From the IMG/VR virus record IMGVR_UViG_3300031088_000008, positions 256,001 to 320,000 of that record: 64,000 nt of DNA; one strand, written 5' to 3'. The notes beneath the pieces are model-generated. The model searched no databases. It was given only the letters and a program-made list of their open reading frames with translations, and was not told where the DNA came from. The translations under genes were made by a program, and so were the position numbers. Shown in pieces: positions 1-64,000 of the stretch; the stretch's first letter is position 1, and the number at the start of each line of letters is the position of its first letter. The DNA is from a virus. Taxonomy: Duplodnaviria; Caudoviricetes.

Positions 1-114
1 AAGATTCGCAACACCCCGGAGTTCAAAGATCCGGCCCTTACTCCGCTGGATCCAGCGATCCCCAACCCTCGCCAGGGCGCAGTGAGCCCAACAATCCCCT
101 CAGCCAACCGCTAA
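1..114 (+). CDS. 3' end of a gene truncated by the window edge (Pro-rich C-terminus)
   Basis: Frame 1 is open from base 1 to TAA at 112-114 (KIRNTPEFKDPALTPLDPAIPNP...). Confidence 0.5.
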   Translation, partial: KIRNTPEFKDPALTPLDPAIPNPRQGAVSPTIPSANR

Positions 115-162
115 AACTGCCCCCGGCCAATCCATAAGTAATGGGTTGGTTTGGAGGGCAGA

Positions 163-516
163 ATGGCGCTGATTACATTTGGAACATTGACCACCGCCGG
201 GTGGGCAGCATGGAAATATTGGCGCATTCCTTATCGCTTGTACCTCTGGCGCAAGGCTGAGGAAACAGAACCCGCAACTGGCCAGGTATGGCTGGAGGCG
301 GGCTTCTCGCCCAAGGACAGCAAGTGGAAGATCAAGGAAGTCGAGGAGCTCAGTATCCTTCTCGAGAGCGTTCCGCCCAAAGATGGCGATGACACGGTTG
401 AGCTAGACTTGGTCTGGGATGATTGGTCCGCCATGGTCAAGAAGACCCGCTTGTTCTGTCACGATAAGAATGACAGCATCCATGACCAATACTGGGGCGC
501 AGGGGTGGACGACTGA
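163..516 (+). CDS. hypothetical protein with N-terminal hydrophobic anchor
   Basis: ORF 151..516; ATG 163 follows GGAGGG; TAAGTA late-type motif at 135-140. Confidence 0.6.
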   Translation: MALITFGTLTTAGWAAWKYWRIPYRLYLWRKAEETEPATGQVWLEAGFSPKDSKWKIKEVEELSILLESVPPKDGDDTVELDLVWDDWSAMVKKTRLFCHDKNDSIHDQYWGAGVDD

Positions 517-641
517 TGGTTGTCTACAAGGGCTGGACCCTGACCACCGAGGGAATCCACTACTTTGCCCGGCAAGGAAATCTAAGCCGTCGTTTTGCCA
601 CACGTGGAGCGCGTGAAGCTTGGATAAATCAACAACCCTAA
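516..641 (+). CDS. small hypothetical protein (41 aa, below ORF-track cutoff)
   Basis: TGATG coupling to the upstream stop; MVVYKGWTLTTEGIHYFARQG...; TAA just before the next promoter. Confidence 0.5.
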   Translation: MVVYKGWTLTTEGIHYFARQGNLSRRFATRGAREAWINQQP

Positions 642-645
642 ATCT

Positions 646-680
646 CTGGTTGACGTGCCCAACCAGAGTGCTAAACAGCT
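646..680 (+). promoter_or_regulatory. early sigma70-type promoter cassette
   Basis: CTGGTTGAC...GTGCTAAA, same as the motif repeated throughout the window. Confidence 0.75.
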
Positions 681-682
681 GG

Positions 683-845
683 TAACAAGACGCTCGGTAT
701 TGTTTACAGCCCGGCATAAAGAGCCCGATTCCAGAAAAAGGGCAGCGTGGTTTTGTTAGCGGTCCTCAGGCCCCGGATATGGCTTCCGGGAGATAATCCT
801 GAGATCAACTGCGGTTATCGGGAGGGCTTGTCCCTCCCGTTTCTG
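683..845 (+). ncRNA. putative structured small RNA
   Basis: No credible ORF between the 646 promoter and a terminator hairpin at 819-843; nested stems CTCAGG/CCTGAG and CCCGGA/TCCGGG. Confidence 0.5.
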
Positions 846-862
846 CCTGTGACTGAATAAAA

Positions 863-900
863 CTGGTTGACAGTGTTCCAGTTTCTGCTAACTCTGGTGT
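863..900 (+). promoter_or_regulatory. early promoter cassette
   Basis: CTGGTTGACA...TGCTAACTCTGG followed by ATAGGCAG and GGAG. Confidence 0.8.
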
Positions 901-918
901 ATAGGCAGCGGAGAACAG

Positions 919-1164
919 GTGATGACGATGCGGACTTTTAAGAGCCAGGACTTTAAGTGGAAGTCCAATGAGGGCGTTAGCTTTCTGGACGATCTTAAGA
1001 TTCACGGCTTTCCCCTCTCGGGCTTTTACATCAAGAGCGCGCTGACGGGTCGCATGAAGCTTTTTCTCCCCAACAACGCAACTGCTGAAAACCTCGATGG
1101 CCAGGCATACGATTATTTCTCGCCTGGCGGTAACGTAACGGTGCGTCTTTATGCAGAAGTCTGA
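919..1164 (+). CDS. hypothetical protein
   Basis: GTG after GGAG, directly downstream of a promoter cassette. Confidence 0.7.
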   Translation: MMTMRTFKSQDFKWKSNEGVSFLDDLKIHGFPLSGFYIKSALTGRMKLFLPNNATAENLDGQAYDYFSPGGNVTVRLYAEV

Positions 1165-1495
1165 CGCACTTCCCCCAGAGGGTCCATATGATTGCCAGGC
1201 TTGCGGCGCATGTTGCGTCGTGGCCGGCAAAGTTTCTGTGACGCCCGAGGACTCCACCCCCAAGCGTATGGTCACTGGTGGCTTTCTCAAACGGCACCTC
1301 GGTGGACGCTGCCAAGCACTCGAGGGAACCATTGGCGCTTGTGTGGGCTGCACGATATACCGGAAGCGACCCAGCGTCTGCGTGAGCTTTGCCGCCGGCA
1401 GCGAGGGCTGCAGGTATGCCCGGGAGGTTGCCAGCTACGCCATAAAGAGTGGCGGTCGTCGCGGCTTTGGTGACAACTGGCGCGAGACTGTCTAG
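1151..1495 (+). CDS. YkgJ/UPF0153-like cysteine-cluster (Fe-S/Zn) protein
   Basis: CQACGACC ... RCQAL ... CTIYRKRPSVC motif pattern. Confidence 0.85.
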   Translation: MQKSDALPPEGPYDCQACGACCVVAGKVSVTPEDSTPKRMVTGGFLKRHLGGRCQALEGTIGACVGCTIYRKRPSVCVSFAAGSEGCRYAREVASYAIKSGGRRGFGDNWRETV

Positions 1496-1572
1496 GATTT
1501 GACAACTCGCTAACGCTTCTTTAAGGATATTGTTGCATAGACGTAGAACAATGTTCTTGGAGATCGAATAGA

Positions 1573-2505
1573 ATGTCAGTTAATCAGACCATTGCCTTTA
1601 CGTCCGACCTGATGTCGGAAGACGATTGGTCAACCCAAATCCCCGGTGCGCGTGAGACAATGCGTCACAAGTTCCATCGTGCTCAGCCCAGCGAGATTCT
1701 CGCAGAAGAGATCGTCAGCCGCGGCACCAAGCCCATGATCGCCGGTATCCTCGCCGCAGGGTTGATTGCCAGCGCGCCAGCAGCGCAGCATCGTCCCTCC
1801 ACTCACAGCAAGGCCCACACCGCGCACGTCAAGGCCAAGCCCAAGGTTCACCGGAAGCGAACCAAGATCCGCATCCGTCGTCACCGCATTCCTCGCGACA
1901 CCTACAGTGGTCCCATCAACGAGACGCCACTGGCGGTCACGACCTGGATGGAAGCGCGGAATCAAAAGCGTCCCGGTCGCCTCGCAGTCATGCACGTTAT
2001 CAAGAATCGTGTCCTGGCCAACAAGCGGATGTTTGGCATCGGTCTCCGGGGAGTGTGTCACAAGCCCTGGCAGTACAGCGCATGGAACCGGAACGACGAC
2101 AGCCAGCGGGTTGCGTTCTTCAACATGCTCCAGCTTCCCGAAGACCATCCCGAGAAGATCCTCTGGCGCAGCATTCAAAAGGATGCCAAGCTGGTGTGGA
2201 ACGGCGACAACACGGATAACACTGGTGGGGCAACCTACTACCACACACCGGCAGTCAAGCCCAAATGGCGCTATGATATGACGGTCGTGGGGCAGATCGG
2301 TGACCACATCTTTTACCGTGAGATGACCACACGTGAGCGAAAGCTGAAGGCGCGTGACGATGCGGCGAATCGTCGGCTGAAGAAGGCTCGGAAGATTGCC
2401 CGTCGTGCCAACACCCGACAGGTGACCATGACGATCAGCATCCGCTACAAGACGCGGACCAGTCAGGCAGTTCCAATGCGGGTTGCAGCAACGCATCGTC
2501 GATAA
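1573..2505 (+). CDS. SleB-like cell wall hydrolase (Hydrolase_2) with basic extensions
   Basis: WMEARNQ, AVMHVIKNRV, PWQYS, TGGATYYHT, PKW, IGDHIFY motifs; GGAGATCGAA RBS. Confidence 0.9.
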   Translation: MSVNQTIAFTSDLMSEDDWSTQIPGARETMRHKFHRAQPSEILAEEIVSRGTKPMIAGILAAGLIASAPAAQHRPSTHSKAHTAHVKAKPKVHRKRTKIRIRRHRIPRDTYSGPINETPLAVTTWMEARNQKRPGRLAVMHVIKNRVLANKRMFGIGLRGVCHKPWQYSAWNRNDDSQRVAFFNMLQLPEDHPEKILWRSIQKDAKLVWNGDNTDNTGGATYYHTPAVKPKWRYDMTVVGQIGDHIFYREMTTRERKLKARDDAANRRLKKARKIARRANTRQVTMTISIRYKTRTSQAVPMRVAATHRR

Positions 2506-2596
2506 AAAAGTTCAAACTCTGGTTAAAAAGCGGTTGCGCGGCCAAACTCTGGTGCTATTGTCTGTTTATCGGAAACGCACACAGCAGGAGCAGAAA

Positions 2597-2929
2597 ATGG
2601 CCGCACAGATCGAAATCATCGCAGCAGCGCACTTTTACAACGAGGGCAAGCGCGGCATTCGCGGCGGCGCAGCGCAGAACGACAAGGTCTGGGGCCTGGC
2701 GAAGATCGGCAACACGCTGGTTCGCTTCTGGGGTCGTCGCAACGGCGCGCTGAAGTTCAAGACCGAGATCAACGGCGTCCCTGCTGATCTCCTGCGTAGC
2801 AAGCTGGCAAAGGGCTACGAGACGATGGGCGGCAACTACATGGCGATGCTGACGCCCCGCCTGAAGGCCGACATGCCCTCGCAGTATTACAGCGCGATGG
2901 CACGTGGTGCGCTTAACACGCGGCACTAA
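2597..2929 (+). CDS. WGR-domain-like protein
   Basis: DKVWG...FWGRR...KLAKGY; paralog at 31402-31764. Confidence 0.65.
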   Translation: MAAQIEIIAAAHFYNEGKRGIRGGAAQNDKVWGLAKIGNTLVRFWGRRNGALKFKTEINGVPADLLRSKLAKGYETMGGNYMAMLTPRLKADMPSQYYSAMARGALNTRH

Positions 2930-2996
2930 AAAGCGGTTGACCCAGAGTTAGAATGTGCTAACTCTGGGTTGTAGGCAAACAACTAGGAGATCGAAG

Positions 2997-3155
2997 ATGA
3001 GCGTACTGACCCCGCGGATGCTGAAGGCAATCATCGACAACATGGATGAGATCCAGCTGGACATGGCGATCACCATCGCAGGTGAAGATGATCGTCTCAC
3101 CCAGGCCGAAGATGCAACGCTCACGCAGGATGGCGCGCTGATCATCGGCGAATAA
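2997..3155 (+). CDS. small hypothetical protein
   Basis: Promoter 2934-2968 plus GGAGATCGAAG ATG. Confidence 0.7.
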   Translation: MSVLTPRMLKAIIDNMDEIQLDMAITIAGEDDRLTQAEDATLTQDGALIIGE

Positions 3156-3221
3156 GGCGGTTGACTCTGGTGTGGAATCCGCTACACCAAAGTTATAGGA
3201 AACGAAGACAGGAGATCGAAG

Positions 3222-3386
3222 ATGAAGACGGAAACGAAGCTGGTCGGGCAGGGCGTGGCAATTGGTTCGCTGGTTACCTCGATGGCGCTTACCTTCCCCA
3301 AGATCACGCTGGTCATCGCGCTGGCATTCATCGCCTGGCTGATCATTCCGGCCGCGATCGGCGCCTACAAGGACACGCGGGGCTGA
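3222..3386 (+). CDS. small membrane protein (54 aa, not in ORF track)
   Basis: Promoter plus GGAGATCGAAG ATG; two hydrophobic stretches (MKTETKLVGQGVAIGSLV...IAWLIIPAAIG). Confidence 0.7.
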   Translation: MKTETKLVGQGVAIGSLVTSMALTFPKITLVIALAFIAWLIIPAAIGAYKDTRG

Positions 3387-3580
3387 TGAACTTTCCATTC
3401 TATCTCGATACGTCGGGCAGCATGAGCGACGAGATGATCCGCGATTTTAAGCGGGAAGTCGATGCCATCATGTTGCTGGAGCGGGCACGTCGTGCCAAGT
3501 TCCTCTTGTGGCAGCGTCGTGCCAAGCCGGAACGGGCAAGGAATCGCATCCGCCGCGCAAGCCGTCGCGCAAATCGCTAG
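3386..3580 (+). CDS. small protein with a vWA MIDAS-like fragment and Arg-rich tail
   Basis: TGATG coupling; LDTSGSMSD (DxSxS). Confidence 0.6.
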   Translation: MNFPFYLDTSGSMSDEMIRDFKREVDAIMLLERARRAKFLLWQRRAKPERARNRIRRASRRANR

Positions 3581-3591
3581 GAGAGAAGACC

Positions 3592-3789
3592 ATGATGATC
3601 GAAGTCCCGGACGAGTTCATTGCTCGTATGAAGAAGCTGGCCGCCAAGGCAATGGACTATGAGGACGATGATTTCGATCTGAATAGCTACGTGGGCGGCA
3701 ACATCGACGACGCCTATTCGCGTGGCGAGGATCAGGGCGAGATCCAGGCTGCTCGCGAGATCGTGAGTTTTCTGCCCAAAGAGGACTAA
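3592..3789 (+). CDS. hypothetical acidic protein
   Basis: AGGAG RBS, ATG 3592. Confidence 0.7.
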   Translation: MMIEVPDEFIARMKKLAAKAMDYEDDDFDLNSYVGGNIDDAYSRGEDQGEIQAAREIVSFLPKED

Positions 3790-3850
3790 AACTGGTTGCC
3801 CTGCTGTCCAGTTCTGCTAAAACCAGAACATAGGCAAGCAGGAGCAAGCA

Positions 3851-4117
3851 ATGTTCGAGAACGGTCAGAAAGTCAAGTTCACCAAGCATGGCGTGGAAGT
3901 CGAAGGCCGCATTGATGGTCGTCGGACGTGGTGCCAGGTTGGTGGACATTGCCACACCAAGCATCAGACGGCGGCTGTAAACACGGCCGTGATGGCATGG
4001 GGCTTCAAGGTCCACGCTCCCATCGTTCAGCCGGACGGCACTTTCTATAAGGATCGCCACGATCGCCCCCTGATGGGTCTGGGCTACATGGATGAAAAGC
4101 TGCTCACCGCTGCATAA
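3851..4117 (+). CDS. hypothetical protein
   Basis: Own promoter cassette and AGGAG. Confidence 0.75.
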   Translation: MFENGQKVKFTKHGVEVEGRIDGRRTWCQVGGHCHTKHQTAAVNTAVMAWGFKVHAPIVQPDGTFYKDRHDRPLMGLGYMDEKLLTAA

Positions 4118-4195
4118 AGCGGTTGACGCACAGCGTCCAGGTTGTAAAACCAGAACATAGGCAAACAGCGCAAACGCGCAGCAGGAGATCGAAAC

Positions 4196-4468
4196 ATGGC
4201 ACAGGTAACGACGGATCGCGATGGCATGGAATTCACCGGCGAGGCCGTTGAGTTCACGCTGGGCACTGGTGGCAAGACGATCGAAGACGCCAAGGAATTC
4301 TGCGAAGATATGTGGGGCGGCGCCCAGAAGGGCGATATCGCAGTTCTCCACGAGGGGATCTACTACGTTTGCGATGGCGTGGACCCCAACGCTGGCAAGC
4401 CATTCACTGATGCGCAGGTCGGTGAAATCGTCCTCCACTTTGGTCCGGAGAATGTGACTTTCTTCTGA
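4196..4468 (+). CDS. hypothetical protein
   Basis: Own promoter cassette and GGAGATCGAA. Confidence 0.75.
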   Translation: MAQVTTDRDGMEFTGEAVEFTLGTGGKTIEDAKEFCEDMWGGAQKGDIAVLHEGIYYVCDGVDPNAGKPFTDAQVGEIVLHFGPENVTFF

Positions 4469-4535
4469 AAACTGGTTGACCCTGGGTGTTCTGGTGTTAC
4501 AACCAGAACATAGGCAGACAACGTGGAGATCGGCA

Positions 4536-4799
4536 ATGCGCGGACTGGTAAAGAAGACGACCATCAAGGCAACGTTCACCGCTGACCAGTGGGACCTGTA
4601 CGGAAACAAGGGTCGCGATACGGCGGCCAAGCATCTGAATCAGGCCCTGGAAGCGGCTGTCAATATGGAGGGTTCCAGTCCCAGCAGTGTGTGGCGTGCA
4701 ATGAACACCGCGATGAACGAGTTCATCCACTTGGGCGCCTGCGACAGCGAGCCCAACCGGATGGTCGACGATATCCTGGCCGAGATTTACACCTCGTAA
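4536..4799 (+). CDS. hypothetical protein
   Basis: Promoter 4472-4510, GGAGATCG RBS. Confidence 0.75.
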   Translation: MRGLVKKTTIKATFTADQWDLYGNKGRDTAAKHLNQALEAAVNMEGSSPSSVWRAMNTAMNEFIHLGACDSEPNRMVDDILAEIYTS

Positions 4800-4862
4800 A
4801 AGCGGTTGCATCCGCCTGTCCTGGTGTTAGGACAGTTTTATCGGAAACAAAAGGAGGGCCCA

Positions 4863-5063
4863 ATGGACGGTCGTGAAGCAAATCTGGCCAAGGACAAGAT
4901 GGTCGCGGACCTGTATGCGCGAACCTACGCCGCAGCAATCTCGGCCAACGATAACGGGGTGATCCCCGCCGTGGAGGCCAAACAGGCCGTGAAGAAGTTC
5001 ATCGAGATGATGAAGGTTCTGAGCGCTCCCGAGTGGATGTGGTACAAGGAAAACGAGCTTTGA
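4863..5063 (+). CDS. hypothetical protein
   Basis: Promoter ~4803-4835, AAGGAGG RBS. Confidence 0.7.
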   Translation: MDGREANLAKDKMVADLYARTYAAAISANDNGVIPAVEAKQAVKKFIEMMKVLSAPEWMWYKENEL

Positions 5064-5317
5064 TCCGCCAGTGGATGAGTCGCCCCCTGACGATGAACGT
5101 CTGGGTCAATGCCCTCTTTTACGGCTTCGTCGCTGTAACGACCAACAACCTGATCAACCGTTTTTGGGTCACGCCTCAGAATCCCGAGGGCCTGACTGGC
5201 TTCTTCGGCTACGTGGTCCTGTTCTTCTCCGTGGGCTTTTGCACCTGGCTGAGCAATCGTGAGAACGAGTGGGTGTCGGAGATCAAAAAGGCCGAGAAAG
5301 CCTCGCAGAAGCGATAA
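5033..5317 (+). CDS. two-TM membrane protein (start uncertain)
   Basis: Two hydrophobic segments; follows the previous gene. Confidence 0.6.
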   Translation: MDVVQGKRALIRQWMSRPLTMNVWVNALFYGFVAVTTNNLINRFWVTPQNPEGLTGFFGYVVLFFSVGFCTWLSNRENEWVSEIKKAEKASQKR

Positions 5318-5380
5318 CCTGGTTGACACTGCCCAGCGCGGTGTTACATCCAGAACATCGGAAATGCAGAGGAGAGTGGA

Positions 5381-5569
5381 ATGTTCGTCGTTGAAGTAAT
5401 GGGGAAGTTCTCCAAGAAAAACGAAGAGTTCTACCTTGATGCGCAGGGCAAGAAGAACCGCTTCTTCAGCAAGGCTGCGTCCTTTCCCACTGCAGAGTCC
5501 GCCGAGGCCGCGGGTCGGCTGTTTGTTGAATCTGGCAAGGGCTACGGCTTCCAGGTCAACGCCGCTTAG
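5381..5569 (+). CDS. hypothetical protein
   Basis: Promoter cassette and GAGGAG. Confidence 0.7.
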   Translation: MFVVEVMGKFSKKNEEFYLDAQGKKNRFFSKAASFPTAESAEAAGRLFVESGKGYGFQVNAA

Positions 5570-5579
5570 GAGATCGAAT

Positions 5580-6341
5580 ATGACGAGTCAGCTGTTTAAG
5601 ATCGTGGAGCGCGAGCGTGATCCCCAGACGGTTCTGGAAACGATTGCTGTTCTGATCGCCGGCGCAGAGCGCAACTATCCCGTTGAAGAGGCGGTCAAGA
5701 CCCACTTCAACAAGAGCATCGAGAGCGATGGTCGTCGCTGGGGCGAGCATCAGGGAACCATCGAGGACATTCGGCTCCAGCGCGAGGCACTTGATCGTGG
5801 CTTCCGCGTAACGTTCTCCTATGATGAGTATGCGCGCGGCTGCCATATGGGTTCCACCCGCTACGTTACGTTCATCCCCGACAATCTCGTCACCCTCTGG
5901 GAAGTATGGCAGGACGAGGACCAGGGCTTCGCGATCCAGGACGAGGGTTCGGCCGTCGACACCTACGAGGCGTTCCAGAGCGCCCTGATGGAGCACACCA
6001 AGGAGCGGATCGAGAGCATCCGCCGCGACATCAAGGAGACCGCCCGTCAGGAAGAAGCCGATCGTGTCGCGCAGGCCAACGCAACCTACGAGCTGCTGGG
6101 AAGCTGGCACAGTGGCGAGACGGAAGCGCGCTACCAGGAACTGGCCAACTCCAGCAAAGCCGGAACGGCAACCGACGAGGAGATCGACAACTTTCTGGTC
6201 AAGCTGCTCGACGAAGCGCCCACTGACGTGACGATCGGCTATGCGCGTCGCATCCTGGTCGTGGATAAGATGCGCTTCAACCCCAGCAAGTCGGTGGCCT
6301 GGGCCCGGATCCAGAAGATGATGGTAAATCTCCTGGTCTAA
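5580..6341 (+). CDS. hypothetical protein
   Basis: GGAGATCGAAT ATG; long ORF with high GC3. Confidence 0.8.
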   Translation: MTSQLFKIVERERDPQTVLETIAVLIAGAERNYPVEEAVKTHFNKSIESDGRRWGEHQGTIEDIRLQREALDRGFRVTFSYDEYARGCHMGSTRYVTFIPDNLVTLWEVWQDEDQGFAIQDEGSAVDTYEAFQSALMEHTKERIESIRRDIKETARQEEADRVAQANATYELLGSWHSGETEARYQELANSSKAGTATDEEIDNFLVKLLDEAPTDVTIGYARRILVVDKMRFNPSKSVAWARIQKMMVNLLV

Positions 6342-6399
6342 ACTGGTTGACTGTCCCAGCTCTGGTGTTAGGGCTGGGACAACGGCTAGGGAGAACATC

Positions 6400-6807
6400 G
6401 TGGCACTCACTTACAATCAGGCTTTGGAAGTTGAACCCGAGGTTCTCCGGCAGATGTTTCTCGTGGCATTCGGCCACTATCCAGTCTTAGAGTGGCACGA
6501 GAACTGGACCATGTATGATGATGGCGATGGTTTCGAATACGATGAGCCCATGGTCATGCGGGACTTTCACCTCCTGATCGACACGGAACTTCTGCATAAG
6601 GTCGACGAGTTTTCCTACAGCTACATTCGGCACCTCTTGGTTGAGGTCGTGGAGGACAAGCTGCGAAAGCCCGAGATCTTCCACACCAACCTCAGGGCAA
6701 GCCGAAAGTACAGCTTCAGCGACACCGAGGACTGGTGGGACAGCATCACGTTCAAAGGCGACATTGGCGAGCGCACTCGCTTCGACGTATCGGTGACAAT
6801 CGGATGA
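6400..6807 (+). CDS. hypothetical acidic protein
   Basis: Promoter 6343-6381, GGGAG RBS. Confidence 0.7.
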   Translation: MALTYNQALEVEPEVLRQMFLVAFGHYPVLEWHENWTMYDDGDGFEYDEPMVMRDFHLLIDTELLHKVDEFSYSYIRHLLVEVVEDKLRKPEIFHTNLRASRKYSFSDTEDWWDSITFKGDIGERTRFDVSVTIG

Positions 6808-7169
6808 CCTACGGACTCAGACGCTTCGAGGAATACGCCCTGGAGCCCGCAGAGGGCATGGCCCGCCTACACTGCGAGTGGACATCAGAGGCAAGCGGGT
6901 TGGAGATCTACGTTCGGCGGTCGATCCGCTGGAAGGGTGTGATCACACTAGCAAACATCACGCTTCCTCGCCACCTTCAGCAGCAGGGAATATTCACGCG
7001 CTTTTGTGAAGACTGGAAGCCCCGTCTTCCACTGTTCATTGAGCACGTGGGCAATCCTGATCTGGATCGTTGGCTCAATCGAACGGGCTGGTACCTCTAC
7101 GATCTGGATGGCCACAACGGCTATTACAATGATCTAGCCAGCGCAATCATTGATCGGCGTTTCAAATAA
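6804..7169 (+). CDS. GNAT-like protein
   Basis: ATGA overlap; LANITLPRHLQQQGIF resembles the acetyl-CoA binding Q/RxxGxG loop. Confidence 0.5.
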   Translation: MTYGLRRFEEYALEPAEGMARLHCEWTSEASGLEIYVRRSIRWKGVITLANITLPRHLQQQGIFTRFCEDWKPRLPLFIEHVGNPDLDRWLNRTGWYLYDLDGHNGYYNDLASAIIDRRFK

Positions 7170-7227
7170 AAGGTTGAACTCTCACCAGTGTTCGCTATTT
7201 AGAAGTGATACTGGTTGGAGATTGAAC

Positions 7228-7410
7228 ATGAAGCGTACCCCAATATGGCTGCTACCGATTGGCTTTAATGCCAACGAGGTCGAGGGGCGTGAAGCGTTCG
7301 AAGCTGGTGAGGACGTTGACTTTCACCCATATGGTGACAGTGCAGCGGCCAAGGATTTTCAGAGGGGTTGGCGTCAGGCCGAACTCCGGAGCAAGGAGGC
7401 AAAGAAGTGA
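7228..7410 (+). CDS. Rmf/CrpP-fold-like small protein
   Basis: EGREAFEAG...HPY...FQRGW pattern. Confidence 0.5.
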   Translation: MKRTPIWLLPIGFNANEVEGREAFEAGEDVDFHPYGDSAAAKDFQRGWRQAELRSKEAKK

Positions 7411-7712
7411 TTCAGACCTACAATCCGTGCGAGCAGAATGATCCACGGTTCCAGGACGTTCGCGACAAGCATCTGGGCGTTGACATCATGTTCGTCAGCG
7501 GTATCTCTGGCTGGTCGTGGTCGGCCAAGCTGCCCAACGGCGATCAGCTCAGCGATGACTGCTTTCTGAGCCCCGAGGGTGCGATCGACAACTGCATCCT
7601 GGTTCTCTCCAACGATCCCCAGTGGCGTCCCGATCCGTTCGCCAGCAAGCCGGTGACCAGCCGGACCGACCTCGACGACTACTTGAAGCGGTGGACCGAA
7701 GAACACGGTTGA
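7407..7712 (+). CDS. hypothetical protein
   Basis: GTGA overlap, AAGGAGG RBS. Confidence 0.65.
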   Translation: MIQTYNPCEQNDPRFQDVRDKHLGVDIMFVSGISGWSWSAKLPNGDQLSDDCFLSPEGAIDNCILVLSNDPQWRPDPFASKPVTSRTDLDDYLKRWTEEHG

Positions 7713-7743
7713 CACTGGGCCAGTTCCTGTTAGGAGATCGAGC

Positions 7744-7944
7744 ATGACGTTAAAGATCGCAAACTCGGCAATCAGCGAGACCCATCGGTTCACGGTGGGT
7801 ACCAGCAACCACGATGGCTATATGTACCTCCAGGTCGAGGACATGACCACACGGGAAGTGAGCTCCATAAAGCTGGACGATGAAAGTCGTTCCTGTCTTC
7901 GGAAGGTGCTCGGCCCCACGGAAAACTGGACTGGTATTTTCTGA
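7744..7944 (+). CDS. hypothetical protein
   Basis: AGGAGATCGA RBS. Confidence 0.65.
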   Translation: MTLKIANSAISETHRFTVGTSNHDGYMYLQVEDMTTREVSSIKLDDESRSCLRKVLGPTENWTGIF

Positions 7945-8141
7945 TGGGCAAGGCCATTCTTCTCCTCTTTGCGATCATGCAGGGCATCGCTATCGCACTG
8001 GGAATGATCAACGCCGGTGATTGGAACATCGGTCACTGGGACGAGGGAACCCGCAACGCGGTCGCTACCTTCCCAGCGACGATCATCATCTTCCTCATCC
8101 TCCTGTATTTTTCGGGAACCAAAGACGAGAAGGGAAAGTAA
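7944..8141 (+). CDS. small two-TM membrane protein
   Basis: TGATG coupling; hydrophobic helices. Confidence 0.65.
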   Translation: MGKAILLLFAIMQGIAIALGMINAGDWNIGHWDEGTRNAVATFPATIIIFLILLYFSGTKDEKGK

Positions 8142-8381
8142 ATGGCCTTGACTGCTGATGAGCGCGAGGAACTCACCAACCTGTACGCGCAGATGAAGGC
8201 AGGCGGAAAGGAGTGGAACCCCACCCCGGAAGCCAAGATCGAAAGCAACCAGCGCCTCGATGAAGCACTGTGGGCGGCGATGTGTCATCGGACTGGTCGC
8301 TGCGGTCTTGGTGTCGACCAGGCCTATCCGGAAACGCCACAGGCTCGCGTCTATCAACTCATGATGAAGGCACTGGGATGA
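8142..8381 (+). CDS. hypothetical protein
   Basis: Adjacent start after TAA. Confidence 0.65.
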   Translation: MALTADEREELTNLYAQMKAGGKEWNPTPEAKIESNQRLDEALWAAMCHRTGRCGLGVDQAYPETPQARVYQLMMKALG

Positions 8382-8794
8382 ATATTGGAAAGTCGATCGG
8401 CATCGGCATAATGGTCGGCTGCGTGGCCGCTTGGGGTTATATCATTACCCCCGAGTACGTTCTGTTTCCCGACCGCGAAGCGCCCATGCGTTATTACTAT
8501 GACGCCAAGCGGGTCTTCAACGAAACGGAAACCAAGGAGTATGGTGACGGCGAGTCCTATACCCAGACCTACACGGGCGCTTGCCCCGACCTGAGCCTGA
8601 TGACGGCCAAGGCGCTGGGCGACAAAAAGCTCACGATCCGGGAAGTCCACGACCTGGGCAAGGAATCGCTCCGGCTGTTCAACACCGCCGAGGAAGTCAG
8701 TCGCCGCAACGAGGCTCTCAAGGCTGCTGGCCAGAAGATCACGGATAGCAATATCCAGTGTGAGCATGGTGATGAGCTCTTCCAAAACCTATAA
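8378..8794 (+). CDS. membrane-anchored hypothetical protein
   Basis: ATGA overlap, N-terminal TM. Confidence 0.65.
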   Translation: MNIGKSIGIGIMVGCVAAWGYIITPEYVLFPDREAPMRYYYDAKRVFNETETKEYGDGESYTQTYTGACPDLSLMTAKALGDKKLTIREVHDLGKESLRLFNTAEEVSRRNEALKAAGQKITDSNIQCEHGDELFQNL

Positions 8795-8835
8795 AGCTGG
8801 TTGACTGGTCTCCAGACTGGTGCAAAGTGGGTGGC

Positions 8836-10551
8836 ATGACGGACACTTATTCATGCGGCATAACAGCCCACCGACCGGAAGCGGATCTTTATAATCTGCT
8901 GGGACTTCATCGCGTAGCAACGCGGGAAGAGATCGAAGAAGCTGGTTCAGGCAAGGTGCTAACAGACGATCAGCGGTACGCTTGGAAAGCACTCAGCGAT
9001 CCCACGTACCGTGAGGTCTATGACTTCCGCCACAATACCAAGGACCTGTTCAACGCAGGGTTCTTTGACGACGGGCTCCCCAAGTTGGTTGAGCAATATG
9101 GAACCTACAATCCAACGTTTCAGACCACGTCGCTTCAGAAGGTTCGCAACAACCTGATCAAGCTGATCGGCGGAAACAACGGTGGTCGTCGAGCAGTCCT
9201 GATCACAACTGGCGGAATGGCTCCCATCCACAACGGGCACATCGCAATGATGGAGCGCGCTCGTGAGATCGTTGAGGGCCAGGGCTTTCAAGTAATGGGT
9301 GGCTTCTTTGCCCCAGGACATGACAGCTACGTTAGCCAAAAGTACAACGGAACGGCTGGTATTTCGGCCGTCCATCGTATTGCAATGGTGGAGCTCGCAA
9401 CACAGGACAGTGATTGGCTTGAGGTCGATCCCTGGGCAGCCCGCTACATGCCGGCCGAGGTCAACTTCACGGCGATCGCTCGCCGGATGGAAGCATACTT
9501 GTCCCAGAACTTGGGACAGATCTTTGATGTCTTTTACGTCTACGGCTCCGACAACAGCGGCTTCCAGGAAACTGGCATTCCAAGCGTACAGGTAACGCGA
9601 AGCGAAGTGTCGAGCAAGCTGGTACGCGAGGGTGAGCATCACCACTTGAACCCCCGGGTTGCCAAGTATTTCCAGGAGTATAAGAACCGGGACACGGGAA
9701 ATCTTCCTTACTTGATCCGCAACGAGGAAGACGAGGCAATCGTTGGCTGGGCAAATAGGATGCCGGGCGGTCGTGAGGAGCTCACAAAGCGTCGGGTGCA
9801 GCTTCAGAGCGCGATTCGACTTGCAATCGCACACTTGTTCAAGGGTGCAGGTGGCAATCACAAAGTCCATCTCCTGCCGGTAAGTGAGCAGAAGGAAAAG
9901 GCCACCTGGCTGATCGGTGATCGGAAGGTGATCAGCCTAGATCCATTCTTCCATTACCATGGCGTACACCACCTGGACAGCACTCGCTACTTCAGTCAGA
10001 GCAGCTCACAGTTCTCGGCATTGTTCCGCGATACGCGCTTTGGCTTCGACAGCTTGCAGGAACAGGCAGACAGCATCCCGGACGGCGATTACGTGCTGGT
10101 CGAAGATGACAGCGTGACTGGCGAGACCATCAACAGCGCACGGATGAGACTGGGCGATCGCATCAACATCACGGATGTGATCCTTCTCTCGGACTTTGCA
10201 GACTACAAGGACGACGCCTACTATGATGTGGTGGACCTGAGGGACTTTATCGTTGGAAGTCACATGGGTGGGCTTTCCGTTGTGCTCAATGGTGGTCAAC
10301 GAGGCCGCGCACCATATGCGCTTCCCTACGTGAGCCTTCGCAGTCGGGCAAAGATTCCGCCCTCGGCCGAAATGGAACTCAGCCGTGTGATCTGGCAGGC
10401 CAACGTCCGCTTCTTCACCGACAGCGGGATCCTGATCCGAGATGCCTCGCTGGACTTGCAGGAACTGGCCAACAGCATTGGCTGGGGCAAAGATGGTACC
10501 ATGGAGGACTTTTGCCGCTGGCACGTCGACGCTTTGTTGGACGTGGTGTAA
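8836..10551 (+). CDS. fusion protein: J-domain-like N-terminus + NMN/NaMN adenylyltransferase (eukaryote-type NMNAT-like) + type I phosphoribosyltransferase-like domain
   Basis: DLYNLLG...ATREEI...AWKALSDP..R..YD; GGMAPIHNGH (HxGH), HRIAMVELATQDSDWLEVDPW, VYGSD, SSKLVR; YVLVEDDSVTGETI (PRPP-binding loop). Confidence 0.8.
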   Translation: MTDTYSCGITAHRPEADLYNLLGLHRVATREEIEEAGSGKVLTDDQRYAWKALSDPTYREVYDFRHNTKDLFNAGFFDDGLPKLVEQYGTYNPTFQTTSLQKVRNNLIKLIGGNNGGRRAVLITTGGMAPIHNGHIAMMERAREIVEGQGFQVMGGFFAPGHDSYVSQKYNGTAGISAVHRIAMVELATQDSDWLEVDPWAARYMPAEVNFTAIARRMEAYLSQNLGQIFDVFYVYGSDNSGFQETGIPSVQVTRSEVSSKLVREGEHHHLNPRVAKYFQEYKNRDTGNLPYLIRNEEDEAIVGWANRMPGGREELTKRRVQLQSAIRLAIAHLFKGAGGNHKVHLLPVSEQKEKATWLIGDRKVISLDPFFHYHGVHHLDSTRYFSQSSSQFSALFRDTRFGFDSLQEQADSIPDGDYVLVEDDSVTGETINSARMRLGDRINITDVILLSDFADYKDDAYYDVVDLRDFIVGSHMGGLSVVLNGGQRGRAPYALPYVSLRSRAKIPPSAEMELSRVIWQANVRFFTDSGILIRDASLDLQELANSIGWGKDGTMEDFCRWHVDALLDVV

Positions 10552-10621
10552 AAACCTGGTTGACGTGTTCCTGTTTGGTGCTAAATCTGGTACATAGGAA
10601 ACGCACACAGGAGTTGGTCAC

Positions 10622-11020
10622 ATGGCGCTGGTTCGGATCAAGGAAGACAAAACGCAGGCTCGCCACTATCCACGCAACGAGCGCGGTGGTCGCGGTTCGT
10701 ATGCAATGCGTCGCTATCACAGCAACAGCAAGGTGTACGTTTTCGAAGACGGTGAGTCGATCATCGAGAACCTGATGGAGCGCCGCCAGCGTCCCAGCGC
10801 ACGTTACAAGGCCATCGTCCTCGAGCAGCATCCGGAGCTCGAAGGCAAGATCCGGTGGTCGCAGAAGGCCGGCTGCTCGTGCGGTTGCAGCCCCGGCTTC
10901 CTGGTCGATCACACTGTCCGCAAGGATGGTTCGCCGGCCGACATTTTCATCACGATCACGACGAAGCCGCCCGAGCCCATCGTTGATATGAGCTACGTGG
11001 AAATGGCACTGGCCGCCTAA
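10622..11020 (+). CDS. hypothetical protein with CxCGCSPGF motif
   Basis: Promoter cassette, AGGAG; WSQKAGCSCGCSPGF. Confidence 0.75.
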   Translation: MALVRIKEDKTQARHYPRNERGGRGSYAMRRYHSNSKVYVFEDGESIIENLMERRQRPSARYKAIVLEQHPELEGKIRWSQKAGCSCGCSPGFLVDHTVRKDGSPADIFITITTKPPEPIVDMSYVEMALAA

Positions 11021-11088
11021 AAAGAGGTTGCGGTGTACCAGAGTGGTGCTAACTCTGGTACATCGGAAACGCAGATCGGAGATTGAAC

Positions 11089-11430
11089 ATGGACGCACAG
11101 GCACTCCACACGGAAGCAACCACGGCAGCCCAGAAGGCAGTCGACGACCTGATCGCCAAGTATGGCGAGTCCAGCAATATGTTCGGATGCTGCGGCTTTG
11201 CATGGGTGAAGATTCGCCCGGCGCGTGGCCCGTTCGTCAAGTTCCTGAAGGCCAACAACCTGGGCGACAAGAGCTACAACGGTGGCTACGAGGTTCGCCC
11301 CGAGGTAACGTATCCAGCGGGTTGCGTGGCCTGGCAGTCGATCGAGGTTCGCGAGGCAGGGTGTCGCGCATACGCGAAGGTCCTGAAGGACGCGGGCATC
11401 AACGCTTTCCTGCAGAGCATGGTTGACTAA
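11089..11430 (+). CDS. hypothetical protein of a type common in phages
   Basis: CGFAWVKI...QS...AYAKVL pattern; promoter cassette. Confidence 0.75.
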   Translation: MDAQALHTEATTAAQKAVDDLIAKYGESSNMFGCCGFAWVKIRPARGPFVKFLKANNLGDKSYNGGYEVRPEVTYPAGCVAWQSIEVREAGCRAYAKVLKDAGINAFLQSMVD

Positions 11431-11479
11431 CAGGAAAAGCCTGCTAGTCCTGGTTTATCGGAACAAAAGGAGATCGAGT

Positions 11480-12046
11480 GTGAAGATTCGTTACAATGGC
11501 CAAGACCTCGATCTCCACTACAATGAGAACGGTGGCATGTTCTATGTCACGGACCAGGATGGTGAGGTGGTCGATTGGCTTTGCGGCCGCCACGAAAAGA
11601 TCAGCTTCAACCAGTGCTGGCTCGATCGTCGATGCCTCGCGCAGTTTTCCGTTCGAGGCATCGTCCGGATGCGGGAACCCATGCAGGTTGCCGACGACCC
11701 CACGATGATGCAGGGTGTCGTGCTTTGCGATATCATCCACGACGAGTTCCACGATGACGGCTACAGCCCATTCGGGGACTTCTCGCGCAGCGTTCTCGGC
11801 CAACAGTGCCAGTATGGTTCGCGCTACATCGACGGACGCCTTGAGGGCTATCCTGCACTCGGCGAGGGACTCCGCTTCAACAATGGAAAGCCCTGGGGCA
11901 AAGTCCGTCCCCTGGACGCGTCGGACTATCATGCAGTTCGAATCCATCGCGAGGACATGGGCGAGTTCAAGCGTCGCTATGATGAGCACCGGGATCGGGT
12001 CGTCAACGACGTCAAGACCATTTTCGCCAAACCCAACTTTGATTAA
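11480..12046 (+). CDS. hypothetical protein
   Basis: Promoter plus AGGAGATCGA GTG. Confidence 0.75.
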   Translation: MKIRYNGQDLDLHYNENGGMFYVTDQDGEVVDWLCGRHEKISFNQCWLDRRCLAQFSVRGIVRMREPMQVADDPTMMQGVVLCDIIHDEFHDDGYSPFGDFSRSVLGQQCQYGSRYIDGRLEGYPALGEGLRFNNGKPWGKVRPLDASDYHAVRIHREDMGEFKRRYDEHRDRVVNDVKTIFAKPNFD

Positions 12047-12057
12047 GGAGAGATCGA

Positions 12058-12570
12058 ATGGCAAAGCAACGCCTCTGGCAGATGACCCTGGCCCAGTATG
12101 AAAAGCATCGCGAGAAGCAGTGGCAGCGATCGCTCCGCAAGTCGGGCATGACCTCGTCCAGCTATCGTGACAAGCGTCCTCGTCGCACGGCCAGTCTCTG
12201 GGGTCGGCCCGATCTGGTCCGGAATCCCACGTCGGCCTTCTTTTATCTGCTCGACAACGTGGCCGGCGCCAACGGCGGAAAGCTGCTCAGCGACTTCGGT
12301 GCGCGTGGCAAGTATTTCTGGCATGAGCGCAACCGTGACCGCGATCAGGCCTACTATCTGGTGCGAAAGCGCGGCGACTACATCGTCGTTACGCGGACTC
12401 GCTGGGTCGTGGAGGGCCAGGGCGTCAACACGTTCCTCGGCAGCATAGCGGGCTTCAAAGAGGAGCCCAAGCCGGTCCGTGAAGTGATCCTGAAGCATCC
12501 CATCATGCAGGTCAAGACGTTCCGGGATGCCTACAAGGCCGTGGCCCCTGATTTAGACTGGGACGATTAA
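12058..12570 (+). CDS. basic hypothetical protein
   Basis: AAGGAGAGATCGA ATG. Confidence 0.75.
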   Translation: MAKQRLWQMTLAQYEKHREKQWQRSLRKSGMTSSSYRDKRPRRTASLWGRPDLVRNPTSAFFYLLDNVAGANGGKLLSDFGARGKYFWHERNRDRDQAYYLVRKRGDYIVVTRTRWVVEGQGVNTFLGSIAGFKEEPKPVREVILKHPIMQVKTFRDAYKAVAPDLDWDD

Positions 12571-12644
12571 ACCTGGTTGACAACTGGGTTCCTGGTGTTA
12601 AATCCAGAACATCGGCGCTGTTGCCGGGCAGAGGAGTGAATCAA

Positions 12645-13061
12645 ATGGGTCTTCAGTTCAACGACAACGGCGTCACCCGCACCCTCACCCTGGCCGACAT
12701 GGCCACGATGACCTTTCAGGAGGCCTACAGCGATCTCTACAAGGGGATCAACGGCTTCCGCCCCCGCGGCCACAGTGTGGAGTCCATGCTCCACTTCTTC
12801 GACACCTACGAGGAGCAGTTCGCGCAGTCCGAGAAGGAAGAGGCAGCAGCCCGCGCCAATCGCCTCGCTTACTTGAACCAGAAGCATGGTCAGGTCTTTG
12901 AAACCCTGACGATCGCCGAGCGCTTCAACGAGCAGGCGGCGTACAACCGCTTCATGGCCAAGATGGAGGCCGAGAGCGAGGCCGAGGCCGTCAAGGCGGA
13001 GTTCAAGCGCCGCTTTAGCCCGGCGCCCGTCATTGACGCATGGGAGCATGGAGCGATTTGA
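12645..13061 (+). CDS. hypothetical helical protein
   Basis: Promoter cassette, GAGGAG. Confidence 0.75.
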   Translation: MGLQFNDNGVTRTLTLADMATMTFQEAYSDLYKGINGFRPRGHSVESMLHFFDTYEEQFAQSEKEEAAARANRLAYLNQKHGQVFETLTIAERFNEQAAYNRFMAKMEAESEAEAVKAEFKRRFSPAPVIDAWEHGAI

Positions 13062-13336
13062 GCCAGCCCAAAAACTTTGGTCCCCTTCACGAGCTCCTGG
13101 GAGGAAAGCCGGAGAACAACCCAGCTCAAAAGATGGGCTGGCATCGGGTCGTCATTCACCACACGGCTGGTGGAAAGGCAGGACGTTGGGCAACCGACGT
13201 CTTGACCTGCGAGTGGACGTTCTATACGGCCTGGCATGTTGGGTTCTTTATTGAGGATCGTGAGCAAGCCATGCTATTCAGGATGGCGTTCCTAGAGCAT
13301 GTTGTGGAAAAAGATGAGTCAGCCAAGTCCATTTAG
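13040..13336 (+). CDS. DAxxFKL-family small protein (start may be TTG 13058)
   Basis: C-terminal FFIEDREQAMLFRMAF. Confidence 0.65.
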   Translation: MGAWSDLSQPKNFGPLHELLGGKPENNPAQKMGWHRVVIHHTAGGKAGRWATDVLTCEWTFYTAWHVGFFIEDREQAMLFRMAFLEHVVEKDESAKSI

Positions 13337-13595
13337 TCTAAAGTGCTTGGAGTGGCATGTCTTCCACGTACCGATCCCCACACAATACAGACGAAAGCGG
13401 GATGGTCGGGTTGTCAGAGTCTCGGACGAGAAGCATGACATCTTGGAGTGGTGCGACGATACGCTCCAGGGCAACTGGACATGGGGTGCAAACCAGGGAG
13501 GCAGTGTCCGGCCCTTTTATATACAGGACGCCAGTGATGCCATGCTGTTCAAGCTGACTTGGTTTGATCGGACTCAAAAGCCAGTCTTCCGTTGA
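13314..13595 (+). CDS. DAxxFKL-family small protein
   Basis: ILEWC...W.W...FYIQDASDAMLFKLTW. Confidence 0.75.
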   Translation: MSQPSPFSLKCLEWHVFHVPIPTQYRRKRDGRVVRVSDEKHDILEWCDDTLQGNWTWGANQGGSVRPFYIQDASDAMLFKLTWFDRTQKPVFR

Positions 13596-13633
13596 TTGGT
13601 TGACATGCTGCGAACTGGTGTTACTCAGAACAT

Positions 13634-13846
13634 ATGAGCATTACAATCACTTTGATGAACCTCGTCCACGGCATCACCGGTGTTCTACTGACTGGACTCA
13701 CGGCTATTGTGTTCGTGCTGTTTATCTGGTGGTCCGATGGTGTTCCCAAAAATATGCGTTGGAAGCCCCGACAGTTTATCCCAGTGTGGTCGCTGGGCCT
13801 TTTGGTCGTGGTGTTGTGGCCCCTCTGGATCATGTGGAGTCTCTGA
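13634..13846 (+). CDS. small membrane protein (leaderless)
   Basis: ATG ~8 nt after the -10 box; two TM segments. Confidence 0.65.
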   Translation: MSITITLMNLVHGITGVLLTGLTAIVFVLFIWWSDGVPKNMRWKPRQFIPVWSLGLLVVVLWPLWIMWSL

Positions 13847-14508
13847 TGGGAAGTCATCTTCCAGGTCTGCGGAACTTGCCAGTACCCGACATGTTCGTGG
13901 AGTTCGCGCACATCTATGCCGACGAGGTGTTTGGCGATGAGCAGCACCAAAGCCTGGATGTCATGAAGGACTATCTGGACAAGAACAGTGATCCCTCGGG
14001 TCTGGTCGTCAGTGCCATCCTGATCGACGAGCTGCATGTCAAAGCCAATACGCTGGACGTCACGGAGTTTATCCGCTGCATTCTGCGGCGTGGCCTTGCT
14101 CCTGACTTCGTGGTCTTTGAGGGCAAGATGGCGCCCGTGGCCGACCTGATCATAAGTCAGCTTCCACAGAAGTATCTTAGCTGGCAGACCATTCGAAAGG
14201 AAAACAAAAAGGTCCTGATGTTTGAGACGCCGATGGGTGATCGTATTGGGCTCAAGAACGTGTGGGATGATCGGGAGGAGCATACCTGCGCGCTGCTCAG
14301 TGCCGCGTGGTCTCTATGTCGTGCTGGCGTTGTACCGTTCCCCGATGATGCAATCGTGCGCTTGACTGAGGCTCCCACTACAGGTCTAAAGGTTGTGAGC
14401 GTCCTTCATAGCAAGTACAAGGGCGTTGAAGAAAAGGTCATCAAGCTGATTCGTGCTGCTGGCCATGAAGACCTCGTTCGTCGCTTTGAACTGGTATTTT
14501 TCGGTTGA
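13846..14508 (+). CDS. SCO2522-like / degenerate class I aaRS-fold (HUP) protein
   Basis: VEFAHIYADE, VSAILIDE, TCALLSAAWSLCRAG, SVLHSKYKGVE recall SCO2522-family motifs (from memory, unverified). Confidence 0.45.
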   Translation: MGSHLPGLRNLPVPDMFVEFAHIYADEVFGDEQHQSLDVMKDYLDKNSDPSGLVVSAILIDELHVKANTLDVTEFIRCILRRGLAPDFVVFEGKMAPVADLIISQLPQKYLSWQTIRKENKKVLMFETPMGDRIGLKNVWDDREEHTCALLSAAWSLCRAGVVPFPDDAIVRLTEAPTTGLKVVSVLHSKYKGVEEKVIKLIRAAGHEDLVRRFELVFFG

Positions 14509-14562
14509 ACACTGGAAACCAGGTTATAAAGTGGGTGAATAGAGGGCAGTAGGAGTTCAACG

Positions 14563-15810
14563 GTGTCGCATATTGATGCAGGAGAAACGGTCAGGGCAGT
14601 GCGCTACCAGAACACCTGGTTGCAGATGGCCGATCTTGGCCTCTCGGACTATCAGATCGACCTGATCCAAAATGCAGAAGGCGTCGCAGGAGCCTGGCCC
14701 GACAACGTTCGAAGCTACGTGATCCGCGCACATCTCTATGATCCTCGTGGCGAAGTTGAGTCCATGAAGAACATGAAGCGCCTCAACATCGTGAGCGTTC
14801 GTGAGGACGGTCGCTACTGGCTTACTGGCAAGGGTGAGCTGTACCGCAAGGCGCTGGTTGAGAATCTCCCAGAGGTCAAGGCCCCCAAGATCAACCTCCC
14901 CGTTGTGGTCGAGGATCAAATGGACATCAACCTGGGCCGCGATGGTCTGATGGTAACGGCCAGCAAGTTCTGGTACGTTTGGACGCATCGTGACGAGATC
15001 AGGGCCGCACGGGACAAGAAGTGGCTTGAGGGCTTTCAGAATGGTCAAAAGGAGATCGATGAAGCGATCACCAAGATCCTGGAGCCCCGCGAACCAATCG
15101 TCCTAAAGCCGGAGCCCAAAGTCAACCCCTACTGGAGTGAAGCCCAGCAGCGTAAGAATAACGATCTGTATTGGATGACCCCGGATGCCTTCTGGCTTAA
15201 TCCTCGTGGCATCCTCGCTGAGCCCACGCCGGCTCCCGACTGGTGGACTGTTCCTGAGAACTATCAGCCCAAGGTCTATATTCCCCTCTCGACTGATGAG
15301 CTGGTCGATCAGAGCCTTCTGCCTCCGCCGACTGTTGGTCCTCAGGGTGTCACCGGCTTCCCAGGAATTCGGCAGGCAACAGCCGAGGAGATCGCGGCCA
15401 AGCATCGTCAGAAGAGTGCCGATATGGTCATTGACGAGATCCTCGCAGAGCTTGATCGTCTTGATGCCGAGCAGGTCCAGGAATATGCGGAGTACGAGTA
15501 CTCCATTGCAAAGAACTTTGATCACCACGATCTGGTCATGGTACAATATGGTGACGAGGTCGCTGGCTTCCCAACTGCACAGGAGGCCAACTTGTGGCTT
15601 GCGGCAAAGAAGCAAGCTGCTCGAATGGCTGAACAGCAGGCATACGTTGACGAAAATCGTCGCCAGCAAAAATTGGCGCAGGACCGCTTGCTCCAAGCTG
15701 CCAAGGCCAAGGTTCGCGGACAGAACAACTTCACGGACAATCGCGGCTACGAATATAGCAGCTACAGCGGGAGCAGCTATGACAGCGGTGGTTCGAGCAG
15801 CGACTGGTAA
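14563..15810 (+). CDS. hypothetical protein, winged-helix-like N-region, Ser/Gly tail
   Basis: REDGRYWLTGKG; ends YSGSSYDSGGSSSDW; AGGAG RBS. Confidence 0.75.
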   Translation: MSHIDAGETVRAVRYQNTWLQMADLGLSDYQIDLIQNAEGVAGAWPDNVRSYVIRAHLYDPRGEVESMKNMKRLNIVSVREDGRYWLTGKGELYRKALVENLPEVKAPKINLPVVVEDQMDINLGRDGLMVTASKFWYVWTHRDEIRAARDKKWLEGFQNGQKEIDEAITKILEPREPIVLKPEPKVNPYWSEAQQRKNNDLYWMTPDAFWLNPRGILAEPTPAPDWWTVPENYQPKVYIPLSTDELVDQSLLPPPTVGPQGVTGFPGIRQATAEEIAAKHRQKSADMVIDEILAELDRLDAEQVQEYAEYEYSIAKNFDHHDLVMVQYGDEVAGFPTAQEANLWLAAKKQAARMAEQQAYVDENRRQQKLAQDRLLQAAKAKVRGQNNFTDNRGYEYSSYSGSSYDSGGSSSDW

Positions 15811-15873
15811 AAAGCGGTTGACGCGCTGCCTATTGGTGCTAACTCTGGTTTATAGGCAAACAGGAGATAGACG

Positions 15874-16233
15874 ATGGACATCGACGAAATGAAGGTTTAT
15901 GCTGCTGAGCACGTTCTCAACGAGCTTTGCGCGCCCAGCCAGGGCAGCATCTATCCCGGACTGGGCGGCATCGGTCGCTATCTCGTTCGCGCAACGGCCC
16001 AGAGCGCGCATGAGAACGCATCCCATCTGGGCAAGGTCGAGACTCCCGCTGGCGGTTTCGAAGCCATGCAGACCGCCGCTGTTCAGGACTTTGTTCTCGG
16101 CATCCTGGGAATGGGTGAGTTCATCGACGAGCGTGGGCTGACGGTTCATCATCGTACGCCAACACAGGCCGCTCAGGAACTGGTCAGCGCGGTCTGGCAC
16201 GCCTACATTGGATGGGCGCAGGCGGCCAAATAA
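15874..16233 (+). CDS. hypothetical protein
   Basis: Promoter cassette, AGGAG. Confidence 0.75.
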   Translation: MDIDEMKVYAAEHVLNELCAPSQGSIYPGLGGIGRYLVRATAQSAHENASHLGKVETPAGGFEAMQTAAVQDFVLGILGMGEFIDERGLTVHHRTPTQAAQELVSAVWHAYIGWAQAAK

Positions 16234-16321
16234 CCGCAACATTCTCAATCCGCTAAGTACAACAGTTATTGATTGTTGAGCGGAGTTGTACCATAATGGG
16301 TTAACTCCTAGGGGATTGAGA

Positions 16322-16768
16322 ATGGACGACCTAACCAGTATTGCGGCTGGGCTCCAGCAGCTTGCCGCCAAAGCAGAAACAAAGAAGCCCAACACGGGCA
16401 CCGAAAACGTCATGATCGTTGATGACGAGCCCATGATCCTTGAGTTCGCAATGGACGTTCTCGAGGATTATGGCTATACGGTCAAGGGCGCCCTAAACGC
16501 CAATGAGGCTATCCAAAAGCTGGTCGGCGGTTTCAAGCCTGCTATCATGTGCTGCGACATTGTGTTGCCGGGTGGTATGAATGGCGTGGAACTTGCGCGG
16601 AAAGTCATGGAAGTGATGCCGGACGTCAAGATCCTGCTTTGCAGCGGATACGGAGCAGGCATGCTCGACGGCAGCAAAAACCAGGATGGCTTCAGCATGT
16701 TGGCTAAGCCCTATCAGGTTGAAGAGCTGGCACAGAGGGTGCGGAATATTCTCGACGGAAAAGAGTAA
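16322..16768 (+). CDS. stand-alone response regulator receiver domain (hybrid-kinase/CckA-type)
   Basis: VMIVDDE, DIVLPGGMNGVELA, ILLCSGY, LAKPY. Confidence 0.92.
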   Translation: MDDLTSIAAGLQQLAAKAETKKPNTGTENVMIVDDEPMILEFAMDVLEDYGYTVKGALNANEAIQKLVGGFKPAIMCCDIVLPGGMNGVELARKVMEVMPDVKILLCSGYGAGMLDGSKNQDGFSMLAKPYQVEELAQRVRNILDGKE

Positions 16769-16835
16769 ATCCTGGTTGACGTGCCAATCTCTCCTCTTTA
16801 TAGGAAGTATTGGAAACGCAGACAGGAGACACCAA

Positions 16836-17204
16836 ATGTCCATCGCAGCAGACGACTACCAGAACACGCAGAACGAAATCGCACGCCGCAATTACGCGCT
16901 GACGACCGAAACGCACGACTGCGAGAACATGCTCCAGATCAAGTGCGGTGGCGAGATTCTCGTTACGGTCTGCCAGCCGGCTGGTCCGACTGTTCCCACG
17001 GAGTTCCTGGTTTTCAACGGTGATGGCCTCGATGCCGAGGACAACGACCTGACGGCCGCCGACGCGGTCAAGGTGTTTCCGGTTCGTCTGGATGTCAATG
17101 ATGCGTGGCGCCAGGCTGCGCGCTTTGGCTATCTTCACGCACTGGCCCGCATGATGACTTCGGATATTCGTCAGGAGACCGAAGAACTGCTGATGATGGC
17201 TTAA
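16836..17204 (+). CDS. hypothetical protein
   Basis: Promoter cassette, AGGAG. Confidence 0.75.
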   Translation: MSIAADDYQNTQNEIARRNYALTTETHDCENMLQIKCGGEILVTVCQPAGPTVPTEFLVFNGDGLDAEDNDLTAADAVKVFPVRLDVNDAWRQAARFGYLHALARMMTSDIRQETEELLMMA

Positions 17205-17731
17205 ACGCCCATCAGCTTTAGCGTTAGGTCACGAAGCCGATACAACGCGGCTTCCTGATCTTTTCGCAACCTACGAGGGATACGGTCGGCAACGCAAATG
17301 GTGCCCACACTGTATCCCTCGCTCGTCGTCAGCGACAATCCAGAATAAAATCTCAGATAATCGTAGGTTCCATTGACGAATGGAAGCCCGCAGACCTGTG
17401 AGTCCGCTTGTGCATCATAGATGATCACGGGCTGGTCGGGGCTTCTCGTCAACAGGTTGCAGAACGTTTCCTCGCGACAATAGCGAAGATCGGGGTTGGG
17501 ACTGCCCGTTAGAAGTGCTTTGTAGATGGTACGTTCGTCATCAATCAAGCTGACGGCCGCGACGGGCGTTTCGCAGATCTGTGATGCCAGGGCTGCGATA
17601 TGTAGGAAGTGCTCGTCTGGGAGTTCTCCGATACGGTCCAAGATTTTGGTTACCGCACAGGCGCGGATCGTCTCGGCCAGTTCTTCGCTCAAGCCTGTAA
17701 CGGCCTTTGCGGTGTTCTCGAGATTGTCCAT
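17201..17731 (-). CDS. stand-alone GAF domain protein
   Basis: LASQICETPVAAVSLID, ETFC, LRFYSG..L.T.EG..VGTICVAD..PR. Confidence 0.88.
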   Translation of the reverse strand: MDNLENTAKAVTGLSEELAETIRACAVTKILDRIGELPDEHFLHIAALASQICETPVAAVSLIDDERTIYKALLTGSPNPDLRYCREETFCNLLTRSPDQPVIIYDAQADSQVCGLPFVNGTYDYLRFYSGLSLTTSEGYSVGTICVADRIPRRLRKDQEAALYRLRDLTLKLMGV

Positions 17732-17868
17732 CGTTTTCTCCTCTTGCTCTATTTAGTGAACAAAAAATGTCCTGGTGTGAAAAAAGCGGTTGACGTAAAC
17801 CAGGACGGCATTAGGTGTGTTGAGGACAGGGCAGCAGTTGTCCTGGGCATAACGAGGAGATCGAAATC

Positions 17869-18186
17869 GTGTCTTACAAGAATCTGAACATCAATGCAGC
17901 AGCAACCCTGGCACTCGTCGGTTCGGCCACCAAGGCTCGGATTCGGATGCGCGGTGAGACTCTGCAGATTCGCTTCACCGATCGCACCTCGCTGGTGAAT
18001 CTCCCCAAGGACGAGCAGGTCGCCAATCTCTCGGTCAAGGGCAACGGTCGTCGGCTCGGTCTGCGGTCGGCATTCGCTGGTCACCTGGAAGCCGGCAGCA
18101 AGGTCGCACTGGCGAACCCCAAGTATGGCTGGTACGATGTCGTGCCGAGCACCGAGAACATCGCAGCTTCGGTCACCGCAAACTGA
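17869..18186 (+). CDS. KYGW-family small beta-rich protein (paralog 1)
   Basis: INAAA...LQIRFTDR..VNLPK.E...KYGWY; paralogs at 54978 and 57993. Confidence 0.75.
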   Translation: MSYKNLNINAAATLALVGSATKARIRMRGETLQIRFTDRTSLVNLPKDEQVANLSVKGNGRRLGLRSAFAGHLEAGSKVALANPKYGWYDVVPSTENIAASVTAN

Positions 18187-18191
18187 TCGGC

Positions 18192-18223
18192 GGGGGAGGG
18201 GATGATCTCCTCTCCCCTCCCCC
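18192..18223 (+). terminator. GC-rich hairpin after the KYGW gene
   Basis: GGGGGAGGGGA...TCCCCTCCCCC (no long U-tract). Confidence 0.55.
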
Positions 18224-18240
18224 TGCATAGGAGAAACGTG

Positions 18241-18405
18241 ATGGCAAAGCTGATCATGGTGACCAAAAAGGGTCGTCATCGGAAAGAACATACTTTCCCC
18301 ATCGAGTTCGATGCCACGCAGGATCCCATCGCACGGGCGGCGGCAATCAGCACTGCAACGGCCAGTCTCCTGGACCCCGTTGTCAACTGGCGGATCGAGG
18401 AATAA
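18241..18405 (+). CDS. small hypothetical protein
   Basis: AGGAG RBS. Confidence 0.6.
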   Translation: MAKLIMVTKKGRHRKEHTFPIEFDATQDPIARAAAISTATASLLDPVVNWRIEE

Positions 18406-18406
18406 A

Positions 18407-18841
18407 ATGGTGTGGGCTGTATTCCAAGACCATCGCGGTGTTCTACATTGCGAGCGCGTCAATGAGGGAATCCAGTGCTGGACCAAAGTTATTCCGGTGC
18501 GGCCCGAGATTCGTAGCTTTCTGGGTCGTGTAATTCAAAAGGGCCGCCAGGAAGAGACGCTTCTCCACACGGTGTTCCTGGAAAAGTTCTACGATCGGAA
18601 GGACTACACCGACAACGCTTTTGAACCCGCTGGTGAAGGCTACACGCTGGATCCTATGATGCGCTACATGAAGACCAACAAGTGGGGTCCCGTGAAGATT
18701 ATGGCGTTCATAAAATGTGACACCACAGGCCAGATACTGCATAGTAAGTTCAAAGCCTTTGAGCCGTTCTCTGAAAGCCAGGGACCCCGGCCGGGCAATG
18801 ATCGACTGGTAGCAATGGTGCATCAGTTGTCGGAGATTTGA
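18407..18841 (+). CDS. hypothetical protein
   Basis: GAGG RBS, operon position. Confidence 0.65.
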   Translation: MVWAVFQDHRGVLHCERVNEGIQCWTKVIPVRPEIRSFLGRVIQKGRQEETLLHTVFLEKFYDRKDYTDNAFEPAGEGYTLDPMMRYMKTNKWGPVKIMAFIKCDTTGQILHSKFKAFEPFSESQGPRPGNDRLVAMVHQLSEI

Positions 18842-18842
18842 T

Positions 18843-19058
18843 GTGGACGCTTTCGTGGGACTTGCTTTCTTATTCGTCGCAGTTTGCATCGTGTGTACCT
18901 TTGTAGTCGTAGGCCTCGCCCTCCTCATTGGTCTCCTGATGCTCATCGGAAAGCTGATTGTCTGGATGGCCTACCTTGGTGTGGTGTTCATTGCCCTGGC
19001 ATTAGTCAGCTGGATCGCGGTTAGTTCATGGCAAGTATTTCGCGACTACTTTTCATAA
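18843..19058 (+). CDS. small hydrophobic membrane protein
   Basis: Almost entirely hydrophobic, GGAG RBS. Confidence 0.65.
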   Translation: MDAFVGLAFLFVAVCIVCTFVVVGLALLIGLLMLIGKLIVWMAYLGVVFIALALVSWIAVSSWQVFRDYFS

Positions 19059-19738
19059 CCGGCACGTTCCTTGCAAGCCCAGTGGCTGCACAGGAACTCA
19101 AGCCACTTTGTCCCGATCGTGGGGCGTTTCAACCCTGCACCGTTGATCCCGGACACATTCAAGTTGAGATTGGTCTCCTTGACTGGTTCCAGGATGCCGA
19201 TGATACCCGTATGATCGCCGATGCGGTTGTCCGGCTGGGACTGGATGACACATCGGAAGTTCAGCTGGCCATGAGCCCCATGGTGCGTAAGAGCTTTGCT
19301 CAGGGTCGTGGTGATCTCCGCCTAAGCTACCGGAAGCGTCTTGTAGAAGGCGACTTCAGCCTAGCAGTCCAGCCCAGTCTCCAGTTGCCAACGGGTTCTC
19401 AGGGGCTCTCTGGTGATCGGTTGATCCCCGGAATTGCCATTGGGAGCACCTACGATCTAACTCCCAGCACTCAATTCTATCTCACGCCCTATGCGGTCAA
19501 GGGTCAGAATCTGCTCGGAGGCACATTTCTAGGTGTCAATCAGATCGTCCATGGTCCACTGGGTGCTTCGGCCGAGGTGATGTTTCAGCATCAAAAGGGC
19601 GAAACGCAGAGCAGTGCGGACTTCACTCTCACTTATACAGTAGGTAGTAGGATGGAGTTCGACACTTCAGCGAACTTCGGTCTAACTAGGCAAACTCCCG
19701 CTGTTGAACTTGTAGTTGGAGTAACGCGTCGCTTCTAG
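19028..19738 (+). CDS. outer-membrane beta-barrel ('transporter', MetA-pathway of phenol degradation-like)
   Basis: Signal peptide (ASPVAAQE), LCPDR...PCTVDPGHIQVE motif, alternating beta strands, C-terminal F. Confidence 0.75.
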   Translation: MASISRLLFITGTFLASPVAAQELKPLCPDRGAFQPCTVDPGHIQVEIGLLDWFQDADDTRMIADAVVRLGLDDTSEVQLAMSPMVRKSFAQGRGDLRLSYRKRLVEGDFSLAVQPSLQLPTGSQGLSGDRLIPGIAIGSTYDLTPSTQFYLTPYAVKGQNLLGGTFLGVNQIVHGPLGASAEVMFQHQKGETQSSADFTLTYTVGSRMEFDTSANFGLTRQTPAVELVVGVTRRF

Positions 19739-19784
19739 TGTGAAGTGTGGGGAATCGCAGAATTCTGCGGCTCTGAGGAGTAGA

Positions 19785-19909
19785 CACTTACAAGGGCACT
19801 TACAAGGGCACTTACAAGGGCACTTACAAGGGCACTTACAAGGGCACTTACAAGGGCACTTACAAGGGCACTTACAAGGGCACTTACAAGGGCACTTACA
19901 AGGGCACTT
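19785..19909. repeat. perfect tandem repeat, 10 x CACTTACAAGGG plus CACTT
   Basis: Directly visible; intergenic, no spacers. Confidence 0.98.
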
Positions 19910-19954
19910 CAACATAGTTGTTGACAAGTTGCTAATTTCAGTTAGTTGATGTGC

Positions 19955-20027
19955 AGTTGATGTTGACCTTGGTTGGCCACTGACATCAGTATTCAAAGGC
20001 GGTTGCTTCGGCGGCCGCCTTTTTTCT
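19955..20027 (+). ncRNA. putative small antisense RNA
   Basis: TTGACA at 19921; hairpin TGATGT/ACATCA with loop TTGGTTGGCCAC complementary to 20091-20102; terminator 19995-20026. Confidence 0.55.
19995..20026 (+). terminator. intrinsic terminator
   Basis: AAAGGCGGTTGC-TTCG-GCGGCCGCCTTTTTT. Confidence 0.85.
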
Positions 20028-20158
20028 TGCCTGAGCACTCTTTTTCTGCTTGACGCGAGTAGAACACGGTTACATTAAGGACAGCGCAAGGTGGCCAACC
20101 AAAACACTTTGTAAAAAGTAAAGCAAGCAACGTGCTTGCTACAGAAAAGGTTAACGTT

Positions 20159-20761
20159 ATGAAGAACACTCGCTTTGAAACCGGCTGCAATCTCCCGGGT
20201 CTGGAATCGCTCGTCATTGGGCAGTATGGCGCCTCGCTGTCGAAGAACAACAACCAGACGCCGGCCATGATGGTGCTGCTCTTCACGTTCGATACTGCGG
20301 AGGAGCGCAACAAATATCGGTATGTTCGCATCGAACAGGCCGGTGAGGGATATCTGGCCCGCCTGATGCAGAATCGTGCTCCAGGCTATCTGAGCAAGGG
20401 AGAAACTGCCGCAGTAAAACTCGGCGACTACAATAACTCCACTCGCCAGGCGTCTGCAGGTCGCGCGCAGAGCTGGCTGGGCCTCGATGATGTGATGTCC
20501 GAAATGGGCAAGAACACTGCGGTCATCAGCTGCATCAGCGAAGCGTATGATGACTACCAGGGCAACGGTCCGGAGATGCACGTCTACTTTACCGTTGAAG
20601 CAGTTCGCAACGTTTCGGAAACCACGACCACTGAGCCGCTTCTGGATTCGCTCCCGGCTGCTGAAAAGTTCATCATTGACATGAGCCTCCCAGCCGACGT
20701 GATCGCAAAGCTTCTGGATGTTGCCAAGATCAAGGGACAGGTTCCCGAATACCAGTTCTAA
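20159..20761 (+). CDS. hypothetical protein with long structured leader
   Basis: Promoter TTGACG-17-TACATT at 20050-20077; AAAAGG RBS; ATG 20159. Confidence 0.75.
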   Translation: MKNTRFETGCNLPGLESLVIGQYGASLSKNNNQTPAMMVLLFTFDTAEERNKYRYVRIEQAGEGYLARLMQNRAPGYLSKGETAAVKLGDYNNSTRQASAGRAQSWLGLDDVMSEMGKNTAVISCISEAYDDYQGNGPEMHVYFTVEAVRNVSETTTTEPLLDSLPAAEKFIIDMSLPADVIAKLLDVAKIKGQVPEYQF

Positions 20762-20827
20762 AATCCTGGTTGACACCGGCCACCAGTCTGCTAGGACTGG
20801 TGGCGTAGGTGCAACAGGAGATCGAAA

Positions 20828-21076
20828 ATGGCAGCGCGTCTTATTAGCATGGAAGAGATGAAGTCGATGGTGGATCGCATGTGCGACCCCACGCTCGATG
20901 GTGAGGGTCTCATCCGCGTAATGAACGAAGCTGCCCGCGCAGTTGGTGTCGACAATCGCCGCCGAGTTTCCATCAAGGAAAACTCCCACCGGGTTGCGGT
21001 ACGCAACGCATCCGCAACCGGCGATCTCGCGGAACTCCGCCGACTGGCAAACAAAAATCTCACGGGCCGCCGCTAA
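20828..21076 (+). CDS. hypothetical protein
   Basis: Promoter 20766-20804, AGGAGATCGAA. Confidence 0.75.
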   Translation: MAARLISMEEMKSMVDRMCDPTLDGEGLIRVMNEAARAVGVDNRRRVSIKENSHRVAVRNASATGDLAELRRLANKNLTGRR

Positions 21077-21210
21077 TGGAGGAGCAGATCAAAGCTCTGA
21101 TCACCAAGTGGCGTGAGCAGTCCGATTATAGCTGGAGCATTGGTGACGATGGTGCAGGTCGTGCATGGTCTGAAGCCGCTGACCAGTTGGAAGAGGAGTT
21201 GAACGCATGA
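21076..21210 (+). CDS. small hypothetical protein (44 aa, not in track)
   Basis: TAATG coupling; MEEQIKALITKWREQ...AADQLEEELNA. Confidence 0.6.
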   Translation: MEEQIKALITKWREQSDYSWSIGDDGAGRAWSEAADQLEEELNA

Positions 21211-21461
21211 AGGTGTTCGTACTCATGCGCCACTATCTGGAAGACTACAGTCATCCATTCAATGAACCCGAGCGCATCACGGAGTTCAAGGGCGTCTATG
21301 CAAGCCGCAAGGATGCCGACACGGCCAAGGATCGTGCCGATGAACGTGCCAAGCTGCCCAAGTATGCAAGGCTGCAAGAGCGCTACGTGGTTATCGAGAC
21401 GGACGTCCTCGGGCTGTTTCCCGAGGACACCGTGATCATGAGGCGTATGTCAGGCCTCTGA
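21207..21461 (+). CDS. hypothetical protein
   Basis: ATGA overlap, GAGGAG; MKVFVL...KGVYAS. Confidence 0.7.
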   Translation: MKVFVLMRHYLEDYSHPFNEPERITEFKGVYASRKDADTAKDRADERAKLPKYARLQERYVVIETDVLGLFPEDTVIMRRMSGL

Positions 21462-22079
21462 AACCTTCGCTGCTTCAAGTTCCGCAACAGTGATAACTCG
21501 TTCGGTCTTGACATCCTGCCCACCCCAAGTCAGCTTGAACAATAGGGCGTCCTTGGGGTCCTTGAAGTAAAAGTTACCGCGCGACCAGCCGCTCATCATG
21601 CAGCGTTCCTGGTCGTCGCCAAACTGTTCCTTGCACCAAGCCTGCATCTCACGAACGTTCTCGCTGCTGGTCTGCCAGTAGCTTAGTCGAGTGTGACTTA
21701 CCCGTAGGCACATCCTATACTTGCTGTAGAACAGTTGCTTTCGAGTGATCAGCTTGTCGTTGCTTTCCAGCATCTGAGTGTGCTCTTCACTCAGTGGCTT
21801 TTCCAGCACACTGATAAAGTCCTCACCAACTTGTTCCTTCAAGTATTCAAAGACCACTGGATCCTTGAAGAACACTGAGCATTGCTGGCTTTTGTGAACA
21901 TAGCTGTAGGTGCTTACCGTGCGCCAACCGCCGTCAGGAAAACGCTTGTTCAGCAGCCACTCCACTGTTTCAGCGGTTGGCTTGATTACTGGTTCCCGGT
22001 AGCCACTAGTCCTTGCATTGATGACCAGGCGGTGGTCATACTTCTTGTAATAGATCTTCTTTGTAAACTGAGTTTCCAT
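21450..22079 (-). CDS. two-module DAxxFKL-family protein
   Basis: VFFKDP in module 1; AWCKEQFG...FYFKDPKDALLFKLTWG in module 2. Confidence 0.8.
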   Translation of the reverse strand: METQFTKKIYYKKYDHRLVINARTSGYREPVIKPTAETVEWLLNKRFPDGGWRTVSTYSYVHKSQQCSVFFKDPVVFEYLKEQVGEDFISVLEKPLSEEHTQMLESNDKLITRKQLFYSKYRMCLRVSHTRLSYWQTSSENVREMQAWCKEQFGDDQERCMMSGWSRGNFYFKDPKDALLFKLTWGGQDVKTERVITVAELEAAKVSEA

Positions 22080-22087
22080 CGAGCCTC

Positions 22088-22348
22088 CTACAGCGACAAA
22101 CGTAAAAGCGTCGCGTCTCGATCGTCGTAGGCTATGATGTGGGCTTCCAGATCAGTCTTCCCATAGACATCACTGGGAAAGAACTTGGGATACCAAGCTA
22201 CTGGTTTGTTCCACTTGGTGTCTTTGAGCCTCGTTATCAGCTCTACATATTCCTCGCCGTCCACGTCAATAATCCAGTGGTGGGCGGTCTCGTTGCCATA
22301 TGCAAACGCAAGGGTGCTACCAGGTTCGGCATAGGTCTTGATCTTCAT
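22088..22348 (-). CDS. DAxxFKL-family small protein
   Basis: ends YDDRDATLLRLSL. Confidence 0.7.
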   Translation of the reverse strand: MKIKTYAEPGSTLAFAYGNETAHHWIIDVDGEEYVELITRLKDTKWNKPVAWYPKFFPSDVYGKTDLEAHIIAYDDRDATLLRLSL

Positions 22349-22387
22349 GCAGTGACATTACGCGGGCATAACCCTGCGCGTCACTAT

Positions 22388-22699
22388 TCACATGGACAGT
22401 TTGAACCGGAGCGCGTCACCGGGATCTTTGAAGCAGAACTTCTTCTCGTGGATGATCGTCATGTTGCTGACAACCGAGGACTTCTTGCCTTGCTTGATCA
22501 TGGACAAGATAAAGGAAGTCATGTTGCCACTAGCGGGAGAACCATCGGGCAGGAATGCCTTGGTGACCACTGGATAGTCCATTACCCACATGGTCGCACT
22601 GGTCTTGACCCATTGCTCAGCTTTAGCGATCTCTTCCGCGGATCCTTCGATGTGGATCCACGTGAGCTCGTCCACCTTTTGCATCCGGGTAAAGCGCAT
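22388..22699 (-). CDS. DAxxFKL-family small protein
   Basis: ends FCFKDPGDALRFKLSM. Confidence 0.75.
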   Translation of the reverse strand: MRFTRMQKVDELTWIHIEGSAEEIAKAEQWVKTSATMWVMDYPVVTKAFLPDGSPASGNMTSFILSMIKQGKKSSVVSNMTIIHEKKFCFKDPGDALRFKLSM

Positions 22700-22959
22700 C
22701 AGTAACTCAACTTGAAGAGAGTGGCGTCCTGTTTGCAGTAAAAGACGAATGCCATGTAGTGAGGACGATCAGCAAACGGTCCCGAGTAGTCGTGGCGACC
22801 ACTGCTGGGCTCGGCTAGACCCACTTCCACCTTTTCGGACCACTGGCGCCCAAGGACTTGTTCCTTTACGGATTCCAGATCGCGCATCGTGCCCTCGCAC
22901 CATACCCAAGTGGATCCGTCGTTGGACCAGTTGCTCATCGTGCTTTTGAAAGTGACCAC
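22699..22959 (-). CDS. DAxxFKL-family small protein
   Basis: ends FVFYCKQDATLFKLSY. Confidence 0.7.
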   Translation of the reverse strand: MVTFKSTMSNWSNDGSTWVWCEGTMRDLESVKEQVLGRQWSEKVEVGLAEPSSGRHDYSGPFADRPHYMAFVFYCKQDATLFKLSY

Positions 22960-23036
22960 AGATGCTTCTTCCGTTACTCAAATGGGTGGGGAGCAACCCT
23001 CGCTGCTCCCCTTGGTCTTGACGTTTCCTTGACTGC

Positions 23037-24305
23037 TTACCAGTCGGAGCCACCACCGCCACCGCCCGAAGAGCCACCGCTGTCGTAGCTGGGTGAAGGG
23101 CTGGAGTAGTCGCTGCTGGACGACGAGCTGCTACCACCCCAGCTGGAACTGCTCGAACTTGCTGCTGCGGCAGCCGCTGCATCACGCGACCGGCGATCAT
23201 CGTCATCGCGCTGGCGCTGGCGGCGATCCTCGTCATCACGATCCTGCTGGCGCTTTCGGTCGCGTCGCCGCTGTTCCTCGGCCGCCGCTGCCAGTGCTGC
23301 CGCTGATGGCCCAGTATCGCGCTTGGGAGGAGCGGGTGGCGGGCTGTAGTTGCGCGCTGCCGTTGGCGTCCTGCCGACCGACGGCGAGGGCTTGGTGAAC
23401 GTTTCCCGAACTCGCTCCACGACCGTTGGCTTGGGCTTTGCTGCCTCGGCTGCACGAGCGGCCGCTGCGATTGCCTCATCCTTTTTGCGCTGAATGTCCC
23501 GCGCTACGGATGCCAGCTTGTACTGGACTGTTTCATTGCTGGGATCGAGTTCCAGCGCCTGCTGGTACTTGAGTTGTGCGTTGATCAGGTCGTCCCTGTA
23601 TTCATAAGTCTTGCCATCGCTGATCAGACCGTTGATGCGGAGCAGAAGCGCCTTGGCCTTTAGATGCTTGGGACGCTGGATGAACAAGTAGAATGCCAGC
23701 CAGGCCAGACCGAGGACCAGGAAGATCGCCAGAATGGTAAGCCACGTGTCGCTGCTCTCGGCCTTTTCCACCGCCGTCTGCGTACCAGGAGCCGTTGCTG
23801 CCAGCTGCTGGGGCGTGACCACTTCCTTGGTGATCGTCGTGCCGATTTGATCGACGCCTTGGCTGATTGCTGCCCCGTAGTCGCCGGCCTTCATCACCGG
23901 CTTCATCGCCTCTGTGATCTCCACCGACCTAGCATCCGTGAGCTCGCCTTCCAGACCATAGCCGGGAACGATCTGGAGCCGCCGTGGATTGCTCATGCTG
24001 ACCAGAAGCAGGACGCCATCGTTTCGCGTCCGGTTGCCGATCTTATAGTAGCGGAAGGCGTTGTTGCCGTACTCGACGCCACTGTAACCCTCCATCGTGG
24101 GAGTGGTCAGAACGACGATGTGGTGATGAGTCGCGTCATAGATCTGCCGCGTCTGCGCCTCGAGAGCAGCTTCCTGCGCGTCATCGAGGATGTTGGCTCC
24201 ATCGACCACACTTTTGGTGGGATCAAGGGGCGGGGGATTGGGGATTTCAGCAAAGGCCGGCGTCGTCAGCGCGAGCGCGGCCATTGCAAGTAGAATCCGC
24301 TTCAT
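23037..24305 (-). CDS. TPM (YgcG-like) domain membrane protein with TPR-like segment and Gly/Ser tail
   Basis: Signal peptide, VVDGANIL, IG...NDGVLLLV, I.PGYGLEG.LTD, TM, YQQALELDP, GGSSGGGGGGSDW. Confidence 0.9.
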   Translation of the reverse strand: MKRILLAMAALALTTPAFAEIPNPPPLDPTKSVVDGANILDDAQEAALEAQTRQIYDATHHHIVVLTTPTMEGYSGVEYGNNAFRYYKIGNRTRNDGVLLLVSMSNPRRLQIVPGYGLEGELTDARSVEITEAMKPVMKAGDYGAAISQGVDQIGTTITKEVVTPQQLAATAPGTQTAVEKAESSDTWLTILAIFLVLGLAWLAFYLFIQRPKHLKAKALLLRINGLISDGKTYEYRDDLINAQLKYQQALELDPSNETVQYKLASVARDIQRKKDEAIAAAARAAEAAKPKPTVVERVRETFTKPSPSVGRTPTAARNYSPPPAPPKRDTGPSAAALAAAAEEQRRRDRKRQQDRDDEDRRQRQRDDDDRRSRDAAAAAAASSSSSSWGGSSSSSSSDYSSPSPSYDSGGSSGGGGGGSDW

Positions 24306-24367
24306 AGTGGTCTCCTGGTTGCCTAACTGTAACCAGCATTAGCACCAGGGTTCCACAAATCAACCGC

Positions 24368-24595
24368 TTATATGATAGCCAGACGAAACATCATCGCTTC
24401 CTTGGGATCCGTGAAGCTGTAGCTGGTCTGGAAGGTTTGCACACCATCTTTGAGTATGGCTAACAATGGATTGCCCGCTATCATGCTCATTGAGATCTTC
24501 CAGAAGCGTTGTTCCAACTCCTCTAGTTCCTCCCGCGAGCCACGTACTTTGAAAACGTGGTCGGGTGGATTCTCAAAATAGTGGGCAAGTTCCAT
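24368..24595 (-). CDS. DAxxFKL-family small protein
   Basis: ends YSFTDPKEAMMFRLAII. Confidence 0.7.
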   Translation of the reverse strand: MELAHYFENPPDHVFKVRGSREELEELEQRFWKISMSMIAGNPLLAILKDGVQTFQTSYSFTDPKEAMMFRLAII

Positions 24596-24861
24596 TAGTC
24601 CCTGGGCTCCATGTATTCGGGACGGAGAACGATGATTTCCACACCATGCTTGTGGTTGTTCATATGGTGATGGTCCCACTTTTCCAGAATCTTTGCAGAT
24701 TCCTTCAAGTGCTTGGCAATCTTGCGGAGCATCTTGGGGTCAGCGAGAAAGCAAACCTCCTCCAGTTCAACTGGCTTGATGCCCTCTTCGCTGTCGCTGG
24801 TCCCAACGACATTGCCCCAGGCTTTCAGCGGTAGTCGTTCGGCCTTTTTCTTCTTGCCCAT
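24595..24861 (-). CDS. hypothetical protein
   Basis: TAATG coupling on both sides. Confidence 0.65.
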   Translation of the reverse strand: MGKKKKAERLPLKAWGNVVGTSDSEEGIKPVELEEVCFLADPKMLRKIAKHLKESAKILEKWDHHHMNNHKHGVEIIVLRPEYMEPRD

Positions 24862-25454
24862 TATGCTTCCTTCGTAAGTGGGGCCAACGTGTCGCGCATC
24901 AGAGCTGAAAGGGTATCCAGTTCCAAGACCGTTTGTATTGCGGACATGAGTTGACTCTTCAGGTCAACTATCTCCTGTGCCTTAAGCTGGGAGTTGGTTT
25001 TTTCCTCCTCCCACCATTTTTTATATCGCGCGACCAGAGCTGTCTGCTCATTTGTGTCAGCCTTATGAAGGGCTCGAAGTTCCTCGAGTGTGTGGGGAAC
25101 TTCTACATCGAGGCCTCCGATGCGAACCTGAGGAATGCCATCTTTATTCCTACCATTTTCGATAATATGATAGGCATCGAAAACGTAATGATCTAGCTTC
25201 TGGTTGGCCATATCAACGATTTTCCATTCGTTGATACACCATCTGCGATTTACTTCTCGGACGTAGACATTGCTACTGTACTGACCTGGCCACCTAATAC
25301 CCAGACCTGGCCGACCTGGCCAACCACCAACCTTCCGAATAAATCCGGCAAAGTGAAATTCATCTAAGGCAGCTTCTGGAGTAATCGCAAAATATAATCT
25401 GCGATCTCCCTTGGTGTTGGTGCACTCATATAGCTTGAACTCTTTGTCAGCCAT
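24861..25454 (-). CDS. hypothetical protein (lower GC)
   Basis: TAATG coupling; C-terminal coiled coil. Confidence 0.7.
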   Translation of the reverse strand: MADKEFKLYECTNTKGDRRLYFAITPEAALDEFHFAGFIRKVGGWPGRPGLGIRWPGQYSSNVYVREVNRRWCINEWKIVDMANQKLDHYVFDAYHIIENGRNKDGIPQVRIGGLDVEVPHTLEELRALHKADTNEQTALVARYKKWWEEEKTNSQLKAQEIVDLKSQLMSAIQTVLELDTLSALMRDTLAPLTKEA

Positions 25455-27274
25455 TATGCTTCCTTCCAACCCTCACCATCGAGGTAAGCCTTGACCTCGT
25501 CGAACAAGCCCTCGCTGCTGTAGCTGAAGCCCGTCTCGGGGTTCTCACCCTTCCGCTTGTGGATCATCTGCGTGATGTCGTCGATGTTCCAGTCGCCGCC
25601 CCACTCCTTGAGCACCTCGCTCAAGACATCACCGGGGAGGTCGATGGTCTCCAGCAAGTTGCCTTCACGATCCAGATAGCCCATCTGCATCACGATGCCC
25701 GTGAACTCCCGGCGGACGAACTTGTAGCCCAGTCCGGTGATCTGTGCATCGCGGGGACGATAGCGATCCGACCACGTGAGATCGAGGGGAAGGTTGGCCT
25801 TGTTGGCACTGAAGGTGTTCCAGACCTCGCCGCAGAACTCCGCCCACTTGTCGCCACTGTCGCTGTTGATGTAGGCACTGGCTGCACCCACCGGAGGAGC
25901 CGGTGGAACAACGGCCGGCGGTGCTGCTGGGAGTGGAGCAAAGCTGCCCGCCCTTGCATTCATGGACGCTGGGCCGACCATTGGACCGGGCGAGCCACCG
26001 CCCATGTGACCGCCACCAAAGCCCGGCGACATCGGAGGAGCAACGTAGGGCGGCGGTGCAGGAGCCACGATATCGTAGGGCGCGGGATATGCCTGATCAT
26101 CATCACGGATGCTGACGTACTGGTCATCCTCGTCCATGTCCAGCACCGCTGCCAGATAATCGCTGAGATCCTCGTCCTGTGCGGCGAAGAAGTCGATCAG
26201 GGGATTGCTCGATCCATCGTCGTAGATCTCATAGAGCAGCCAGATTGCGTGACTGCGCTCGATTTCGATTTCGTCGACGCCGGACTGGAACTGCCTGTTG
26301 ATCGCCGCGTCATCGTCCCACGTGGAGTTGGCCTGATCCAAGCCCTGAAGGCCCATGATCCGCTGACTGATGAACGCTGCCTGTGCTGCCGGCTGAAGAT
26401 TGACCAGTTCTGGATAGCCACCGCTCATGATGGGCATCGCGGCCTGCATTCCAGGGCTGTTGAAGAGACCAGAGGGCGGAAGCGGAGGGACACCGCCCAG
26501 CGGCTGCATGGCCGGAATATGGGTGCTGCCGATAGTCACGCCACCGGTTGCACCCAGGGAACCAGCCATCTGACCGATAGCCGCCATCATCGCGGCCTGC
26601 TGTGCCTGATGCGTCGCGGCCTGCGCGGCTGCAACCTGTCCGGGATTCTTGTTGGCAAACCGGGTGATCGTGCTCGCCGGAGTGCTGCTCGAAGCCGGCT
26701 GAAGCGGTGCGCTGTAGTTGGGGTCGAGGACCGCAGGAACGATCGAGAGATCAGGACCGGGAGCCGGCGTGGTTGGCGCCTTGTGTGCCATCAGCCAGTC
26801 GGTCAGCTCACGCGAGAACTTGAAGCCGGCCTTCTTCAGCGTCATGTGGATCGTGAGTTCATTGTAGTCGTTCTTGCTGGCGATGAACTGATTCTCGCAT
26901 ACCTCATCGAGGTTCGCTGGAAGCCCCATCAGGGCGACCAGACCATCCTGCTGATGCTGGTCATACAGTTGAGCCGTCCGGAGAAAGCGATCGAGTGGTT
27001 CGAACGAAAGCACGAAGCTGCCGTCTTCGCCCAGATCTGCTGCGTCGCTGAACCCATAGATCCACTGATCCTTTTCCAGGATCTGGCAGTCTTCGTCGTC
27101 GCCCAGCGTATATACGGTGCGATTCAGCTTGGAGTTGTGGAACTCCCGGAAGTCATGCCCGCTTGCGAGAGTCCGCTTGTCGCGGCGCTTCCAGTCGGCG
27201 GCCTTGCTTCCCTTGACGTCCGTGCAATCGAAATAGTTGACGATTGCATCCTTGATATCGTCGCTTGCACTCAT
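25454..27274 (-). CDS. large multidomain protein with Pro/Ala/Met-rich linkers
   Basis: Promoter cassette plus AGGAGATCGG; 606 aa. Confidence 0.8.
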   Translation of the reverse strand: MSASDDIKDAIVNYFDCTDVKGSKAADWKRRDKRTLASGHDFREFHNSKLNRTVYTLGDDEDCQILEKDQWIYGFSDAADLGEDGSFVLSFEPLDRFLRTAQLYDQHQQDGLVALMGLPANLDEVCENQFIASKNDYNELTIHMTLKKAGFKFSRELTDWLMAHKAPTTPAPGPDLSIVPAVLDPNYSAPLQPASSSTPASTITRFANKNPGQVAAAQAATHQAQQAAMMAAIGQMAGSLGATGGVTIGSTHIPAMQPLGGVPPLPPSGLFNSPGMQAAMPIMSGGYPELVNLQPAAQAAFISQRIMGLQGLDQANSTWDDDAAINRQFQSGVDEIEIERSHAIWLLYEIYDDGSSNPLIDFFAAQDEDLSDYLAAVLDMDEDDQYVSIRDDDQAYPAPYDIVAPAPPPYVAPPMSPGFGGGHMGGGSPGPMVGPASMNARAGSFAPLPAAPPAVVPPAPPVGAASAYINSDSGDKWAEFCGEVWNTFSANKANLPLDLTWSDRYRPRDAQITGLGYKFVRREFTGIVMQMGYLDREGNLLETIDLPGDVLSEVLKEWGGDWNIDDITQMIHKRKGENPETGFSYSSEGLFDEVKAYLDGEGWKEA

Positions 27275-27326
27275 AGTGCCGATCTCCTGTTGATTCCCAG
27301 CTGGTGTAGCGCCAGGATCCTGTGTG

Positions 27327-27686
27327 TCAACCAAACATCGTTGATTCGCCGGGATCGGCTTGCTTGGTCTTGAGGTCCACGTAATCGATCACTGGGATCA
27401 TACGCTTTCGCTTGAACACCTGCTGGATCTCGATGCCGCCCTGATCAGCAAAGCCTTGAAGGAAGAGACTGCCTCGGCCAACCAGCTTTAAGACCACGTA
27501 AACGGATTCGGCGGGAATCCACTTGTACTCGATCACTTCCCAGGCAACCGGTTGCCCGTCGCTGTCCGCGGTCGTGACATTCATGCCAATTGGCTCAGGC
27601 TGCAGGCTCAGGAATACCCCGATGCGGCGGAGTTCCTCCGAGGGCATCTTTGCCGCAAGCTGTTCCTTGCTCCACAGTTCAATCAT
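27327..27686 (-). CDS. hypothetical protein
   Basis: GGAG RBS. Confidence 0.65.
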   Translation of the reverse strand: MIELWSKEQLAAKMPSEELRRIGVFLSLQPEPIGMNVTTADSDGQPVAWEVIEYKWIPAESVYVVLKLVGRGSLFLQGFADQGGIEIQQVFKRKRMIPVIDYVDLKTKQADPGESTMFG

Positions 27687-28011
27687 TGGTGTTCTCCGAT
27701 AACACGATAGCTACCACTTCATTGCACCATTTTGCATGTCCTGCAAGGGCGTCATCCCAAGTCGCATACCGCTCCACAACGTCTCTGTACAAGACTTCGG
27801 TTCGCTCACTGGTGATCATGGTTTCAAAATACTTGGGACTTTCATCGTATATTCCAACATTTGATCCCAGGAAAACCGTTGACACATGGACGCCTAGAAT
27901 GGCTTCCGTGCGACCAACTATCCGGGAGTTGTTACCATTCTCAATGATGTGCGTTAGAAAGTTTCCCTTGACTTGCTGGACTTTCTTGTCCTTGTCTAGA
28001 TAGTAGAACAC
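27679..28011 (-). CDS. hypothetical protein of a type common in phages
   Basis: VSTVFLG...FETMI...RYATWDDALAGH. Confidence 0.65.
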   Translation of the reverse strand: MFYYLDKDKKVQQVKGNFLTHIIENGNNSRIVGRTEAILGVHVSTVFLGSNVGIYDESPKYFETMITSERTEVLYRDVVERYATWDDALAGHAKWCNEVVAIVLSENTND

Positions 28012-28013
28012 GA

Positions 28014-28205
28014 TTATTTGTCCAGCTTGATTGTTGTGTGGACCATTCCCCAGATGCCCAGCACGAACAAAACGCCCAAGATGGGCATCAGCGTACTGGT
28101 AGCCCACAGGGGATGCTGCGCGGCATACCACGCAAGACCACAGACACAAGCCGTCAACGCTAGGATGACCAGCGTTACCAAAAAGCTCTTGACCAGGTCT
28201 TTCAC
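28014..28205 (-). CDS. small two-TM protein
   Basis: Hydrophobic helices; GTGA overlap. Confidence 0.65.
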   Translation of the reverse strand: MKDLVKSFLVTLVILALTACVCGLAWYAAQHPLWATSTLMPILGVLFVLGIWGMVHTTIKLDK

Positions 28206-28774
28206 AGTCCCTCAATCAGTTCATGGTAGCGGTCTTCACTGACGCCCAGTCGCTTGAGCCAATGCTCAAAGTAGAACGTGAGTTCCCGGCTGCGCGGATG
28301 GGACACCTGATGGTAGATGATGAAGTCTTTTCGGTTCTGCACCTTGTCGGCGATCAGCATGTTGTTGACTGCTGGGATGGGCGATAGACGAAGAGGCTTC
28401 AGAGGATAGACTTCCTCACGTCCCCAGGAGTTGGGACCAATGCCAATCTGATCACTCAGGAAGTCATTGGCAACATTGCGGTATTCCATCGCATAGGCGG
28501 CGACCATGTTGTCCAGGCGATCAATCTTGGTGAAGTTGGCCCGCAGGTCATCGTCGGCCTGAAACAGTGGATGGACCGCGTAGGCTTCCTTGGTTGTCAG
28601 GTCGGCCTCTAGCCGGTCTAGGATCTCCAGCCCCTCGTGGATGTGATTGATCAGTGGAACCAGGGACCGCCGGGTAGTCCGGTCACCATAGTGTTCCACG
28701 ATCATCTGATAGCCCGAAGTTGTCTCAATCAAAACCCAGTTCCTTTCGACGAGCAGCAGCTTTTTCTTCTTCAC
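28202..28774 (-). CDS. HD-like helical protein
   Basis: PLINHIHEGL...HPLFQAD...MEYR..AN...LIADKVQN. Confidence 0.55.
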   Translation of the reverse strand: MKKKKLLLVERNWVLIETTSGYQMIVEHYGDRTTRRSLVPLINHIHEGLEILDRLEADLTTKEAYAVHPLFQADDDLRANFTKIDRLDNMVAAYAMEYRNVANDFLSDQIGIGPNSWGREEVYPLKPLRLSPIPAVNNMLIADKVQNRKDFIIYHQVSHPRSRELTFYFEHWLKRLGVSEDRYHELIEGL

Positions 28775-29069
28775 GTTCCGCCCAGGGCTTCAAGCCCATT
28801 CGCTCCTGGAATGCTGTCAAGCAAGCGATGCGACGGTCGGGCGTTTTGTCATAGATGTATCGGCGCATGTCAGCTTCCAGGCGCTCCACCGGATTCTCTT
28901 CCACGATGGTGACTTCATCGGGGAGAAGTTCCAGCAAGTTCTCATCACAGTAGAGACGACCATCCATCGTGATGTCGGTGACGGTGGCAAATCGGATCTT
29001 GTCCCCATACTTGTAGGAAACCTCAAGACCAACTGTGATCCACTTTTTGTTTGTATCAAAGACGTCCAT
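28725..29069 (-). CDS. hypothetical protein (SH3-like N-terminus)
   Basis: TAATG coupling to gltX. Confidence 0.65.
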   Translation of the reverse strand: MDVFDTNKKWITVGLEVSYKYGDKIRFATVTDITMDGRLYCDENLLELLPDEVTIVEENPVERLEADMRRYIYDKTPDRRIACLTAFQERMGLKPWAEREEEKAAARRKELGFD

Positions 29070-30349
29070 TACTTGGCATCCCTTATGCGACCCAGAGTCT
29101 GCTCCATTCCTAGGAGGACCATTACATCAAAGATCGGCGGACTGATTGTGCTGCCGGTCAGTGCTGCGCGAAGAACACCGGCGACCACGCCCAGCTTCAA
29201 ACCCATTACGTCTGCGTAGGCCTTGACACGGTGCTCCAGGTGCTCCTTGTCCCAAGGTGTTCCAACCAGCAGCTCATCCAGTTCCTCGAGGATCTTGCCG
29301 TCTAGCTTTTCGCCAGCCTTTTCCTCGATGAAGATGGGTCGCAGGTCCCAGAGAAACTGGGTTCCCTTCGCGAGAGCGTTGAGGTCCGTGGAACGCTCAC
29401 GGAGCGCCGTCATTGCCCCAACAAGTGTGGCATCGTCCCAGTCAATGCCCTGCTCATGCAGAAGCGGTCCAACCCAGTTCCTTGCAAGGATTTCCGGCTC
29501 GGTGTTCCTGATGTAGTGGCCGTTGATGCTGGCCAGCTTTTTCCTGTCCAGACGAGCTGCACCCTTGCCCACGTCCTTGATGTCAAACCACTCAATGGCT
29601 TGCTCCATCGTGAACAGCTCATCGTTGCCATGTCCCCAGCCCAGTCGTGCCAGGTAGTTGACCATTGCGGGTGCCAGGATGCCCATGTCCATCCGGTACT
29701 CGTCAACCGATGCCGCGCCGGTTCGCTTGCTGAGCTTTTTGCCATCCTCGCCGTGAATCAGGGGAATGTGACCATACCGGGGAATGGGCCAGTTCATTGC
29801 CTTGTAGATGCTCAGCTGACGGAAGGCATTGTTCAGATGGTCGTCACCGCGAATCACATGAGTAACACCCATGTCGTGATCATCCACAACCACTGCCAGC
29901 ATGTAGGTTGGCGTGCCATCGCTTCGGAGAATCACAAAGTCATCGATATCCTGGCGCCACGTTACCGTGCCTTGTACCAAGTCCTCGATGGTCTGCTCGC
30001 CCTTGATGCCACGGATTCGGACAGCCCGCTGGCCATCTTCATTGACGTTGTTGGGATCATAATAGGCCATGCCCTGGTCGATCAGCTGATTGGCTACCTC
30101 GACGTGACGGGCGGCATTCCTGCTCTGCAGCACGATATCCTCGTCGGGATCCAGCCCCAGCCAGGCCAGCCCGGTGAAGATTGCCTCGATGGCATCGGGA
30201 GTGTTTCGTTCCTTGTCGGTGTCCTCGATGCGGATCAGGAACTTTCCACCCATATGCCGAGCATAGAGCCAGTTGAAGAGTGCCGTACGGGCTCCTCCAA
30301 TATGAAGGTAGCCCGTTGGACTTGGCGCAAAGCGTGTCACTACTGTCAT
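29069..30349 (-). CDS. gltX: glutamate--tRNA ligase
   Basis: TRFAPSPTGYLHIGG, RIEDTD, VVVDDHDMGVTHVIRGDDH, KKLSKR, LRAALTG anticodon domain. Confidence 0.96.
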   Translation of the reverse strand: MTVVTRFAPSPTGYLHIGGARTALFNWLYARHMGGKFLIRIEDTDKERNTPDAIEAIFTGLAWLGLDPDEDIVLQSRNAARHVEVANQLIDQGMAYYDPNNVNEDGQRAVRIRGIKGEQTIEDLVQGTVTWRQDIDDFVILRSDGTPTYMLAVVVDDHDMGVTHVIRGDDHLNNAFRQLSIYKAMNWPIPRYGHIPLIHGEDGKKLSKRTGAASVDEYRMDMGILAPAMVNYLARLGWGHGNDELFTMEQAIEWFDIKDVGKGAARLDRKKLASINGHYIRNTEPEILARNWVGPLLHEQGIDWDDATLVGAMTALRERSTDLNALAKGTQFLWDLRPIFIEEKAGEKLDGKILEELDELLVGTPWDKEHLEHRVKAYADVMGLKLGVVAGVLRAALTGSTISPPIFDVMVLLGMEQTLGRIRDAK

Positions 30350-30388
30350 AGTCCAGTAGTTGCACCAAAGTGCCTGCCTGTCTAGCCT

Positions 30389-30622
30389 TTAGTTGGGTGC
30401 TGCCGTGTAGAGAAAGATGATCACCAGCAGCAGGTAGCCAACAACAAAGATCAGGAACTCACGGTTCTCAATCTTCTTGTACTCCTCGGGATGAAGGGCA
30501 CTTCGACCACCCAACGCCCATGCTTTGTAAATCTGACTGACGATTGCTGGCAAGAGGGTGACGAAGAGAACAAAGGCTCCAAAGAGAAGATGCTCCAGTA
30601 CCCAGATGGTCTTGTTGATCAT
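30389..30622 (-). CDS. small two-TM protein
   Basis: ATGA overlap; hydrophobic. Confidence 0.6.
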   Translation of the reverse strand: MINKTIWVLEHLLFGAFVLFVTLLPAIVSQIYKAWALGGRSALHPEEYKKIENREFLIFVVGYLLLVIIFLYTAAPN

Positions 30623-31008
30623 TCCTCGGGAAGCCTCTTGCTCTTGCCGTTCTCGTCGATGTGGACGAAAACGTACATGGCTTCGCAGACCTTGGTGGCC
30701 ACTCCGGTGCAGCCCGCAAGTGCATAGGTGCAGACCATGCAGTGCATCGAGGAACGACCAGTTTGTTTGATGTCCGCGTAGATGACAACCTCGTCGCCAA
30801 CCTTCACGGGAGCCATGAATTTGAATCCCTCAACGGCTACCGTTACAGTCCGGCCACCAGCGCGACGCTTGGTAACCGCTGCGGCCGCGAGATCCATCTG
30901 GCTCATCAACCATCCACCAAAGATGTCACCATCGGGATTGGTGTCGCCGGGCATGGCCGTCAGGATACGGACTGGTCGCCGCTCTGCGTTGTTGATTGGA
31001 TCGCTCAC
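30619..31008 (-). CDS. yciA: acyl-CoA thioesterase (hotdog fold, YciA-like)
   Basis: AMPGDTNPDGDIFGGWLMSQMDLAA, TVTVAV..F.F..PVKVGD, GRSSM. Confidence 0.9.
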   Translation of the reverse strand: MSDPINNAERRPVRILTAMPGDTNPDGDIFGGWLMSQMDLAAAAVTKRRAGGRTVTVAVEGFKFMAPVKVGDEVVIYADIKQTGRSSMHCMVCTYALAGCTGVATKVCEAMYVFVHIDENGKSKRLPEE

Positions 31009-31012
31009 TGGG

Positions 31013-31219
31013 TTACCTCGTGTTGTTTCGATCTTCCAACAGGTGCTTGATATCCATCAAGTAGCCCAGGATGATCATTAGAAACCCCATGATCATCCGC
31101 CCCTGGACATAGTTGGGCTGAACATCATCTGTCAGTAACCAAATAGCCATGAGGGCAACCACTATGGTACCCACGACCTTGAGGCTCTGACTGATTGTTT
31201 CTGATGTGGAGCGCTTCAT
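31013..31219 (-). CDS. small two-TM protein
   Basis: Hydrophobic helices. Confidence 0.6.
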   Translation of the reverse strand: MKRSTSETISQSLKVVGTIVVALMAIWLLTDDVQPNYVQGRMIMGFLMIILGYLMDIKHLLEDRNNTR

Positions 31220-31401
31220 GGAACCATCCTGTACTTGCGGCTACCGGTCATGAACACCGGAAGGTTGGCCTCATAATCCCAGCCGCAACACCAGTGACCA
31301 TCATCGCCGCGCTCTGGGCAATTACTGCGGGACAGGTCATCATTCTCTGGCTCGCGACCAACCGCAGCGCGAAATCGCGCCGCAGTGATCTCCTCGGCCA
31401 T
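31216..31401 (-). CDS. small Cys-containing hypothetical protein
   Basis: DDLSRSNC...GH..CGW. Confidence 0.65.
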   Translation of the reverse strand: MAEEITAARFRAAVGREPENDDLSRSNCPERGDDGHWCCGWDYEANLPVFMTGSRKYRMVP

Positions 31402-31764
31402 TTAGACTTCCTCGCCGAAGACCGTGCCGGCCAGACGCGCGAACGTCAGCTGGTTCTTGAAGCTCTTCGTGAAGCCCGCATAGCAAGCCTCGATGCCCGG
31501 ATAGTCGCCATCGTCGGTCTTCTGCAGATCGACTTCCTTGTAGCCCTTCCGCTTCTTCTCACTGGCCTTGGAGCTCGCATCATAGGCGCCCCAGACACCC
31601 GGCCACCGCTTGAAGGTCAGCTTCTTCTTGCCATCGAGATCGGCGCGACGACCCCAGAAGTTGTAGATCTTGCCGGCCACTTCCACGTAGCCCCAGATCT
31701 TGTCCGAGTTCTTGGCCTCGTCCTTGAACCACAGAAACTGTTTGATATCGAACTCAGTGCTCAT
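31402..31764 (-). CDS. WGR-domain-like protein
   Basis: SDKIWG...FWGRR...KKRKGY; AGGAGATCGA RBS. Confidence 0.7.
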   Translation of the reverse strand: MSTEFDIKQFLWFKDEAKNSDKIWGYVEVAGKIYNFWGRRADLDGKKKLTFKRWPGVWGAYDASSKASEKKRKGYKEVDLQKTDDGDYPGIEACYAGFTKSFKNQLTFARLAGTVFGEEV

Positions 31765-31814
31765 GTCGATCTCCTTTGTTTCAACGTAGTGCCAGGATCC
31801 GGCCAGTCAACCAA

Positions 31815-32150
31815 TTATTCGGCGATCGCAGCCTGACGAGCTGCCTCGAAAATATCGTGCTCAATCACACGACCAAACTCCGCGTAACGCTTGGCAGCCC
31901 AGTAGACACGGCAACGCATCCACCAGGAGAGATCCAAGTAGGTGCCATTGTACTTGAGACCCTCGTCCTCTCGATAAACCAGTTCGTCATAGGATGCCGT
32001 TATCTTGTGGAACTGCATCCCATCATAGCTGTTGTACCAGTTGAAGCTGCCGTCCCATCCACCAGGAATCTGGTACTCAACGGGGTTGGGTGGATCGCTG
32101 TTCCTGATAAACTTGAGGGCCAGTTCCTTGTCGCGGGCGGTCATCACCAT
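31815..32150 (-). CDS. hypothetical protein
   Basis: Operon position. Confidence 0.65.
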   Translation of the reverse strand: MVMTARDKELALKFIRNSDPPNPVEYQIPGGWDGSFNWYNSYDGMQFHKITASYDELVYREDEGLKYNGTYLDLSWWMRCRVYWAAKRYAEFGRVIEHDIFEAARQAAIAE

Positions 32151-32153
32151 CGC

Positions 32154-32390
32154 TTATCCCCATTTCAATTTGGCGTAGATTGCTTCGTCACGCTGGTCTT
32201 CGTAGAGAACAATGGTCCCCTTCCGCGAGGTCATCATTCGATCCTTGGAGATCGCAATGTCCGTTTGCGTCCACTTGGTATTGGGCAGTCCTGTCAAGAA
32301 CTCAAAGAGCTCCTCAATTTCCCAACGGTCCAGTGATCTTGTCTCTATCCTGTGAAAACCAGGCGTTTCAGCTACTGGCCTTTCAGTCAC
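32154..32390 (-). CDS. DAxxFKL-family small protein
   Basis: ends LYEDQRDEAIYAKLKWG. Confidence 0.65.
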   Translation of the reverse strand: MTERPVAETPGFHRIETRSLDRWEIEELFEFLTGLPNTKWTQTDIAISKDRMMTSRKGTIVLYEDQRDEAIYAKLKWG

Positions 32391-32766
32391 TGGACTTCTT
32401 TCGCTTGCTGGGTTCCACAAAGGGCTCGGGCTCGCCAGCTTCACGGATTGCCTTCAATCGGGCGTGATTGGCAACGTTGGCCTCCGGCAGCAGGAAACCA
32501 TAACGACGGGCAGCCTTGATAGCCGCGCCAAAGTTAAAATAGACGATACCTTCGACCGAGGAACCATCCGGCCAGCGTAAGCCCGCCGACCAGTAGCCAC
32601 GGGTTGCCTCGTCCACTTCCACGCTTTGTGGACTGATCCCGTGAGGATCCTCCCGGTACATCCTCGAGCAATACTGGCTCCAGCTTTCTGGCTCCTTTGG
32701 GGACCCAGGGTCGCTCTTCATAGGCTTGTCCGGTGTGTCTTGCATACCATTTCCTATGCTTGCCAT
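32383..32766 (-). CDS. hypothetical protein (start uncertain)
   Basis: TTGACA-type promoter at ~32779; overlaps the 3' part of the upstream ORF. Confidence 0.5.
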   Translation of the reverse strand: MASIGNGMQDTPDKPMKSDPGSPKEPESWSQYCSRMYREDPHGISPQSVEVDEATRGYWSAGLRWPDGSSVEGIVYFNFGAAIKAARRYGFLLPEANVANHARLKAIREAGEPEPFVEPSKRKKSSD

Positions 32767-33124
32767 TGACTTCTGTCAAGCCCAGATACTTTCGGGCACG
32801 TGGCGAACCGTCTATGGCACTGCGGAGCATCTCCAGGGGCATCACGCTGATAAAACATTTGGTCTTGCTGTCGTGGAGCGCAAAGATCTGTCCCGCACTT
32901 GTGTGAAGTATCCACCAGCTTTTGGTCAAGCTGTTCCTGCTAACATAGCCGGCACCATTTTGCATCTGATGGCCTAGAAGCTTCCACTCCTCGTAGGGAA
33001 TCTGTAGCTCATAGCGTTCCTGGAGTCGCTCACGAAAGTGGCGCCATCCACCCTTTGTGGTGTAGTTTCTGCTCACAGTGATTCCAAAAGTGACACTCTG
33101 GACATTATAGTGTAAACTGAACAC
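32534..33124 (-). CDS. hypothetical protein (start likely ~33076)
   Basis: HFRERLQERY helix motif. Confidence 0.55.
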   Translation of the reverse strand: MFSLHYNVQSVTFGITVSRNYTTKGGWRHFRERLQERYELQIPYEEWKLLGHQMQNGAGYVSRNSLTKSWWILHTSAGQIFALHDSKTKCFISVMPLEMLRSAIDGSPRARKYLGLTEVNGKHRKWYARHTGQAYEERPWVPKGARKLEPVLLEDVPGGSSRDQSTKRGSGRGNPWLLVGGLTLAGWFLGRRYRLF

Positions 33125-33661
33125 ATGTCAAACTGGGAATACATCTTGTTCGATCTGGAGTGCGATGGCTTCAAGCCCAAGCGTATCTGGTGCATCTGCA
33201 TGATCGACTTGATCACCTATGAGCGCGAGAGCTTTGTGGGTCCGGAACGCATTGCAGTGGCTATCATGCGTTTGCAAGCCGCAAAATTGCTGGTTGGTCA
33301 CAATATCAAGAGCTTTGACATCAGGGTAATTGAAAAGATCATGGAGGGCACGGTAACGTTTGATCGCGAGCGAGTCCTGGACACCCTGTATTTGAGCAAA
33401 GCACTGACCAAGATGAGCGATCACAAGCTGGACAGTTGGGGTGAAATACTTGGACTTCCCAAGCTCAACACTCCCTTTAGTTTCTACCGCTTTGATCCCC
33501 GGATGGTTCCCTACTGTGAGCGAGATGTGGACTTGAACCTGCAAGTCTTCCTAGCACTGTGGGCACTGATGGAAGCCCGTCACGGCGACACGCTTCCACC
33601 CAAGTGGACCATGCTTACTGAGTACCGTCAGGCCCTTCAGCCACCTCTTTTAGAGGGCTAA
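33125..33661 (+). CDS. stand-alone DnaQ-like 3'-5' exonuclease (T7 PolA exo-domain-like)
   Basis: FDLECDG (ExoI), GHNIKSFD (ExoII), DTL.LS, HKLDSWG..LG..K, YCERDV (ExoIII). Confidence 0.88.
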   Translation: MSNWEYILFDLECDGFKPKRIWCICMIDLITYERESFVGPERIAVAIMRLQAAKLLVGHNIKSFDIRVIEKIMEGTVTFDRERVLDTLYLSKALTKMSDHKLDSWGEILGLPKLNTPFSFYRFDPRMVPYCERDVDLNLQVFLALWALMEARHGDTLPPKWTMLTEYRQALQPPLLEG

Positions 33662-34023
33662 TTCTTCGCTGACTTGTAGCTTTCGCAGGAGACTTGCGCG
33701 AAGTCTCCCAAGTCCTCGACCCGCGCATCCCTCCACTTGTTGGAATCAGGGTCATCGCAGACCTGCATTACCAGCCAGAGATTTCGCCAGACGCCTGTCT
33801 TGTGAGCCCGGTAGCGGATTGAGCTCTGCGGACCCCTGGGATCTATTCCCTTGGTGGCTGTCAAGTCCGAAAGACCAGCTGATTCCCAAGTTGTTGGGCG
33901 TCGGCCGTTGTCATAATAGGACTCGTCCACGAACTCAACCTGCAGGCCAACCAGCGGTCGACGAAACCACCTGGACACCATGCACAGGCGAGTTTTGCCG
34001 GTACGTACCCACTTGGCGCTCAT
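33658..34023 (-). CDS. WRDA-repeat protein
   Basis: Two internal units ending WESAGLSDL and WRDARVEDL. Confidence 0.7.
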   Translation of the reverse strand: MSAKWVRTGKTRLCMVSRWFRRPLVGLQVEFVDESYYDNGRRPTTWESAGLSDLTATKGIDPRGPQSSIRYRAHKTGVWRNLWLVMQVCDDPDSNKWRDARVEDLGDFAQVSCESYKSAKN

Positions 34024-34469
34024 CGTGCAACCAGCCCAATGCCACCCAGGATCTTGCCATCCTTGAACAGCAGATCCTGCATCTTGGCGTCCACCCAGCT
34101 GGGGCTTCCTACACTTCCCTGCATGATCTGAAGGATCAGCCGCTCAGTGCCAAACCAGCTCTTGAAGGGACGGAAACACACCGGCATCTCGCCACCATCG
34201 CGGATGATGTTCAGCTTGGTGATATCCATGACCGAGAGGTCTTCCAGCTTGGCATCGCGCCATGCAGTGCCCTCGATGGGCCGCCAGTAGGTTCCCCCAC
34301 GATTGCTTTTCTGCTCCTCGTGGTTTTCCTCGATCTGGAGGATGAGGAGTGGTTCGCGACTTCCCCGGTGCTGGAGACGGAAACGAACCTGTCCCGTTGT
34401 CAGCGCACGGCGGCGAGGGTTCTCGCTGTAATAGCGATAGTCCGGGTTCTCGGGTGGTTTGCTGGCCAT
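34020..34469 (-). CDS. WRDA-repeat protein
   Basis: Units ending WRDAKLEDL and WVDAKMQDL. Confidence 0.7.
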   Translation of the reverse strand: MASKPPENPDYRYYSENPRRRALTTGQVRFRLQHRGSREPLLILQIEENHEEQKSNRGGTYWRPIEGTAWRDAKLEDLSVMDITKLNIIRDGGEMPVCFRPFKSWFGTERLILQIMQGSVGSPSWVDAKMQDLLFKDGKILGGIGLVAR

Positions 34470-35062
34470 TAGGGAATGATCTCCACAAAGGCCCGTTTCT
34501 TTTTGGGGCCGAGTTCATGTCGGCCAAGCTCAAGAGGCTTATCCCAGCCATTCTTTTTTGCTTGACTGACGCTGGAAAAGAACTTCAAGTCCACCATCAG
34601 GTGGGCCATCAGCGGCTTGTTCTGCGCTTCCATGTCCTGAATGCTGACCTGGATTGCTTTCTGCAATGGAACCGTACCCGTTGGGTCTAGGTCCCACCAC
34701 TCCTTGAGTAGCCCCTCTTGCATTGCTGCGCGGTGCTTGAAATCCAGGGCGGCCAGCATGGTCTGACGGGTGTGGGGCTCGCGCCCATTCCACCCCCAGA
34801 AGCCGATATCATCGTCTCGAACCACAGTCCACGTTCTATCAGCGAACTTGAACGTTCCACGAACCGGCCAGGAGTTGTCATCCTCTTCTGGACCATCGAG
34901 ACCCGGGTCGGGAATATGCAGCCCATGCTCCTCTGGAATCTCGATCTCCTCATGGGAGACCAAGAAACCACAGAACCAAACTTGCTTGATCTCGGTTCGC
35001 ACCGTCTCAAACAAATGGAAGCCTGGGCTGATATGCTGGCCTAGATGGGAAGTAACTTTCAT
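34469..35062 (-). CDS. hypothetical protein with S4-like C-terminal motif
   Basis: LMVDLKFFSSVSQAKKNGW resembles the TyrRS/S4 helix motif. Confidence 0.55.
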   Translation of the reverse strand: MKVTSHLGQHISPGFHLFETVRTEIKQVWFCGFLVSHEEIEIPEEHGLHIPDPGLDGPEEDDNSWPVRGTFKFADRTWTVVRDDDIGFWGWNGREPHTRQTMLAALDFKHRAAMQEGLLKEWWDLDPTGTVPLQKAIQVSIQDMEAQNKPLMAHLMVDLKFFSSVSQAKKNGWDKPLELGRHELGPKKKRAFVEIIP

Positions 35063-35101
35063 AACCAGTTCCTATGCCCAGACTGGCTGATCGTCAACCG
35101 C

Positions 35102-35482
35102 TTAGTCGTCGGGCTGGTTCATCAGATTCAGAAGATGAAGGCGCTGCTCATCAGTCAGAGAACCTGTGAGCAACTGACGATTCAGATGATCCCAGATATC
35201 CCGCTGAACCGCCACAGTGCCTGCGATAAAGCGACCACCCTCGTCCACGATGGTGCGCCACCACAGAAGATCAGTGACAGTGAGCTCGATCAGATAATCG
35301 CGCTTTTGCCCATGGTGCATCGTGGGGGCGGTTACCTTGCCGAACTCACGTGCCAGATCATCGGGGAGGATCTTGACCAGATCCTGGAAGAATGCGAGGA
35401 ATTCCTCGTGAAGCTGAGTTTGGCGCTTTCGCTCACCAGTGATAAATCCGATCAGTGCTTCAAAGGCTGCAAAATTGATCAT
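35102..35482 (-). CDS. hypothetical protein
   Basis: AGGAG RBS. Confidence 0.65.
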   Translation of the reverse strand: MINFAAFEALIGFITGERKRQTQLHEEFLAFFQDLVKILPDDLAREFGKVTAPTMHHGQKRDYLIELTVTDLLWWRTIVDEGGRFIAGTVAVQRDIWDHLNRQLLTGSLTDEQRLHLLNLMNQPDD

Positions 35483-35526
35483 GCTGTTCTCCTATGGGCA
35501 CACCATAGTTTGTGGAGATCAGCAGT

Positions 35527-35835
35527 TCAACACTCAAGTGCGCGGCTGATAGCCTTTTTGCCTGCCTCACGGCGCTTACGGCGAACCTCGCGGGTGTTGT
35601 TCTTAAAGTAGGTCCAGTCGTGGCCGTTGAGCTTGAACCCGCCATCGTTGTCGATGTTGGCGTCCTGGCACTTGTCCATCTTGATGGCGCCATCCTGTCC
35701 ACGAAGGATGGCGAGATCGTGGCGACCATACCGGCTGTTGAGGGGACGCCATGCCTGCACAGTGGTGTCATTGTGGCGATTGCGACGGATTGCCCGGATC
35801 AGTCCAGGATCGCGCTGCCTATAAGTCCGTGCCAT
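35527..35835 (-). CDS. basic hypothetical protein
   Basis: Promoter cassette 35851-35890; MARTYR start. Confidence 0.7.
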   Translation of the reverse strand: MARTYRQRDPGLIRAIRRNRHNDTTVQAWRPLNSRYGRHDLAILRGQDGAIKMDKCQDANIDNDGGFKLNGHDWTYFKNNTREVRRKRREAGKKAISRALEC

Positions 35836-35884
35836 GCTGTTTCTCCCTCTTGTCCAGTCCTAGTTAGCAGAACTGGACAGGGTG

Positions 35885-36424
35885 TCAACCAGTTATTCCA
35901 GATAATCTATCCAGCTTTTCCAATATGGGACGAAGCTTCTCTTGTGACATTGGCTCTTCGGTTCCCAGTGGACGAAGGCTCAACCGGGTCCGCTGGTAGT
36001 CCTGAGTTACCTCGTAGAACTCCCGACCCTGACTTAACTGCATGGCCCGACTTGCCTCGTTGTTGAGGTGAAAGCCGCCACGTAGCCAATCATAGGAGTC
36101 TTCCAGCCTCCACTCATCAACCATCAGGTTGACCAGATCGCTGTAGAGGCCGGTCCGGCGCCAGCTGGGGCGCGTATAGGCACCCGCGACGTAGACGTTC
36201 TTACCCACACTGTCAGCATCATGGGCCAGCTTTAGCGGCGCAAACATGATCATCGTGATGGGTTCATCATTGTAGGAAAGATGGGCCTGATGGATGTGCT
36301 CGCTGTCAGGCCATGTGCTGGGCATTTTGCGACGGATCATCTCCTCACGATAAAGACGCACGAAGTTCTTTATCTCTGGGAAGTTGTAGATCTGTCCGCA
36401 GCCGAAGCCAATTGTGGTGCTCAT
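35885..36424 (-). CDS. GNAT family acetyltransferase
   Basis: AYTRPSWRRTGLY (motif A), NEAS (motif B). Confidence 0.75.
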   Translation of the reverse strand: MSTTIGFGCGQIYNFPEIKNFVRLYREEMIRRKMPSTWPDSEHIHQAHLSYNDEPITMIMFAPLKLAHDADSVGKNVYVAGAYTRPSWRRTGLYSDLVNLMVDEWRLEDSYDWLRGGFHLNNEASRAMQLSQGREFYEVTQDYQRTRLSLRPLGTEEPMSQEKLRPILEKLDRLSGITG

Positions 36425-36625
36425 ATGCCAGCTCTAAACACAGAGCACCACCGTGTCAACGGATATTCTTAAGCTGTTCAACCAGTGCATCGAGGACCGA
36501 ATTGGGAGTCTGCACACCCTTGGCGATCTGCTTGTTGGTCTTGACGAAAGCGTTGAGATTCTGCATGTTGCCGCTCCTTGCTGTCTGTTATAATAGTAGA
36601 ACACACAGACAACCAGGAAGTTGCA

Positions 36626-36844
36626 TCAGCGAGAGCGATCTTCGGGATCCTGTCCGCTTTTTACGCGATTGTACTGATTGATAGTGATCACAGCCAGGAG
36701 CAGGATGGCAAATGGCAAGAGGATCAGGGTCATGCCTCGGGGCAAGAATGCAAGAAGCAGGGTGTTCAGACAGCTTCCCAGCATGACCAATCGCATCTCA
36801 CGCTGGCTCAGCGTTCCAAACAAGCCATCTTTGGGAATCTTCAT
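36626..36844 (-). CDS. small membrane protein
   Basis: ATGA overlap with pth2; two TM. Confidence 0.6.
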   Translation of the reverse strand: MKIPKDGLFGTLSQREMRLVMLGSCLNTLLLAFLPRGMTLILLPFAILLLAVITINQYNRVKSGQDPEDRSR

Positions 36845-37209
36845 ATCCACACCTTCAAAGCTGCCAACACCGGATCGCGATCGCTCACACGAATGGGACC
36901 AATCCCAACCGCAGTGATCATTGGCCTGGGAAAGACCGTGAGGCCTGCATCCTTTACCAAAAAGACACCGCACTTGTTCTTGTAGAGAACCGAGAGGGCA
37001 TGGAGATCCGCCTCGTCGGCCTTTAGGCAAACCTTGCCCACCGTGCCGCTTGCTAGATAAGCCTGAGCATCCGCGGGAAAGCGCATCAGGGAGTCCATCA
37101 TGCTGTGGACGAATGCGTGACCAATTTGGGCACCCATCTTTCCGCGGTTGCCCCCACTGGCCTTGACGGCCTCATTGCTCACAATGGCGTACATTTTCAT
37201 ATCGGTCAT
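36841..37209 (-). CDS. pth2: peptidyl-tRNA hydrolase, Pth2 type
   Basis: GKMGAQIGHA, KVCLK, VKDAGLT, TAVGIGP. Confidence 0.92.
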   Translation of the reverse strand: MTDMKMYAIVSNEAVKASGGNRGKMGAQIGHAFVHSMMDSLMRFPADAQAYLASGTVGKVCLKADEADLHALSVLYKNKCGVFLVKDAGLTVFPRPMITAVGIGPIRVSDRDPVLAALKVWI

Positions 37210-37240
37210 CCCGCCCTAGTAGCGAAGAGGACCCTTTATG

Positions 37241-37396
37241 TCAATTCTTTAGGATTTTGCAAGCGTCCTTGCAGCAGGAACCGCAACGGACGGCACAGCC
37301 AAGCCATTGGTACGCTTGATGAGGAGACTTCATCCCAGCAGCTTTTGCGCTGGTGATCTTTGCGGTGTTCAAGTTGTTACAGACGCAAATGACCAT
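37241..37396 (-). CDS. bfd: Bfd-like [2Fe-2S] ferredoxin (51 aa, missed by ORF track)
   Basis: MVICVCNNL...YQWLGCAVRCGSCCKDA (CxC...CxxC); GGGGAGG RBS; TAAATA motif upstream. Confidence 0.8.
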   Translation of the reverse strand: MVICVCNNLNTAKITSAKAAGMKSPHQAYQWLGCAVRCGSCCKDACKILKN

Positions 37397-37449
37397 TGGA
37401 TCCTCCCCTGCTTCAACTCTATTTAAGAGGAGCGGGGCTGGGGGTCAAC

Positions 37450-37725
37450 CTATTCTCTGCTCAGCTTGAACATCATGGCGCTTTGAATTCCATGCTTCTT
37501 TGCATGAAGATATACGTCGCCGGCTCGCACCAAGCGGATCAAGACCATGTTGTATTTGGTTGTTGGACGCATGTTGCCATCTAGCATTTCCTTGGCATGC
37601 TCGTAACATTGCCGCATGGTACCAGGGGGACGATTGGGCGCCTTTCCAACCATCATGGTAGCACGATAGGCCACGTACTCCTCGAACGCGGCCTTGAACT
37701 GTTCACGCAGGTCGTCGACTTTCAC
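37450..37725 (-). CDS. small protein with AxxFKL tail
   Basis: ends HGIQSAMMFKLSRE. Confidence 0.65.
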   Translation of the reverse strand: MKVDDLREQFKAAFEEYVAYRATMMVGKAPNRPPGTMRQCYEHAKEMLDGNMRPTTKYNMVLIRLVRAGDVYLHAKKHGIQSAMMFKLSRE

Positions 37726-38012
37726 GCTGCCATCTTCTCCAAAACATCGGGCACCAACTGCCATGCTTCCACTCGGACAGTTTCGCCACCTACGACTTCG
37801 AAGCGGAACTTCTGCCAATTCTCATCATAAGCAACCGTAAAGCGTCGGTCGCTCATATCGGTGTCCTTTACGCACTCGTGCGTCCGGTAGATCGTCCGGA
37901 GGCGTTCCAAGTTGCGCTGGCCTAGCTTGAGCGCAATGCCCTGGAGACCATAAACGAGAATGCGCTCTGCGTCCAGGAAATATACATCACCTGCTTCTGG
38001 CTTAACGTTCAT
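37722..38012 (-). CDS. hypothetical protein
   Basis: AGGAGATCGAAG ATG. Confidence 0.7.
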   Translation of the reverse strand: MNVKPEAGDVYFLDAERILVYGLQGIALKLGQRNLERLRTIYRTHECVKDTDMSDRRFTVAYDENWQKFRFEVVGGETVRVEAWQLVPDVLEKMAA

Positions 38013-38124
38013 CTTCGATCTCCTTCTAAGCATCTTCTATACTCTATATAACACCCGTCAACCAGGTTTGTTGCAAGGAGACCAAAAGAATGTGACTAAA
38101 TAGGGTGAAGATACGGAGGACCAA

Positions 38125-39807
38125 ATGGCCATTGTCTCGCGTCAGATTGCACTGAATGTTGCCCAGGGAACATTCAATGGAAACTATTCATCTACCAACC
38201 ATGTTCGCCTAACGGACAACAGAATGGTGATCCTCTACAACATCACCGGGGTCTCACCTGACCTTTACACCAGAACCTTTCTGGTCGTTGATATGCCCGA
38301 CGGCCTTGACACCAACATTGCCAGTCCAACCATTACTCGCACGGTTGGTTATCTGGATCGAGAAGCATTTCAGGGAAATGGTGTCAGCGTTGCCCGGCTG
38401 AGTGACACCCGCTTTGTGGTAAGTGAGCCGCGCAGCACGGGAACGGTCAAGCTGGAAATCTTTGAGATTTCGGGGACCACCATCACCCGCGTGTTGAATA
38501 CCACAACGGCTCTCAACACCAATGTTAAAAACAACGTTACCAATGCCAGTCATGTATTGATTCCACTGTCAGACACTACCTTCATTCAGACTTGGTATAA
38601 CACCAACAACCAAACCTCCTATTCAGTTTTTAAGTTCACACCTGCAGTGGTTGGTCCCCCAGCGGTAGCTGCTTCACTGGGTCCAATTCGAACATTCACG
38701 GACTCGGAGGCTGATCTGTTGAGTGATATCTCATGGCAACAGATTCCAGGTACCACGGATGTGATGATTGTCAACAGAACGGTTGCGGCAAACTATTTCT
38801 CCTATGCAACTCGCATCTGGCTGGTAAACAGCATCGGAGGAGGTCTCCGGACACGACTTACCGTTGATGGTGAACCAATGTTCCTGGGCCCCAACCGAAT
38901 GGTTGTAAGCAAATGGGGTCGACAAACCTACCATGATAAAAATGGAACCGTTGAAAGCTGGTCAGTTTCTCAAAACTACAATGGATCCAACGATGACAAT
39001 TATCTATTCCGCCCAATCATTCTGCCACTCAGCAATGACCACCACTTGCAACTACGACGCGAATACTTTCAAACACTAGATACTTCAATGTTCATGAAGG
39101 CAGTTCGGCGCGAGGACAAGAACTTTCACACGATCAGTACCTGGTCGGCCAATAATTGGTGGGGTAAGGTGGTTCCCTCTTCTACATCAGCGACAAAGTT
39201 CACGCTTCCTTTTGATAAGCGGTCACCAATTGTCACCAGCAAGAATAACCTATTGTGGGCAGGATTGTCCGCGGGAACCTATCGTCTGAATATGCTTCAG
39301 CCGATTGCTGATGCACCAGTTAATCCGCCGGCAACCGATCCACTGCCGCAACCCACTCGTGTATTGAACGCACGTTTTCTCTTCAACGACACTACCAAAC
39401 TCCCAGCTAAGATTTCAGTAGCTGGCACAGGCTTCCGATTGCTGAGCTACCCTGATTCTTCAATAGGTACCTCTGGTGTTCTAGCCACACCCGCGCATTT
39501 CGATGGAGCCGCGTTTTCAACTGATTTCACGTTCACATTCCCCGCAGGCATGACCGTTGCGGTTGTCAGGTACCTAGCCCAGTCTGAACCCAGCTATGAC
39601 TTTTATTCAATTAGTATGGCAGGTTTTACCATTCAAGGAAGTCAAAGTGGTTACAACAGTGACGACTTGGTGTTTGTGGAAAGAACGGTACCAATTTCAC
39701 CCTCGGCAACCAGTGCCACGATGAACGTCAGCTATAGAACAGACGGTTCAGCCAATCGAGGCATTGCAGGTGTCTACATTTCCTCGGTGGAGTTCCGTCC
39801 GCTATAA
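38125..39807 (+). CDS. putative virion fibre/receptor-binding protein (beta-rich, extra C-terminal domain)
   Basis: Thr/Ser/Asn-rich; paralog of 39850 and 41941; TAAATA at 38097; C-terminal SEPSYDF...YRTDGS (CUB/MAM-like). Confidence 0.65.
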   Translation: MAIVSRQIALNVAQGTFNGNYSSTNHVRLTDNRMVILYNITGVSPDLYTRTFLVVDMPDGLDTNIASPTITRTVGYLDREAFQGNGVSVARLSDTRFVVSEPRSTGTVKLEIFEISGTTITRVLNTTTALNTNVKNNVTNASHVLIPLSDTTFIQTWYNTNNQTSYSVFKFTPAVVGPPAVAASLGPIRTFTDSEADLLSDISWQQIPGTTDVMIVNRTVAANYFSYATRIWLVNSIGGGLRTRLTVDGEPMFLGPNRMVVSKWGRQTYHDKNGTVESWSVSQNYNGSNDDNYLFRPIILPLSNDHHLQLRREYFQTLDTSMFMKAVRREDKNFHTISTWSANNWWGKVVPSSTSATKFTLPFDKRSPIVTSKNNLLWAGLSAGTYRLNMLQPIADAPVNPPATDPLPQPTRVLNARFLFNDTTKLPAKISVAGTGFRLLSYPDSSIGTSGVLATPAHFDGAAFSTDFTFTFPAGMTVAVVRYLAQSEPSYDFYSISMAGFTIQGSQSGYNSDDLVFVERTVPISPSATSATMNVSYRTDGSANRGIAGVYISSVEFRPL

Positions 39808-39849
39808 TAGCGAACATTGAATAAATATGAAAAGCAATAGGAGCAAAAT

Positions 39850-41133
39850 ATGGCTGAGGTAATTACACGAAGCATTCCTGCCATTCCCTACAATGGTGGA
39901 ACACTTAGGACCGCGCAGCCCTATTCGGCAGCCGTCCAGCTAACCCCAACTCGCATGATCTGGACTTACTGTCAGAGTGCTCCTGATTGGCGTTACTTTG
40001 TGGTTGTTGACACTCCAGAAGGTTGGGCCAATGGCGGCACACCAACGGTCACTGTCTCGCGTATGCAGGATCAGAAGACCTACAGGGGCCTGAGCCTTCA
40101 GATGGTACGTCTAAACGACAACGCCTTTATGATCATGGATCTTCAAAGTCTTCAGAGCAATAACTGGTCCTATGAAGTTTTTGAGATCAACGCCGATAAC
40201 GTGTTCACCAGGACTGCAACCAATCTAGACGCCTACGATGTTGTGCAGACTCAGATCTCCAACTCCACTGGCTACCTAAATTCCGCACAGACTGGTACCA
40301 ATGCCAAGTACACCAATGTCGCGACATTGGTTCCACTTGCAGACAATCAGTTTCTCTTTGCTGGGTTCAACAATACCTCAGTGGTCAGTGTCTCAGGCGT
40401 ATGTACCTACAATACCACAACCAAGGTGGTGACATTCAATAATAGTAATCTGGTTGCCCTAGGCTCATTCAATAATGCTGGCTCTGCCAACTCCGCGGAA
40501 GTTTACTGGCGCTCGATCCCCAACAGCACCAAGAAGGCTATCACGTTTAAGACTGCTAACACCTTGGCTGCATGGAATGGCACCGCGATGCAGTTCCAGA
40601 TCCTGGTAGTCAATGCCGATGGTACGATTGCAGCCAACTATCCACGTTTTGAGAACTCGCTGGGTAACTCACTTGTCACTCAAGCACAGGACATGGCTAT
40701 GATGTCCGACACTCGTATGGCTCGCACGTCCTGGACTTGGAACTATTACTATGGATTGAGTGGTGGTACAACTAGCACCGTGGGAACCGCAACCAATGAT
40801 GGCTTTGGTAGCTTTACTTCAACGCAATCCCCCAATCCACAGTTGGCGTTTCCAATGGACCCCAACTATGTGATGCTGTGGGATCGTACCCACTTTGCCA
40901 GCGCAACCAGCGGCAACATCAAGATCAAGATCACCCGTCGCGATGATGCCAACATGGCAAGTCAGAGTCCAGGAAGCGCCATCAGTGCAACTGGCTTTGA
41001 AGTAACGGCTCCCTGGATCCAGACTTGGTACAATGACAGTCGCCCCCGCATGTTGCCAAATGGCGATGTGTTTTGGTGGGGACTTGATGCTTCAGGCAAA
41101 CTGGCCTGGAACATTTTGAAGAATGCATCGTAA
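39850..41133 (+). CDS. putative virion beta-propeller-like protein
   Basis: Shares V.L...RM.W.Y.Q..P.W and K..RR.D.N motifs with paralogs; TAAATA at 39822. Confidence 0.65.
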   Translation: MAEVITRSIPAIPYNGGTLRTAQPYSAAVQLTPTRMIWTYCQSAPDWRYFVVVDTPEGWANGGTPTVTVSRMQDQKTYRGLSLQMVRLNDNAFMIMDLQSLQSNNWSYEVFEINADNVFTRTATNLDAYDVVQTQISNSTGYLNSAQTGTNAKYTNVATLVPLADNQFLFAGFNNTSVVSVSGVCTYNTTTKVVTFNNSNLVALGSFNNAGSANSAEVYWRSIPNSTKKAITFKTANTLAAWNGTAMQFQILVVNADGTIAANYPRFENSLGNSLVTQAQDMAMMSDTRMARTSWTWNYYYGLSGGTTSTVGTATNDGFGSFTSTQSPNPQLAFPMDPNYVMLWDRTHFASATSGNIKIKITRRDDANMASQSPGSAISATGFEVTAPWIQTWYNDSRPRMLPNGDVFWWGLDASGKLAWNILKNAS

Positions 41134-41158
41134 GATATGAGCGTTAGGATAAGTGTTA

Positions 41159-41182
41159 GGAGTGGGTGGAAACCCCCACTCC
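41159..41182 (+). terminator. hairpin between structural genes
   Basis: GGAGTGGG-TGGAAACC-CCCACTCC. Confidence 0.5.
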
Positions 41183-41229
41183 TAAAGATCAGATCGATGA
41201 AGAAGCCTGTTCGTCCCCAGGAATGGTGG

Positions 41230-41937
41230 ATGGCAACAAACCTCTTTGTCAAGAGTACTCCAGCATCCCGACCCGCTACCGGCAACTATGCGGCAACTGA
41301 TCAACCCGCAGACATCATGGCGTGGAACAACACCGGTCGAGTGGTTAATGGTGCGGGAGTTCGTCCCGCTACTGGAAACTACGTGGCAACCGATCAACCC
41401 GCAGACATCAATCAGTGGGGCATCACCGGTGCTACCCAGCAGGCAACCGATATCCAGAGACTTGTCGCTGGTAATTACAACTATGAGAGCACTCCGCCGG
41501 CCGATAATGCTTGGTGGGATGAGACTTCAGCGGTTGTCCGCAGCGCACCAAGCGTTCCAGCGCCAACGAGTGCCCGCTATGCTCAAAGCCAGACCACACC
41601 CACTGATAACAACTGGTGGGATGAAACAACGGGAACAATCGTTGGAGCCAGCTCTGCTCGACCAACCAATGCCCAGTATGCACAAAGTCAGGCCACACCA
41701 GAGAACAATAACTGGTGGGATGAGACAACTGGCACAACAGCATCCGCCAATATCGCGGCGCCCACAAGCGCTCAATATGCCCAAGACCAAACAACACCAG
41801 TGGACAATACCTGGTGGGATGAAACAACAGCGACCTCGGTTGCTCCACCATCCACATCGCGACCAGCCAGTGCTGATTATGCCTATGATCAGCCAACGCC
41901 GGCTCCAAACGATTGGATGACCTATCAAGGAGGATAA
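41230..41937 (+). CDS. repeat protein, about seven ~33-aa units
   Basis: RP..A.YA..Q.TP.DN.WWDETT units. Confidence 0.8.
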   Translation: MATNLFVKSTPASRPATGNYAATDQPADIMAWNNTGRVVNGAGVRPATGNYVATDQPADINQWGITGATQQATDIQRLVAGNYNYESTPPADNAWWDETSAVVRSAPSVPAPTSARYAQSQTTPTDNNWWDETTGTIVGASSARPTNAQYAQSQATPENNNWWDETTGTTASANIAAPTSAQYAQDQTTPVDNTWWDETTATSVAPPSTSRPASADYAYDQPTPAPNDWMTYQGG

Positions 41938-41940
41938 AAG

Positions 41941-43158
41941 ATGGCAACTACAGTTCGCTCAATTGGTGCAATGCCCTTTCAGGGTGGTTCATTCAACACC
42001 GACAAGACCGGTCATGGAATGGTTCGCCTGTCCACATCGCGTATGGTCTGGCTTTACTATCAGACCTCTCCCAACTGGCTCGCGGCCAGTGTCATCGACG
42101 TCTCGGGTGGCATCACCAGTCAGGGTACTGCCACGCTGACCAATCAGCAGCTACTGATGCCTTTGACGCAGAGCAATTACATGACCTGCGCTCGAATCAA
42201 TCAGACCACGTTTATGATGATGACTGGCGTCTACACTGGCAACATGAGCTGGTACGTCTTTGAGGTTGATCCTCAGGGAGTATTCACTCGCGTTGACATG
42301 GGTCAGTTTGGCTTTGGAACCACTACCACGGCTGTCACGCTGGCAACGTTTGCTCAAACCAATTTTAAGATTGTTGAACTCAAGGACAACCTCGTGATGT
42401 ATGTTGCACAAGGTACCAATGGTTCTTCGAGCAGCACAACACAGGGTGTCAAGGGAACCTACAACACCACAACCAAGACAATGGCGTGGGACGTTGCGCC
42501 AACCATCTTGTTTTCCAACTTGATCAACAACTGCGAGATCACCGCTAGGCCCATTCCTGGACGTGATCTAACACTAATTCAGCACCGTTACTTTAGTAGT
42601 GGTGTGGGCGAACTTCGCGGTGCAACTGGTGTGGTAATCAACAACCAAACTGGTGCCATTCAAGTACCATGGAACAAGCTACCTGTGGCAACTGCCAACA
42701 TTGGTCTAGGAGATATGGTACCACTACCTGGTGACCGCATGGCATACTTGACCAGCAATTACAGCATCGCGTGGGTCTCAATTGATTACACGGCTGGCAG
42801 TTTTATCAGCCTAGGTTCCAGCGGCTTTACCAACGTGACCGCCATTGATACTGCGGGTCACTACTTGTTGCCGCTGACAACCGACTATGTGTTGAAGATG
42901 ACTCGCAACTCCCTGAGCAACCCAGTGAACTTTCCTCACCGGTTCAAGGTTATCCGCCGAGTGGATCAGAACATGAATGAACAGAGTGCTGCCAGTTCTC
43001 AGAACGGCAACACAGGCTTCAGTCTAAATGGAACGCCAACAACTTACGCGAACTTCCATCAGACCTATCCTGAGTTCATTGATGGCAAGGTTGTCTGGTT
43101 TGGTCTTGACCGTAACAATAACCAGTTCAGCTGGACCGTTGTTGGCTTGGAACCCTAA
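41941..43158 (+). CDS. putative virion beta-propeller-like protein
   Basis: Paralog of 39850 (MVRLSTSRMVWLYYQTSPNW; KVIRRVDQNM; VVWFGLD). Confidence 0.65.
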   Translation: MATTVRSIGAMPFQGGSFNTDKTGHGMVRLSTSRMVWLYYQTSPNWLAASVIDVSGGITSQGTATLTNQQLLMPLTQSNYMTCARINQTTFMMMTGVYTGNMSWYVFEVDPQGVFTRVDMGQFGFGTTTTAVTLATFAQTNFKIVELKDNLVMYVAQGTNGSSSSTTQGVKGTYNTTTKTMAWDVAPTILFSNLINNCEITARPIPGRDLTLIQHRYFSSGVGELRGATGVVINNQTGAIQVPWNKLPVATANIGLGDMVPLPGDRMAYLTSNYSIAWVSIDYTAGSFISLGSSGFTNVTAIDTAGHYLLPLTTDYVLKMTRNSLSNPVNFPHRFKVIRRVDQNMNEQSAASSQNGNTGFSLNGTPTTYANFHQTYPEFIDGKVVWFGLDRNNNQFSWTVVGLEP

Positions 43159-43173
43159 GCCCACAATCTAGTG

Positions 43174-43422
43174 TTAAATTGGGCCGGGAGTCTCGTCGGG
43201 CATACGCAACGCGGTTGCTTGTTCGGCGAGATTCTCGGCTCCTTGCTGAGTCCACGTGGCGATCTTCAGCATCTTGTCCGCGACCTCTCCACCCATCTTT
43301 TCGATCACCGCGGGGCTCATGTCCGATACCCTTGCCAGCACCGAACCATCAGGCTCTAGGAAGAGGTCAAGACTTACGACGTGGTACCCTTTGGGAGTGG
43401 GGAATTGCAAGAGCTTGGCCAT
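43174..43422 (-). CDS. hypothetical protein
   Basis: AAGGAAAG upstream; MAKLLQFP start. Confidence 0.65.
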   Translation of the reverse strand: MAKLLQFPTPKGYHVVSLDLFLEPDGSVLARVSDMSPAVIEKMGGEVADKMLKIATWTQQGAENLAEQATALRMPDETPGPI

Positions 43423-43741
43423 TTTCTCGTCTTTCCTTTAGGGCCGCGCTGGCCTCAACCATCTTCCGCGTTGCTTCGTGGAAGATTGCTTCGATCATGA
43501 TACGCGGATACCTTGGATCTTGCAAGTCCTCGACCAGCTTGGCTCGCGTTTCGATCACAGCCCTACGGCGTGCGGTACGACGCGGCTCCTTGCCCCCGGC
43601 GTCACAGTAGTCGGTCATGTCGAAGGCCCCCACGATGGCCCGGGCAAGCTGCTCCACCGTTGTGCCCTTGAGCGTGGGGTCCAGTCGATCGATCTGCGCC
43701 TGCTCTGCGGCGGCGATGCCCTCAGGCGAAAGATCCAGCAT
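43367..43741 (-). CDS. hypothetical protein
   Basis: TGATG coupling. Confidence 0.6.
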   Translation of the reverse strand: MLDLSPEGIAAAEQAQIDRLDPTLKGTTVEQLARAIVGAFDMTDYCDAGGKEPRRTARRRAVIETRAKLVEDLQDPRYPRIMIEAIFHEATRKMVEASAALKERRENGQALAIPHSQRVPRRKS

Positions 43742-43974
43742 CAGTGCACCAAGCTGTAGAGCTTGAGGAGATCAACACCGAATTCCTGAGAAACCAGCTG
43801 GCGAACGCGAGCTTTGGCACGATCCACCTCACGACTCTTTTGCTCCAGCAATCCGCCGGCTCGACGGATCTCGGTGTAGCGGGAATCATTGGTGGTGTCG
43901 TAACCTTCACGACGGAGAGCCTTTAGCTCATTGGAAAGTCGTTCCAGTTTATCGACTTCGGGCCGTGCGTTCAC
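43741..43974 (-). CDS. hypothetical coiled-coil protein
   Basis: AAGGAG RBS. Confidence 0.65.
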   Translation of the reverse strand: MNARPEVDKLERLSNELKALRREGYDTTNDSRYTEIRRAGGLLEQKSREVDRAKARVRQLVSQEFGVDLLKLYSLVH

Positions 43975-43988
43975 GATCGGTTCTCCTT

Positions 43989-44213
43989 TTAGAGGACGTT
44001 GGGGCCCTGAGGACCAAAGCTCATCTTCAGCGGTTTCCGGGTCTTCTTCTCGACCACTCGGCTGCGCGCCGTATTCCCGGTTGCATCTGCGTCCTCGTAG
44101 AGCGTCTCGATCTGGTCGATCAGCTTGTCCATCTGGGCTGCACCAGCGTTGTGGCGGGCCACTGCACCAGGGGTCAACGTTGCCGCTGCTGCCATCAGGA
44201 TCATCGAGAACAT
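43989..44213 (-). CDS. small secreted hypothetical protein
   Basis: Promoter cassette; signal-like N-terminus. Confidence 0.65.
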   Translation of the reverse strand: MFSMILMAAAATLTPGAVARHNAGAAQMDKLIDQIETLYEDADATGNTARSRVVEKKTRKPLKMSFGPQGPNVL

Positions 44214-44274
44214 TTTCTACTCCGTGTTTGCCTATACACCAGAGTTAGCACCAGGATCCTGTGCGTCAACCAGT

Positions 44275-44496
44275 TTAATCATACCATCCGGTTGAATGAT
44301 GGAAGCCACGTTTCCACACGGGCACGAAGAACACGTAATAGGTTATCAGCCCATTGTATTGCGCGCCATGGACCATCACGTAATCGGGATGGGTGTACCA
44401 TTTTCTCTGGGTTCCCAGCAGTCGCCCAAAATTGGGACGAACGCCCATCAGGAACATAAAGGCCAAGAGGGCAATCAGAAGATACCAACCAGCCAT
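44275..44496 (-). CDS. small membrane protein
   Basis: N-terminal TM. Confidence 0.55.
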   Translation of the reverse strand: MAGWYLLIALLAFMFLMGVRPNFGRLLGTQRKWYTHPDYVMVHGAQYNGLITYYVFFVPVWKRGFHHSTGWYD

Positions 44497-44499
44497 CTC

Positions 44500-44775
44500 T
44501 TATCCTTGCTGAAGCTTATAGAGGGTTGCGGCGGCCATGCCCTGCTCTTTTGCGATCTTGATACACATGGCCATTACACAAAGCTGACGGCAGAGTTTGG
44601 GATCCTCACCAACCAGCGTCCACTGCTCGTCTTTGAATGGCTTGTACATGTTCATGTCCTCACACCAGCTGTCCAGGACTCGCTGGGGCGGAACTCGGTC
44701 AACGTAGGCAACCCGAGGATAGTTACGCTTGTTCATCAGTTCGTTGAACTTGCGGTAAAGATCCTCGATCACCAT
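44500..44775 (-). CDS. small protein with AxxYKL tail
   Basis: ends EQGMAAATLYKLQQG. Confidence 0.65.
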   Translation of the reverse strand: MVIEDLYRKFNELMNKRNYPRVAYVDRVPPQRVLDSWCEDMNMYKPFKDEQWTLVGEDPKLCRQLCVMAMCIKIAKEQGMAAATLYKLQQG

Positions 44776-45038
44776 CAATCGTCTTCCTCGTCGGCGTAGA
44801 TTTCCCACTTGATGCGGGGATCCAGATCCAGGATCTGCTGGTGGAGGAACGCGAGGTCCTTGAAGTCTCGGTCGTCCTGACCGGTATCGCCCTCGTACTC
44901 GACTTCGCGAACCTCTCCCGAGACTCCACCATCGCCGCAGCGGCCGTAGTCGCTGTCGCCCATCAGGCGATCGAGTTCATCTTCCAGTTCCTCATTGGGC
45001 TCTTCATCGCCCGTCAGGGGATAGCTCAGGCTAATCAT
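44775..45038 (-). CDS. acidic hypothetical protein
   Basis: AAGGAGAGATCGA ATG. Confidence 0.7.
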   Translation of the reverse strand: MISLSYPLTGDEEPNEELEDELDRLMGDSDYGRCGDGGVSGEVREVEYEGDTGQDDRDFKDLAFLHQQILDLDPRIKWEIYADEEDD

Positions 45039-45049
45039 TCGATCTCTCC

Positions 45050-45298
45050 TTAATCTCGGTGGCCGATGCCACGTTCCCAATAGCGGGCTTCCGGCCCACA
45101 AGTGTTGAAACCCAGTTTGCGCCACAGCCAGGACCGCTGGGTATCGCAGCGCGCAGGCGCGATCACTCCCGGACCCTCAACCAGTGTATGACGAGGTCGA
45201 AGGTGTGGGCTGACACATTTCCGGTTCTGCCCGGCCGGCCAGCTTCCACCATTCCACCTGCAACCAAAGCAGGTCTTGCCCTGTCCAGGTTCGATCAT
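45050..45298 (-). CDS. small Cys-rich protein
   Basis: CFGCRW...C...C...CGPEARYWE. Confidence 0.65.
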   Translation of the reverse strand: MIEPGQGKTCFGCRWNGGSWPAGQNRKCVSPHLRPRHTLVEGPGVIAPARCDTQRSWLWRKLGFNTCGPEARYWERGIGHRD

Positions 45299-45930
45299 AC
45301 GAGCTCCCACGCGGGATCCTTGACCGGCTGTCGGGCGAAGAACTTCTCGATCATCGCCTTGACATCCTGGAACAACTGGGGATCACCCTCGGTCAATCCG
45401 GGCAACACGTCTGCCTTTTCCTGCACCCACTTCCGAGCAAAGCCCGGATCGTGAGCCACGATGCTGGGCAAGTTGCTCTTGATATCAGCGAGCTTGACCG
45501 ACTTCCGCTCCGCCGTTGCAAGCCAGGCATGCTCCTTGTCGAGATTGCGCCGGAATGCCCGGTTGCCATCTTCCAACTTGGAAACATCGCTGCACTCATA
45601 GACCCCGGCGATGATCGAGGCGCAAACCTCGCTGCCAAACTCCTTGAACGCCTCGCCGATGTGCTGGCCGGTTGTGGTCGTGTCCTCAACCACATCGTGC
45701 AGCAGAGCAACCGCAACCGTCACCGGATCATTATCACGGGACTTTGCGATCATCTTGGCCACCTGGATGGGGTGAACCTCGTAATGGGCCTTGCTGTACT
45801 TGCGCCGCTGGCCACCCAGCTCAGGATCAGGCTTCAGCGCGTGGTTGCGGTGAGCGTTGATCATGAACGCCATAGCCTTCACGACTATGGGGTGCTGCAT
45901 CACATCGGTGGTTGTTTCTTCGGTCATCAT
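45295..45930 (-). CDS. HD-domain (p)ppGpp-hydrolase-like protein (SpoT/Mesh1 small alarmone hydrolase fold)
   Basis: AH..QRRKY...Y..HP..VA, ALLHDVVEDT, VKLAD..SN. Confidence 0.85.
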   Translation of the reverse strand: MMTEETTTDVMQHPIVVKAMAFMINAHRNHALKPDPELGGQRRKYSKAHYEVHPIQVAKMIAKSRDNDPVTVAVALLHDVVEDTTTTGQHIGEAFKEFGSEVCASIIAGVYECSDVSKLEDGNRAFRRNLDKEHAWLATAERKSVKLADIKSNLPSIVAHDPGFARKWVQEKADVLPGLTEGDPQLFQDVKAMIEKFFARQPVKDPAWELV

Positions 45931-46035
45931 GTCTGTCTAACACCAGACATTCTTTTGTCAAGCGGCTTAACCGTGCTTTTTCGAGAGTGAAAACCGCTCT
46001 TAAATAATGAACACGCACTTGAGGAGATCGGTCTT

Positions 46036-46596
46036 ATGAAGCATTGCCTAATCGCAGCTTTTGCACTTTTGGCCGGTTGCACAACCGTCCGTGAATCCTA
46101 TCCCAGCCGTACTGCCACGGAGCAGATGCTGATCAGTGAGGCTTCCGAGAATGCCGTTGGTCAGTTGAAGCTGGCTATCCCACTGACACGCGTCTGCTAC
46201 CTAGATACAACCAACTTTGAAGGAGTGGATGCCAAGTATGCAGTGTCTGCTATCCGTCAGAAGCTGATGATGAATGGCCATGCGATCGTTGACAATCGGG
46301 ATAACGCTGACACAATCATTGAGGTTCGTGCTGGTGCGCTTTCCATCAACAGCAAGGGAAAGACCATCACGGTTCCGGGTATCAATCTTGGAAACATGAC
46401 CGGTGGCATTGTGCCAACGTTCAACTCCAGTCAGCTTGCGCGAAAGCTGGACGAAGGCATTGCAAAGTTCAGCGCCTTTGCCTATGACAAGAAGAGTGGA
46501 ACACTTCTAGCAGTCGCGGAGCCCGTTGTTGGTTACAGTCGTCGTGGTCGTTCCAACACCAACTTGGTTCCACCATCAGTGGTCATCAAGCCCTAA
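46036..46596 (+). CDS. lipoprotein (DUF6655-like)
   Basis: Lipobox LLAGC; RTATEQMLIS; IEVRAGALS; TAAATA at 46001. Confidence 0.75.
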   Translation: MKHCLIAAFALLAGCTTVRESYPSRTATEQMLISEASENAVGQLKLAIPLTRVCYLDTTNFEGVDAKYAVSAIRQKLMMNGHAIVDNRDNADTIIEVRAGALSINSKGKTITVPGINLGNMTGGIVPTFNSSQLARKLDEGIAKFSAFAYDKKSGTLLAVAEPVVGYSRRGRSNTNLVPPSVVIKP

Positions 46597-46775
46597 CTGT
46601 ATCGCAGCTTGAACCACACGGCATCTTTGGGCTTTAGATTCCTAGCCCAAACGGTGTTCAAGTCAGCGTCCATGTCAACGTAAACATGGTGTTCTCCTCC
46701 CTGATCGTGAACCCACTGGGTAGCTTCATTGCTGTCCTGTTGGGTTAACGGTCGGGACCAGACGTCCTTAGCCAA
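46593..46775 (-). CDS. DAxxFKL-family small protein
   Basis: ends KPKDAVWFKLRYS. Confidence 0.7.
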   Translation of the reverse strand: MAKDVWSRPLTQQDSNEATQWVHDQGGEHHVYVDMDADLNTVWARNLKPKDAVWFKLRYS

Positions 46776-47025
46776 AACGCAGCTTGGCCTCCACTGCCAG
46801 CTTGCTATCCTTGAAAATGATCAGACCCGTTATGGGCGCTAGGTAATCATTCCTGGCGTTCTTATCGCCACGTTTGTAGCCCTGACTGTCCAGCCATTCC
46901 TTTAGCTCGTCGATCTTCTCCAAGCTATCAAAGATAGCAGGGGTCCAGTCGGCTTGCGCCTGGTACATGGGATACTTGCGTTGCACTTCCTTGAATGCTG
47001 CCTGGGCTTTGTTGAGCTCGGTCAT
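46768..47025 (-). CDS. DAxxFKL-family small protein
   Basis: LKEWL...IFKDSKLAVEAKLRFG. Confidence 0.7.
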   Translation of the reverse strand: MTELNKAQAAFKEVQRKYPMYQAQADWTPAIFDSLEKIDELKEWLDSQGYKRGDKNARNDYLAPITGLIIFKDSKLAVEAKLRFG

Positions 47026-47687
47026 CAGTTGAGCAACCTATCGGGGTTGGTAAGCAGGATCTCCCGCTCCATTTCAATATTGCCGCGGACCACCTCGCTC
47101 AACGCTTTGGCCTGATGGGTGCTGAACATTGTCTCGGGGTCCAGCTTTTCCAGGAAGTCAAGCCGCCCCTTCAGGTAACCCTCGCGGCCATAGCTTTGAA
47201 ACTCTCGCCAGACATCGCGAGCGTACTCCAGGTACTTGCAAGTGGGAGCGAGAAAGATGCTCATGTCGGCATCGTTGATGATTGAAAAGATCAGCGCCTG
47301 TCTGGGAGCCACCTTGTGGTACTTGGTGGTCATGATCAGATCCGTGACAGTGTTCTGCTTCAGCAGCGCGTGACGATGAATGTCCCGTCGTCGGGCATAT
47401 TCAACCCACCGTGCCGCGCTTGCTTCTTCGTTGTCCTTTCGACCAACCTCATAGACCACATCGTGGTAAAAGAGTGCGAAGATGACGAGTGGCTGGTAGC
47501 CATAGTGGCGGAACACAAACTGGATGGTCTCCAGAATGTGCTGCCACGTATGGTAGTGTCGTCCAGCAGGTGATCCCTGGTAGGCCGCACGGATGGCGAG
47601 ATACTCCCGCCAATCCGGTTTCAGCCCAAATTCCTTGTGGGCCTCATTCCAAGCCCACGCGAGATAGAGATCCTGCCTTACTTTCAT
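47025..47687 (-). CDS. metal-dependent HD phosphohydrolase (COG4339-like)
   Basis: RHYHT..HI, FYHDVVY, DNEEASA, TKYH, DADMSI, EY...V.REF. Confidence 0.88.
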   Translation of the reverse strand: MKVRQDLYLAWAWNEAHKEFGLKPDWREYLAIRAAYQGSPAGRHYHTWQHILETIQFVFRHYGYQPLVIFALFYHDVVYEVGRKDNEEASAARWVEYARRRDIHRHALLKQNTVTDLIMTTKYHKVAPRQALIFSIINDADMSIFLAPTCKYLEYARDVWREFQSYGREGYLKGRLDFLEKLDPETMFSTHQAKALSEVVRGNIEMEREILLTNPDRLLN

Positions 47688-49342
47688 CGCTCTATCGTAA
47701 CATCAGTTGCCTGTGCGTCAACTTCATAACGACGGAGCAGCTTGACAGTGTTCATCAGACCATAGGCGGCCGTGAACGCACCAAACCGGGGACCATCGCT
47801 GGAACCCAAAAAGCACTCATAGAGGGCTTGGAACCAGCTTCGAAGAGGATCAAAGCCGTGTGCCTTACCCACCTCGTAGACTTGGAACTGATATGCTTCA
47901 GCGTCCAAGCCCGGCTCCATGAGGACCAGACGATCCGCCAGATCCATGAACGCCGCTTGCTCCTGGTACGTTGGAGTCCTCAGATGCTGGCTGTAAAGCC
48001 CCTGAGCGGTTGCGTATGCAGTCACACGATGGGCCATCAGATGCACCCATGCCTTGTCAGCATTGCTGAGCGGCCTCTGGGCATCCAAGTAACGGACAAT
48101 CTCTTCCGCGTTGGTGCTCTGTGCGACGATCGCCAGATTCAAGAGAAGCGTGAAGGGAATGTCCGGAACCTCGCTGGTGTATCCATCGGCCTTGAAGAAC
48201 CAGGGACCATCGTTGAAGCCCAGTTCCTTCTGGCGCAGCTTGATGTACTCATCCTCGAACTTGGGGACGAGTTCCGCGTGAAGGGGCTTGGCAGCCTTGG
48301 GGTTCTGGAACATGAACAACTGAAGCGAGCCCGTGGTTCCATAAGTCAACCACTCCTCGATTGTGAAGCCGTTGCCCTTGCTCTTGCTGATCTTGGCACC
48401 ACCCTTGTCGAGGAAGAGTTCGTAGGTCATGTTCAGCGGGGGAGTGCCGCCGAGGATACGACAGATCTTGCTCGACGCCTTTACGCTGTCGATCAAGTCC
48501 TTTCCACTCATCTCATAGTCAACGTCAAAGTAGAGCCAGCGCATTGCCCAGTCCACCTTCCACTGAAGCTTGCTGCCACCGTTGCCCATCTGGACAATCC
48601 CGGTGTCAAAGTCCTTTCCATTGTTGTGGACAACCAGGCACGTTGGCTGATTCTCGGGAGTCACTGGGTAGCAGTAATCCTGAGTCAGCCGGCCCTCACG
48701 AAGAGGAAGGAATGGACTGTAGGTTGCACGGCGCTCTTCACCCAGCGTGGGAAGCATCACGTCTTGAATGGCATTGAAGTTTTCCGCCACGTGAGTCAGC
48801 ATGGCGTTGAACCTGCCGCTCCTGTAATAGCGCGACGAGCTCACAAAGGAAACCCGGCTGCGATCGGAACTGGCACCAACCACCGAGCCATCATAGGTCT
48901 TCAGGATGTTGTCCACGAAAGCGATCAGACGATCGTTGTTGGCCTCCGCAAAGCTGACCTGATCGACCATCATCTGCGTGGCGCCAGCGTTTTCCTGATA
49001 GGGGCTGGGGATGGTGCTCAGCGGCTTACCCAGATGATCGTTCATCCATTCCGGCAGACCATCGGGAACCTTCCGCATCGCATCATAGTCATCGCTGAAC
49101 ATGATCAGTCGAGTGTTGTAGGCGTTGTCCGTGAGTGCGTCAAATGCCTTCATGACCCACAGGGTGCGGACGACCTCTGCGAACGTTCCAATATGCGGAG
49201 CGCCCGAGGGACCATAGCCGGTCTGAAAAGTCACAGTGTCGCCGGCCACCTTTCCCTTGCGGGCAATGTGATCAATCAGCTTCCGTGCCTCTTGAAACGG
49301 CCAGCTCTTGGCTTGCTCAAACATATTGGTCCTTTCTATCAT
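47684..49342 (-). CDS. lysS: class I lysine--tRNA ligase
   Basis: TGYGPSGAPHIGTF.EV, SDDYD..RKVP, KLQWKVDWAMRW, KISKSKGNG, GPRFG. Confidence 0.96.
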   Translation of the reverse strand: MIERTNMFEQAKSWPFQEARKLIDHIARKGKVAGDTVTFQTGYGPSGAPHIGTFAEVVRTLWVMKAFDALTDNAYNTRLIMFSDDYDAMRKVPDGLPEWMNDHLGKPLSTIPSPYQENAGATQMMVDQVSFAEANNDRLIAFVDNILKTYDGSVVGASSDRSRVSFVSSSRYYRSGRFNAMLTHVAENFNAIQDVMLPTLGEERRATYSPFLPLREGRLTQDYCYPVTPENQPTCLVVHNNGKDFDTGIVQMGNGGSKLQWKVDWAMRWLYFDVDYEMSGKDLIDSVKASSKICRILGGTPPLNMTYELFLDKGGAKISKSKGNGFTIEEWLTYGTTGSLQLFMFQNPKAAKPLHAELVPKFEDEYIKLRQKELGFNDGPWFFKADGYTSEVPDIPFTLLLNLAIVAQSTNAEEIVRYLDAQRPLSNADKAWVHLMAHRVTAYATAQGLYSQHLRTPTYQEQAAFMDLADRLVLMEPGLDAEAYQFQVYEVGKAHGFDPLRSWFQALYECFLGSSDGPRFGAFTAAYGLMNTVKLLRRYEVDAQATDVTIER

Positions 49343-49380
49343 TCAGCAGACTAGCGCCACGTGGGCGCCAGTCAACCAGT

Positions 49381-49785
49381 TTAGCGGATCTTGTAAGTGG
49401 TCGTCACGACCGGCTCGACCAGACCGCGCTCCAGCAGAATGGGAAGCCACGAGGGGTCAATGTCCTTGAACTCGGGCTTGACTTCGCTCCAGTAGCGGAA
49501 GCGATCAGCGTTGAGCTTGATGACCTCGTCCAGGAGATCCTCACCGGGATAGATTTCCGAAAGCTGCTCGTATCGACCGGTGATCGTGTAGAGGCCCTGC
49601 CCCATTGTGCCACCGCCGAGAACGCTACGAATGACGATCTGCCCGTCCTTGTAGAAGCCGCCCAGCTTGAGCGCGTAGCCCTGCTGTCCATCGTAGGAGA
49701 CTTCATTGGGGACGTGAAGGAGAATGGGAGCCAGTGCCACGAGAATCTTGGCAAACTTCTCTGCGTCTTGTTCGATCTGCGACAT
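49381..49785 (-). CDS. hypothetical protein
   Basis: Promoter cassette, GAGGAG. Confidence 0.75.
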   Translation of the reverse strand: MSQIEQDAEKFAKILVALAPILLHVPNEVSYDGQQGYALKLGGFYKDGQIVIRSVLGGGTMGQGLYTITGRYEQLSEIYPGEDLLDEVIKLNADRFRYWSEVKPEFKDIDPSWLPILLERGLVEPVVTTTYKIR

Positions 49786-49850
49786 ACTTGGTGTCTCCTC
49801 TAGCTGTCTATGCACCAGAGTTAGCACCAGAATATATCGCGTCAACCACT

Positions 49851-50294
49851 TTATAGTTGGAATGTAAACCGCAGCCTGCTGGCTCGCTTCTTCATCCGCT
49901 TTTTGACCTTATGCTTGTCAAACGTGCTGCTGAGCTCCTCGGGATCATACTCCAGCGAGGGCCACTGGGCGATCTTCCTCAAGATCTTTGTTTCCAGTTC
50001 ATTGCACTTTTGGCGATAGTGAAGAACAGTCTTTTTCTGCGGCCCAGCGCGCTTGAGCATCTGGGTGTTTTCCTTCGTGGGCGTGTTTCGCTTGGATGGC
50101 CAGCGATGTGGTGATTGCTGGGTTCCCCGCAGTTCACGCTGAAACAAGTCCAGCCAACCCTGTAGGGCCCTCAGATCACCAATATGACGAGTCAGTGATA
50201 CCAGCTTGGCATGAGCTGCCTCCACCCCTGCATCAGTTAGTGCTTGGGTGAAGAATTCAACATTGCAGAAAACCTGCATGGGCGTGGGGTGCAT
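49851..50294 (-). CDS. basic hypothetical protein
   Basis: TAATG coupling. Confidence 0.55.
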   Translation of the reverse strand: MHPTPMQVFCNVEFFTQALTDAGVEAAHAKLVSLTRHIGDLRALQGWLDLFQRELRGTQQSPHRWPSKRNTPTKENTQMLKRAGPQKKTVLHYRQKCNELETKILRKIAQWPSLEYDPEELSSTFDKHKVKKRMKKRASRLRFTFQL

Positions 50295-50590
50295 TACTCA
50301 ACCTTCGTCAGTAGTCCGAAGACATTCTTCCTGGGAGTCCACCCATTGATGTGACCGTGGTTGTTGCTGATCTGAAACTGATCTGGACGAACAGCGGTCA
50401 CGATATGAAGGTACTGACTTCCGCGCACCTTGCAGAGCACGATGTCACCCTTCTGGGGGTCTCGATCTAAGGGAGTGATTGTGCAGAGTTGACCGCTGGA
50501 GATCTTGCCCGTCATGCTGTTGCCGCGAGGTCTGCATTGAATGGTTTTGCCCTCAAGGAGCTCTTGAATCAAATGTGTGGCCCAACTCAT
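50294..50590 (-). CDS. S24/S26 peptidase-like small protein
   Basis: RGNSM..I.SG, KGDIVL, YLH. Confidence 0.7.
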   Translation of the reverse strand: MSWATHLIQELLEGKTIQCRPRGNSMTGKISSGQLCTITPLDRDPQKGDIVLCKVRGSQYLHIVTAVRPDQFQISNNHGHINGWTPRKNVFGLLTKVE

Positions 50591-50628
50591 ACGCCCAGAC
50601 TAACTGAAGCCTGGGCGCATGTCAATCC

Positions 50629-51690
50629 TTAGTTGTCGGTTTCCACGTAGAGGCCGATTAGATCAATACCAGACGTTCCGTTCAACGAACCAGTTGAAGA
50701 CCAACCATATGCTGCCAAGAAGGCAGTGGTAGCTGGCATCTGGGCACTGTTGGTAACTATTCCACCAGTTGTGTATGGCTGGTTGGTTGCCGAATCAATG
50801 GCATTCAAACGTGTTATCTTCCAACCAATAAAGGTGCCACCTGGAGGGGCAAACAATACAAGGCGATAGAAGTCAGTGGAGACCGTTCCTGCTGGATAGT
50901 TGCTTCCAAGATCGATCAGTGTGGAGTTTGCGGTACCATTTGCGCCATAGATCATTAGATTGTTGGATGCTGTTGATCGTGCGACACCAATAGCGTTGGT
51001 GAGTGTCGTTGGCTCCACACCACCCGTACCAATTGCCGCAGTGCTTGAATAGAGGCCCACAAAGGCTCGTCCACTTGCCTGAGCAGCCGCATTGGTGATC
51101 GCGAACGTGCAGGTGTAAAAGAAACCGCCTGCATTGGGAACGCTACCACCGCGCCACCACTGCTGGTTGGTACGAAAGCCAGAGATCGAGCCGGTCAAAG
51201 AGGCCGTACCCACATAGCCCACACGTGGCAATGAGGTAAAATAATTGGTAGCGGCCAGCGTTCGAGCAGTAGCCGTACCAGTTGCAGTAATGGTCTGGCC
51301 AATCAACGTAGGAGCGTTTGAGCCAATGACTGGAACGATCTGGGCGATACGATTGAATCCAAGGTTTGCTTGCGCCGTGCTGTCAAGACCCATGGGACCA
51401 ACCCATGCAGGCATCACACGACCAGCCATGTCCTTGGCCCCCATTGCCAATCCACCGGAGCCGCTGCTCGTTGGCAAACTGGAGGAAAGCTTCAAATAGC
51501 CATTTTCAATGTTAGCATAAAGCGCGCCGCCCAGTGTGCCATTGTTGTTGAATTGAATGTCGCCGCTGTCACCGCCAACACCCATTGGGGTTGCCCATGC
51601 GACGTTGGCCGATCCACTGCTAGTTAGGACCTGACCCGCTGCGCCACTGGCCGCTGGAATCACAAGTCCGTTTTCCTTACCTGCTCTCAA
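50629..51690 (-). CDS. tail-fibre-like virion protein
   Basis: GQVLTSSGS..W, GDIQFNNNGTLGG fibre motifs; Gly/Thr/Ala-rich; AAAGGAGG before TTG. Confidence 0.75.
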   Translation of the reverse strand: MRAGKENGLVIPAASGAAGQVLTSSGSANVAWATPMGVGGDSGDIQFNNNGTLGGALYANIENGYLKLSSSLPTSSGSGGLAMGAKDMAGRVMPAWVGPMGLDSTAQANLGFNRIAQIVPVIGSNAPTLIGQTITATGTATARTLAATNYFTSLPRVGYVGTASLTGSISGFRTNQQWWRGGSVPNAGGFFYTCTFAITNAAAQASGRAFVGLYSSTAAIGTGGVEPTTLTNAIGVARSTASNNLMIYGANGTANSTLIDLGSNYPAGTVSTDFYRLVLFAPPGGTFIGWKITRLNAIDSATNQPYTTGGIVTNSAQMPATTAFLAAYGWSSTGSLNGTSGIDLIGLYVETDN

Positions 51691-51707
51691 GTTGCCCTCC
51701 TTTCAAA

Positions 51708-51732
51708 TGGGGTGGAAGTCTCCCTCCACCCC
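51708..51732 (-). terminator. hairpin between fibre genes
   Basis: GGGGTGGA/TCCACCCC inverted repeat. Confidence 0.55.
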
Positions 51733-51739
51733 AGTTCTA

Positions 51740-52678
51740 TTAACCAAAGATAACGTAAGACCAAGTACCAGCAATGGTACCAAAGCTGGAGAGATCAATG
51801 GTCGTAACGTTGTTGGAAGTTAGAGTGATGTTGTCGGGCTGAACCAACTGGTTGTTTTCGTCATAGACCTGAACCAGCACACCAGCGACCGCTAGGTTGT
51901 GGGCCAGTGCGATCGAACCACTGGTCAGACCTGCGTTGGCAAAGGTACCACGTACGATACGAGCCGCAGTCAATGCACCAATTGCAGTTGCGACCGTGGA
52001 CGCCGTTGCATATACTGGCGTATCACTTGCCGCACTGTTGAACATTAGAAAGCTGTCAGCGGCCACAGGAGTTGCCTTGACGGACAATCCAGTCTTCGTG
52101 AGACTAATGGTCAACACATCGTTGTTGGATGCGTCGCTGGCGACCGTTGTGATACCCAGCGTACCCGTGAACGTTAGGGTGTCAGCAGCGGCGTCCGCGA
52201 CTGCAGAGCCAGTGTTACCAGCAATGTTGACGAACACGTTGGGAACGCTTGGGCTGTTCCAGCTGAGCACACCCGAACCATTGGTCTGAAGAACCTGATT
52301 GGCTGCACCGTCGGTTGCTGGAAGGGTCCAAGTGATGTTGGCTGCAATGGTGTCCGCAGCCTTGAACGCAACAAAGTTCGTACCGTTGATGGCTTGGAAC
52401 TGAAGCGACGTGGTGCCGCCTGCTGCATTCTTGGTTGGAAGGATCTGAACGGCACCTGTGGTACCGGCCGTTGCGCCCGAACCCGGCTGAAGCGAGATCG
52501 AACCAGCAGCCGCTGTACCAAAGCCAGCACCGGCCTTTAGAGCCAATGCACCACCGGCCGAGTTGCCAGTGGAATTGCCGTCACCAACAATGACAGCCAG
52601 TGCCTTACCAGCCTGACCGCTTGCCGCGCCAGACCTTGTAACAATGTTGCCCTCTTGAGCAAAAGTACCAAAACGCAT
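51740..52678 (-). CDS. tail-fibre-like virion protein
   Basis: GG.L.L.AG.G, TWTLP.TDG.ANQVLQTNGSG.LSW, HNL...VLVQVYD; TAAATA at 52715. Confidence 0.78.
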   Translation of the reverse strand: MRFGTFAQEGNIVTRSGAASGQAGKALAVIVGDGNSTGNSAGGALALKAGAGFGTAAAGSISLQPGSGATAGTTGAVQILPTKNAAGGTTSLQFQAINGTNFVAFKAADTIAANITWTLPATDGAANQVLQTNGSGVLSWNSPSVPNVFVNIAGNTGSAVADAAADTLTFTGTLGITTVASDASNNDVLTISLTKTGLSVKATPVAADSFLMFNSAASDTPVYATASTVATAIGALTAARIVRGTFANAGLTSGSIALAHNLAVAGVLVQVYDENNQLVQPDNITLTSNNVTTIDLSSFGTIAGTWSYVIFG

Positions 52679-52749
52679 TGAAGACCTCCGATCGATGCCA
52701 GTATGGCAGTCGGATATTTACCCTGTTTGGGCGTCTTCAATACATTATG

Positions 52750-53064
52750 TTAAGAGACCACAACGATCCATTCGAGCAGACCTTGTGAAAAAGATCTGAG
52801 GCCAATCCGGACCTGACTTTCATTTATTGCCTTGACACTGTCGGGGATGACCATTTCATCGTCGGCATCGTAAATCGCGACGTTGACGTACTTTCGTCCG
52901 ATCTCATGGTCAACCAAGAGGAACCCCTCTTCATCCAGGTCACCGGATGAAAAGCCCTGCGTGTGGTTGATCTTTTGCCAGACGTTGGCACTTCCGTCAA
53001 ACGCAATCACAGACCCACCGGGCGCGCCCGAATTACTGATCTGTTTGATCCTGAGGTTTGACAT
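52750..53064 (-). CDS. small virion protein related to the fibre C-terminal domain
   Basis: HEIGRKYVNVAIYD...PD parallels HNL..VQVYD...PD of 51740; TAAGTA at 53097. Confidence 0.65.
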   Translation of the reverse strand: MSNLRIKQISNSGAPGGSVIAFDGSANVWQKINHTQGFSSGDLDEEGFLLVDHEIGRKYVNVAIYDADDEMVIPDSVKAINESQVRIGLRSFSQGLLEWIVVVS

Positions 53065-53144
53065 GCGGCAGACTTTTCCTGCTGTTTCTGATATAATACT
53101 TAGTTAATCAGAGCATAACGGAAACCTGTCAATGCCGCAATATA

Positions 53145-53432
53145 TCAGAGTACCCCAGCGTCGATCACGACGTGGGGGCGACCAGCGGCGCTATCAAAGG
53201 CGCTGTCCTCACGGACCTTACGCATGATGTGAATCTCGGGGTTCCGCACTTCATCATGGTCGTTGGACCAGATCTGCAGGTGGCGGGCGTTGCAGTGCTT
53301 GGAGGGGACCAGACCAGCGCGACCGCGAACACCCTTGTAGAGGCAGTCCTTGGTAAGCGTGGACTGAAACAGGCCCGTCCGCTTGTTGTAGACTTCCTTG
53401 CTGTTGAGATCGATGATCACGTAGTCGCTCAT
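53145..53432 (-). CDS. hypothetical protein
   Basis: Promoter cassette, AGGAG. Confidence 0.7.
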   Translation of the reverse strand: MSDYVIIDLNSKEVYNKRTGLFQSTLTKDCLYKGVRGRAGLVPSKHCNARHLQIWSNDHDEVRNPEIHIMRKVREDSAFDSAAGRPHVVIDAGVL

Positions 53433-53496
53433 TGCCTGACTCCTGTTTGTTCCGATAAACCAGAACTAGCAGGAATCAGGCCAACGTCAACCAGTT

Positions 53497-54072
53497 TTAT
53501 CGAGGACTGTGATCCTGGATGATCTCGCGCATGGTCTTGCCCTGGGGCATCACCAGTTCCACGTGGATAAAGCGATCCTTCAGGGACTGGGGAACCTCGA
53601 TGGACTCCAGGGGAATGATGCCCGAAGCGATCACATGGACCTGCGAATCCCCGATTGCTTCCAGGGCGTCCTCTTTGGCGTTTTCGATCTCCAGCTGCTC
53701 TGGGGTCATCTTCACGCTGACCACGTAGATAAAGCGCGTGGTAGCCTCCAGGGCAACGAGCTCTGCGCCCAGCTGGGGAAGTCGGTCCAGCCGCTCAGCT
53801 TCGTCGATCACGATCACATCGCACTTGAGTGCAGCCTCACGGATTGCCTCGATGCTGGGGTCCAGAACGCCCAAATTGTAGCGTGACCATTCCAGCTCAT
53901 GCGGAAAGCAGCTTCGGAGCGTCTTCTCGACTGCATCGACGACGCCGTTTGCAATGCTCTTGTTGATCACGAGAAGCGTGTCCTCGGTATCCCAGAACCA
54001 GCTTGTGATGCCTTCTTCGACTCGCTCGAAGCGTTCGCCGCCCACGTAACCCGTTGCATCCACTAGGTGCAT
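53497..54072 (-). CDS. degenerate AAA+-like protein
   Basis: VIVIDEAERL (Walker B) and SLKDRF (Arg finger-like); no Walker A. Confidence 0.55.
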   Translation of the reverse strand: MHLVDATGYVGGERFERVEEGITSWFWDTEDTLLVINKSIANGVVDAVEKTLRSCFPHELEWSRYNLGVLDPSIEAIREAALKCDVIVIDEAERLDRLPQLGAELVALEATTRFIYVVSVKMTPEQLEIENAKEDALEAIGDSQVHVIASGIIPLESIEVPQSLKDRFIHVELVMPQGKTMREIIQDHSPR

Positions 54073-54132
54073 GATGTTCTCCTTTGTTTCCGTTAAACCA
54101 GAGTTAGCACCAGTGCATCCAGTGTCAACCAG

Positions 54133-54288
54133 TTAAATGAGGTCTCGCTTCTTTATGTCACCACACTTTTCGCACTGTAGGTGGTAACGGTGGCCCACCA
54201 TTCCGGGACCACCATTCAAATTGTAATCATCGATAATGGACCACTTGTGAATGTGGCCCCAGATCAGCAGCTGGATGAGTCTAATCAT
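54133..54288 (-). CDS. small Zn-finger-like protein (51 aa, not in track)
   Basis: HIHKW...LQCEKCG. Confidence 0.6.
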   Translation of the reverse strand: MIRLIQLLIWGHIHKWSIIDDYNLNGGPGMVGHRYHLQCEKCGDIKKRDLI

Positions 54289-54297
54289 CCCACATCC

Positions 54298-54858
54298 TTA
54301 CTTGTAACTGTTGAGACGTGCAAGCTGCTCTTCCATCAAACGCTGACTTTTATCAGCCTGCGTGTCGTTGTCAGTGGTCACATCCTCGACGGACCAAATT
54401 GCACGAACCTGACCAACAGTATCATCGTTGTCCCAGAAGTCCATTACGGTCTGAAAGCCATGCGTCTCACCTGGAAGCACGATGCCACCGACCCGCTTGG
54501 CAGTTTCGCCAACCTTCGTGCAAGTGTCCAGGGGCGCGAATGCACGGGGACACTCATACAGTTTGCCACGAAGCGTCCAGCCCGAAATCTTAATCGAGCC
54601 CTTGTTGGTCATCTCCGTCTCGATCGTCCAGCTGGGATTCTCTCGGCTAAAGTGGAAGTCGGGAGTGGTCTCACCAACTACTTGAAAGGACCAGCTACCC
54701 TCGGGCGCCTTGGCCTTGGAGATCACTCCATCGTAGACAACTGCAAAGCAGAAGTAAGCGATGATGCCGAGGACGATCACCACCACGATCCGAAAGCTGA
54801 GCAGCAGACCAACGATTGCGCCTACGACGACGCCGTTGTGTGATCCTCTGTGTGCCAT
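54298..54858 (-). CDS. membrane-anchored periplasmic beta-sandwich protein
   Basis: N-terminal TM; AGGAGATCGG; TN.G...I.G..C...C...V.PGET. Confidence 0.7.
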   Translation of the reverse strand: MAHRGSHNGVVVGAIVGLLLSFRIVVVIVLGIIAYFCFAVVYDGVISKAKAPEGSWSFQVVGETTPDFHFSRENPSWTIETEMTNKGSIKISGWTLRGKLYECPRAFAPLDTCTKVGETAKRVGGIVLPGETHGFQTVMDFWDNDDTVGQVRAIWSVEDVTTDNDTQADKSQRLMEEQLARLNSYK

Positions 54859-54977
54859 CTTCCGATCTCCTACTGTTTCCGTTATCCAGAGTTAGCAGGT
54901 TCTGGTGAGTTGTCAACCAGTTCAGTCACAAAAAAGCGCACCGGTTTCCCAGCGCGCTTTTCTGTTAGGACCTTGGC

Positions 54978-55343
54978 TTACGCCGCGGCGGGCTCTGCAG
55001 CCGGCTCGTCCTTGTGGGCGACCGTTGCCGAAGCGCCCTCGACGTTGCCCTCGGTGCCTGCGGCGGTCAGCGCGTACCAGCCGTACTTGTCAGCCTTGAG
55101 GCCGAACTCGCTGGCGTCTGCGAGGATTGCCGATGCACCCAGCTTCTCGAGCTCCTTGTCGGAGACCTCGATGTTGACGCCCTTGGCCTTGGTGCCCTTG
55201 AGCTCGCTGAGCACGTGGGGGCCGGCCTTCCGATCGGTCGGACGCATGAACAGCGTGTTGTCCTTGATCTCGAGACGCAGCTTGCCACCCTTGCGGCCCT
55301 GGATCGCGTCGGTTGCTTCCTTGTTGAACTGTACGATACGCAT
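54978..55343 (-). CDS. KYGW-family protein (paralog 2)
   Basis: KLRLEIKDNTLFMRPTDR...FGLKADKYGWYALT; terminator 54933-54962. Confidence 0.8.
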   Translation of the reverse strand: MRIVQFNKEATDAIQGRKGGKLRLEIKDNTLFMRPTDRKAGPHVLSELKGTKAKGVNIEVSDKELEKLGASAILADASEFGLKADKYGWYALTAAGTEGNVEGASATVAHKDEPAAEPAAA

Positions 55344-55591
55344 AACTTCGATCTCCACTTGTTGTCTTCAACATCACCGCCCGGCGCGTTGTTATGTCAA
55401 CTTAGCGGATGCTTCCTAAACGTCAACAGTCAATGTCACTGTTTTTACATTCTTTTTACAACTGGTAATTGGCAGCCAAGGAAAAACCGCAGAATTCCAT
55501 ACACTTATGCAGGAATCCCACGGCAATCTTTGGCTAACAAAGTTGAAGCTGGTGTGGAACTTTTACACCAGCCAGTACGCAGATTGTGTAG

Positions 55592-55951
55592 TTAGACAGT
55601 CGCCGGAGGGTTCTTGACCTCCACTTCCGTGACCTCATAGTCGTGATTCGTGAGATGTTCGAGCACGTCCTCGTCGGCATACGTGTCGAGGACCATGATC
55701 TTCCGGACTTCCGCGAGGTGCTCGGCCAGTTCAGCCTCGTAGTCTTTCCGCGTATAAGTGCCGCCGCCCTTTTTGGCCATGCCCTCCAGACGCCAGAGAA
55801 ACGTGGGCTTCTTCAGCGTCATGGCCGCTTCGATTTCGATGTTTGCAGCGGCCGCCCAGTCCTTGGCGAAAGTCTCGTCGCTGGTTACGAACAGCGGAGT
55901 CTTGGTCTCACCCTCGTATCCATCGTCCCGAACTCGTTCCACCAACCACAT
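55592..55951 (-). CDS. hypothetical protein
   Basis: GAGGAGATCGA RBS, promoter cassette. Confidence 0.75.
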   Translation of the reverse strand: MWLVERVRDDGYEGETKTPLFVTSDETFAKDWAAAANIEIEAAMTLKKPTFLWRLEGMAKKGGGTYTRKDYEAELAEHLAEVRKIMVLDTYADEDVLEHLTNHDYEVTEVEVKNPPATV

Positions 55952-56016
55952 GCTCGATCTCCTCGTTGTTCAACTCTGGATAGCAACTTTGGACAGCATG
56001 TCAACCAGTCAAGGAA

Positions 56017-56041
56017 AAGGCCGGAGTTTCCTCCGGCCTCC
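56017..56041 (-). terminator. intrinsic terminator
   Basis: GGCCGGAG-GAAA-CTCCGGCCTTTT on the - strand. Confidence 0.8.
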
Positions 56042-56046
56042 TCGTT

Positions 56047-56466
56047 TTAGCGGCAGTCGCGAGTCAGAGCGCGTCCTGCAAGTGCGCCGCCACCGGCACC
56101 AACGACGGTACCAAGAGTGCGGTCGCCCCTGCTGTCAACGGTACGTCCCAGCAGACCACCGGCGATTGCACCCATAACAGTACCCGTGGTACCATTGTTG
56201 CAACGCTGGTTGAAGCGGTTGTCGTAACGGCGGTCGTAACGATTGGTGCGGCTGTTCCAACCGCGCTGATCGTAATAGCGACGATCATTGTAGCGACGGT
56301 CGTGACGGTCATAGCGATTGTCATAACGGCCATTGTTGTAACGGCTGTCATAACGCTGGTCATAACGCGAACCGTTCCAACCCCACTGGTTGTAATGCTG
56401 TGCCGAAGCGGCAACTGGCATACCCAGGGTTGCGATTGCGGCGATAGCCATAATCAGTTTCTTCAT
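56047..56466 (-). CDS. glycine-zipper 2TM surface protein with Arg/Tyr/Asp repeats
   Basis: Signal peptide, RYD repeats, CNNGTTG...GAIAGGLLG...GTVVGAGGGALAG. Confidence 0.88.
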   Translation of the reverse strand: MKKLIMAIAAIATLGMPVAASAQHYNQWGWNGSRYDQRYDSRYNNGRYDNRYDRHDRRYNDRRYYDQRGWNSRTNRYDRRYDNRFNQRCNNGTTGTVMGAIAGGLLGRTVDSRGDRTLGTVVGAGGGALAGRALTRDCR

Positions 56467-56519
56467 AAGAATTACTCCTTTTTCTCAAATTACTTAGCTT
56501 TCTTATACACTTTTGATCC

Positions 56520-56535
56520 TTAACCAGGAATTAAC
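56520..56535. promoter_or_regulatory. CtrA-box match (TTAA-N7-TTAAC)
   Basis: TTAACCAGGAATTAAC in the divergent intergenic region. Confidence 0.5.
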
Positions 56536-56632
56536 CCTGGTGCAAAACACAAGAAAAAGAGACATTTAGAGCAATCTTTTTCATGGAAATAAGAATATTG
56601 AAGCGGAAAGCGTTGTTCTGTATAAGGGAGGA

Positions 56633-56920
56633 GTAGGCAGGAATGCTTGCAGACTAGAGACGCCCTACTAAGTGGGCACCGACTGCCGGGCTTACGAGGC
56701 AGCGTTGGAAGGCGTACGATAACAAGCCGGGTGGTCAGGATCTACCGATCAATCCTGGGTCAGCGGGCCGTTACTGTTTGGTCCGCGAGTTGGCGACACT
56801 CTAAATGTCGCAGTGGTTGTTGGACCACTCTAAAACTGTAAACCAACGCGGGGAAATCCGCTGGGGTGTCATAGCCCCGAGGGGAGGGCACTGGTCTAGT
56901 CAACCAAACGCTCTCCCCAG
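56633..56920 (+). ncRNA. large structured ncRNA (5' domain)
   Basis: TTGAAG-17-TATAAG promoter at 56598-56626; at least 8 consecutive hairpins; no credible ORF. Confidence 0.6.
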
Positions 56921-56926
56921 ATTATT

Positions 56927-57019
56927 GGAGGAGCCGCCTTATTGGTAGGGGCGCTCTCGCATATTGGGCAGGCGTAACCAGCGAGAGAGTGAAGCGGGGT
57001 TCGAATCCCCGTCCCTCCA
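56927..57019 (+). tRNA. tRNA-like element with non-canonical anticodon arm
   Basis: Acceptor GGAGGAG/TCCCTCC-A (one mismatch), D-loop TTGGT, 7-bp stem CTCTCGC/GCGAGAG enclosing 20 nt, T arm CGGGG-TTCGAAT-CCCCG, then a T-run. Confidence 0.65.
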
Positions 57020-57031
57020 CTTTTTTATTGA

Positions 57032-57355
57032 TTATGCGCGGAAGTCTTCCTGCGGCGCAAAGCCATTGGTGTGATCACTGGAGACCTGAACCGTCAGGAG
57101 CACCTCGGGATCGTGGAAGTTGGGTTCCTCGCTGGTGGTCAGATGGGCAGACCAAGTCTGGTCCATTATCTGATACTTGTAGCCGTTGAGAAAGATGAAC
57201 TTTCCCACGTCGGGAACGTGGCTCATGGGGATTGCACCCAGGGAGACAAAGCGTTCCGGCTGGACTCGACCCAGGCCTTCCTGCGCGGCCACTTCCTCAT
57301 TGCATTCCAGCCAGGTCTTTTCCCGCCGGAAGTTGACGATGATGTAGCTGTCCAT
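57032..57355 (-). CDS. hypothetical protein
   Basis: Operon position. Confidence 0.65.
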   Translation of the reverse strand: MDSYIIVNFRREKTWLECNEEVAAQEGLGRVQPERFVSLGAIPMSHVPDVGKFIFLNGYKYQIMDQTWSAHLTTSEEPNFHDPEVLLTVQVSSDHTNGFAPQEDFRA

Positions 57356-57356
57356 G

Positions 57357-57566
57357 TTAGGAAGCGTAGCCTGGATTCACAGCCGCGCTGAGCTCCTGCG
57401 AGCTATCAAAGCCCATCTGGTAATCCTTGGTACCATCCCAGTATGCGTCGAGCATCTCGAGATGACCTTCCCCAAAGTAACGAAGGCCATCGAGGCGACC
57501 CTGTTGGAACTGGGCCTGGCTGGTTGGCGTATAGCTTGCGATCTGCGTGTTCATAGTATTCAGCAT
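57357..57566 (-). CDS. small hypothetical protein
   Basis: F.QG..DG...Y..GF pattern. Confidence 0.6.
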   Translation of the reverse strand: MLNTMNTQIASYTPTSQAQFQQGRLDGLRYFGEGHLEMLDAYWDGTKDYQMGFDSSQELSAAVNPGYAS

Positions 57567-57585
57567 ATTGAAGTTCCCCTAGCTG

Positions 57586-57876
57586 TCAAGCTTCATCCCA
57601 AATGTTGTTGCCTGCGCGGTCGGTTGTAAAGGTCCCAAAGCCCCAGTGAAACCGGATACGATCCCATTCCTGGGGAATTGGACGATCGTCTTCACGACGG
57701 TTTGGACGGTTTGCAGCCATTTCCCGCGCGGACTTCATCAGGTCATCGGGCTTGACAAAGCGCGGATCGGACCAGGGAAGCTGGAAGGATCCTACTTCAT
57801 TTCCCTTTAGAAAAAGCGTTACCTTTGTTGGTCGCTTGTGATCTGAGTCTCTACGTCCACGCGACATACACTGCAC
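57586..57876 (-). CDS. hypothetical protein
   Basis: Promoter cassette, AGGAG. Confidence 0.65.
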   Translation of the reverse strand: MQCMSRGRRDSDHKRPTKVTLFLKGNEVGSFQLPWSDPRFVKPDDLMKSAREMAANRPNRREDDRPIPQEWDRIRFHWGFGTFTTDRAGNNIWDEA

Positions 57877-57947
57877 TCCTGTTCTTCCTCCTCTCTAATA
57901 GACTGCAAACCAGTGTTGTTCAACCAGTTATTTCAGTCAGACATAGA

Positions 57948-57975
57948 AAAGGGTGGGAGTTTCCTCCCACCCTTT
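57948..57975 (-). terminator. intrinsic (possibly bidirectional) terminator
   Basis: AAAGGGTGGGAG-GAAA-CTCCCACCCTTTT. Confidence 0.85.
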
Positions 57976-57992
57976 AATCCAGCGTTGAACGC

Positions 57993-58286
57993 TTAGGCGA
58001 CCTTGGCGGTCGGCCCACGGCCCTGGTGACCCGGGGTCAGGGCGAACCAGCCGTACTTGTCGGCGCGCAGCCCATAGTTACCGGCCGTCAGTTCCATGCC
58101 CTCGAGCTCGACCTTGCCGGCGTTCGACATCTCGACCAGACGCTCGGTCTTGGGGAGATTGACCGGCTTGGCGCGGCCCGTGGGGCGGATGAACATCACG
58201 CCGTCGACCAGCTTGGCGCGGATCTTGCCGTTGGTCGAGAACTTGTCCTGCGAACGGGCCGCAGCGTTGAGAGTGATTGTGGTCAT
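57993..58286 (-). CDS. KYGW-family protein (paralog 3)
   Basis: LNAAA...KIRAKLVDGVMFIRPT..VNLPKTE...YGLRADKYGWFALT. Confidence 0.8.
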   Translation of the reverse strand: MTTITLNAAARSQDKFSTNGKIRAKLVDGVMFIRPTGRAKPVNLPKTERLVEMSNAGKVELEGMELTAGNYGLRADKYGWFALTPGHQGRGPTAKVA

Positions 58287-58546
58287 AATTCGATCTACCT
58301 TCCTATCTGTTCACACTTCATTGACTACAGCAGGATGCCGGAGCCCTGTTGTGAACAGTAAGTGCCCTGTTCACAGCCAGAACATAGTAGGGCAAAACCT
58401 AACGTCAACCTATAATTTGTATGTCTTGCGGATTTACAGGCACCATTCTTACAAGTCAATGGCTTTTTTCGCAGATCTCTGCGGTTTATGCTGTTGACTT
58501 TTTCTAAAAATTTCTTGCTCCTTACTACAGATGTTGTACGTTATCC

Positions 58547-59062
58547 ATGCAAAAGAGCAGGTTAAAAGCAGGTAAAGATATGGTAGAGCAGAGCCTCCCA
58601 ACACTAATGGATGCCTCAAACGACGAGGAATTCACTGCCAAGACCATTAAGCATGCCAAGTATTTTACGATCATCCGTTACGTGAGGGGCGGTTATCGTA
58701 TTGGTAGAAGTAATCACGAACGCCATGAACGACCAACACTGGAAGAGGCACGTGAGCTTGCGGGCGTCTTGAGAGCAGAGGAACCCGCCAATTCAGTGAT
58801 CATCTATGCCGTGGCGGATTTCATTGGAGCGCATGGGTTTAGTCGCCCCGTGGAGTTCTTTCCCAAGAAGGAATACGTGACCCGTGGTGATCGTGAGAAG
58901 ATTGCCAAAGCTGAGCGTGCGGCTGCTAGGGAAAAGGCCCGAGAGGTCAGGGCTGCACTGAAACCTGCAAAGCCTACTAAAAAGGTAGCTGAAGCGCCGG
59001 AAACACTTCAAGAGGGCTTTTGGGACGCCGACACTGCCCTAGCTTACATCACCGACGATTAA
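58547..59062 (+). CDS. basic hypothetical protein
   Basis: Divergent from an AT-rich promoter region. Confidence 0.65.
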   Translation: MQKSRLKAGKDMVEQSLPTLMDASNDEEFTAKTIKHAKYFTIIRYVRGGYRIGRSNHERHERPTLEEARELAGVLRAEEPANSVIIYAVADFIGAHGFSRPVEFFPKKEYVTRGDREKIAKAERAAAREKAREVRAALKPAKPTKKVAEAPETLQEGFWDADTALAYITDD

Positions 59063-59427
59063 CTCTTGCTGAGCTTCTCAGCCGCACGCCACTCTCGGCG
59101 GAGTTTCATCATTTCGTCCTTGTGAGCCTGTGTCAGCAGACCTTGCTCACTTAGGCTCTTGCAATTTACCATTGCAGTCTGGTAGCGAATGTAGAGTGTA
59201 TGGACCAGGGTGTCTTCCTCGTTGGGTTCACCCTCAAGTCGCATACCAGAGCTCTTGATGATCTCATGCCAGGGCTGTCCCTTGAGGTGTTCACCAAGGA
59301 GTCCTGCATCAATGATATGCTGAAAGCCGTCGCACATCTTCATGTCGGCCGCAGGACCAATATCCTGCAGGGTCAGTGCCACTCCGCCGATGATGATAAA
59401 GATGTGGTCGTCAACGTTCTTTGCCAT
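59059..59427 (-). CDS. hypothetical protein
   Basis: AGGTG RBS. Confidence 0.6.
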   Translation of the reverse strand: MAKNVDDHIFIIIGGVALTLQDIGPAADMKMCDGFQHIIDAGLLGEHLKGQPWHEIIKSSGMRLEGEPNEEDTLVHTLYIRYQTAMVNCKSLSEQGLLTQAHKDEMMKLRREWRAAEKLSKS

Positions 59428-59475
59428 CGTTCACCTAAATTGACCTCTGGGGCACTCTGGAAGTAAACTGACAGT

Positions 59476-59808
59476 ATGTCAAGCGAAACCAGTCTCACCA
59501 GTATTTACGTCATCGGTCCTGCGGAAGGACCATATAAGATTGGCTACAGCGGCAACCCCAGCCACCGTTTGTCCACTTTGCAAGTGGGAACCACGGACTT
59601 TCTGCACCTCCACTACAGAGAGGAAACAGAGACCAGCAAGGCCAAAGTGATCGAAAAGCTGATCCACCGGCAACTGGGGCACAAGAGGATCCGTGGGGAG
59701 TGGTTTAACGTCACACTTGACGAAGCGATCTCCGAGGTCAAGTTCGCCTTTATCCGTTGGGAAGACGAACCTGCCTTGGAGTTCCGCTTTAAGCGCCGGC
59801 TACTTTAG
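59476..59808 (+). CDS. GIY-YIG / T5orf172-like protein
   Basis: IYVIG, YKIGYS.NP..RL..LQ.G, EK.IH..L...R.RGEWF. Confidence 0.88.
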   Translation: MSSETSLTSIYVIGPAEGPYKIGYSGNPSHRLSTLQVGTTDFLHLHYREETETSKAKVIEKLIHRQLGHKRIRGEWFNVTLDEAISEVKFAFIRWEDEPALEFRFKRRLL

Positions 59809-60284
59809 GCGGCCAGAACCTTGTTGATGGTTGCGCTGGCCTTGCCCTTGTCCAGCGTGGCGCCGAACACGGCGACCAGGTGCTTCATCAGCATACCCAC
59901 CACGCCCTTGGGACGCTCGCCCATCGTGTTGAGTGCGGCCTCGATTTCACCGCGAATCTCGTCCTCGCTGGGCTGCTTCGGCATCAGCGACTCCAGGATC
60001 TCCAGCTCACGAAGGCTCTTGGCGTCCGTGGGCACGAGCGCCAGGGTGTCCCGGACTTGCTTGATGCCCTTTTGAACAGCCGCGATGGCGTCCTGCTCAT
60101 CGGCCTTGACCGTCGAGAAGTCCACACTGCGCTGATCTTCCGGCAGCTTTGCCTGTTCCTTGATCAGGCGATCCTTGGCATTCGCCGTCGCCAGAGCCTG
60201 GATGCCCTGAAACGAGCCGGCCAGTGGATCACGAGCCTTTCGCAGTTCGAGGGTTTTGGCGTTCAGCGCCACGAGAATGCTCAC
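59805..60284 (-). CDS. GatB/YqeY domain protein
   Basis: ELEILESLMPKQ.SE.EI, G.LMK.L...D...S. Confidence 0.8.
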   Translation of the reverse strand: MSILVALNAKTLELRKARDPLAGSFQGIQALATANAKDRLIKEQAKLPEDQRSVDFSTVKADEQDAIAAVQKGIKQVRDTLALVPTDAKSLRELEILESLMPKQPSEDEIRGEIEAALNTMGERPKGVVGMLMKHLVAVFGATLDKGKASATINKVLAA

Positions 60285-60763
60285 CGGGTGTCTCCTTTGT
60301 AGTGGACGCTTACGTTAGCGCCAACTGTACCATACAGGCTTTGGAGCATAGAGCAAGCGGATTCTACCTGTTCTTTCTTCCTGAATTGCTTGGCCTGATC
60401 TGCACTATCGACCAGCATGGGAAGGGAACGTCCCGTGAACTCCTGTTTGACAACCTTCTCAACGCGCTTTCGTGGCTCAGCATATTTGGGAAGAGATCCC
60501 TTTTGCTGATCGCGCTCAAGGCGAGATCCTCGTGGACCGCGACTGCGCGAGCTCCACCAGTATTGGCGCACTTGATATTGGCGATAGCCTTCGGTCTTTC
60601 GACCATCTTTTTCAAAGTAAGTCAGCGGGCGCTCATCGCGAGGATCGCTGAGAACTTCCACTTGCTCAATCTGCTGTCCGCCGTAGAAGCGTGAGCCCAC
60701 CTTGATGTAAAAGTAGGAACCTCGGGGCAGCTTCTCACTGGCTTTGAGGTCGCCGGGCTTCAT
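60281..60763 (-). CDS. basic hypothetical protein
   Basis: ATGA overlaps. Confidence 0.65.
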   Translation of the reverse strand: MKPGDLKASEKLPRGSYFYIKVGSRFYGGQQIEQVEVLSDPRDERPLTYFEKDGRKTEGYRQYQVRQYWWSSRSRGPRGSRLERDQQKGSLPKYAEPRKRVEKVVKQEFTGRSLPMLVDSADQAKQFRKKEQVESACSMLQSLYGTVGANVSVHYKGDTR

Positions 60764-61050
60764 CGTGTCAGCGTTTCGCTGTTGACAATCTCAAAGCCCT
60801 CTGGGCCTTCATCGCACCAGAGGATCGTGGCAAAGCGGTCACCCATCACCAGAAAGGTGTGAGTGGATCCAATATCCTCTGGATCGTCGCATGAGGAAAA
60901 CTGCACGTCATCGCCAACCTTATGGGCGTTGCTGACTGGCAGGTCGAACGTGAAGCCGTCTTCAAACTGGCCCCACGCGACACCGTCTTGGATTCGGGAG
61001 ATTTTCCCTTTGCCCAAGATCTGGCCGCTGCTTTCGGATTCCTCTAACAT
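60760..61050 (-). CDS. hypothetical protein
   Basis: Leaderless start after promoter. Confidence 0.6.
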   Translation of the reverse strand: MLEESESSGQILGKGKISRIQDGVAWGQFEDGFTFDLPVSNAHKVGDDVQFSSCDDPEDIGSTHTFLVMGDRFATILWCDEGPEGFEIVNSETLTR

Positions 61051-61081
61051 AGTGACATTATGGGCTCTGGAGCCCAGCTTG

Positions 61082-61312
61082 TCAATAAGTGTTAGTGCGG
61101 GCGTTCCAAATATCGACCATCACGTCCCAGAGGGTTTCCGTTGGGTCACCATGCTCCGCATAGTAGGCTGCGAGCTGGGGGTCATCGGTGTCTCGGAGCC
61201 AATCTAGATAATGCTGCTCGGCAGTCTTGCTGGACTGATAGGCCCAACCAAGTAGAAAGACGCCTGAGGAGATCGCGATCTCGAATACAACGATCATCTG
61301 CAACAAAGTCAT
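61082..61312 (-). CDS. small membrane protein
   Basis: N-terminal TM. Confidence 0.6.
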   Translation of the reverse strand: MTLLQMIVVFEIAISSGVFLLGWAYQSSKTAEQHYLDWLRDTDDPQLAAYYAEHGDPTETLWDVMVDIWNARTNTY

Positions 61313-61351
61313 CAGCGTCCCTTACCCTTATCAGCGCATCTTATGGCAAAC

Positions 61352-61666
61352 TCACGCGCCAGTCAATAACGGATACTGGCGTCCCTCAACATAAGCCAGT
61401 TTTGCCTGCAAGTCGTCGCGATTGTTTTCCACCCAGCAGTAGAGCATCATCACGTATTCGTAATGGGCAACCAGAGGCCCAATATCCTCGGGCCACATGT
61501 CATTGGCTGCACGGTTCATGGTGATCATGTCCGTGATGATGCCCCATCGGTCCGTTCGACCACGAAGCCACTTGAGTGCGCTTTCGCGACATACCAGGGA
61601 AAACCCCTGGAAGTCCTTGTAGGTCTTCACAGGGGCCGGCCCATCACTGAACGTCCAGGGGATCAA
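61352..61666 (-). CDS. hypothetical protein
   Basis: Overlaps the stop of the 2H gene. Confidence 0.6.
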   Translation of the reverse strand: MIPWTFSDGPAPVKTYKDFQGFSLVCRESALKWLRGRTDRWGIITDMITMNRAANDMWPEDIGPLVAHYEYVMMLYCWVENNRDDLQAKLAYVEGRQYPLLTGA

Positions 61667-62409
61667 ACAAAATAGTCCTTGCCAAACGTCAAGTGCAGGT
61701 TCCAGTTCGTGGGGATGTCAAACTCCTCACGGATCTGGCGCAGCTTGGGAGCGTTCACGACAATGAACCAGTGAGTTGCCTTCCGATCCCCAGTGGTGTC
61801 GCCGGTGTAGCGAACCTCAGGAGTGTAGGTGAACTCAACCACCTCATTCTCATACTTGCCCCACAGTGCGTTACGCTCCGCCTTGGGAACATCCAGCATG
61901 TCGTTGACGCCACGAGTGATCGTGATGTGCGGAGTGTGGCTGGGAGCCTGCAGACCAAAGCCCGGCTCCATCGTGATGTTCATCAACTCCCGGTTGACCC
62001 ACCAGCGATAGTACCGTGCGATCTCAGGATCCACGTTGGCAACCGCCCAGTAGTGATACTGATTGCGGTAGCGCGCCATACGCTCCAGCGTGGAACGATA
62101 CTCCTGTCCACCCTTGGCGTTGAGGAGCACCTTTGCGAGCTTTCGACCCGCAAGCTGTGCCTCGACCACGTCGGCTTCCGTATAAGCGTCCTTGATAGCA
62201 CGGAGCGCATCGTCGAGCACAAATCCATCGTTACCGCGCAACGTGAACTTGTCAACGTCCAGCTGGTTTACGGCGAAATTGTGGAACTCACTGGCCACCC
62301 GATCCTCACGCTTTGCCAGTGCGGCGTTGCGGTTGGGTTCATAGTGGATCGTGCCTCGTCCCACGAGGGTTCCTGCTGGCCGGGCCAAAAGAGTGGTGCG
62401 CTTCGTCAT
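61663..62409 (-). CDS. 2H phosphoesterase superfamily protein
   Basis: Two HxT motifs, PHITI and LHLTF, ~75 aa apart. Confidence 0.7.
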   Translation of the reverse strand: MTKRTTLLARPAGTLVGRGTIHYEPNRNAALAKREDRVASEFHNFAVNQLDVDKFTLRGNDGFVLDDALRAIKDAYTEADVVEAQLAGRKLAKVLLNAKGGQEYRSTLERMARYRNQYHYWAVANVDPEIARYYRWWVNRELMNITMEPGFGLQAPSHTPHITITRGVNDMLDVPKAERNALWGKYENEVVEFTYTPEVRYTGDTTGDRKATHWFIVVNAPKLRQIREEFDIPTNWNLHLTFGKDYFV

Positions 62410-62488
62410 GCACCATCAGTAACACCAGTGTTCCTCTTGTCAACACCAGACATGGAAAGAGCGGAAGTTTCCTCCCGCTCCAACCACT

Positions 62489-62851
62489 TTACGCTGCTTC
62501 GACGAACAGGCCCTTGGAGTGGTTCCAATCGTAAGCCTTGCCGCCCATACGGAGCGCAACCAGGGCCTCCAGGTTGATGTTGCGGAAAGCGCCCTTTTCC
62601 ATTTCATCGGCGCTCTTGCCCTTGTTGCTTTCCCGGCTGGGGTCCAGCTTCTGCATGTCATATACAGTCAGGAGGTTCTTGGCCTTGGGGTCATATGCCT
62701 GCCCCACGCCCTTGACTCCCTTCTTCACACCACGCCGTGCCGACATGGTGCGAAGAGAGTTGTCAGTCCGCTTGACGAAGTCGATGGAGAAGATCTGACC
62801 CTTGTTGGTCGCTTCGATGAACTGCTCCAGAGTCAGCTGCGCTTTTGCCAC
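62489..62851 (-). CDS. SH3/Sm-like beta-barrel (WYL_2-like) protein
   Basis: FSIDFVKRTD.S.R.M...LTVYDM...FR.I. Confidence 0.65.
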   Translation of the reverse strand: MAKAQLTLEQFIEATNKGQIFSIDFVKRTDNSLRTMSARRGVKKGVKGVGQAYDPKAKNLLTVYDMQKLDPSRESNKGKSADEMEKGAFRNINLEALVALRMGGKAYDWNHSKGLFVEAA

Positions 62852-62913
62852 TTACGATCTCCATGCTTAATTGATACATATCAATAGCGCGGAAACCAAA
62901 AGCTGTCAACCGA

Positions 62914-63354
62914 CTATTTTGACTTTCTTGCTTCCTTTCGTGCAGTCATGCGTCCCAGGGCTTTTGCCAGACCCACTGGCTTCCGCGTCTTGATGCCTTT
63001 GATCAGACTGCTGGAACGGGTGGCTGTCCGGAGCCGACTCTTGCTGGGAGCCTGTTTGGCCGGCATGACGATCTGGTCTTTGCCCTCTGGATTGATACGC
63101 TCAATACGATTACTTCCCTGTGGAGCAATAGTCAGCTCGTGCCCGCAGGCGTTGAGCATTGCACGAACTGTTGCCAGCTGCGGAAACATAGTTTCCTTGT
63201 GGAGCCACTTGCTTGTGGTCTGCGGCGTTGGTCCGCCGTTCTCATGAACGCGCTTGAAGCTTTGCCCACTATTGATGACCACTGCCACGCAGTCATCGCG
63301 TATATCTTCCAAACTTGCCAGCGGCTGACGTTTGATTGGTGTCTTACGCTTCAT
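62914..63354 (-). CDS. XRE-like helix-turn-helix protein with basic tail
   Basis: TTSKW...T..PQL.TV..ML.A.G.EL.I; AAGGAGATCGAA. Confidence 0.6.
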   Translation of the reverse strand: MKRKTPIKRQPLASLEDIRDDCVAVVINSGQSFKRVHENGGPTPQTTSKWLHKETMFPQLATVRAMLNACGHELTIAPQGSNRIERINPEGKDQIVMPAKQAPSKSRLRTATRSSSLIKGIKTRKPVGLAKALGRMTARKEARKSK

Positions 63355-63373
63355 TTCGATCTCCTTGGTTGAC

Positions 63374-63808
63374 TTACAGTGAACTCATTTGCCTCTCCAG
63401 TACCTCATCAACGATCGCCAGAAGTTGTGCTTTTTGCACAAGCTGTAGGGCAATTGGGTTGGGAAGAGTAGAGTGGTTGAACTCCAGTTCCACATTACAA
63501 GTGCGGTAACTGAATAAATCCTTGGCCTCAACATCGCCCACTCTTACTAAGAGGTGCAAGGCGCCAAGTTTTGAAAGTTGGGGAAGCAGAAAGTCCTTGA
63601 AGCTTTGGATAAACCAGGGACCGCCCGCCCACTCGATCATGCTCTTGTCAGCAAAGAAGCGGGCCTTGGGCTCTCGCTTGCTTATCTCAAAGACCAGCGC
63701 CTTGCTTTCAAGACAGATGTGGGCTCGCTGTTCGCGTATCTTGCCGCACAATGGCTGACCACGGAATACCCTTGCGGTATCAACGACATTGGGAACCAGC
63801 TTGCTCAT
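63374..63808 (-). CDS. hypothetical protein
   Basis: 144-aa ORF in the local gene orientation. Confidence 0.55.
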   Translation of the reverse strand: MSKLVPNVVDTARVFRGQPLCGKIREQRAHICLESKALVFEISKREPKARFFADKSMIEWAGGPWFIQSFKDFLLPQLSKLGALHLLVRVGDVEAKDLFSYRTCNVELEFNHSTLPNPIALQLVQKAQLLAIVDEVLERQMSSL

Positions 63809-64000
63809 GCAGCCAGCTTATATAAGACAATGGGAAGGACAAGCCTAAACCTGCCCTTCCCAACGGTGGTCTGCCTACCAAGTCTACTAGAATTACCCCG
63901 GGCCGGGTCGCAATCAACTCGGGCTTCTAAGTAAACTTACCTCGCCTTCCCTGCCAGTACCAGAAACCCTAAAGCCCCAATGCTGGACTGTCTACATGAC

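Follow-up and report, generated by a model that had tools for sequence, protein, structure and literature searches.

Can a single phage gene encode a route to NAD? The question is raised by an open reading frame in the 64,000-nucleotide window analyzed here, part of a 416,714-bp (∼417-kb) phage record. A first-pass annotation read this frame as a candidate one-gene NAD+ rebuilding system that combines J-like, NMNAT, and PRTase domains. NAD supply is a battleground between phages and bacterial NADase defenses, in which NARP1, NARP2, and NARP3 have been described on the phage side (bioRxiv 10.1101/2024.02.11.579819; PMC13464706). The fusion is real and belongs to a widespread, uncharacterized family, which would be an additional form of NAD salvage or synthesis.

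Gene and domain architecture

The open reading frame spans 8827/8836..10551 on the + strand, and translation from the ATG at 8836 gives a 571-aa protein followed by a stop (window 8836..10551). The resulting N-terminus agrees with the start of the closest relatives, MxDTYxCGI, and the coordinates first assigned to the gene are therefore correct. Two other parts of that description are not supported. The gene had been called leaderless, but GGTGG lies 1 nt ahead of the ATG. It had also been called early, but no promoter-like site stands directly 5′ of it; the single such site, at 8385-8412, does not adjoin the gene and is not above the level of shuffled sequence. The features discussed below are:

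8836..10551, + strand: whole gene, J-like/NMNAT-like/PRTase-like fusion (ORF, homologs, AF2 model)
8878..9039, + strand: degenerate J-like domain, ∼aa 15-68 (profile of 11 N-termini)
9055..9144, + strand: conserved linker AGFFDDGL ... TT.xxK, aa 74-103 (conservation, 75 homologs)
9187..9705, + strand: NMNAT-type (HIGH-superfamily) adenylyltransferase domain, ∼aa 118-290 (Pfam, PDB, Foldseek)
9211..9240, + strand: GGMAPIHNGH, (T/H)xGH nucleotidyltransferase signature, aa 126-135 (conservation)
9610..9627, + strand: SSKLVR, counterpart of the second NMNAT/NadD signature, aa 259-264 (conservation)
9868..10233, + strand: divergent type I PRTase-like core, ∼aa 345-466 (VIA-align)
10090..10128, + strand: YVLVEDDSVTGET, putative PRPP/ribose-5-phosphate binding loop, aa 419-431 (conservation, APRT alignments)
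10234..10548, + strand: family-specific C-terminal subdomain, aa 467-571 (conservation; PRTase matches barely reach it)

The strings first quoted for this protein all occur in its translation: GGMAPIHNGH, FAPGHDSYVSQK (aa 158-169), HRIAMVELAT, SDWLEVDPW (aa 192-200), and YVLVEDDSVTGET. Of 8000 candidates scored, 146 are full-length homologs at E ≤ 1e-3, and PHROGs assigns the protein to no family. Residue conservation was computed over 75 homologs. The AF2 model of the 571-aa fusion has a pLDDT of 95.3 and a pTM of 0.94. Domain profile and fold searches bear out the three-domain J-like/NMNAT/PRTase-like architecture.

The N-terminal domain contains DLYNLLGL and AWKALSDPTYREVYD and was proposed to be J-like without HPD, which agrees with the profile of 11 N-termini. 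All 37 rows of a PDB search with this profile are J-domain chains (best E 1.6e-4), and an 11-residue gap in the alignment sits exactly at the YHPD loop of J domains. The HPD tripeptide, which lies between helices II and III, is absent from the fusion sequence, and Pfam DnaJ (PF00226) scores 14.3 bits, under its cut-off of 27.8. The linker that leads from the J-like domain into the NMNAT-like domain has two invariant residues, G75 and F76, and keeps A74, D79, T98, and K102 in at least 90% of the 75 homologs.

Evidence for an NMNAT-type middle domain comes from both sequence and fold. PF01467 matches aa 124-239 with 34.3 bits against a cut-off of 21 (E 3.1e-8), and phmmer against the PDB finds Arabidopsis thaliana NMNAT at E 1.1e-12 and human NMNAT1/3 at E ∼1e-10. 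Foldseek on the AF2 model gives 63 matches at E ≤ 1e-3, including 9rpk (E 1.8e-7), 1kku (E 1.1e-6), and NadD entries (1e-5 to 1e-4); among the matches listed, all are NMNAT/NadD except NadR at rank 27 and PPAT at rank 44. This likeness to NMNAT far exceeds chance. Plant and human NMNATs lead both the sequence and the fold searches, as expected from the eukaryote-type assignment made at first pass. The (T/H)xGH signature sits in the first β-α unit, with G126, P130, H132, and H135 invariant in the 75 homologs. SSKLVR, in which S260 is invariant and R264 is kept in at least 90%, corresponds to the ISSTxxR second signature of NMNAT/NadD. The NCBIfam equivalog TIGR00482 scores 40.9 bits against a cut-off of 112.45 and matches over the first ∼75 profile positions only. 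By these comparisons the middle domain is a divergent NMNAT/NadD member rather than a standard equivalog.

The C-terminal domain resembles type I PRTases most clearly at one loop. YVLVEDDSVTGET fits the PRPP-loop pattern of four hydrophobic and two acidic residues followed by xxTGxT. D424, D425, and G429 are invariant, T431 is kept in at least 90% of the 75 homologs, and both hhalign and HMM alignments put the loop on that of APRT. A PRTase-like C-terminus with an intact PRPP loop, as proposed at first pass, is thus supported. PF00156 has no match in the fusion protein at E ≤ 1, and a PF00156 scan of six genomes carrying the family does not have the fusion genes among the matches listed. Matches to APRT sequences are weak (E 0.14-0.4), and the sub-significant sequence matches of the domain are all to APRT or ComF, at the PRPP loop. 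By hhalign, the probability reaches 24% for an alignment of five PRTases and 39% for an APRT, and in both cases only the loop is aligned (24-38 columns).

Fold comparisons point the same way. Foldseek of the C-terminal model against the PDB gives nothing at E ≤ 1e-3; its best match is PyrR (E 0.029), and those to APRT and HPRT are likewise sub-significant. VIA-align matches span residues 46-167 of this model. The top rows, to HGXPRT, purine PRT, OPRT, APRT, and PRPP synthetase, score Z 8.0-6.2, and proteins named as PRTases, PRPP synthetase, PurR, or PyrR account for 19 of the first 22. The alignment to 4z1o covers 138 residues (rmsd 5.4) at Z 8.0, where unmatched models usually peak at Z 7-8. 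Outside the PRPP loop, the many invariant Arg and Asp residues include R384, R401, R469, R491, R504, D467, and D470. The C-terminal subdomain adds the motifs DLRDF, GGL, RAPYxLPYV, and W..N; its invariant residues in the 75 homologs are D467, R469, D470, G479, R491, Y494, P497, R504, and N523. The domain is thus best described as very divergent and type I PRTase-like, with a likeness that seems real but weak, drawn from one loop and a middling fold score. PRPP synthetases, PyrR, and PurR share the same fold and loop, so transferase chemistry is no more than a candidate activity.

Module partners and distribution

The fusion is not the one-gene system first proposed: in bacteria and phages alike it is accompanied by a NadE-like amidase and by either a 2OG-Fe(II) oxygenase or a radical SAM enzyme. 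These partners, identified with Pfam and NCBIfam profiles, adjoin the fusion gene in most bacterial and several viral loci. In the source phage, the NadE-like gene (G000:C1:252459-253487) and the 2OG oxygenase gene (C1:253647-254417) form a pair just left of the window (G000:C1:252459-254417), ∼10-12 kb upstream of the fusion gene. Of 31 loci, 23 have a NadE-like gene in the flanking sequence retrieved and 25 have an oxidative partner (2OG oxygenase in 17, a RaSEA-like radical SAM enzyme in 5, and another radical SAM enzyme in 3), and 2OG oxygenase and radical SAM enzyme never occur together in this set. Radical SAM enzymes stand in for the oxygenase in some anaerobes and CPR bacteria. Viral records with the fusion carry a NadE-like gene in eight of nine cases and a 2OG oxygenase in seven of nine, and all four records that are at least 90% complete carry both. 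The NadE-like partner scores 100-114 bits against TIGR00552 (NAD synthase family, PP-loop; cut-off 63.65). The radical SAM partner in CPR-type modules and one viral module scores 184-194 bits against the RaSEA profile TIGR01210, whose cut-off is 212.

The same domains are also found in single chains. Of the 150 top-ranked C-terminal-domain representatives, 21 measure 1,131-1,429 aa, and all four scanned proteins of 1,152-1,212 aa contain NAD_synthase, 2OG-FeII_Oxy, CTP_transf_like, and the C-terminal domain. Further fusions join 2OG, NMNAT, and the C-terminal domain or NadE, NMNAT, and the C-terminal domain, and in other proteins the C-terminal domain is fused to GNAT or HAD domains. Two CPR loci have NrtR-like Nudix regulators beside the module, which speaks for the link to NAD metabolism made at first pass. 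What the sequences show is thus which domains are present, that their catalytic-type motifs are conserved, and that the genes are associated or fused, with the fusion protein as one component of a conserved gene module.

The family is found in Myxococcota, Armatimonadota, CPR, Actinomycetota, Bacillota, and other genomes, and the uncultured phages carrying it measure 96-465 kb. Because it is not phage-specific, its distribution does not show a counter-defense role, which we infer. The C-terminal domain family comprises 1,211 representative clusters at 50% identity and has no functional name in the sources consulted. Against 50,697 GenBank phage records, tblastn returned nothing at E ≤ 1e-5 with the whole protein, at E ≤ 1 with the C-terminal domain, or at E ≤ 0.01 with a short viral form (L008); a related-locus scan with L008 alone returned only L008 itself. 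The cultured Acinetobacter jumbo phage ME3 has a split form in which the C-terminal domain stands alone, adjoining NadE, with a degenerate loop (DHD..NG). This homolog was matched by BFVD fold search (E 2.9e-5), profile search (E 3.6e-11), and hhalign (probability 96%), and its module is close to a Ter-type PRTase/HAD/StiP cluster. ME3_297 was considered as the missing NMNAT of ME3 and was rejected at an hhalign probability of 0.1%.

Other NAD genes in the same genomes differ from host to host. The source phage also encodes PncA-like, PncB, NadM-like, Nudix, and NadE proteins at C1:37-43.6 kb, including a PF04095 gene at C1:38175-39488 that NCBIfam identifies as nicotinate PRTase (441.6 bits against 379). 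It thus has a complete canonical PncA/PncB/NadM/NadE set besides the module. QPRT and additional NadE genes accompany the module in three larger bacterial genomes. In a Shapirobacteria genome, the fusion is the sole PF01467 match and the module NadE the sole PF02540 match, and neither this genome nor that of a Curtissbacteria (both MAGs, possibly incomplete) has a PF04095 or PF01729 match. By these profiles the module is the only recognizable NAD-synthesis machinery in the two possibly incomplete CPR MAGs, and it could thereby help to complete the metabolic map of some CPR bacteria.

Proposed function and alternative readings

The fusion probably uses a base, PRPP, and ATP to make an NAD-type dinucleotide. 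It would be a bifunctional enzyme whose J-like N-terminal domain is structural. In step 1, the type I PRTase-like domain would form a mononucleotide from PRPP and a pyridine base, for which nicotinate is the likeliest candidate, and in step 2 the NMNAT-type domain would adenylylate this product with ATP to NaAD. In step 3, the NadE-like PP-loop enzyme would turn the carboxylate into the carboxamide of NAD+, acting together with the 2OG-Fe(II) oxygenase or, in anaerobes, the radical SAM enzyme. The NadE-like partner points to a deamido, nicotinate-type intermediate and not to direct use of nicotinamide. We infer the substrates, the order of the steps, and the role in infection, in which the module would supply NAD and would also help against NAD-depleting defenses. 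The probability that the protein is such a bifunctional PRTase and NMNAT fusion, working within a NadE/oxygenase module that supplies NAD in infection, is put at roughly 0.55.

Several observations weigh against this scheme. The canonical PncA/PncB/NadM/NadE set of the source phage would make a second route from nicotinate to NAD redundant, and a simple succession of PRTase, NMNAT, and NadE gives the oxygenase or radical SAM partner no job. The QPRT and additional NadE genes of the three larger bacterial genomes likewise count against it. To our knowledge, moreover, the PRTases for nicotinate, nicotinamide, and quinolinate all belong to type II; NadV, for example, is described as a TIM-barrel enzyme (PMC9503650). 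A more specific and tentative proposal is an undescribed four-activity NAD route, common to huge phages and many bacteria, in which the amide comes from an amino-acid donor. A type I PRTase would replace the type II pyridine PRTases, and the NMNAT domain would adenylylate the product. The NadE-like enzyme would then ligate an amino-acid donor, and not ammonia or glutamine, to the nicotinate carboxylate, and the 2OG-Fe(II) oxygenase would strip the carbon skeleton by oxidative N-dealkylation to leave the carboxamide. In anaerobes, the RaSEA-like radical SAM enzyme would remove the skeleton, as with the lysine adduct of archaeosine, and in some CPR bacteria the module would be the sole NAD route. 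If true, the use of a pyridine base by a type I PRTase would be new to enzymology, as would an amidation that depends on an oxygenase or radical SAM enzyme.

The redundancy and the oxidative partner can also be accommodated by a different, doubtful reading: the module starts from a pyridine precursor other than nicotinate or nicotinamide in free form, or its product is a modified NAD-like dinucleotide. The oxidative partner, oxygenase or radical SAM, would then modify the base or an intermediate (oxidative N-dealkylation and hydroxylation are examples), and the PRTase-like domain would take a non-standard base. Complete canonical NAD routes do co-occur with the module in the source phage and large bacterial genomes, and the oxidative enzyme is both a recurrent partner and a fused domain in the ∼1,150–1,210-aa proteins. 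The type I class of the PRTase, unlike that of known pyridine PRTases, and the attachment of the C-terminal domain to GNAT or HAD elsewhere fit a non-standard substrate as well. However, the two CPR genomes lack other recognizable NAD-making genes, NrtR-like regulators adjoin the module, and the nearest matches of the NMNAT domain are true NMN/NaMN adenylyltransferases.

It is improbable that the C-terminal domain is instead PRPP/nucleotide-sensing, substrate-holding (as in PyrR and PurR), or pyrophosphokinase-like, which would make the protein a regulated NMN/NaMN adenylyltransferase. Such a role is suggested by the PyrR, PurR, and PRPP synthetase fold matches, by the restriction of sequence likeness to the ribose-5-phosphate loop, and by the degenerate loop of ME3. 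Yet ∼20 polar residues of the domain are invariant across bacteria and phages, the domain stands alone beside NadE in ME3 and is fused to HAD as an enzyme would be, and the genomes of Shapirobacteria and Curtissbacteria offer no alternative pyridine PRTase. Very unlikely indeed is a function unrelated to NAD, with the HIGH-family domain a cytidylyltransferase or other nucleotidyltransferase (for a nucleoside-like secondary metabolite, for instance): the far sub-threshold NMNAT equivalog score, the JGI name “glycerol-3-phosphate cytidylyltransferase-like” of one homolog, and the Ter-type neighborhood in ME3 would allow it, but the strong sequence and fold matches are all NMNAT/NadD, the regular partner belongs to the NAD synthase family and scores well above the cut-off, and NrtR-like neighbors flank the module.

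Relation to known systems

Neither an NMNAT-type I PRTase fusion nor the NadE/oxygenase module is described in the literature searched, in which subscription journals are thinly represented. The preferred reading, a bifunctional PRTase and NMNAT fusion within this module, can be compared with its nearest relatives domain by domain. Eukaryote-type NMNATs (A. thaliana NMNAT 9rpk; human NMNAT1 1kqn/1kku; NMNAT3 1nup) have HxGH, SPxxDxY...K, DxW..VDPW, and SSxxxR in common with the fusion and match its fold over ∼215 columns, but at only 19-24% identity; the phage domain is shorter and is set between J-like and PRTase-like domains. Type I PRTases (APRT, HGPRT, OPRT, UPRT) and their fold relatives PRPP synthetase, PyrR, and PurR are the best fold matches of the C-terminal domain (Z up to 8.0, 90-138 residues aligned), and they have in common with it a ribose-5-phosphate loop of the form hydrophobic-DD-x-x-TG-x-T. 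Unlike type I PRTases, the fusion has an extra family-specific subdomain of ∼105 residues and is missed by PF00156. We know of no type I PRTase that uses nicotinate or nicotinamide.

The overall logic resembles that of several NAD enzymes and pathways. NadR joins NMNAT to ribosylnicotinamide kinase and is part of NARP3 (PMC13464706), and NadM-Nudix is a bifunctional NMNAT fusion (PMC9503650). Both fuse an NMNAT domain to an enzyme that makes or handles its mononucleotide substrate. In the phage protein, the partner is PRTase-like, not a P-loop kinase or Nudix domain, and the NMNAT is of the eukaryotic/NadD type and not of the NadM/NadR type. The Preiss-Handler pathway, PncB-NadD-NadE, follows the same three steps as proposed here (base plus PRPP, adenylylation, and amidation). 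The fusion differs in placing steps 1 and 2 in one chain with another PRTase class, and the pathway has no counterpart to the 2OG oxygenase or radical SAM partner. For that partner, a parallel may exist in archaeosine synthesis, where RaSEA, with ArcS, turns a lysine adduct into an NH2-bearing group (PMC11298593). The analogy is no more than suggestive: ArcS there corresponds to a NadE-like adenylating enzyme here, and tRNA there to what would be a pyridine nucleotide here.

Phage systems for rebuilding NAD offer the closest functional comparison. NARP1 (Adps plus Namat) was rejected because a scan of the 416,714-bp record with PF13793, one of two profiles (PF13793/PF14572) for the PRPP-synthetase-like Adps, gave no match. 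NARP3 (PnuC plus a NadR-like protein) has a different architecture (PMC13464706). NARP2 consists of phage Nampt and Nmnat, as in Vibrio phage KVP40 (bioRxiv 10.1101/2024.02.11.579819). It couples phosphoribosyl transfer onto a pyridine base to adenylylation and so rebuilds NAD, as predicted for the fusion, but its type II Nampt (PF04095) acts on nicotinamide and needs no amidase. The fusion, which has no PF04095 match, instead joins a type I PRTase-like domain to NMNAT and has NadE-like and oxygenase partners. If the preferred reading is true, the family adds a fourth phage NAD-rebuilding architecture beside NARP1, NARP2, and NARP3.

Domains of the fusion protein

The fusion gene (8836..10551, + strand) encodes 571 residues, as read from the ORF list and its translation. 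The nearest relatives have N-termini that support the ATG at 8836, taken as the start in the first-pass annotation, and every string quoted there occurs in the translated protein. The middle of the protein, which had been read as NMNAT-type, is indeed a genuine, though divergent, adenylyltransferase domain of the NMNAT type. PF01467 covers residues 124–239 (Pfam, 34.3 bits; cut-off, 21), and the best NCBIfam model is the NMNAT equivalog TIGR00482, at 40.9 bits and far under its cut-off of 112.45. Significant PDB sequence matches are to NMNATs only: Arabidopsis thaliana NMNAT (E 1.1e-12), human NMNAT3 and NMNAT1 (~1e-10), and a fungal NMNAT (2e-5). An AlphaFold2 model from a 75-homologue alignment (pLDDT 95.3, pTM 0.94) returns 63 Foldseek matches in the PDB at E ≤ 1e-3, and the rows listed are all NMNAT or NadD except for NadR (rank 27) and PPAT (rank 44). 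The HxGH (G126, P130, H132, H135) and SSxxxR (S260, R264) signatures are invariant or nearly so among 75 sequences. We infer adenylyltransferase activity for this domain. Two Mycobacterium loci (L053 and L054) match only the NMNAT part (residues ~89–259, 35% identity) and lack the PRTase-like domain.

The C-terminal part had been read as carrying the PRPP-binding loop of a type I PRTase. This loop is intact, but the sequence evidence is thin and Pfam finds no match to PF00156. APRT matches (E 0.14–0.4) and a ComF chain (E 1.2) always fall at the PRPP loop, and hhalign to canonical PRTases from family-carrying genomes gives 24–39% probability, over the loop only. Residues 300–571, folded separately on a 24-sequence alignment (pLDDT 93.1), have no Foldseek match in the PDB at E ≤ 1e-3; the weak top rows are PyrR, APRT, and HPRT. 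In VIA-align, which is independent of Foldseek, type I PRTase-fold proteins fill 19 of the first 22 rows (HGXPRT, purine PRT, OPRT, APRT, XPRT, PRPP synthetase, PurR, and PyrR). These matches span residues ~345–466, with 89–138 residues aligned and Z scores of 8.0–6.2, where a Z of 7–8 alone is not decisive. D424, D425, and G429 of the PRPP loop, YVLVEDDSVTGET, are invariant, as are many further Arg and Asp residues of the domain, and the last ~105 residues form a family-specific subdomain. We describe the C-terminal part as type I PRTase-like and divergent, and predict from sequence and model that it binds a ribose-5-phosphate ligand; transferase chemistry is a probable function.

The description of the N-terminal domain as J-like without HPD is correct, because a profile built from the N-termini of the window's protein and of related loci (11 in all) matches only J-domain proteins in the PDB (37/37 sequences; best E 1.6e-4), with an 11-residue gap exactly at the position of the YHPD loop. 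Pfam DnaJ reaches residues 17–36 only, under its cut-off. A J domain without HPD is unlikely to drive Hsp70, and this one is taken as a structural module. It is not universal: in 12 of the 24 related loci, the tblastn alignment includes no query residue before 39.

Conserved partners

All-against-all comparison of flanking ORFs, identified with Pfam and NCBIfam, revealed two conserved neighbours: a member of the NAD synthase family (PF02540; TIGR00552, 100–114 bits; cut-off, 63.65) and a PhyH/2OG-FeII_Oxy_3 oxygenase. In some loci the two are fused in a single chain of 564–649 residues.

Partners of the fusion (tblastn, 31 loci, flanks of 6–7 kb where the contig allowed)
NadE-like protein: 23/31
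2OG oxygenase: 17/31
RaSEA-like radical SAM: 5/31
Different radical SAM (Clostridia-type loci): 3/31

In none of the 31 loci do an oxygenase and a radical SAM protein occur together in these flanks; the radical SAM proteins of the Clostridia-type loci and the RaSEA-like ones come from different families. Six loci have neither a NadE-like nor an oxidative partner by flank tblastn. These are L045, a 2.2-kb contig on which Pfam detects a radical SAM gene, and five loci of the huge-phage clade. Whole-record searches place NadE-like and oxygenase genes 8–12 kb from the fusion in four of these five phage records, and the fifth is only 39% complete. Among all nine viral records with the fusion, the NadE-like gene is present in eight and the oxygenase in seven, and both occur in each of the four records with a completeness of 90% or more. 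One viral record without the oxygenase (L079) has a RaSEA-like radical SAM instead. The pair in the window's phage lies just outside the window, ~10–12 kb upstream of the fusion:

C1:252459-253487, NadE-like protein, PP-loop SGGxDS motif intact
C1:253647-254417, 2OG oxygenase, HxD...H...R residues intact

Both are 39–40% identical to module proteins of a Cellvibrio MAG (L044; E 4e-59 and 9e-33).

Single-chain fusions confirm that the three proteins belong to one pathway. Among the best 150 C-terminal-domain representatives (of 1,211 clusters), 21 are 1,131–1,429 residues long. In the four proteins of 1,152–1,212 residues sampled with Pfam (P0129, P0139, P0146, and P0180), NAD_synthase, 2OG-FeII_Oxy, and CTP_transf_like all precede the C-terminal domain. 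By Pfam, P0165 joins oxygenase, NMNAT, and C-terminal domains, P0168 joins NadE, NMNAT, and C-terminal domains, and P0123 extends the fusion protein at its C-terminus with a GNAT domain.

Other genes also adjoin the module. In Clostridia-type loci (L039 7616-11018, with equivalents in L047 and L049), the genes after the fusion encode a GNAT acetyltransferase, a second radical SAM protein, and a 606–620-residue protein without a family. An ATP-grasp ligase and a conserved 236–290-residue protein without a family sit beside the module at L048 3837-6277 and L056 8717-9589; ORF clustering finds the latter protein in five loci. On a 184-kb viral contig, an ADP-ribosylglycohydrolase gene (L008 4910-5872; PF03747, E 1.9e-65) separates the oxygenase and fusion genes of the module. 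The oxygenase homologue in a complete 436-kb huge-phage record (G010:C1:256966-257718) has one in-frame TGA.

Distribution and the link to NAD

The fusion family is real, widespread, and uncharacterised. Of 8,000 candidates scored in a word-indexed search, 146 are full-length relatives at E ≤ 1e-3. The nearest of them (53–98% identity) lie on contigs of 370–470 kb, and distant ones (30–37%) on contigs up to 1.67 Mb. The C-terminal-domain profile matches 1,211 representative clusters at E ≤ 1e-3, 595 of them at E ≤ 1e-30. This large family extends beyond phages: the full protein occurs in the isolate Paraliomyxa miuraensis and other Myxococcota, in Chthonomonadales, Acidimicrobiia, Clostridia MAGs, Cellvibrio, and Saprospiraceae, in the CPR groups Shapiro-, Collier-, and Curtissbacteria, and on viral contigs of 96–465 kb. 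Source databases label these proteins hypothetical or assign them NadD-type names automatically. In a quick tree, rooted only for drawing, viral sequences fall in at least four separate places, and six huge-phage sequences, the window's protein among them, form a well-supported clade. In the ESM Atlas, shorter versions of the fusion are grouped in a cluster of 755 members (~488 residues, 53% viral). Residues 284–571 of the window's protein align by structure with a CPR (Gottesmanbacteria) cluster of 611-residue proteins, of which 88% carry a Hydrolase_3 (HAD) domain.

The window (G000:C1:256001-320000) belongs to a 416,714-bp IMG/VR virus record that is ~90% complete by CheckV. Its content fits a huge phage, including an endolysin-like cell-wall hydrolase, a DNA polymerase exonuclease piece, and the two class I aminoacyl-tRNA synthetases listed below, and many ORFs have no family. 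ARAGORN found no tRNA genes in the 64 kb. Among its ORFs are:

29069-30349 (-) and 47684-49342 (-), Glu/Gln-type class I aminoacyl-tRNA synthetase with anticodon-binding domain, and class I LysRS
23037-24305 (-), TPM-domain phosphatase (E 5.6e-33) with a TPR-like tail, unusual for a phage
45295-45930 (-), 59805-60284 (-), and 61663-62409 (-), HD_4-type phosphohydrolase, YqeY-like protein, and weak 2H-phosphoesterase match, which may have further nucleotide- or RNA-related functions
38125-43158 (+), four successive large ORFs (560, 427, 266, and 405 residues), none matching Pfam or PHROGs, in the window's lowest-GC stretch (0.48–0.52)

A tie between the fusion family and NAD metabolism can be drawn with good confidence. 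In two CPR loci the module is flanked by Nudix regulators (NCBIfam NtrR model, E 6e-36, under cut-off; Pfam NUDIX and NrtR_WHD) that resemble NrtR, a repressor of NAD genes that responds to ADPR. In a Shapirobacteria genome (~1.0 Mb), the fusion is the sole PF01467 match and the adjoining NadE-like protein the sole PF02540 match. Neither PF04095 (PncB/NadV) nor PF01729 (NadC) has a match in this genome or in a Curtissbacteria genome, absences that are no more than suggestive, because the genomes are MAGs of unknown completeness. A Collierbacteria genome and two large genomes have canonical genes besides the module.

Outside the window, the same phage also carries a canonical NAD salvage cluster (C1:37169-43563; loci L002, L006, and L072):

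Canonical NadE
Nicotinate PRTase, 437 residues (NF003704, 441.6 bits; cut-off, 379)
Nudix protein, 238 residues
NadM-type NMNAT, 215 residues
Isochorismatase-family PncA-like ORF

Together these genes make up a complete nicotinamide-to-NAD route, and the module is therefore a second system. It is either redundant in this phage, or uses another precursor, or makes a variant product.

Related genes occur in the cultured Acinetobacter phage vB_AbaM_ME3. The C-terminal model matches its uncharacterised protein ME3_299 (BFVD, E 2.9e-5; family profile, E 3.6e-11; hhalign, 96% probability), which has a degenerate PRPP loop and whose gene overlaps the start of ME3_298, annotated 'NAD synthetase' (PF02540), by 4 nt. 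ME3_305, ~2 kb away, is a 2OG oxygenase 35% identical to that of the window's phage (E 3e-34). No NMNAT domain was found in this cluster. A nearby gene is annotated 'Appr-1-p processing protein', a Macro-type name, and has no Pfam family. A Ter-type cluster ~5 kb off (L098 143-4033; ME3 209142-213032) encodes StiP with PELOTA_1, a HAD protein, a PRTase_2 protein, and a TerD-like protein.

Proposed chemistry and known phage systems

A plain Preiss-Handler scheme leaves the obligatory oxidative partner unexplained. In one possible route, an amino acid would serve as nitrogen donor and be ligated by the NadE-like enzyme; dealkylation of the adduct by the oxygenase or RaSEA-like radical SAM would then leave the carboxamide. 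Drawn by analogy, this idea would explain why the NadE-like protein is sometimes fused to the oxygenase and why the oxygenase and the RaSEA-like radical SAM exclude each other. The proposed dealkylation resembles archaeosine synthesis, in which RaSEA acts on a lysine adduct; there, Thermococcus kodakarensis ArcS and two other ArcS enzymes use neither ammonium, asparagine, nor glutamine (PMC11298593).

Described phage NAD-reconstitution systems comprise NARP1 (Adps and Namat), NARP2 (Nampt and Nmnat; bioRxiv 10.1101/2024.02.11.579819), and NARP3 (PnuC and a NadR-like protein; PMC13464706), and a 2022 survey of viral NAD systems lists NadV, NadM, and NadR (PMC9503650). In the literature searched, we found no description of an NMNAT-type I PRTase fusion or of a NadE/oxygenase module. 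As described in these sources, NARP1, NARP2, and NARP3 lack a type I PRTase-like domain, this type of NMNAT, a NadE-like partner, and an oxygenase, and the NadV, NadM, and NadR systems of the survey likewise lack all four.

Follow-up and report, generated by a model that had tools for sequence, protein, structure and literature searches.

Most of the phage small RNAs (sRNAs) known to date are described as coming from prophages of model bacteria (PMC12197685). The closest counterpart of the locus considered here is the c4 RNA of phages P1 and P7 (icd-ant, immI), described in the same source as a small RNA of 77 nt that acts in trans on the ant mRNA, with complementary sequences that are probably located in loops, and as underlying P1/P7 heteroimmunity (PMC12197685). 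Among partition systems, the tubC and parC centromeres are described as direct repeats located directly upstream of the promoter of the partition operon (PMC6009700). Toxin-antitoxin systems of two types are also relevant for comparison. Type I systems include those with neighbouring, non-overlapping antitoxin RNAs, such as tisB/istR-1 and zorO/orzO, and in the type III, ToxIN-like systems the ToxI repeat unit is 36 nt long.

The window (the whole stretch of DNA analysed, 64,000 nt) is part of a 416,714-bp virus record, about 90% complete, that represents a phage of ~417 kb. The phage is uncultured and was found in plant-surface metagenomes. For this window, the original prediction, made from the letters alone, combined a repeat array, an antisense sRNA and a target gene, and all of the sequence features that it listed (TTGACA at 19921, the sRNA hairpin, the terminator, TTGACG, the complementary 12-mers, the leader hairpin and the 200-aa open reading frame) are present, as is the nearby strand-convergence point, found as a strand switch near 21455. 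The components of the locus are the following:

19785..19909, + strand: CACTTACAAGGG repeated in tandem, 10.4 copies without mismatch; 12 bp separate the array end from the downstream P1 -35 box
19921..19948, + strand: predicted promoter P1 of the sRNA; TTGACA (19921-19926), 11 nt, TCAGTTAG (19938-19945)
19955..20028, + strand: predicted sRNA of ~74 nt with putative ends; 5' hairpin, A/U-rich spacer, intrinsic terminator
19958..19981, + strand: antisense stretch of the sRNA, 24 nt, continuous; in the cofold 19969-19981 pairs with B1 and 19958-19968 with B2
19995..20028, + strand: intrinsic terminator; G+C-rich 12-pair stem (19995-20022), then a T run
20041..20079, + strand: candidate promoter P2 of the mRNA; T tract, TTGACG (20050-20055), weak -10 region
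20090..20102, + strand: target site B1, close to the leader 5' end; GTGGCCAACCAA and, as a wobble pair, G20090
20122..20140, + strand: leader hairpin AGCAAGCA/UGCUUGCU, containing the conserved block CAAGCAACG
20149..20159, + strand: target site B2, GGUUAACGUUA, from the end of the Shine-Dalgarno sequence through the A of AUG
20159..20761, + strand: regulated gene P0001, 200 aa; predicted beta-sandwich, Thr/Pro-rich linker, conserved C-terminal helix

The locus was compared across three independent lineages (the window and the relatives L010 and L013) and one additional strain, X2, which is represented by an assembled run contig, not raw reads, about 95% alike to the window. None of the 19 listed runs is of RNA, which bears neither way on expression. 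Like c4, the predicted RNA is short (~74 nt) and encoded on the same strand as its target, just upstream of it, and it carries a loop-borne seed and a second contact over the Shine-Dalgarno sequence and start codon, with letters that differ between close strains. Whereas c4 is processed from the transcript that also contains its target, here the RNA comes with a terminator of its own and a second candidate promoter lies ahead of the target; furthermore, the target is not an antirepressor homologue, the promoter is preceded by a 12-bp array and the genome is that of a 417-kb phage. The RNA is not assigned to any Rfam family, C4 included: a cmscan search of 19600-20300 at E ≤10 returned 10 weak matches, C4 not among them, and Rfam gave no match over the whole window at gathering scores. 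The short RNA beside its target and the short stretch pairing with the 5' untranslated region also resemble type I toxin-antitoxin loci, but the two RNAs are arranged in tandem, not divergently, and the targets, a 200-aa beta-sandwich in the window and a 178-aa helix-turn-helix (HTH) protein in L013, are soluble proteins, not small hydrophobic peptides, and are not known to be toxic. The order of tandem repeats, terminator and a gene of ~200 aa is that of ToxIN-like loci; here, however, the repeats are 12 nt long, the array is separated from the terminator by a promoter and a distinct hairpin RNA, the protein has no match in PADLOC, no solved structure stands out as a match, and the cargo gene is swapped in L013. 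Given these products and the lack of a PADLOC match, the toxin switch that the original prediction included among its readings finds no support.

The elements of the putative discrete sRNA unit are the terminator and P1, which is conserved and fits the promoter class of the phage. The layout of the predicted sRNA is also found in L010 and L013. In the window, the hairpin UGAUGU/ACAUCA carries the 12-mer in its loop, and the fold of 19950-20030 (-29.0 kcal/mol, z = -2.72) is as good in 0 of 200 shuffles. The terminator is unchanged in X2 and has structural equivalents in both relatives. Judging by its letters, P1 is a variant of the main, TTGAC-type promoter class of the phage, TTGAC[AG]-N11-GGTG[CT]TA[AG]; TTGACA and AGTTAGT are present in L010 and L013, the region 19906-19953 has zero changes in X2, and transcription would start at the 5' end of the predicted sRNA. 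Downstream, the T tract and TTGACG form the best-kept non-coding block in all three lineages (TTTTCTGYTTGACGCGRG in the window and L010, TTTTTTCGGTTGACGAGGG in L013), which is unique in the genome and lies in a region (20030-20077) with zero changes in X2; the -10 region of this candidate promoter, P2, is poorly conserved across relatives. A simple, generic sigma-70 scan of 18800-21600 passed no promoter, neither P1 nor P2. Placement of the -10 element of the main promoters in a hairpin loop was considered and rejected, with arms of at least 6 bp in only 2 of 19 strict matches, close to the figure for random positions.

At the core of the locus, the 12-mer TTGGTTGGCCAC (19969-19980) is matched by a perfect reverse complement (20091-20102), and the genome contains no further exact copy of either. 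By itself, such a 12-nt inverted pair is not above chance genome-wide: 8 distinct inverted pairs of at least 12 nt with gaps of 40-200 nt occur in the genome, and ten Markov shuffles gave 0-9 12-mer matches (mean 4.8), so that the significance of the pair rests on the relatives. A genome-wide target scan did not single out this gene (best other duplexes -32 to -31 kcal/mol, shuffled seeds -25 to -31.4 kcal/mol), plain RNAduplex on long sequences was uninformative, and the leader shares 7 matching nt with the terminator loop that L010 does not retain. Apart from B1, the leader contains the hairpin GCAAGCA/UGCUUGC, predicted by folding, and B2, which forms 11 pairs with 19958-19968 of the sRNA, 3 of them G.U (-13.4 kcal/mol; 17 of 2000 shuffles pair as well).

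The divergence between X2 and the window (25 substitutions and 7 gap letters over 19867-20420) is unevenly distributed. P1, the terminator and the P2 block have 0 changes and the gene has 2 in 262 nt, while 7 changes fall within 40 nt of seed, and the leader differs over 79 nt by 14 substitutions and 5 indels. All three changes in the antisense stretch 19958-19981 are compensated in the mRNA, giving three double changes: 19966 A>U with 20151 U>A, 19973 U>A with 20098 A>U, and 19974 U>C with 20097 A>G. Three single changes switch between wobble and Watson-Crick pairs, 20090 G>A and 20156 G>A turning U.G into U-A and 20153 A>G turning U-A into U.G. As a result, the changes in B1 (20090, 20097 and 20098) all retain pairing, those in B2 (20151, 20153 and 20156) leave 11 of 11 pairs, and 24 of 24 sRNA-mRNA pairs are retained in both alleles.

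The more distant relatives have complementarity in the same place, embedded in different flanking letters. L010, with 35% protein identity, has UGUCUUUGGUCGG and an exact 13-nt complement at the homologous places (13 nt is reached by 1 of 5000 shuffles), and in L013 CUUGGUCGGGCGCC and GGCGCCCGACCAAG are complementary over 14 nt (0 of 3000 shuffles). In the three-way alignment, 86.3% of 51 cells are paired, compared with 25-43% when the partner columns are slid, and both sides change in 5 of 17 pairs, which 1 of 500 shuffles reaches. Cofolding gains -21.9, -10.5 and -31.3 kcal/mol for the window, L010 and L013, respectively, and only -0.1 and -3.8 kcal/mol for the mixed combinations of window and L010 partners. 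Pairing over the ribosome-binding site or start codon is present in the window, X2 and L013, where the analogous site forms 9 Watson-Crick pairs over a GUG start (-16.2 kcal/mol; 3 of 2000 shuffles as good). The L010 equivalent of B2 is not significant (441 of 2000 shuffles pair as well); in this relative, the Shine-Dalgarno sequence may be masked by the leader itself, and control could then run in another direction.

The pairing of the sRNA with the leader of the next gene, which the original prediction had likened to P1 c4, is thus strongly supported by the compensatory changes seen in the close strain X2 and in the distant relatives L010 and L013. Its survival through matching mutations makes a real RNA switch probable. 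A DNA-level explanation, in which the boxes are inverted copies of a single operator and a DNA-binding protein loops the DNA around P2, would account for an inverted pair ~110 bp apart that flanks a promoter-like block, and for the joint change of the two sites, expected also of co-evolving operators. However, 7 of the 48 pairs that the window and X2 alleles form are not Watson-Crick, and each of these is G.U on the + strand; together with the three wobble switches, this argues for RNA pairing and against a DNA repeat. Moreover, the direction in which the paired stretch extends differs from lineage to lineage (total lengths 12, 13, 13 and 14 nt), neither box is a palindrome, and the protein would have to acquire a new specificity between strains that are 95% alike. 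We regard this explanation as very improbable.

Taken together, the locus is probably an RNA switch based on two-site pairing between an sRNA and a leader that precedes a swappable gene, and from this arrangement we infer the transcription of both RNAs, their ends and the direction of regulation. P1 would drive the ~74-nt sRNA, which would end at the strong intrinsic terminator, and the weaker P2 would initiate the downstream gene's mRNA a few bases before B1. The loop of the 5' hairpin of the sRNA would pair with B1 at the 5' end of the leader, after which the duplex would spread into the 5' arm of the hairpin, and the arm would pair with B2, that is, with the tail of the Shine-Dalgarno sequence and the start codon. 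A single 24-nt stretch of the sRNA could thereby clamp two distant segments of the mRNA, block ribosome binding and repress translation; pairing of one antisense stretch with both the leader 5' end and the Shine-Dalgarno/start region implies translational repression, as for P1 c4. Transcripts that occasionally run on from P1 past the terminator would contain this block in cis.

That last step can be extended to an alternative in which the pairing acts only in cis: P1 would be the actual promoter of the gene, the terminator an attenuator and P2 no promoter, the boxes would pair in read-through transcripts only, and no free trans-acting sRNA would exist. The complete transcript from P1 to the start codon indeed folds with the same pairing of the seed to B1 and to the Shine-Dalgarno region (-83.8 kcal/mol, z = -5.4 in the window; z = -4.6 in L010), and the -10 region of P2 is weak and unconserved. 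This alternative has to contend with the strength of the terminator, a G+C-rich 12-pair stem and T run, whose formation B1 and B2 cannot prevent because they are transcribed after it, and it gives no reason for the conservation of the T tract and TTGACG in the three lineages and, unchanged, in X2. We consider it unlikely and prefer the two-RNA switch.

The gene under the presumed control, P0001, belongs to a protein family that diversifies rapidly. Homologues that start with identical residues support the ATG as its start codon; only three homologues were found among 1.84 billion representatives. No Pfam, PHROG, NCBIfam or PADLOC family was assigned and no PDB sequence matched; Foldseek against PDB and BFVD returned nothing at E ≤0.001, the best hits of a wide VIA-align search were generic beta-sandwiches (Z = 4.2), and the ESM Atlas contained nothing usable. 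The module travels with the downstream gene and not with the upstream one. Counting against the proposed switch, it is absent in L014, a 462-kb relative, beside the homologue of the upstream outer-membrane (OMP-like) gene. In L013, a related front-end precedes an unrelated HTH gene of 178 aa, showing that the regulated gene can be swapped, and no P0001 homologue was found in the L013 and L014 records.

Further searches for relatives returned little. The region 18000-23000 of the window has no DNA or protein match among GenBank phages, and IMG/VR searches with P0001, the P0001 alignment, the array, the neighbour gene and the alignment of the latter recovered nothing related (a weak 29-residue match, L009, was left unused); a search of genome contigs found no related locus. 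A pattern for the P2 block had two matches, both attributable to chance and inside unrelated coding DNA. A three-block pattern recovered 18 loci, namely the L013 record and 17 unrelated ones, of which 15 are look-alikes in coding DNA and two (L028 and L029) are inverted repeats at divergent promoters.

The array that precedes P1 was confirmed by TRF (19785-19909, period 12, 10.4 copies, 100% matches), and it is the only perfect multi-copy array among 17 TRF rows scoring at least 60 in the record. At up to one mismatch, its unit has 11 matches in the genome, 10 in the array itself and one single-mismatch site at genome position 197309. Arrays with a 12-bp period and related units (CACTTACAAGGG; CACTGCAAGTAG or CACTACAACTAG; TACTTCTAACCA) lie between the upstream gene and P1 in all three lineages. 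Most likely, the array is a series of sites bound by a conserved factor, of phage or host origin, that controls how much sRNA is made; the product of the downstream gene would not bind the repeats, and copy number would drift. The original prediction had assigned binding to the product of the open reading frame, a proposal at odds with the lack of any DNA-binding fold or family in this protein and with the persistence of related arrays in L013 despite the unrelated downstream gene. The same prediction had named a copy number that varies freely with no binding protein, and the loss of complementarity in relatives, as refuting it; the first is partly seen (10.4 copies in the window, 3.4 in X2), whereas complementarity is not lost, with 24 of 24 pairs in X2, 13 nt in L010 and 14 nt in L013.

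Alternatively, the repeats could be a neutral variable-number tandem repeat generated by slippage, which would provide spacing only and be unrelated to the switch; the perfect identity of the ten copies suggests recent expansion, copy number differs threefold between the window and X2, and so far there is no candidate for a protein that binds the array. This reading, which we hold possible although less probable than not, does not easily explain why related arrays precede P1 in all three lineages, nor why the L010 array, degenerate (64% matches) and therefore old, retains a single copy identical to the window unit at 11 of 12 positions, a level reached by 0 of 100 shuffles.

An iteron-type replication origin or a partition centromere, both named in the original prediction, would fit several direct repeats that, as in tubC and parC, immediately precede a promoter and could be coated by a protein, an array without counterpart elsewhere in the genome, and its position close to the strand switch, where the GC skew also has a local turning point. 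However, the turning point tracks gene orientation, the copy number differs threefold between strains, and the array, unlike tubC and parC, precedes an sRNA gene. The Rep_3 initiator (PF01051) was not found in the 417-kb record, although the control genomes matched, and the AT-rich stretch needed for unwinding is absent from 19000-21000, where the lowest GC fraction per 100-nt window is 0.41. Searches of the record for tubulin, ParB_N and CbiA/ParA found none, no partition families were found among the genes neighbouring the array, and no gene for a centromere-binding protein or motor was found either beside the array or in the record (in the ParM/StbA search, the control gave no match). Both an origin and a partition site are therefore very unlikely.

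A second allele of the locus exists in runs X1 and X6, in which 99 and 713 letters replace 19797-19955 and 20033-20758 and box A reads TTGGTCGGCCAC; two alleles coexist in X1. The letters that pair vary together from one strain to another, so that every sRNA matches the leader of its own allele. A more speculative reading, which we consider doubtful, is that array, sRNA and leader form a portable lock-and-key front-end made of RNA that gates any cargo at a hypervariable island of 280-460-kb phages, with sRNA-leader pairs diversifying to orthogonality between co-occurring strains and the array serving as a copy-number-tunable binding platform that sets the sRNA dose. If this were true, the front-end would provide strain-specific control during co-infection, similar to heteroimmunity.

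Should a factor prove to bind the array, this would be a rare instance of an sRNA promoter tuned by a tandem repeat. The natural set of compensatory alleles amounts to a four-way swap experiment pre-designed by nature. The locus offers a candidate sRNA of an uncultured ~417-kb phage that would regulate one of the phage's own genes through a two-site mRNA clamp ahead of an exchanged cargo gene, and it is a first handle on the rapidly diversifying P0001 protein family.

The sequence features of the original prediction were found where it had put them: a hairpin and terminator, both TTGAC boxes, the complementary pair of 12-mers, and a 200-aa ORF behind a leader with its own hairpin.

Features of the locus (plus-strand coordinates)
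19785-19909: repeat array
19921-19948: P1, putative promoter of the sRNA
19969-19980: box A, the 12-mer of the sRNA
20041-20079: P2, candidate promoter of the mRNA
20091-20102: box B, its complement in the leader
20159-20761: regulated ("cargo") gene, encoding the 200-aa P0001

The inverted pair of 12-mers is present as described, but its spacing and length are by themselves not unusual: the genome has eight distinct such pairs, against 0-9 hits (mean 4.8) in ten Markov shuffles. No family assignment was found for P0001, and a search of 1.84 billion representatives returned just three homologues (P0003 and P0004 with 50% identity, P0005 with 36%). The locus was compared with L010, a metagenome contig of 3,122 bp on which P0005 is encoded and whose gene order follows window 16836-20761 apart from two missing upstream genes; with contigs of four metagenome runs, over window 19028-21461; and with the L013 and L014 records. 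L013 (in a 277-kb IMG/VR record) was reached via the upstream outer-membrane-like gene and shows synteny with window 14000-19738; in L014 (in a 462-kb record) that gene alone is shared, and ordinary genes lie downstream. The product of this upstream gene (19028-19738) is 236 aa long, begins like a signal peptide and ends in a C-terminal Phe; its relatives carry PF13557 (an outer-membrane beta-barrel family). The gene is conserved in the 277-kb and 462-kb records, a further homologue lies on a JGI contig of 468 kb, and L010 lacks it; such a gene is unusual for a phage.

At the homologous places, L010 carries UGUCUUUGGUCGG with an exact 13-nt complement and L013 carries CUUGGUCGGGCGCC with an exact 14-nt complement. 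The core common to the lineages is UUGGU(U/C)GG, and the matched stretch grows in a different direction in each of them. The longest Watson-Crick match was reached in 6 of 5000 shuffles for the window (12 nt), in 1 of 5000 for L010 (13 nt) and in 0 of 3000 for L013 (14 nt). A three-way alignment of 17 pairs has 86.3% of its cells paired, compared with 25-43% after the partners are shifted by 1-3 columns, and five pairs are altered on both sides, which was reached in 1 of 500 shuffles. These alignments indicate that the sRNA-leader pairing is under selection.

A near strain (~95% like the window) is represented by run X2, in which a single 1,625-nt contig spans both sites; its difference list for 19867-20420 (25 substitutions, 7 gap letters) is complete and matches the totals given for this piece. 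All three changes inside sRNA 19958-19981 are compensated in the mRNA.

Compensatory changes in X2
19966 A>U (sRNA) with 20151 U>A (mRNA)
19973 U>A (sRNA) with 20098 A>U (mRNA)
19974 U>C (sRNA) with 20097 A>G (mRNA)

The mRNA changes 20090 G>A, 20153 A>G and 20156 G>A preserve pairing via wobble switches, so that 24 of 24 pairs are kept in both alleles (41 Watson-Crick, 7 G.U and no mismatch by manual tally). Since all the non-Watson-Crick pairs are G.U on the plus strand and would be C.A on the other, pairing of plus-strand RNA is favoured over a DNA repeat, and an operator, in which the boxes are read as sites at the DNA level, fits the wobble pattern poorly. The X2 changes are clustered along 19906-20420, with none in 19906-19953 (P1), 7 in 19954-19993, 1 in 19994-20077 (the terminator and P2 block), 14 substitutions and 5 indels in 20078-20156, and 2 in the first 262 nt of the gene, which yield the one residue difference seen in P0007. 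Separately, a 13-nt inverted repeat on the same TTGGTTGG/CCAACCAA letters was seen in two unrelated IMG/VR contigs (L028 8530-8654, L029 10625-10744). It brackets a divergent promoter region that lacks a terminator there; the repeat resembles an ordinary operator pair and is not a case of this module.

Cofolding of the predicted sRNA (19955-20028) with the leader (20084-20175) has one continuous 24-nt stretch of the sRNA binding two mRNA segments.

Predicted contacts (cofold)
B1: mRNA 20090-20102, pairs with sRNA 19969-19981
B2: mRNA 20149-20159, from the Shine-Dalgarno end to the A of AUG, pairs with sRNA 19958-19968

The predicted gain in the window is -21.9 kcal/mol; the B2 duplex alone amounts to -13.4 kcal/mol, equalled in 17 of 2000 shuffled segments. 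The hairpin 5' arm of L013, ACAGUUGGU, makes 9 Watson-Crick pairs with ACCAACUGU over the GUG start (-16.2 kcal/mol, equalled in 3 of 2000 shuffles; gain of the whole dimer, -31.3 kcal/mol). No significant second site was found over the start region of L010 (441 of 2000 shuffles as good), where the leader may fold onto its own Shine-Dalgarno region instead. Mixed window/L010 sRNA-leader pairs gain just -0.1 and -3.8 kcal/mol. A read-through transcript pairing the boxes internally would fold alike in cis; two transcripts are nevertheless favoured by the strength of the terminator and the conservation of the T-tract/TTGACG block. For each of the three lineages, the predicted fold of the free sRNA puts the core into the first hairpin loop, and an sRNA acting on a separate leader would initiate pairing at B1 through this loop and then extend into the stem, thereby covering B2.

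The AlphaFold model of P0001 (4 input sequences; mean pLDDT 76, pTM 0.65) consists mainly of beta structure; its Thr/Pro-rich linker is disordered and its C terminus forms a helix. No match stood out in structure searches of PDB and BFVD. Contigs of runs X1 and X6 with flanks ~97% identical to the window carry a second allele with two replaced stretches: 99 other letters stand in place of 19797-19955, and the leader and gene (20033-20758) give way to 713 letters, unalignable at 80%. The intervening 19956-20032 is retained with 7 differences, 19974 U>C among them, and in X1 the window-type and second alleles coexist at depths of ~177 and ~64. To judge from these contigs, 19797-20758 is a hypervariable island flanked by conserved genes. 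In L013 the same front-end stands before the gene of a 178-aa protein, in which an HTH_23 domain (E = 2.1e-07, 31 bits, above cut-off) and a second, weak HTH were recognised, and no P0001 homologue was found in the L013 or L014 record. The replaced gene of X1/X6 and the HTH cargo of L013 thus show the front-end to be conserved and the regulated gene to be exchanged. Outside the window, GUGGCCGACCAA occurs in the start region of a minus-strand gene (genome 337251-337262, window coordinate 81251). It exactly matches box A of the second allele, and it matches the window sRNA with one G.U pair; the predicted duplex (-31.0 kcal/mol) lies inside the shuffled-seed range, and the site may be either a second target or a coincidence.

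Both TTGAC boxes proposed as promoters are present, but none passes a simple sigma-70 scan here. K-mer enrichment upstream of genes, combined with inspection, identified TTGAC[AG]-N11-GGTG[CT]TA[AG], often with CTGG before it, as the main promoter class of the phage; its 8-mer occurs at 41 places genome-wide, mostly intergenic.

Examples of the main promoter class in the window
20768-20800: full member, preceding the next gene
10823: member
6364: member

P1 reads TTGACA-N11-TCAGTTAG and deviates from this class solely in the first bases of the second block, while in P2 a T tract and the -35 box are present but the second block is weak. Another motif, TAAATA, was observed in 61 of 337 upstream regions (~17-fold enriched) and may mark a different temporal class.

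The array comprises 10.4 perfect copies of its 12-mer, as had been claimed, and is the sole such array in the genome, its unit being found nowhere else. The X2 contig skips 84 bases of it, leaving 3.4 copies; at 41 nt this is too short for a cycle of 31-mers and so plausibly real, though assembly collapse is possible. The array of X1 forms a piece of its own (42 nt, depth 1275, versus ~177 for the window-type flank), consistent by our own arithmetic with about ten copies. The L010 array is degenerate (12-bp period, 6.9 copies, 64% matches; match fraction 0.54 at lag 12 versus ~0.2 at other lags), and L010 also has one copy that agrees with the window unit at 11/12 positions, a level reached in 0 of 100 shuffles. 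In L013 an array of 6.6 copies of ACTTCTAACCAT (97% matches) stops 38 bp short of P1. Blocks ACT(T/G) and (C/T)AA are common to the units (partly by manual reading), and a 12-bp-period repeat has therefore been kept or regenerated in the same place in three lineages with varying copy number; the array is real and recurrent. The favoured, if tentative, reading is that a conserved factor acts on P1 through a row of binding sites in the array; a neutral repeat, ranked second, is only slightly less likely. The replication origin and partition centromere that had been suggested are unlikely, because Rep_3, tubulin, ParB and ParA were not found in the record and there is no AT-rich stretch. Nor is the downstream product likely to bind the array, as originally proposed, because the cargo differs between lineages while the arrays are related.

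The window spans bases 256001-320000 of a 416,714-bp record, which is classed by IMG/VR as linear (~90% complete by CheckV; G+C ~53%). A rough gene map with 662 genes places the array and sRNA in a 393-420-bp gap, among the ~20 largest of the genome. Cumulative GC skew follows gene orientation; near genome 275 kb it turns locally, at the point where the coding strand switches from plus to minus (~window 21455). A perfect inverted repeat of 26 nt, its arms ~120 nt apart, the longest of its kind genome-wide, lies ~4.2 kb before the window (genome 251828-251973).

The locus has single features in common with toxin-antitoxin loci of type I and type III and with partition centromeres; it differs in the defining ones from type I loci and centromeres, and probably from type III loci as well. 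By analogy of the proposed mode of action, the closest known system is the c4 RNA of phages P1 and P7, the primary paper on which is reportedly that of Citron and Schuster (1990). No Rfam family matches the region, so by this test the sRNA is not a member of the C4 family. A review describes c4 as a 77-nt RNA that targets ant mRNA in trans near the ribosome-binding site; its complementary parts likely lie in loops, and the heteroimmunity of P1 and P7 rests on it (PMC12197685). IMG/VR classes the 277-kb L013 record as a provirus (60% complete) and the 462-kb L014 record as having direct terminal repeats (100% complete), which is relevant to any immunity-like reading. The locus is a well-supported candidate for an sRNA switch of a phage, in which compensatory alleles occur naturally and the cargo gene can be swapped.

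Follow-up and report, generated by a model that had tools for sequence, protein, structure and literature searches.

A predicted non-coding RNA gene of a small jumbo-phage clade that ends in a tRNA-shaped module without an anticodon loop

Judged from its sequence and that of its relatives, the locus described here holds a gene for a non-coding RNA that is conserved within a small jumbo-phage clade, and this RNA would join an ornate 5' domain to a tRNA mimic that is predicted to be unable to decode. The locus lies in the window, a stretch of 64,000 nt (positions 256,001 to 320,000) of the 416,714-bp genome IMGVR_UViG_3300031088_000008, and coordinates below are those of the window and its + strand unless stated otherwise. 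It consists of a sigma-70-type promoter, followed by approximately 290 nt of consecutive hairpins and a 93-nt cloverleaf at positions 56927-57019. An initial annotation of the window had proposed an uncatalogued, structured and promoter-driven phage RNA whose 3' part mimics a tRNA but has an enlarged anticodon arm. This description was borne out: the promoter, hairpin and cloverleaf elements listed in it were all found again at their positions by a direct sequence check, and the locus almost certainly encodes a real, conserved non-coding RNA with a non-decoding tRNA module.

The RNA gene (56598-57026) is housed in a gene-free gap, and the genes on its flanks are antisense to it. As two tRNA(CUA) genes are present in the phage genome, alternative genetic codes were also examined, and the earlier claim that the locus contains no credible ORF held under table 11 as well as with TAG read as Q or TGA read as W. 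In the protein atlas, two neighbouring proteins were assigned to unnamed clusters only, and the related-locus search gave no relatives of the protein encoded at 57032-57355 or of the 560-aa protein. The phage possesses 55 tRNA genes (Phosso has 62 and Atu_ph07 has 30) with a tRNA cluster at 352-364 kb of the genome, and the RNA locus is located outside this cluster. The closest cultured relatives of the phage clade infect Rhizobiaceae (Sinorhizobium, Agrobacterium).

Four related IMG/VR jumbo phages, G001 to G004, all carry the locus at the syntenic place. The flanking proteins are 28-87% identical among these phages, those adjoining the RNA 33-64%, and the identity of the mimic is 80-82%, or 74% across a longer match in G002. 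The initial annotation had named covariation in homologs as a check, and compensatory changes were indeed found both in the cloverleaf and in the hairpins H8 to H10 of the 5' domain. Among five sequences, of which G001 and G003 are close to one another, 9 of the 26 cloverleaf pairs are compensatory and 92.2% of the cells are paired, compared to 40-55% in slid controls; for the 22 pairs of H8-H10, the corresponding values are 12 compensatory pairs and 94.5% of the cells, compared to 34-49%. None of 500 shuffles was as good in either case, and taken together 21 of the 48 counted pairs have undergone compensatory change. A covariance model of the mimic, R1, had one match per phage with 105-120 bits, the next best matches being ordinary tRNAs with at most 39 bits, and a model of H8-H10, R2, had one match in each of the five phages with 74-90 bits, so that the RNA is present in a single copy per genome by both models. 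The + strand folds with -171.7 kcal/mol (z -3.34, 0/100 shuffles as good), and the z-score of the - strand is -2.15. Of the arguments against a chance structure, the retention of the locus in four relatives with compensatory changes is the decisive one.

The family comprises the five genomes and near-identical environmental copies. No homolog was found in Phosso and Atu_ph07 by blastn, R1 or R2, and the syntenic gap of Phosso is an AT-rich spacer; a blastn search of GenBank phages with the locus also gave no match. Exact and two-anchor DNA patterns derived from this phage alone retrieved no relatives. The pattern CACTCTAAATG..CACTCTAAA had five matches in viral_contigs, all due to chance; in metagenome_contigs it gave 55 loci, of which a single one was real, the 99.6% copy L023. 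One further pattern match in viral_contigs was likewise attributed to chance (12.7 bits with R2, no match with R1), the pattern being unable to retrieve known members. The RNA was not found in a sample of 151 Alphaproteobacteria, in which approximately 33 candidates were scored per genome and one match reached 25 bits. In a 97%-identical strain of the phage, the sole difference within the RNA is a G to A exchange at position 56887, which turns a G.U pair of H10 into an A-U pair. This is one difference compared to a median of 8 per 394-nt window, a low divergence that is not specific to the RNA, since nine neighbouring windows (56110-56610) are equally low.

The promoter had been described in the initial annotation as TTGAAG-17-TATAAG. 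It is present at 56598-56626, with TTGAAG at 56598-56603 and TATAAG at 56621-56626, and its spacing is kept in all five phages, in each of which TTGNNN-N17-TATAAN occurs once upstream of the RNA with a diverged spacer. An automated promoter scan did not list it because the rule used requires a T at the last -10 position. The -10 box is followed by GGAGGAG (56627-56633) and by the predicted hairpin H1 (56633-56650), a 7-bp stem capped by the GNRA tetraloop GGAA. A GNRA-capped hairpin stands directly before GACUAG in three of the five phages, namely in this phage, in G002 (9 bp, GCAA) and in G004 (9 bp, GAAA), and the stem sequences of these three are unrelated. The single-stranded GACUAG at 56652-56657 is kept in all five phages and is complementary to the apical loop of H10. 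It probably pairs with the CUAGUC or UUAGUC of that loop in a closing contact, as judged from complementarity; covariation is absent from this pairing because both sides are invariant. The self-complementary CUAG is contained in both of these conserved single-stranded motifs and is the sole hint of a possible homo-oligomeric cage as in GOLLD and ROOL. For H2 (56662-56677; GCCC/GGGC), CCC/GGG is kept around a conserved 8-nt loop, YRCUMAGU, in invariant alignment columns; the helix is a predicted one, with a stem that never varies. The stem of H3 (56683-56702; CUGCC/GGCAG with the loop GGGCUUACGA) differs yet pairs in every phage, the versions in the relatives being CUUCC/GGAAG, CUACC/GGUAG, UCGGU/ACCGA and UUCAAUU/AAUUGAA in a comparison made by eye and regex, as MAFFT misaligns H3.

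The middle of the 5' domain, comprising H4 to H6 (56736-56811), is variable. H4 (CAGGAT/ATCCTG, 56736-56757) and H5 (GCGGGCC/GGTCCGC, 56763-56786) have counterparts in G001 and G003 only, and H6 (GCGACA/TGTCGC with the loop CUCUAAA, 56793-56811), of which 11 nt recur in the anticodon arm of a tRNA(CUA) encoded by the phage, is found in this phage only. H7 is a predicted pseudoknot at 56813-56847 composed of GUGGU/ACCAC (56813-56828) and GUUGG/CCAAC, with UAAAA in its loop. In G002, the two stems are GUGGU/ACCAC and GCUGG/CCAGC, corresponding to one compensatory pair, and a plain hairpin occupies this position in G001, G003 and G004; the UAAA motif is kept in all five phages. The remaining hairpins, H8 (GCGGG-GAAA-TCCGC, GNRA-capped, 56848-56861), H9 (GGGGT/GCCCC, 56863-56878) and H10 (GGGGAGGGC/GCTCTCCCC with the apical loop CUAGUCAA, 56881-56918), are supported by both sequence and covariation. 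A linker at 56919-56926 connects H10 to the mimic; its last nucleotide, the U at position -1 (56926), is kept in all five phages, and its length is 8-22 nt in four phages and approximately 190 nt longer in G003. The back-to-back hairpins and the doubled CACTCTAAA, which is located at 56797 and 56826, are thus all present in this phage as had been claimed. The CACTCTAAA duplication, the hairpins at 56763-56811 as such and the T run downstream of the mimic are not kept in the four relatives, and the anticodon-loop look-alike in H6 and the CACTCTAAA repeat were set aside, not being conserved.

The tRNA-shaped module extends from G1 to A73 (56927-57019), its fold of 26 pairs being supported by the covariation at 9 of them in five sequences. 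Its acceptor stem of 7 bp contains an A6.C67 mismatch, which is kept in all five phages, the D stem has 3-4 bp with an 11-nt D loop containing GG, the variable region has 7 nt and the T arm reads CGGGG-TTCGAAT-CCCCG. The D-loop GG and the T-loop TTCRAAT are invariant across the five sequences. In place of the anticodon arm there is a rod consisting of a 7-bp stem, CTCTCGC/GCGAGAG, and a 20-nt loop (19-20 nt in all five phages). These features agree with the earlier description, in which the cloverleaf has a perfect T arm, a D-loop GG and 20 nt enclosed by a stem of 7 bp and is followed by a T run. The cloverleaf and the elbow nucleotides of a tRNA are present and the 5-bp anticodon stem with a 7-nt anticodon loop is absent; no conserved U33-anticodon-R37 loop is left in the mimic by the removal of any segment. 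On this evidence, the mimic is predicted to be incapable of decoding. The apical sequence of the rod, GGGCAGGCGUA(A/U)CCA (15 nt, 56966-56980), is invariant in the five phages except for one A/U position and is the most conserved part of the locus, and the rod stem beneath it changes at four of its seven pairs. The tip has a further possible partner in the D stem, with whose invariant 5' strand it could pair just as well (ACGCCU with AGGCGU). A role of the tip as an antisense sequence to a phage target was rejected: no complement of at least 11 nt is present elsewhere in the phage genome and the longest one, of 10 nt, is at chance level. U-1, G1, A73 and C74 are kept in all five phages, in which the mimic is 92-93 nt long. 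C74 and the six T after it occupy 57020-57026, and CCA is not encoded; the T run is found in this phage only and an encoded ACCA in G004 only. The D-loop word AATTGGTA is shared with 4 of the 55 tRNAs of the phage (two Leu, one Pro and one Asn), with 4 of the 62 Phosso tRNAs, all Leu, and with none of the 30 Atu_ph07 tRNAs. The leucine-type look that this may give to the D loop is a lead only, and no LeuRS domain was found in the phage genome.

That the RNA is undescribed had been proposed along with a check against Rfam and ARAGORN, and this check returned no family at the locus: Rfam at gathering scores and ARAGORN at default settings gave 0 genes in the window. The best Rfam match at the locus was tRNA-Sec with 18.7 bits against a cut-off of 47, and the mascRNA model gave 17.2 bits against a cut-off of 42.5. 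At the four homolog loci, no tRNA-clan match was obtained with E up to 1 except for tmRNA with 12.7 bits. Calls made by ARAGORN at a lowered threshold were mutually inconsistent, a tRNA-Asn(att) and a permuted tmRNA with the tag ALSHIGQA, and were rejected. No description of the RNA was found in the literature searched, a search outside which the supplementary tables of phage non-coding RNAs fall.

The closest known kinds are GOLLD and ROOL with linked tRNAs and the anticodon-less tRNA mimics of phages. GOLLD and ROOL, large ornate RNAs of phages and prophages, are often neighbours of tRNA genes, GOLLD sometimes has covalently linked tRNAs in its linker, and the RNA described here resembles GOLLD and ROOL in being phage-encoded, in its multi-helix architecture with pseudoknots and in its linkage to a tRNA or tRNA-like module (bioRxiv 10.1101/2024.12.08.627333, PMC5737381). 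The Rfam models of GOLLD and ROOL did not match at the locus (E up to 10) or its homologs (E up to 1), the 5' domain is only approximately 290 nt long as compared to about 580 and over 800 nt, and the linked module is an anticodon-less mimic rather than a working tRNA. Anticodon-less phage tRNA mimics include RNA1-3 of T5 and stable RNAs of the T4 tRNA cluster. As in these, the tRNA upper body is kept and a rod replaces the anticodon loop; the mimic described here differs in being attached to a structured, separately promoted RNA of 290 nt and in its location outside the tRNA cluster, and the tip of its rod is invariant. Plant-virus tRNA-like structures reside within RNA virus genomes and are charged via anticodon or acceptor mimicry, whereas the phage RNA is a separate gene of a DNA phage. 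The likeness, an analogy only, is that at the 3' ends of plant RNA viruses, too, a tRNA mimic forms the terminus and is preceded by pseudoknots and hairpins (PMC8127992).

Sequences of the locus are present in RNA-library contigs, which can contain DNA and carry no strand information: contigs on 56643-56894 were found in four of four runs from four studies. Variants of the locus occur in RNA and DNA runs, for example an 89% variant in X16; one variant RNA-library contig has 28 differences in 251 nt. RNA-contig cover is missing from 56521-56637, from 57106-57924 and, at depth, from the tRNA module, but neither these gaps nor the depth values permit a conclusion. A low-depth contig from X13, strandless and derived from another relative, stops matching at position 57020.

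We propose that the host-type sigma-70 promoter would give rise to a two-module transcript of approximately 390 nt. Its 5' module (approximately 56633-56926) would be an ornate multi-helix RNA with GNRA-capped hairpins, a pseudoknot and a probable closure between GACUAG and the H10 loop, and its 3' module would present the full upper body of a tRNA with the rod and its invariant 15-nt tip in place of the anticodon arm. The tRNA shape would most likely recruit the tRNA maturation enzymes of the host. RNase P may then cut between U56926 and G56927, followed by trimming of the 3' end and addition of CCA, which would define the ends and set free the tRNA mimic of 93 nt as well as a 5' RNA that is stable. 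The invariant tip could serve as the functional surface, to which a protein or a further RNA loop would bind. We give this reading, a two-part RNA with an ornate 5' domain and a non-decoding mimic that has a working tip and is matured by tRNA enzymes, a slightly better than even chance of being correct, and for maturation by tRNA-processing enzymes taken on its own we consider the chances to be even. Of the roles suggested previously, that of an RNase P-processed precursor appears to be the most plausible maturation route: U-1, G1 and A73 are seen in all five phages together with a 5-bp T stem on which an acceptor stem of 7 bp is stacked, a combination that would suit an RNase P substrate. Most of the phage's own tRNAs also do not encode CCA and a search of the phage genome gave no CCA-adding enzyme domain, from which it follows that these tRNAs, too, need host maturation. 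The gene, both of its structures, its conservation in a single copy per genome and its presence in RNA-library contigs are shown; we infer the co-transcription of the two modules, RNase P processing, CCA addition and any role with tRNA or the translation machinery. That the mimic, by virtue of its tRNA shape, serves some tRNA-binding factor as a decoy or adaptor is possible, if on the unlikely side.

The same features can be read in other ways. The mimic might be nothing but a processing or stability signal for the 5' RNA, with no function of its own, similar to mascRNA for MALAT1. This reading is suggested by the tRNA shape with which the longer structured RNA ends, the U at -1 and the weak match of 17.2 bits to the mascRNA model; both MALAT1-mascRNA and NEAT1-menRNA have a 3' tRNA-like structure with ends made by RNase P (PMC8457004). 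However, the phage module differs from these eukaryotic RNAs in that its D arm is complete and its rod long and conserved, the A6.C67 mismatch is kept in all five phages, and, although RNase P needs no anticodon arm, the 15-nt tip is the most conserved part while the rod stem covaries. The invariant tip thus speaks against a mere processing signal, which we regard as distinctly unlikely. It is somewhat less unlikely that the uncut RNA of approximately 390 nt acts as a unit in which the rod tip docks on the H3 loop in a loop-loop kiss, so that the 5' domain holds, senses or acts on its own tRNA-like 3' end. One conserved promoter, a short linker in four of the five phages and the invariant tip would fit such a unit, and the H3 loop is complementary to the tip over 8 bp in G002, 6 bp in G001, which shows a U to A and A to U double change relative to G002, and 5 bp, or 7 with a bulge, in this phage; among 2000 loop shuffles, 4, 30 and 71 reached the complementarity of G002, G001 and this phage, respectively. 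Against it, G004 and G003 show a complementarity of just 4 and 2 bp, respectively, the G004 loop would suit its own tip less well than that of this phage, the tip can pair equally well with the D-stem 5' strand, and approximately 190 extra nt lie between the modules in G003. Due to this separation, within which a possible ORF is present on the opposite strand, the two modules may even be independent genes. One might further speculate that the 5' domain is an RNA machine that docks the tip in the way a T-box docks an anticodon and would sense, protect or chemically alter the 3' end of the mimic, or that it forms a CUAG-mediated multimer, in which case several tRNA mimics would be presented to the translation apparatus; we consider both quite improbable.

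Readings that tie the RNA to known systems fare worse. Among the phage proteins is a Ro60 orthologue that has TROVE and vWA_Ro60 domains, and the tRNA-like domain within a non-coding RNA is a further likeness to the YrlA/Ro60 system. In some jumbo phages, Ro60/TROVE proteins are reported to act in cells together with a partner RNA that is tRNA-like (PMC7824862), which would favour a Y-RNA-like partner of the phage Ro60. Yet the Ro60 gene lies approximately 290 kb from the RNA locus rather than next to it, the YrlA and Y_RNA models had no match at the locus with E up to 10, and Ro60 (TROVE) was found in six of seven genomes searched, including Phosso and Atu_ph07, which both lack the RNA. The topology of YrlA is, moreover, the reverse of the open acceptor end and closed rod of the phage RNA, and sub-threshold YrlA-like candidates of 30-39 bits are present elsewhere in all five phages. 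A Y-RNA-like role, one of the earlier suggestions, is thus very improbable. For a divergent tmRNA acting in trans-translation, one can point to the size of approximately 390 nt, an RNA end made up of a T arm and the 3' strand of an acceptor stem, a UAA within a loop and a 5' word that could pair with the 3' end in three of the five phages. The models RF00023, RF01849-51 and RF02544 (tmRNA and its alpha_, beta_, cyano_ and mt- forms), however, had no match at 56400-57200 with E up to 10, the best tmRNA match on any homolog was 12.7 bits, genome-wide RF00023 matches were ordinary tRNAs elsewhere, and ARAGORN at default settings called no tmRNA. The G3-U70 pair that the initial annotation considered possible through pairing of GGGAGGA with the 3' end was not supported: the word lies at or before the expected transcription start, a matching 5' word is found in three of five phages, and pair 3:70 is A-U in two phages, C-G in three and never G-U. 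No tag frame is conserved, since this phage and G002 differ by an indel immediately upstream of the conserved UAA; matches at the translated level are spread over all six frames; the 3' part of the RNA forms a complete, separate cloverleaf; and a true alpha_tmRNA is encoded elsewhere in three of the four relatives (77-103 bits in G001, G003 and G004) and in Phosso (108 bits). The probability of the tmRNA reading is thereby reduced to next to nothing, and the proposed decoy for anticodon nucleases was not supported either, as the mimic is without an anticodon loop and the look-alike at 56793-56811 is not conserved. Lastly, a decayed tRNA beside chance hairpins, or a misread coding or cis-regulatory stretch, would explain that neither ARAGORN nor the Rfam tRNA model makes a call. 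It would not account for compensatory change in 21 of 48 pairs, an invariant loop, a conserved promoter, one syntenic copy in five phages and no ORF under three genetic codes; a tRNA pseudogene is excluded because of the covariation, and we regard this whole reading as negligible.

To our knowledge, large and intricate RNAs of bacteria and phages are few, and most of them turned out to be either ribozymes or assemblies whose chemistry is unusual. The locus differs from catalogued RNAs in that an ornate domain is joined to a tRNA look-alike that bears the marks of tRNA handling and is predicted not to decode, and its invariant 15-nt tip is presumably recognised by a partner. It also adds a well-defined, covariation-supported case to the anticodon-less tRNA mimics in jumbo phages. 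With a size of 390 nt, the RNA is amenable to direct tests, which could reveal a role of such mimics in the takeover of host translation or in defence. The same jumbo phages carry dozens of tRNAs, aminoacyl-tRNA synthetases, tmRNA and Ro60.

The structured RNA is encoded in a jumbo myovirus, identified as such by PHROGs matches to the large terminase, major head protein, portal, tail sheath and baseplate wedge. Its IMG/VR record comprises 416,714 bp, of which the window covers bases 256001-320000, and is rated 90% complete. By large terminase, the cultured phages most closely related to it are Sinorhizobium phage Phosso (62% identity) and Agrobacterium phage Atu_ph07 (55%), followed by the PA5oct group. 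The RNA occupies a 565-bp gap that contains no credible ORF and has minus-strand genes on both sides, a glycine-zipper protein (56047-56466) and a protein without family (57032-57355). The window ORFs read normally with table 11, and nothing protein-like appeared in the gap when TAG or TGA was read as sense. Every hairpin listed in the initial annotation was confirmed in the sequence, as were the promoter, the two copies of CACTCTAAA, the cloverleaf (56927-57019) and the T run. The plus strand folds better than shuffled versions of itself, none of 100 being equally stable (z -3.34), and the minus strand has a z of -2.15. ARAGORN with default settings called neither tRNA nor tmRNA genes in the window, as against 55 tRNAs in the rest of the genome, and Rfam 15 at gathering scores gave zero matches across the 64 kb. 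At E<=10, the only Rfam matches in 56400-57200 were tRNA-Sec (18.7 bits) and mascRNA (17.2 bits), both on the cloverleaf, with no match to tmRNA, YrlA, GOLLD or ROOL.

Sequence searches starting from this phage alone returned no relatives except L023, a 99.6% copy on a metagenome contig, with 97% identity across 6.3 kb. The single substitution within the RNA, 56887 G>A, converts a G.U pair of hairpin H10 into A-U; since the adjacent windows are equally unchanged, the low substitution count is not specific to the RNA. The neighbourhood of the RNA recurs in Phosso, with YqeY, a 2H phosphoesterase and two small proteins that are paralogs of each other; at the position corresponding to the RNA, Phosso holds only an AT-rich spacer. 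The flanking paralogs (54978-55358 and 57993-58286) were aligned with their Phosso counterparts and used as a query, which led to G001-G004, four jumbo-phage records in IMG/VR with lengths of 277-465 kb. Blastn of 56600-57030 gave one match per record at the syntenic place, with a cloverleaf identity of 80-82% in G001, G003 and G004 and an identity of 74% in G002 (query positions 214-422); Rfam found nothing at these four loci. Gene order around the RNA is kept, and the RNA always lies between the two paralogs and antisense to its neighbours, with protein identities of 28-87% for flanking and 33-64% for RNA-adjacent proteins. Four tRNA-related genes lie on the minus strand of the window, a class Ic Glu/Gln-type synthetase (29069-30349) and, at positions kept in the relatives, a class I LysRS (47684-49342), a YqeY-domain protein (59805-60284) and a weakly matching 2H phosphoesterase (61663-62409).

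Across the five sequences, the cloverleaf comprises 26 pairs with 92.2% of cells paired, and both sides have changed in nine of the pairs. None of 500 shuffles reached the observed value on four of five measures, while 220 of 500 did so for further pair types, and sliding the cloverleaf by 1-3 columns reduced pairing to 40-55%. In the acceptor stem, GGAGGAG/UCCCUCC is replaced by GACAGAG/CCCUGUC and GACGGAG/CCCCGUC, and pairs also change in the T stem (2 of 5) and in the 7-bp rod stem that replaces the anticodon arm (4 of 7). All five phages keep a module of 92-93 nt in which positions 6 and 67 form an A.C mismatch, the D loop measures 11 nt and includes GG, the T loop reads TTCRAAT and the rod tip reads GGGCAGGCGUA(A/U)CCA. 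They also share U at -1, A73 and C74; CCA is encoded in G004 only. The module does not accommodate a 7-nt anticodon loop and therefore cannot decode. A covariance model of the module found exactly one match in each of the five genomes (105-120 bits), the runners-up being ordinary tRNAs of no more than 39 bits, and nothing above 37 bits in Phosso and Atu_ph07. A degenerate pattern of tip and T loop recovered only the same four records from viral_contigs, and just three chance matches, in coding DNA, from 185,579 species genomes.

Each of the five phages has a single TTGNNN-N17-TATAAN promoter ahead of the RNA, and the spacers have diverged. A GNRA tetraloop caps the first hairpin in three of the five; this hairpin is followed by the invariant word GACUAG, by CCC/GGG enclosing a conserved loop, and by H3, whose stem sequence is unlike in each phage with pairing always kept. 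After a variable middle, UAAA is presented by a pseudoknot in this phage and G002, which differ there by one compensatory pair, and by a plain hairpin in the other three. The H8-H9-H10 block comes next, with 22 pairs, 12 of them compensatory, and a pairing rate of 94.5% of cells; no shuffle out of 500 was as good, and slid versions were 34-49% paired. The H8 loop is GAAA, GCAA or GUAA in all five phages, and GACUAG is complementary to the H10 tip, which reads CUAGUC or, in two phages, UUAGUC. As GACUAG and the H10 tip are both invariant, we can only infer from this complementarity that they make a closing contact. A covariance model of H8-H10 gave one match per phage (74-90 bits), none in Phosso or Atu_ph07 and a single 25-bit match in a sample of 151 Alphaproteobacteria genomes. 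No conserved reading frame was found; an indel directly before the conserved UAA separates this phage from G002, and translated similarity across homologs extends to all six frames. The heptamer following the -10 hexamer (56627-56633) equals the acceptor 5' strand (56927-56933); in G001 and G003, GACAG stands at both places, so that the two words match and change in step in three of five phages, with no such match in G002 and G004. In G003, about 190 nt (L153:1300-1495) are inserted between the 5' domain and the tRNA module, with a 58-codon ORF, seen by eye, on the opposite strand. The RNA gene is conserved and single-copy, has a promoter of its own and encodes two structured modules; leaving function aside, the reality of the RNA as a structure is well supported.

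The initial annotation had suggested a tmRNA-like molecule, a Y-RNA-like molecule or a decoy for anticodon nucleases, and none of these readings was upheld. For tmRNA, there was no model match, no G3-U70 and no conserved tag frame, and the 3' end is a complete cloverleaf by itself. A true two-piece alpha_tmRNA lies elsewhere in G001 (78680-79042), G003 (258482-258804) and G004 (392220-392585), at 77-103 bits, and in Phosso (349553-350242; 108 bits); searches of this phage (90% complete), G002 (60% complete) and Atu_ph07 gave none. A tmRNA has likewise been reported in Sinorhizobium phage AP-J-162 (PMC11242549), in agreement with these finds. The Y-RNA reading is disfavoured by the lack of a YrlA match at the locus and by the distribution of the would-be partner Ro60, as TROVE occurs in six of seven genomes, two without the RNA among them; the orthologue of this phage (TROVE and vWA_Ro60) is encoded outside the window (genome 21883-23604, minus strand). 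Sub-threshold YrlA-like candidates lie elsewhere, in this phage as a full-length match (33.8 bits, cut-off 69) within the tRNA cluster (genome 352715-352832, minus strand) and in all four relatives at 30-39 bits. An anticodon-nuclease decoy is disfavoured by the missing anticodon loop of the mimic; the look-alike hairpin at 56793-56811, which reproduces an 11-nt piece of the phage tRNA(CUA) anticodon arm and is one of three among 23 CTCTAAA sites on a stem of at least 5 bp, is absent from the relatives. The genome encodes two such CUA-anticodon tRNAs (amber suppressors) among its 55 tRNAs (111086-111159 and 330698-330776, minus strand).

We propose, as the most likely mechanism, that the transcript would be passed through its tRNA shape to the host tRNA maturation enzymes, which would cut at U-1/G1 by RNase P, trim the 3' end and add CCA; no CCA-enzyme domain was found in the phage genome. 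This would yield two products, a stable ornate RNA and a tRNA mimic unable to decode, and the invariant tip of the mimic may bind a partner. The D loop of the mimic is of the leucine-tRNA type, which together with A73 would, under the LeuRS identity rules, allow anticodon-independent leucylation; a LeuRS domain was not found in the phage. The main rival explanation is that the RNA remains uncut and that the tip docks on the H3 loop, for which complementarity is good in three of the five phages but poor in the other two. The closest known kinds are GOLLD/ROOL and the anticodon-less tRNA mimics of phages. GOLLD and ROOL are ornate phage RNAs close to tRNA islands, and GOLLD has covalently linked tRNAs in some cases (bioRxiv 10.1101/2024.12.08.627333; PMC5737381). 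The RNA belongs to neither kind by any model or sequence test; rather, it unites both, and its invariant tip is its own. A literature search, limited to the main papers, found no description of it.

Twenty public runs contain portions of a 3.5-kb region surrounding the locus, and eight, six of them RNA libraries, hold at least half of its sampled words. Contigs from four RNA runs of four studies cover 56643-56886, 56694-56851, 56658-56852, 56652-56861 and, as a variant with 28 differences, 56644-56894; the three differences listed for the variants (56835, 56836 and 56839) all fall in the pseudoknot loop. These contigs, which give no strand, ends or level and come from libraries that can hold DNA, fit transcription and no more. 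RNA-library contigs also lie on both paralogous small proteins (minus strand). These proteins, which carry the motif ADKYGW(F/Y)ALT, stand on either side of the RNA in all five phages and have counterparts in Phosso. They matched no named protein-atlas cluster and no Pfam family at E<=0.001, in a tested set that left out 54978-55358. The product of 56047-56466 looks secreted, with R/Y/D/N-rich repeats followed by a C-terminal glycine zipper (Rick_17kDa_Anti), and among the relatives compared has homologs in G001 and G003 only. Well-formed T arms outside the ARAGORN tRNA calls, the mimic excluded, number eight in this genome (genome 352393-361882 and 323853 on the minus strand and 29646 on the plus strand, all outside the window), 14 in Phosso and seven in Atu_ph07. 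Several of them lie inside tRNA clusters and have the D-loop word GGGTTATC in common, and these uncalled T arms may belong to unusual tRNAs or to further tRNA-like RNAs.
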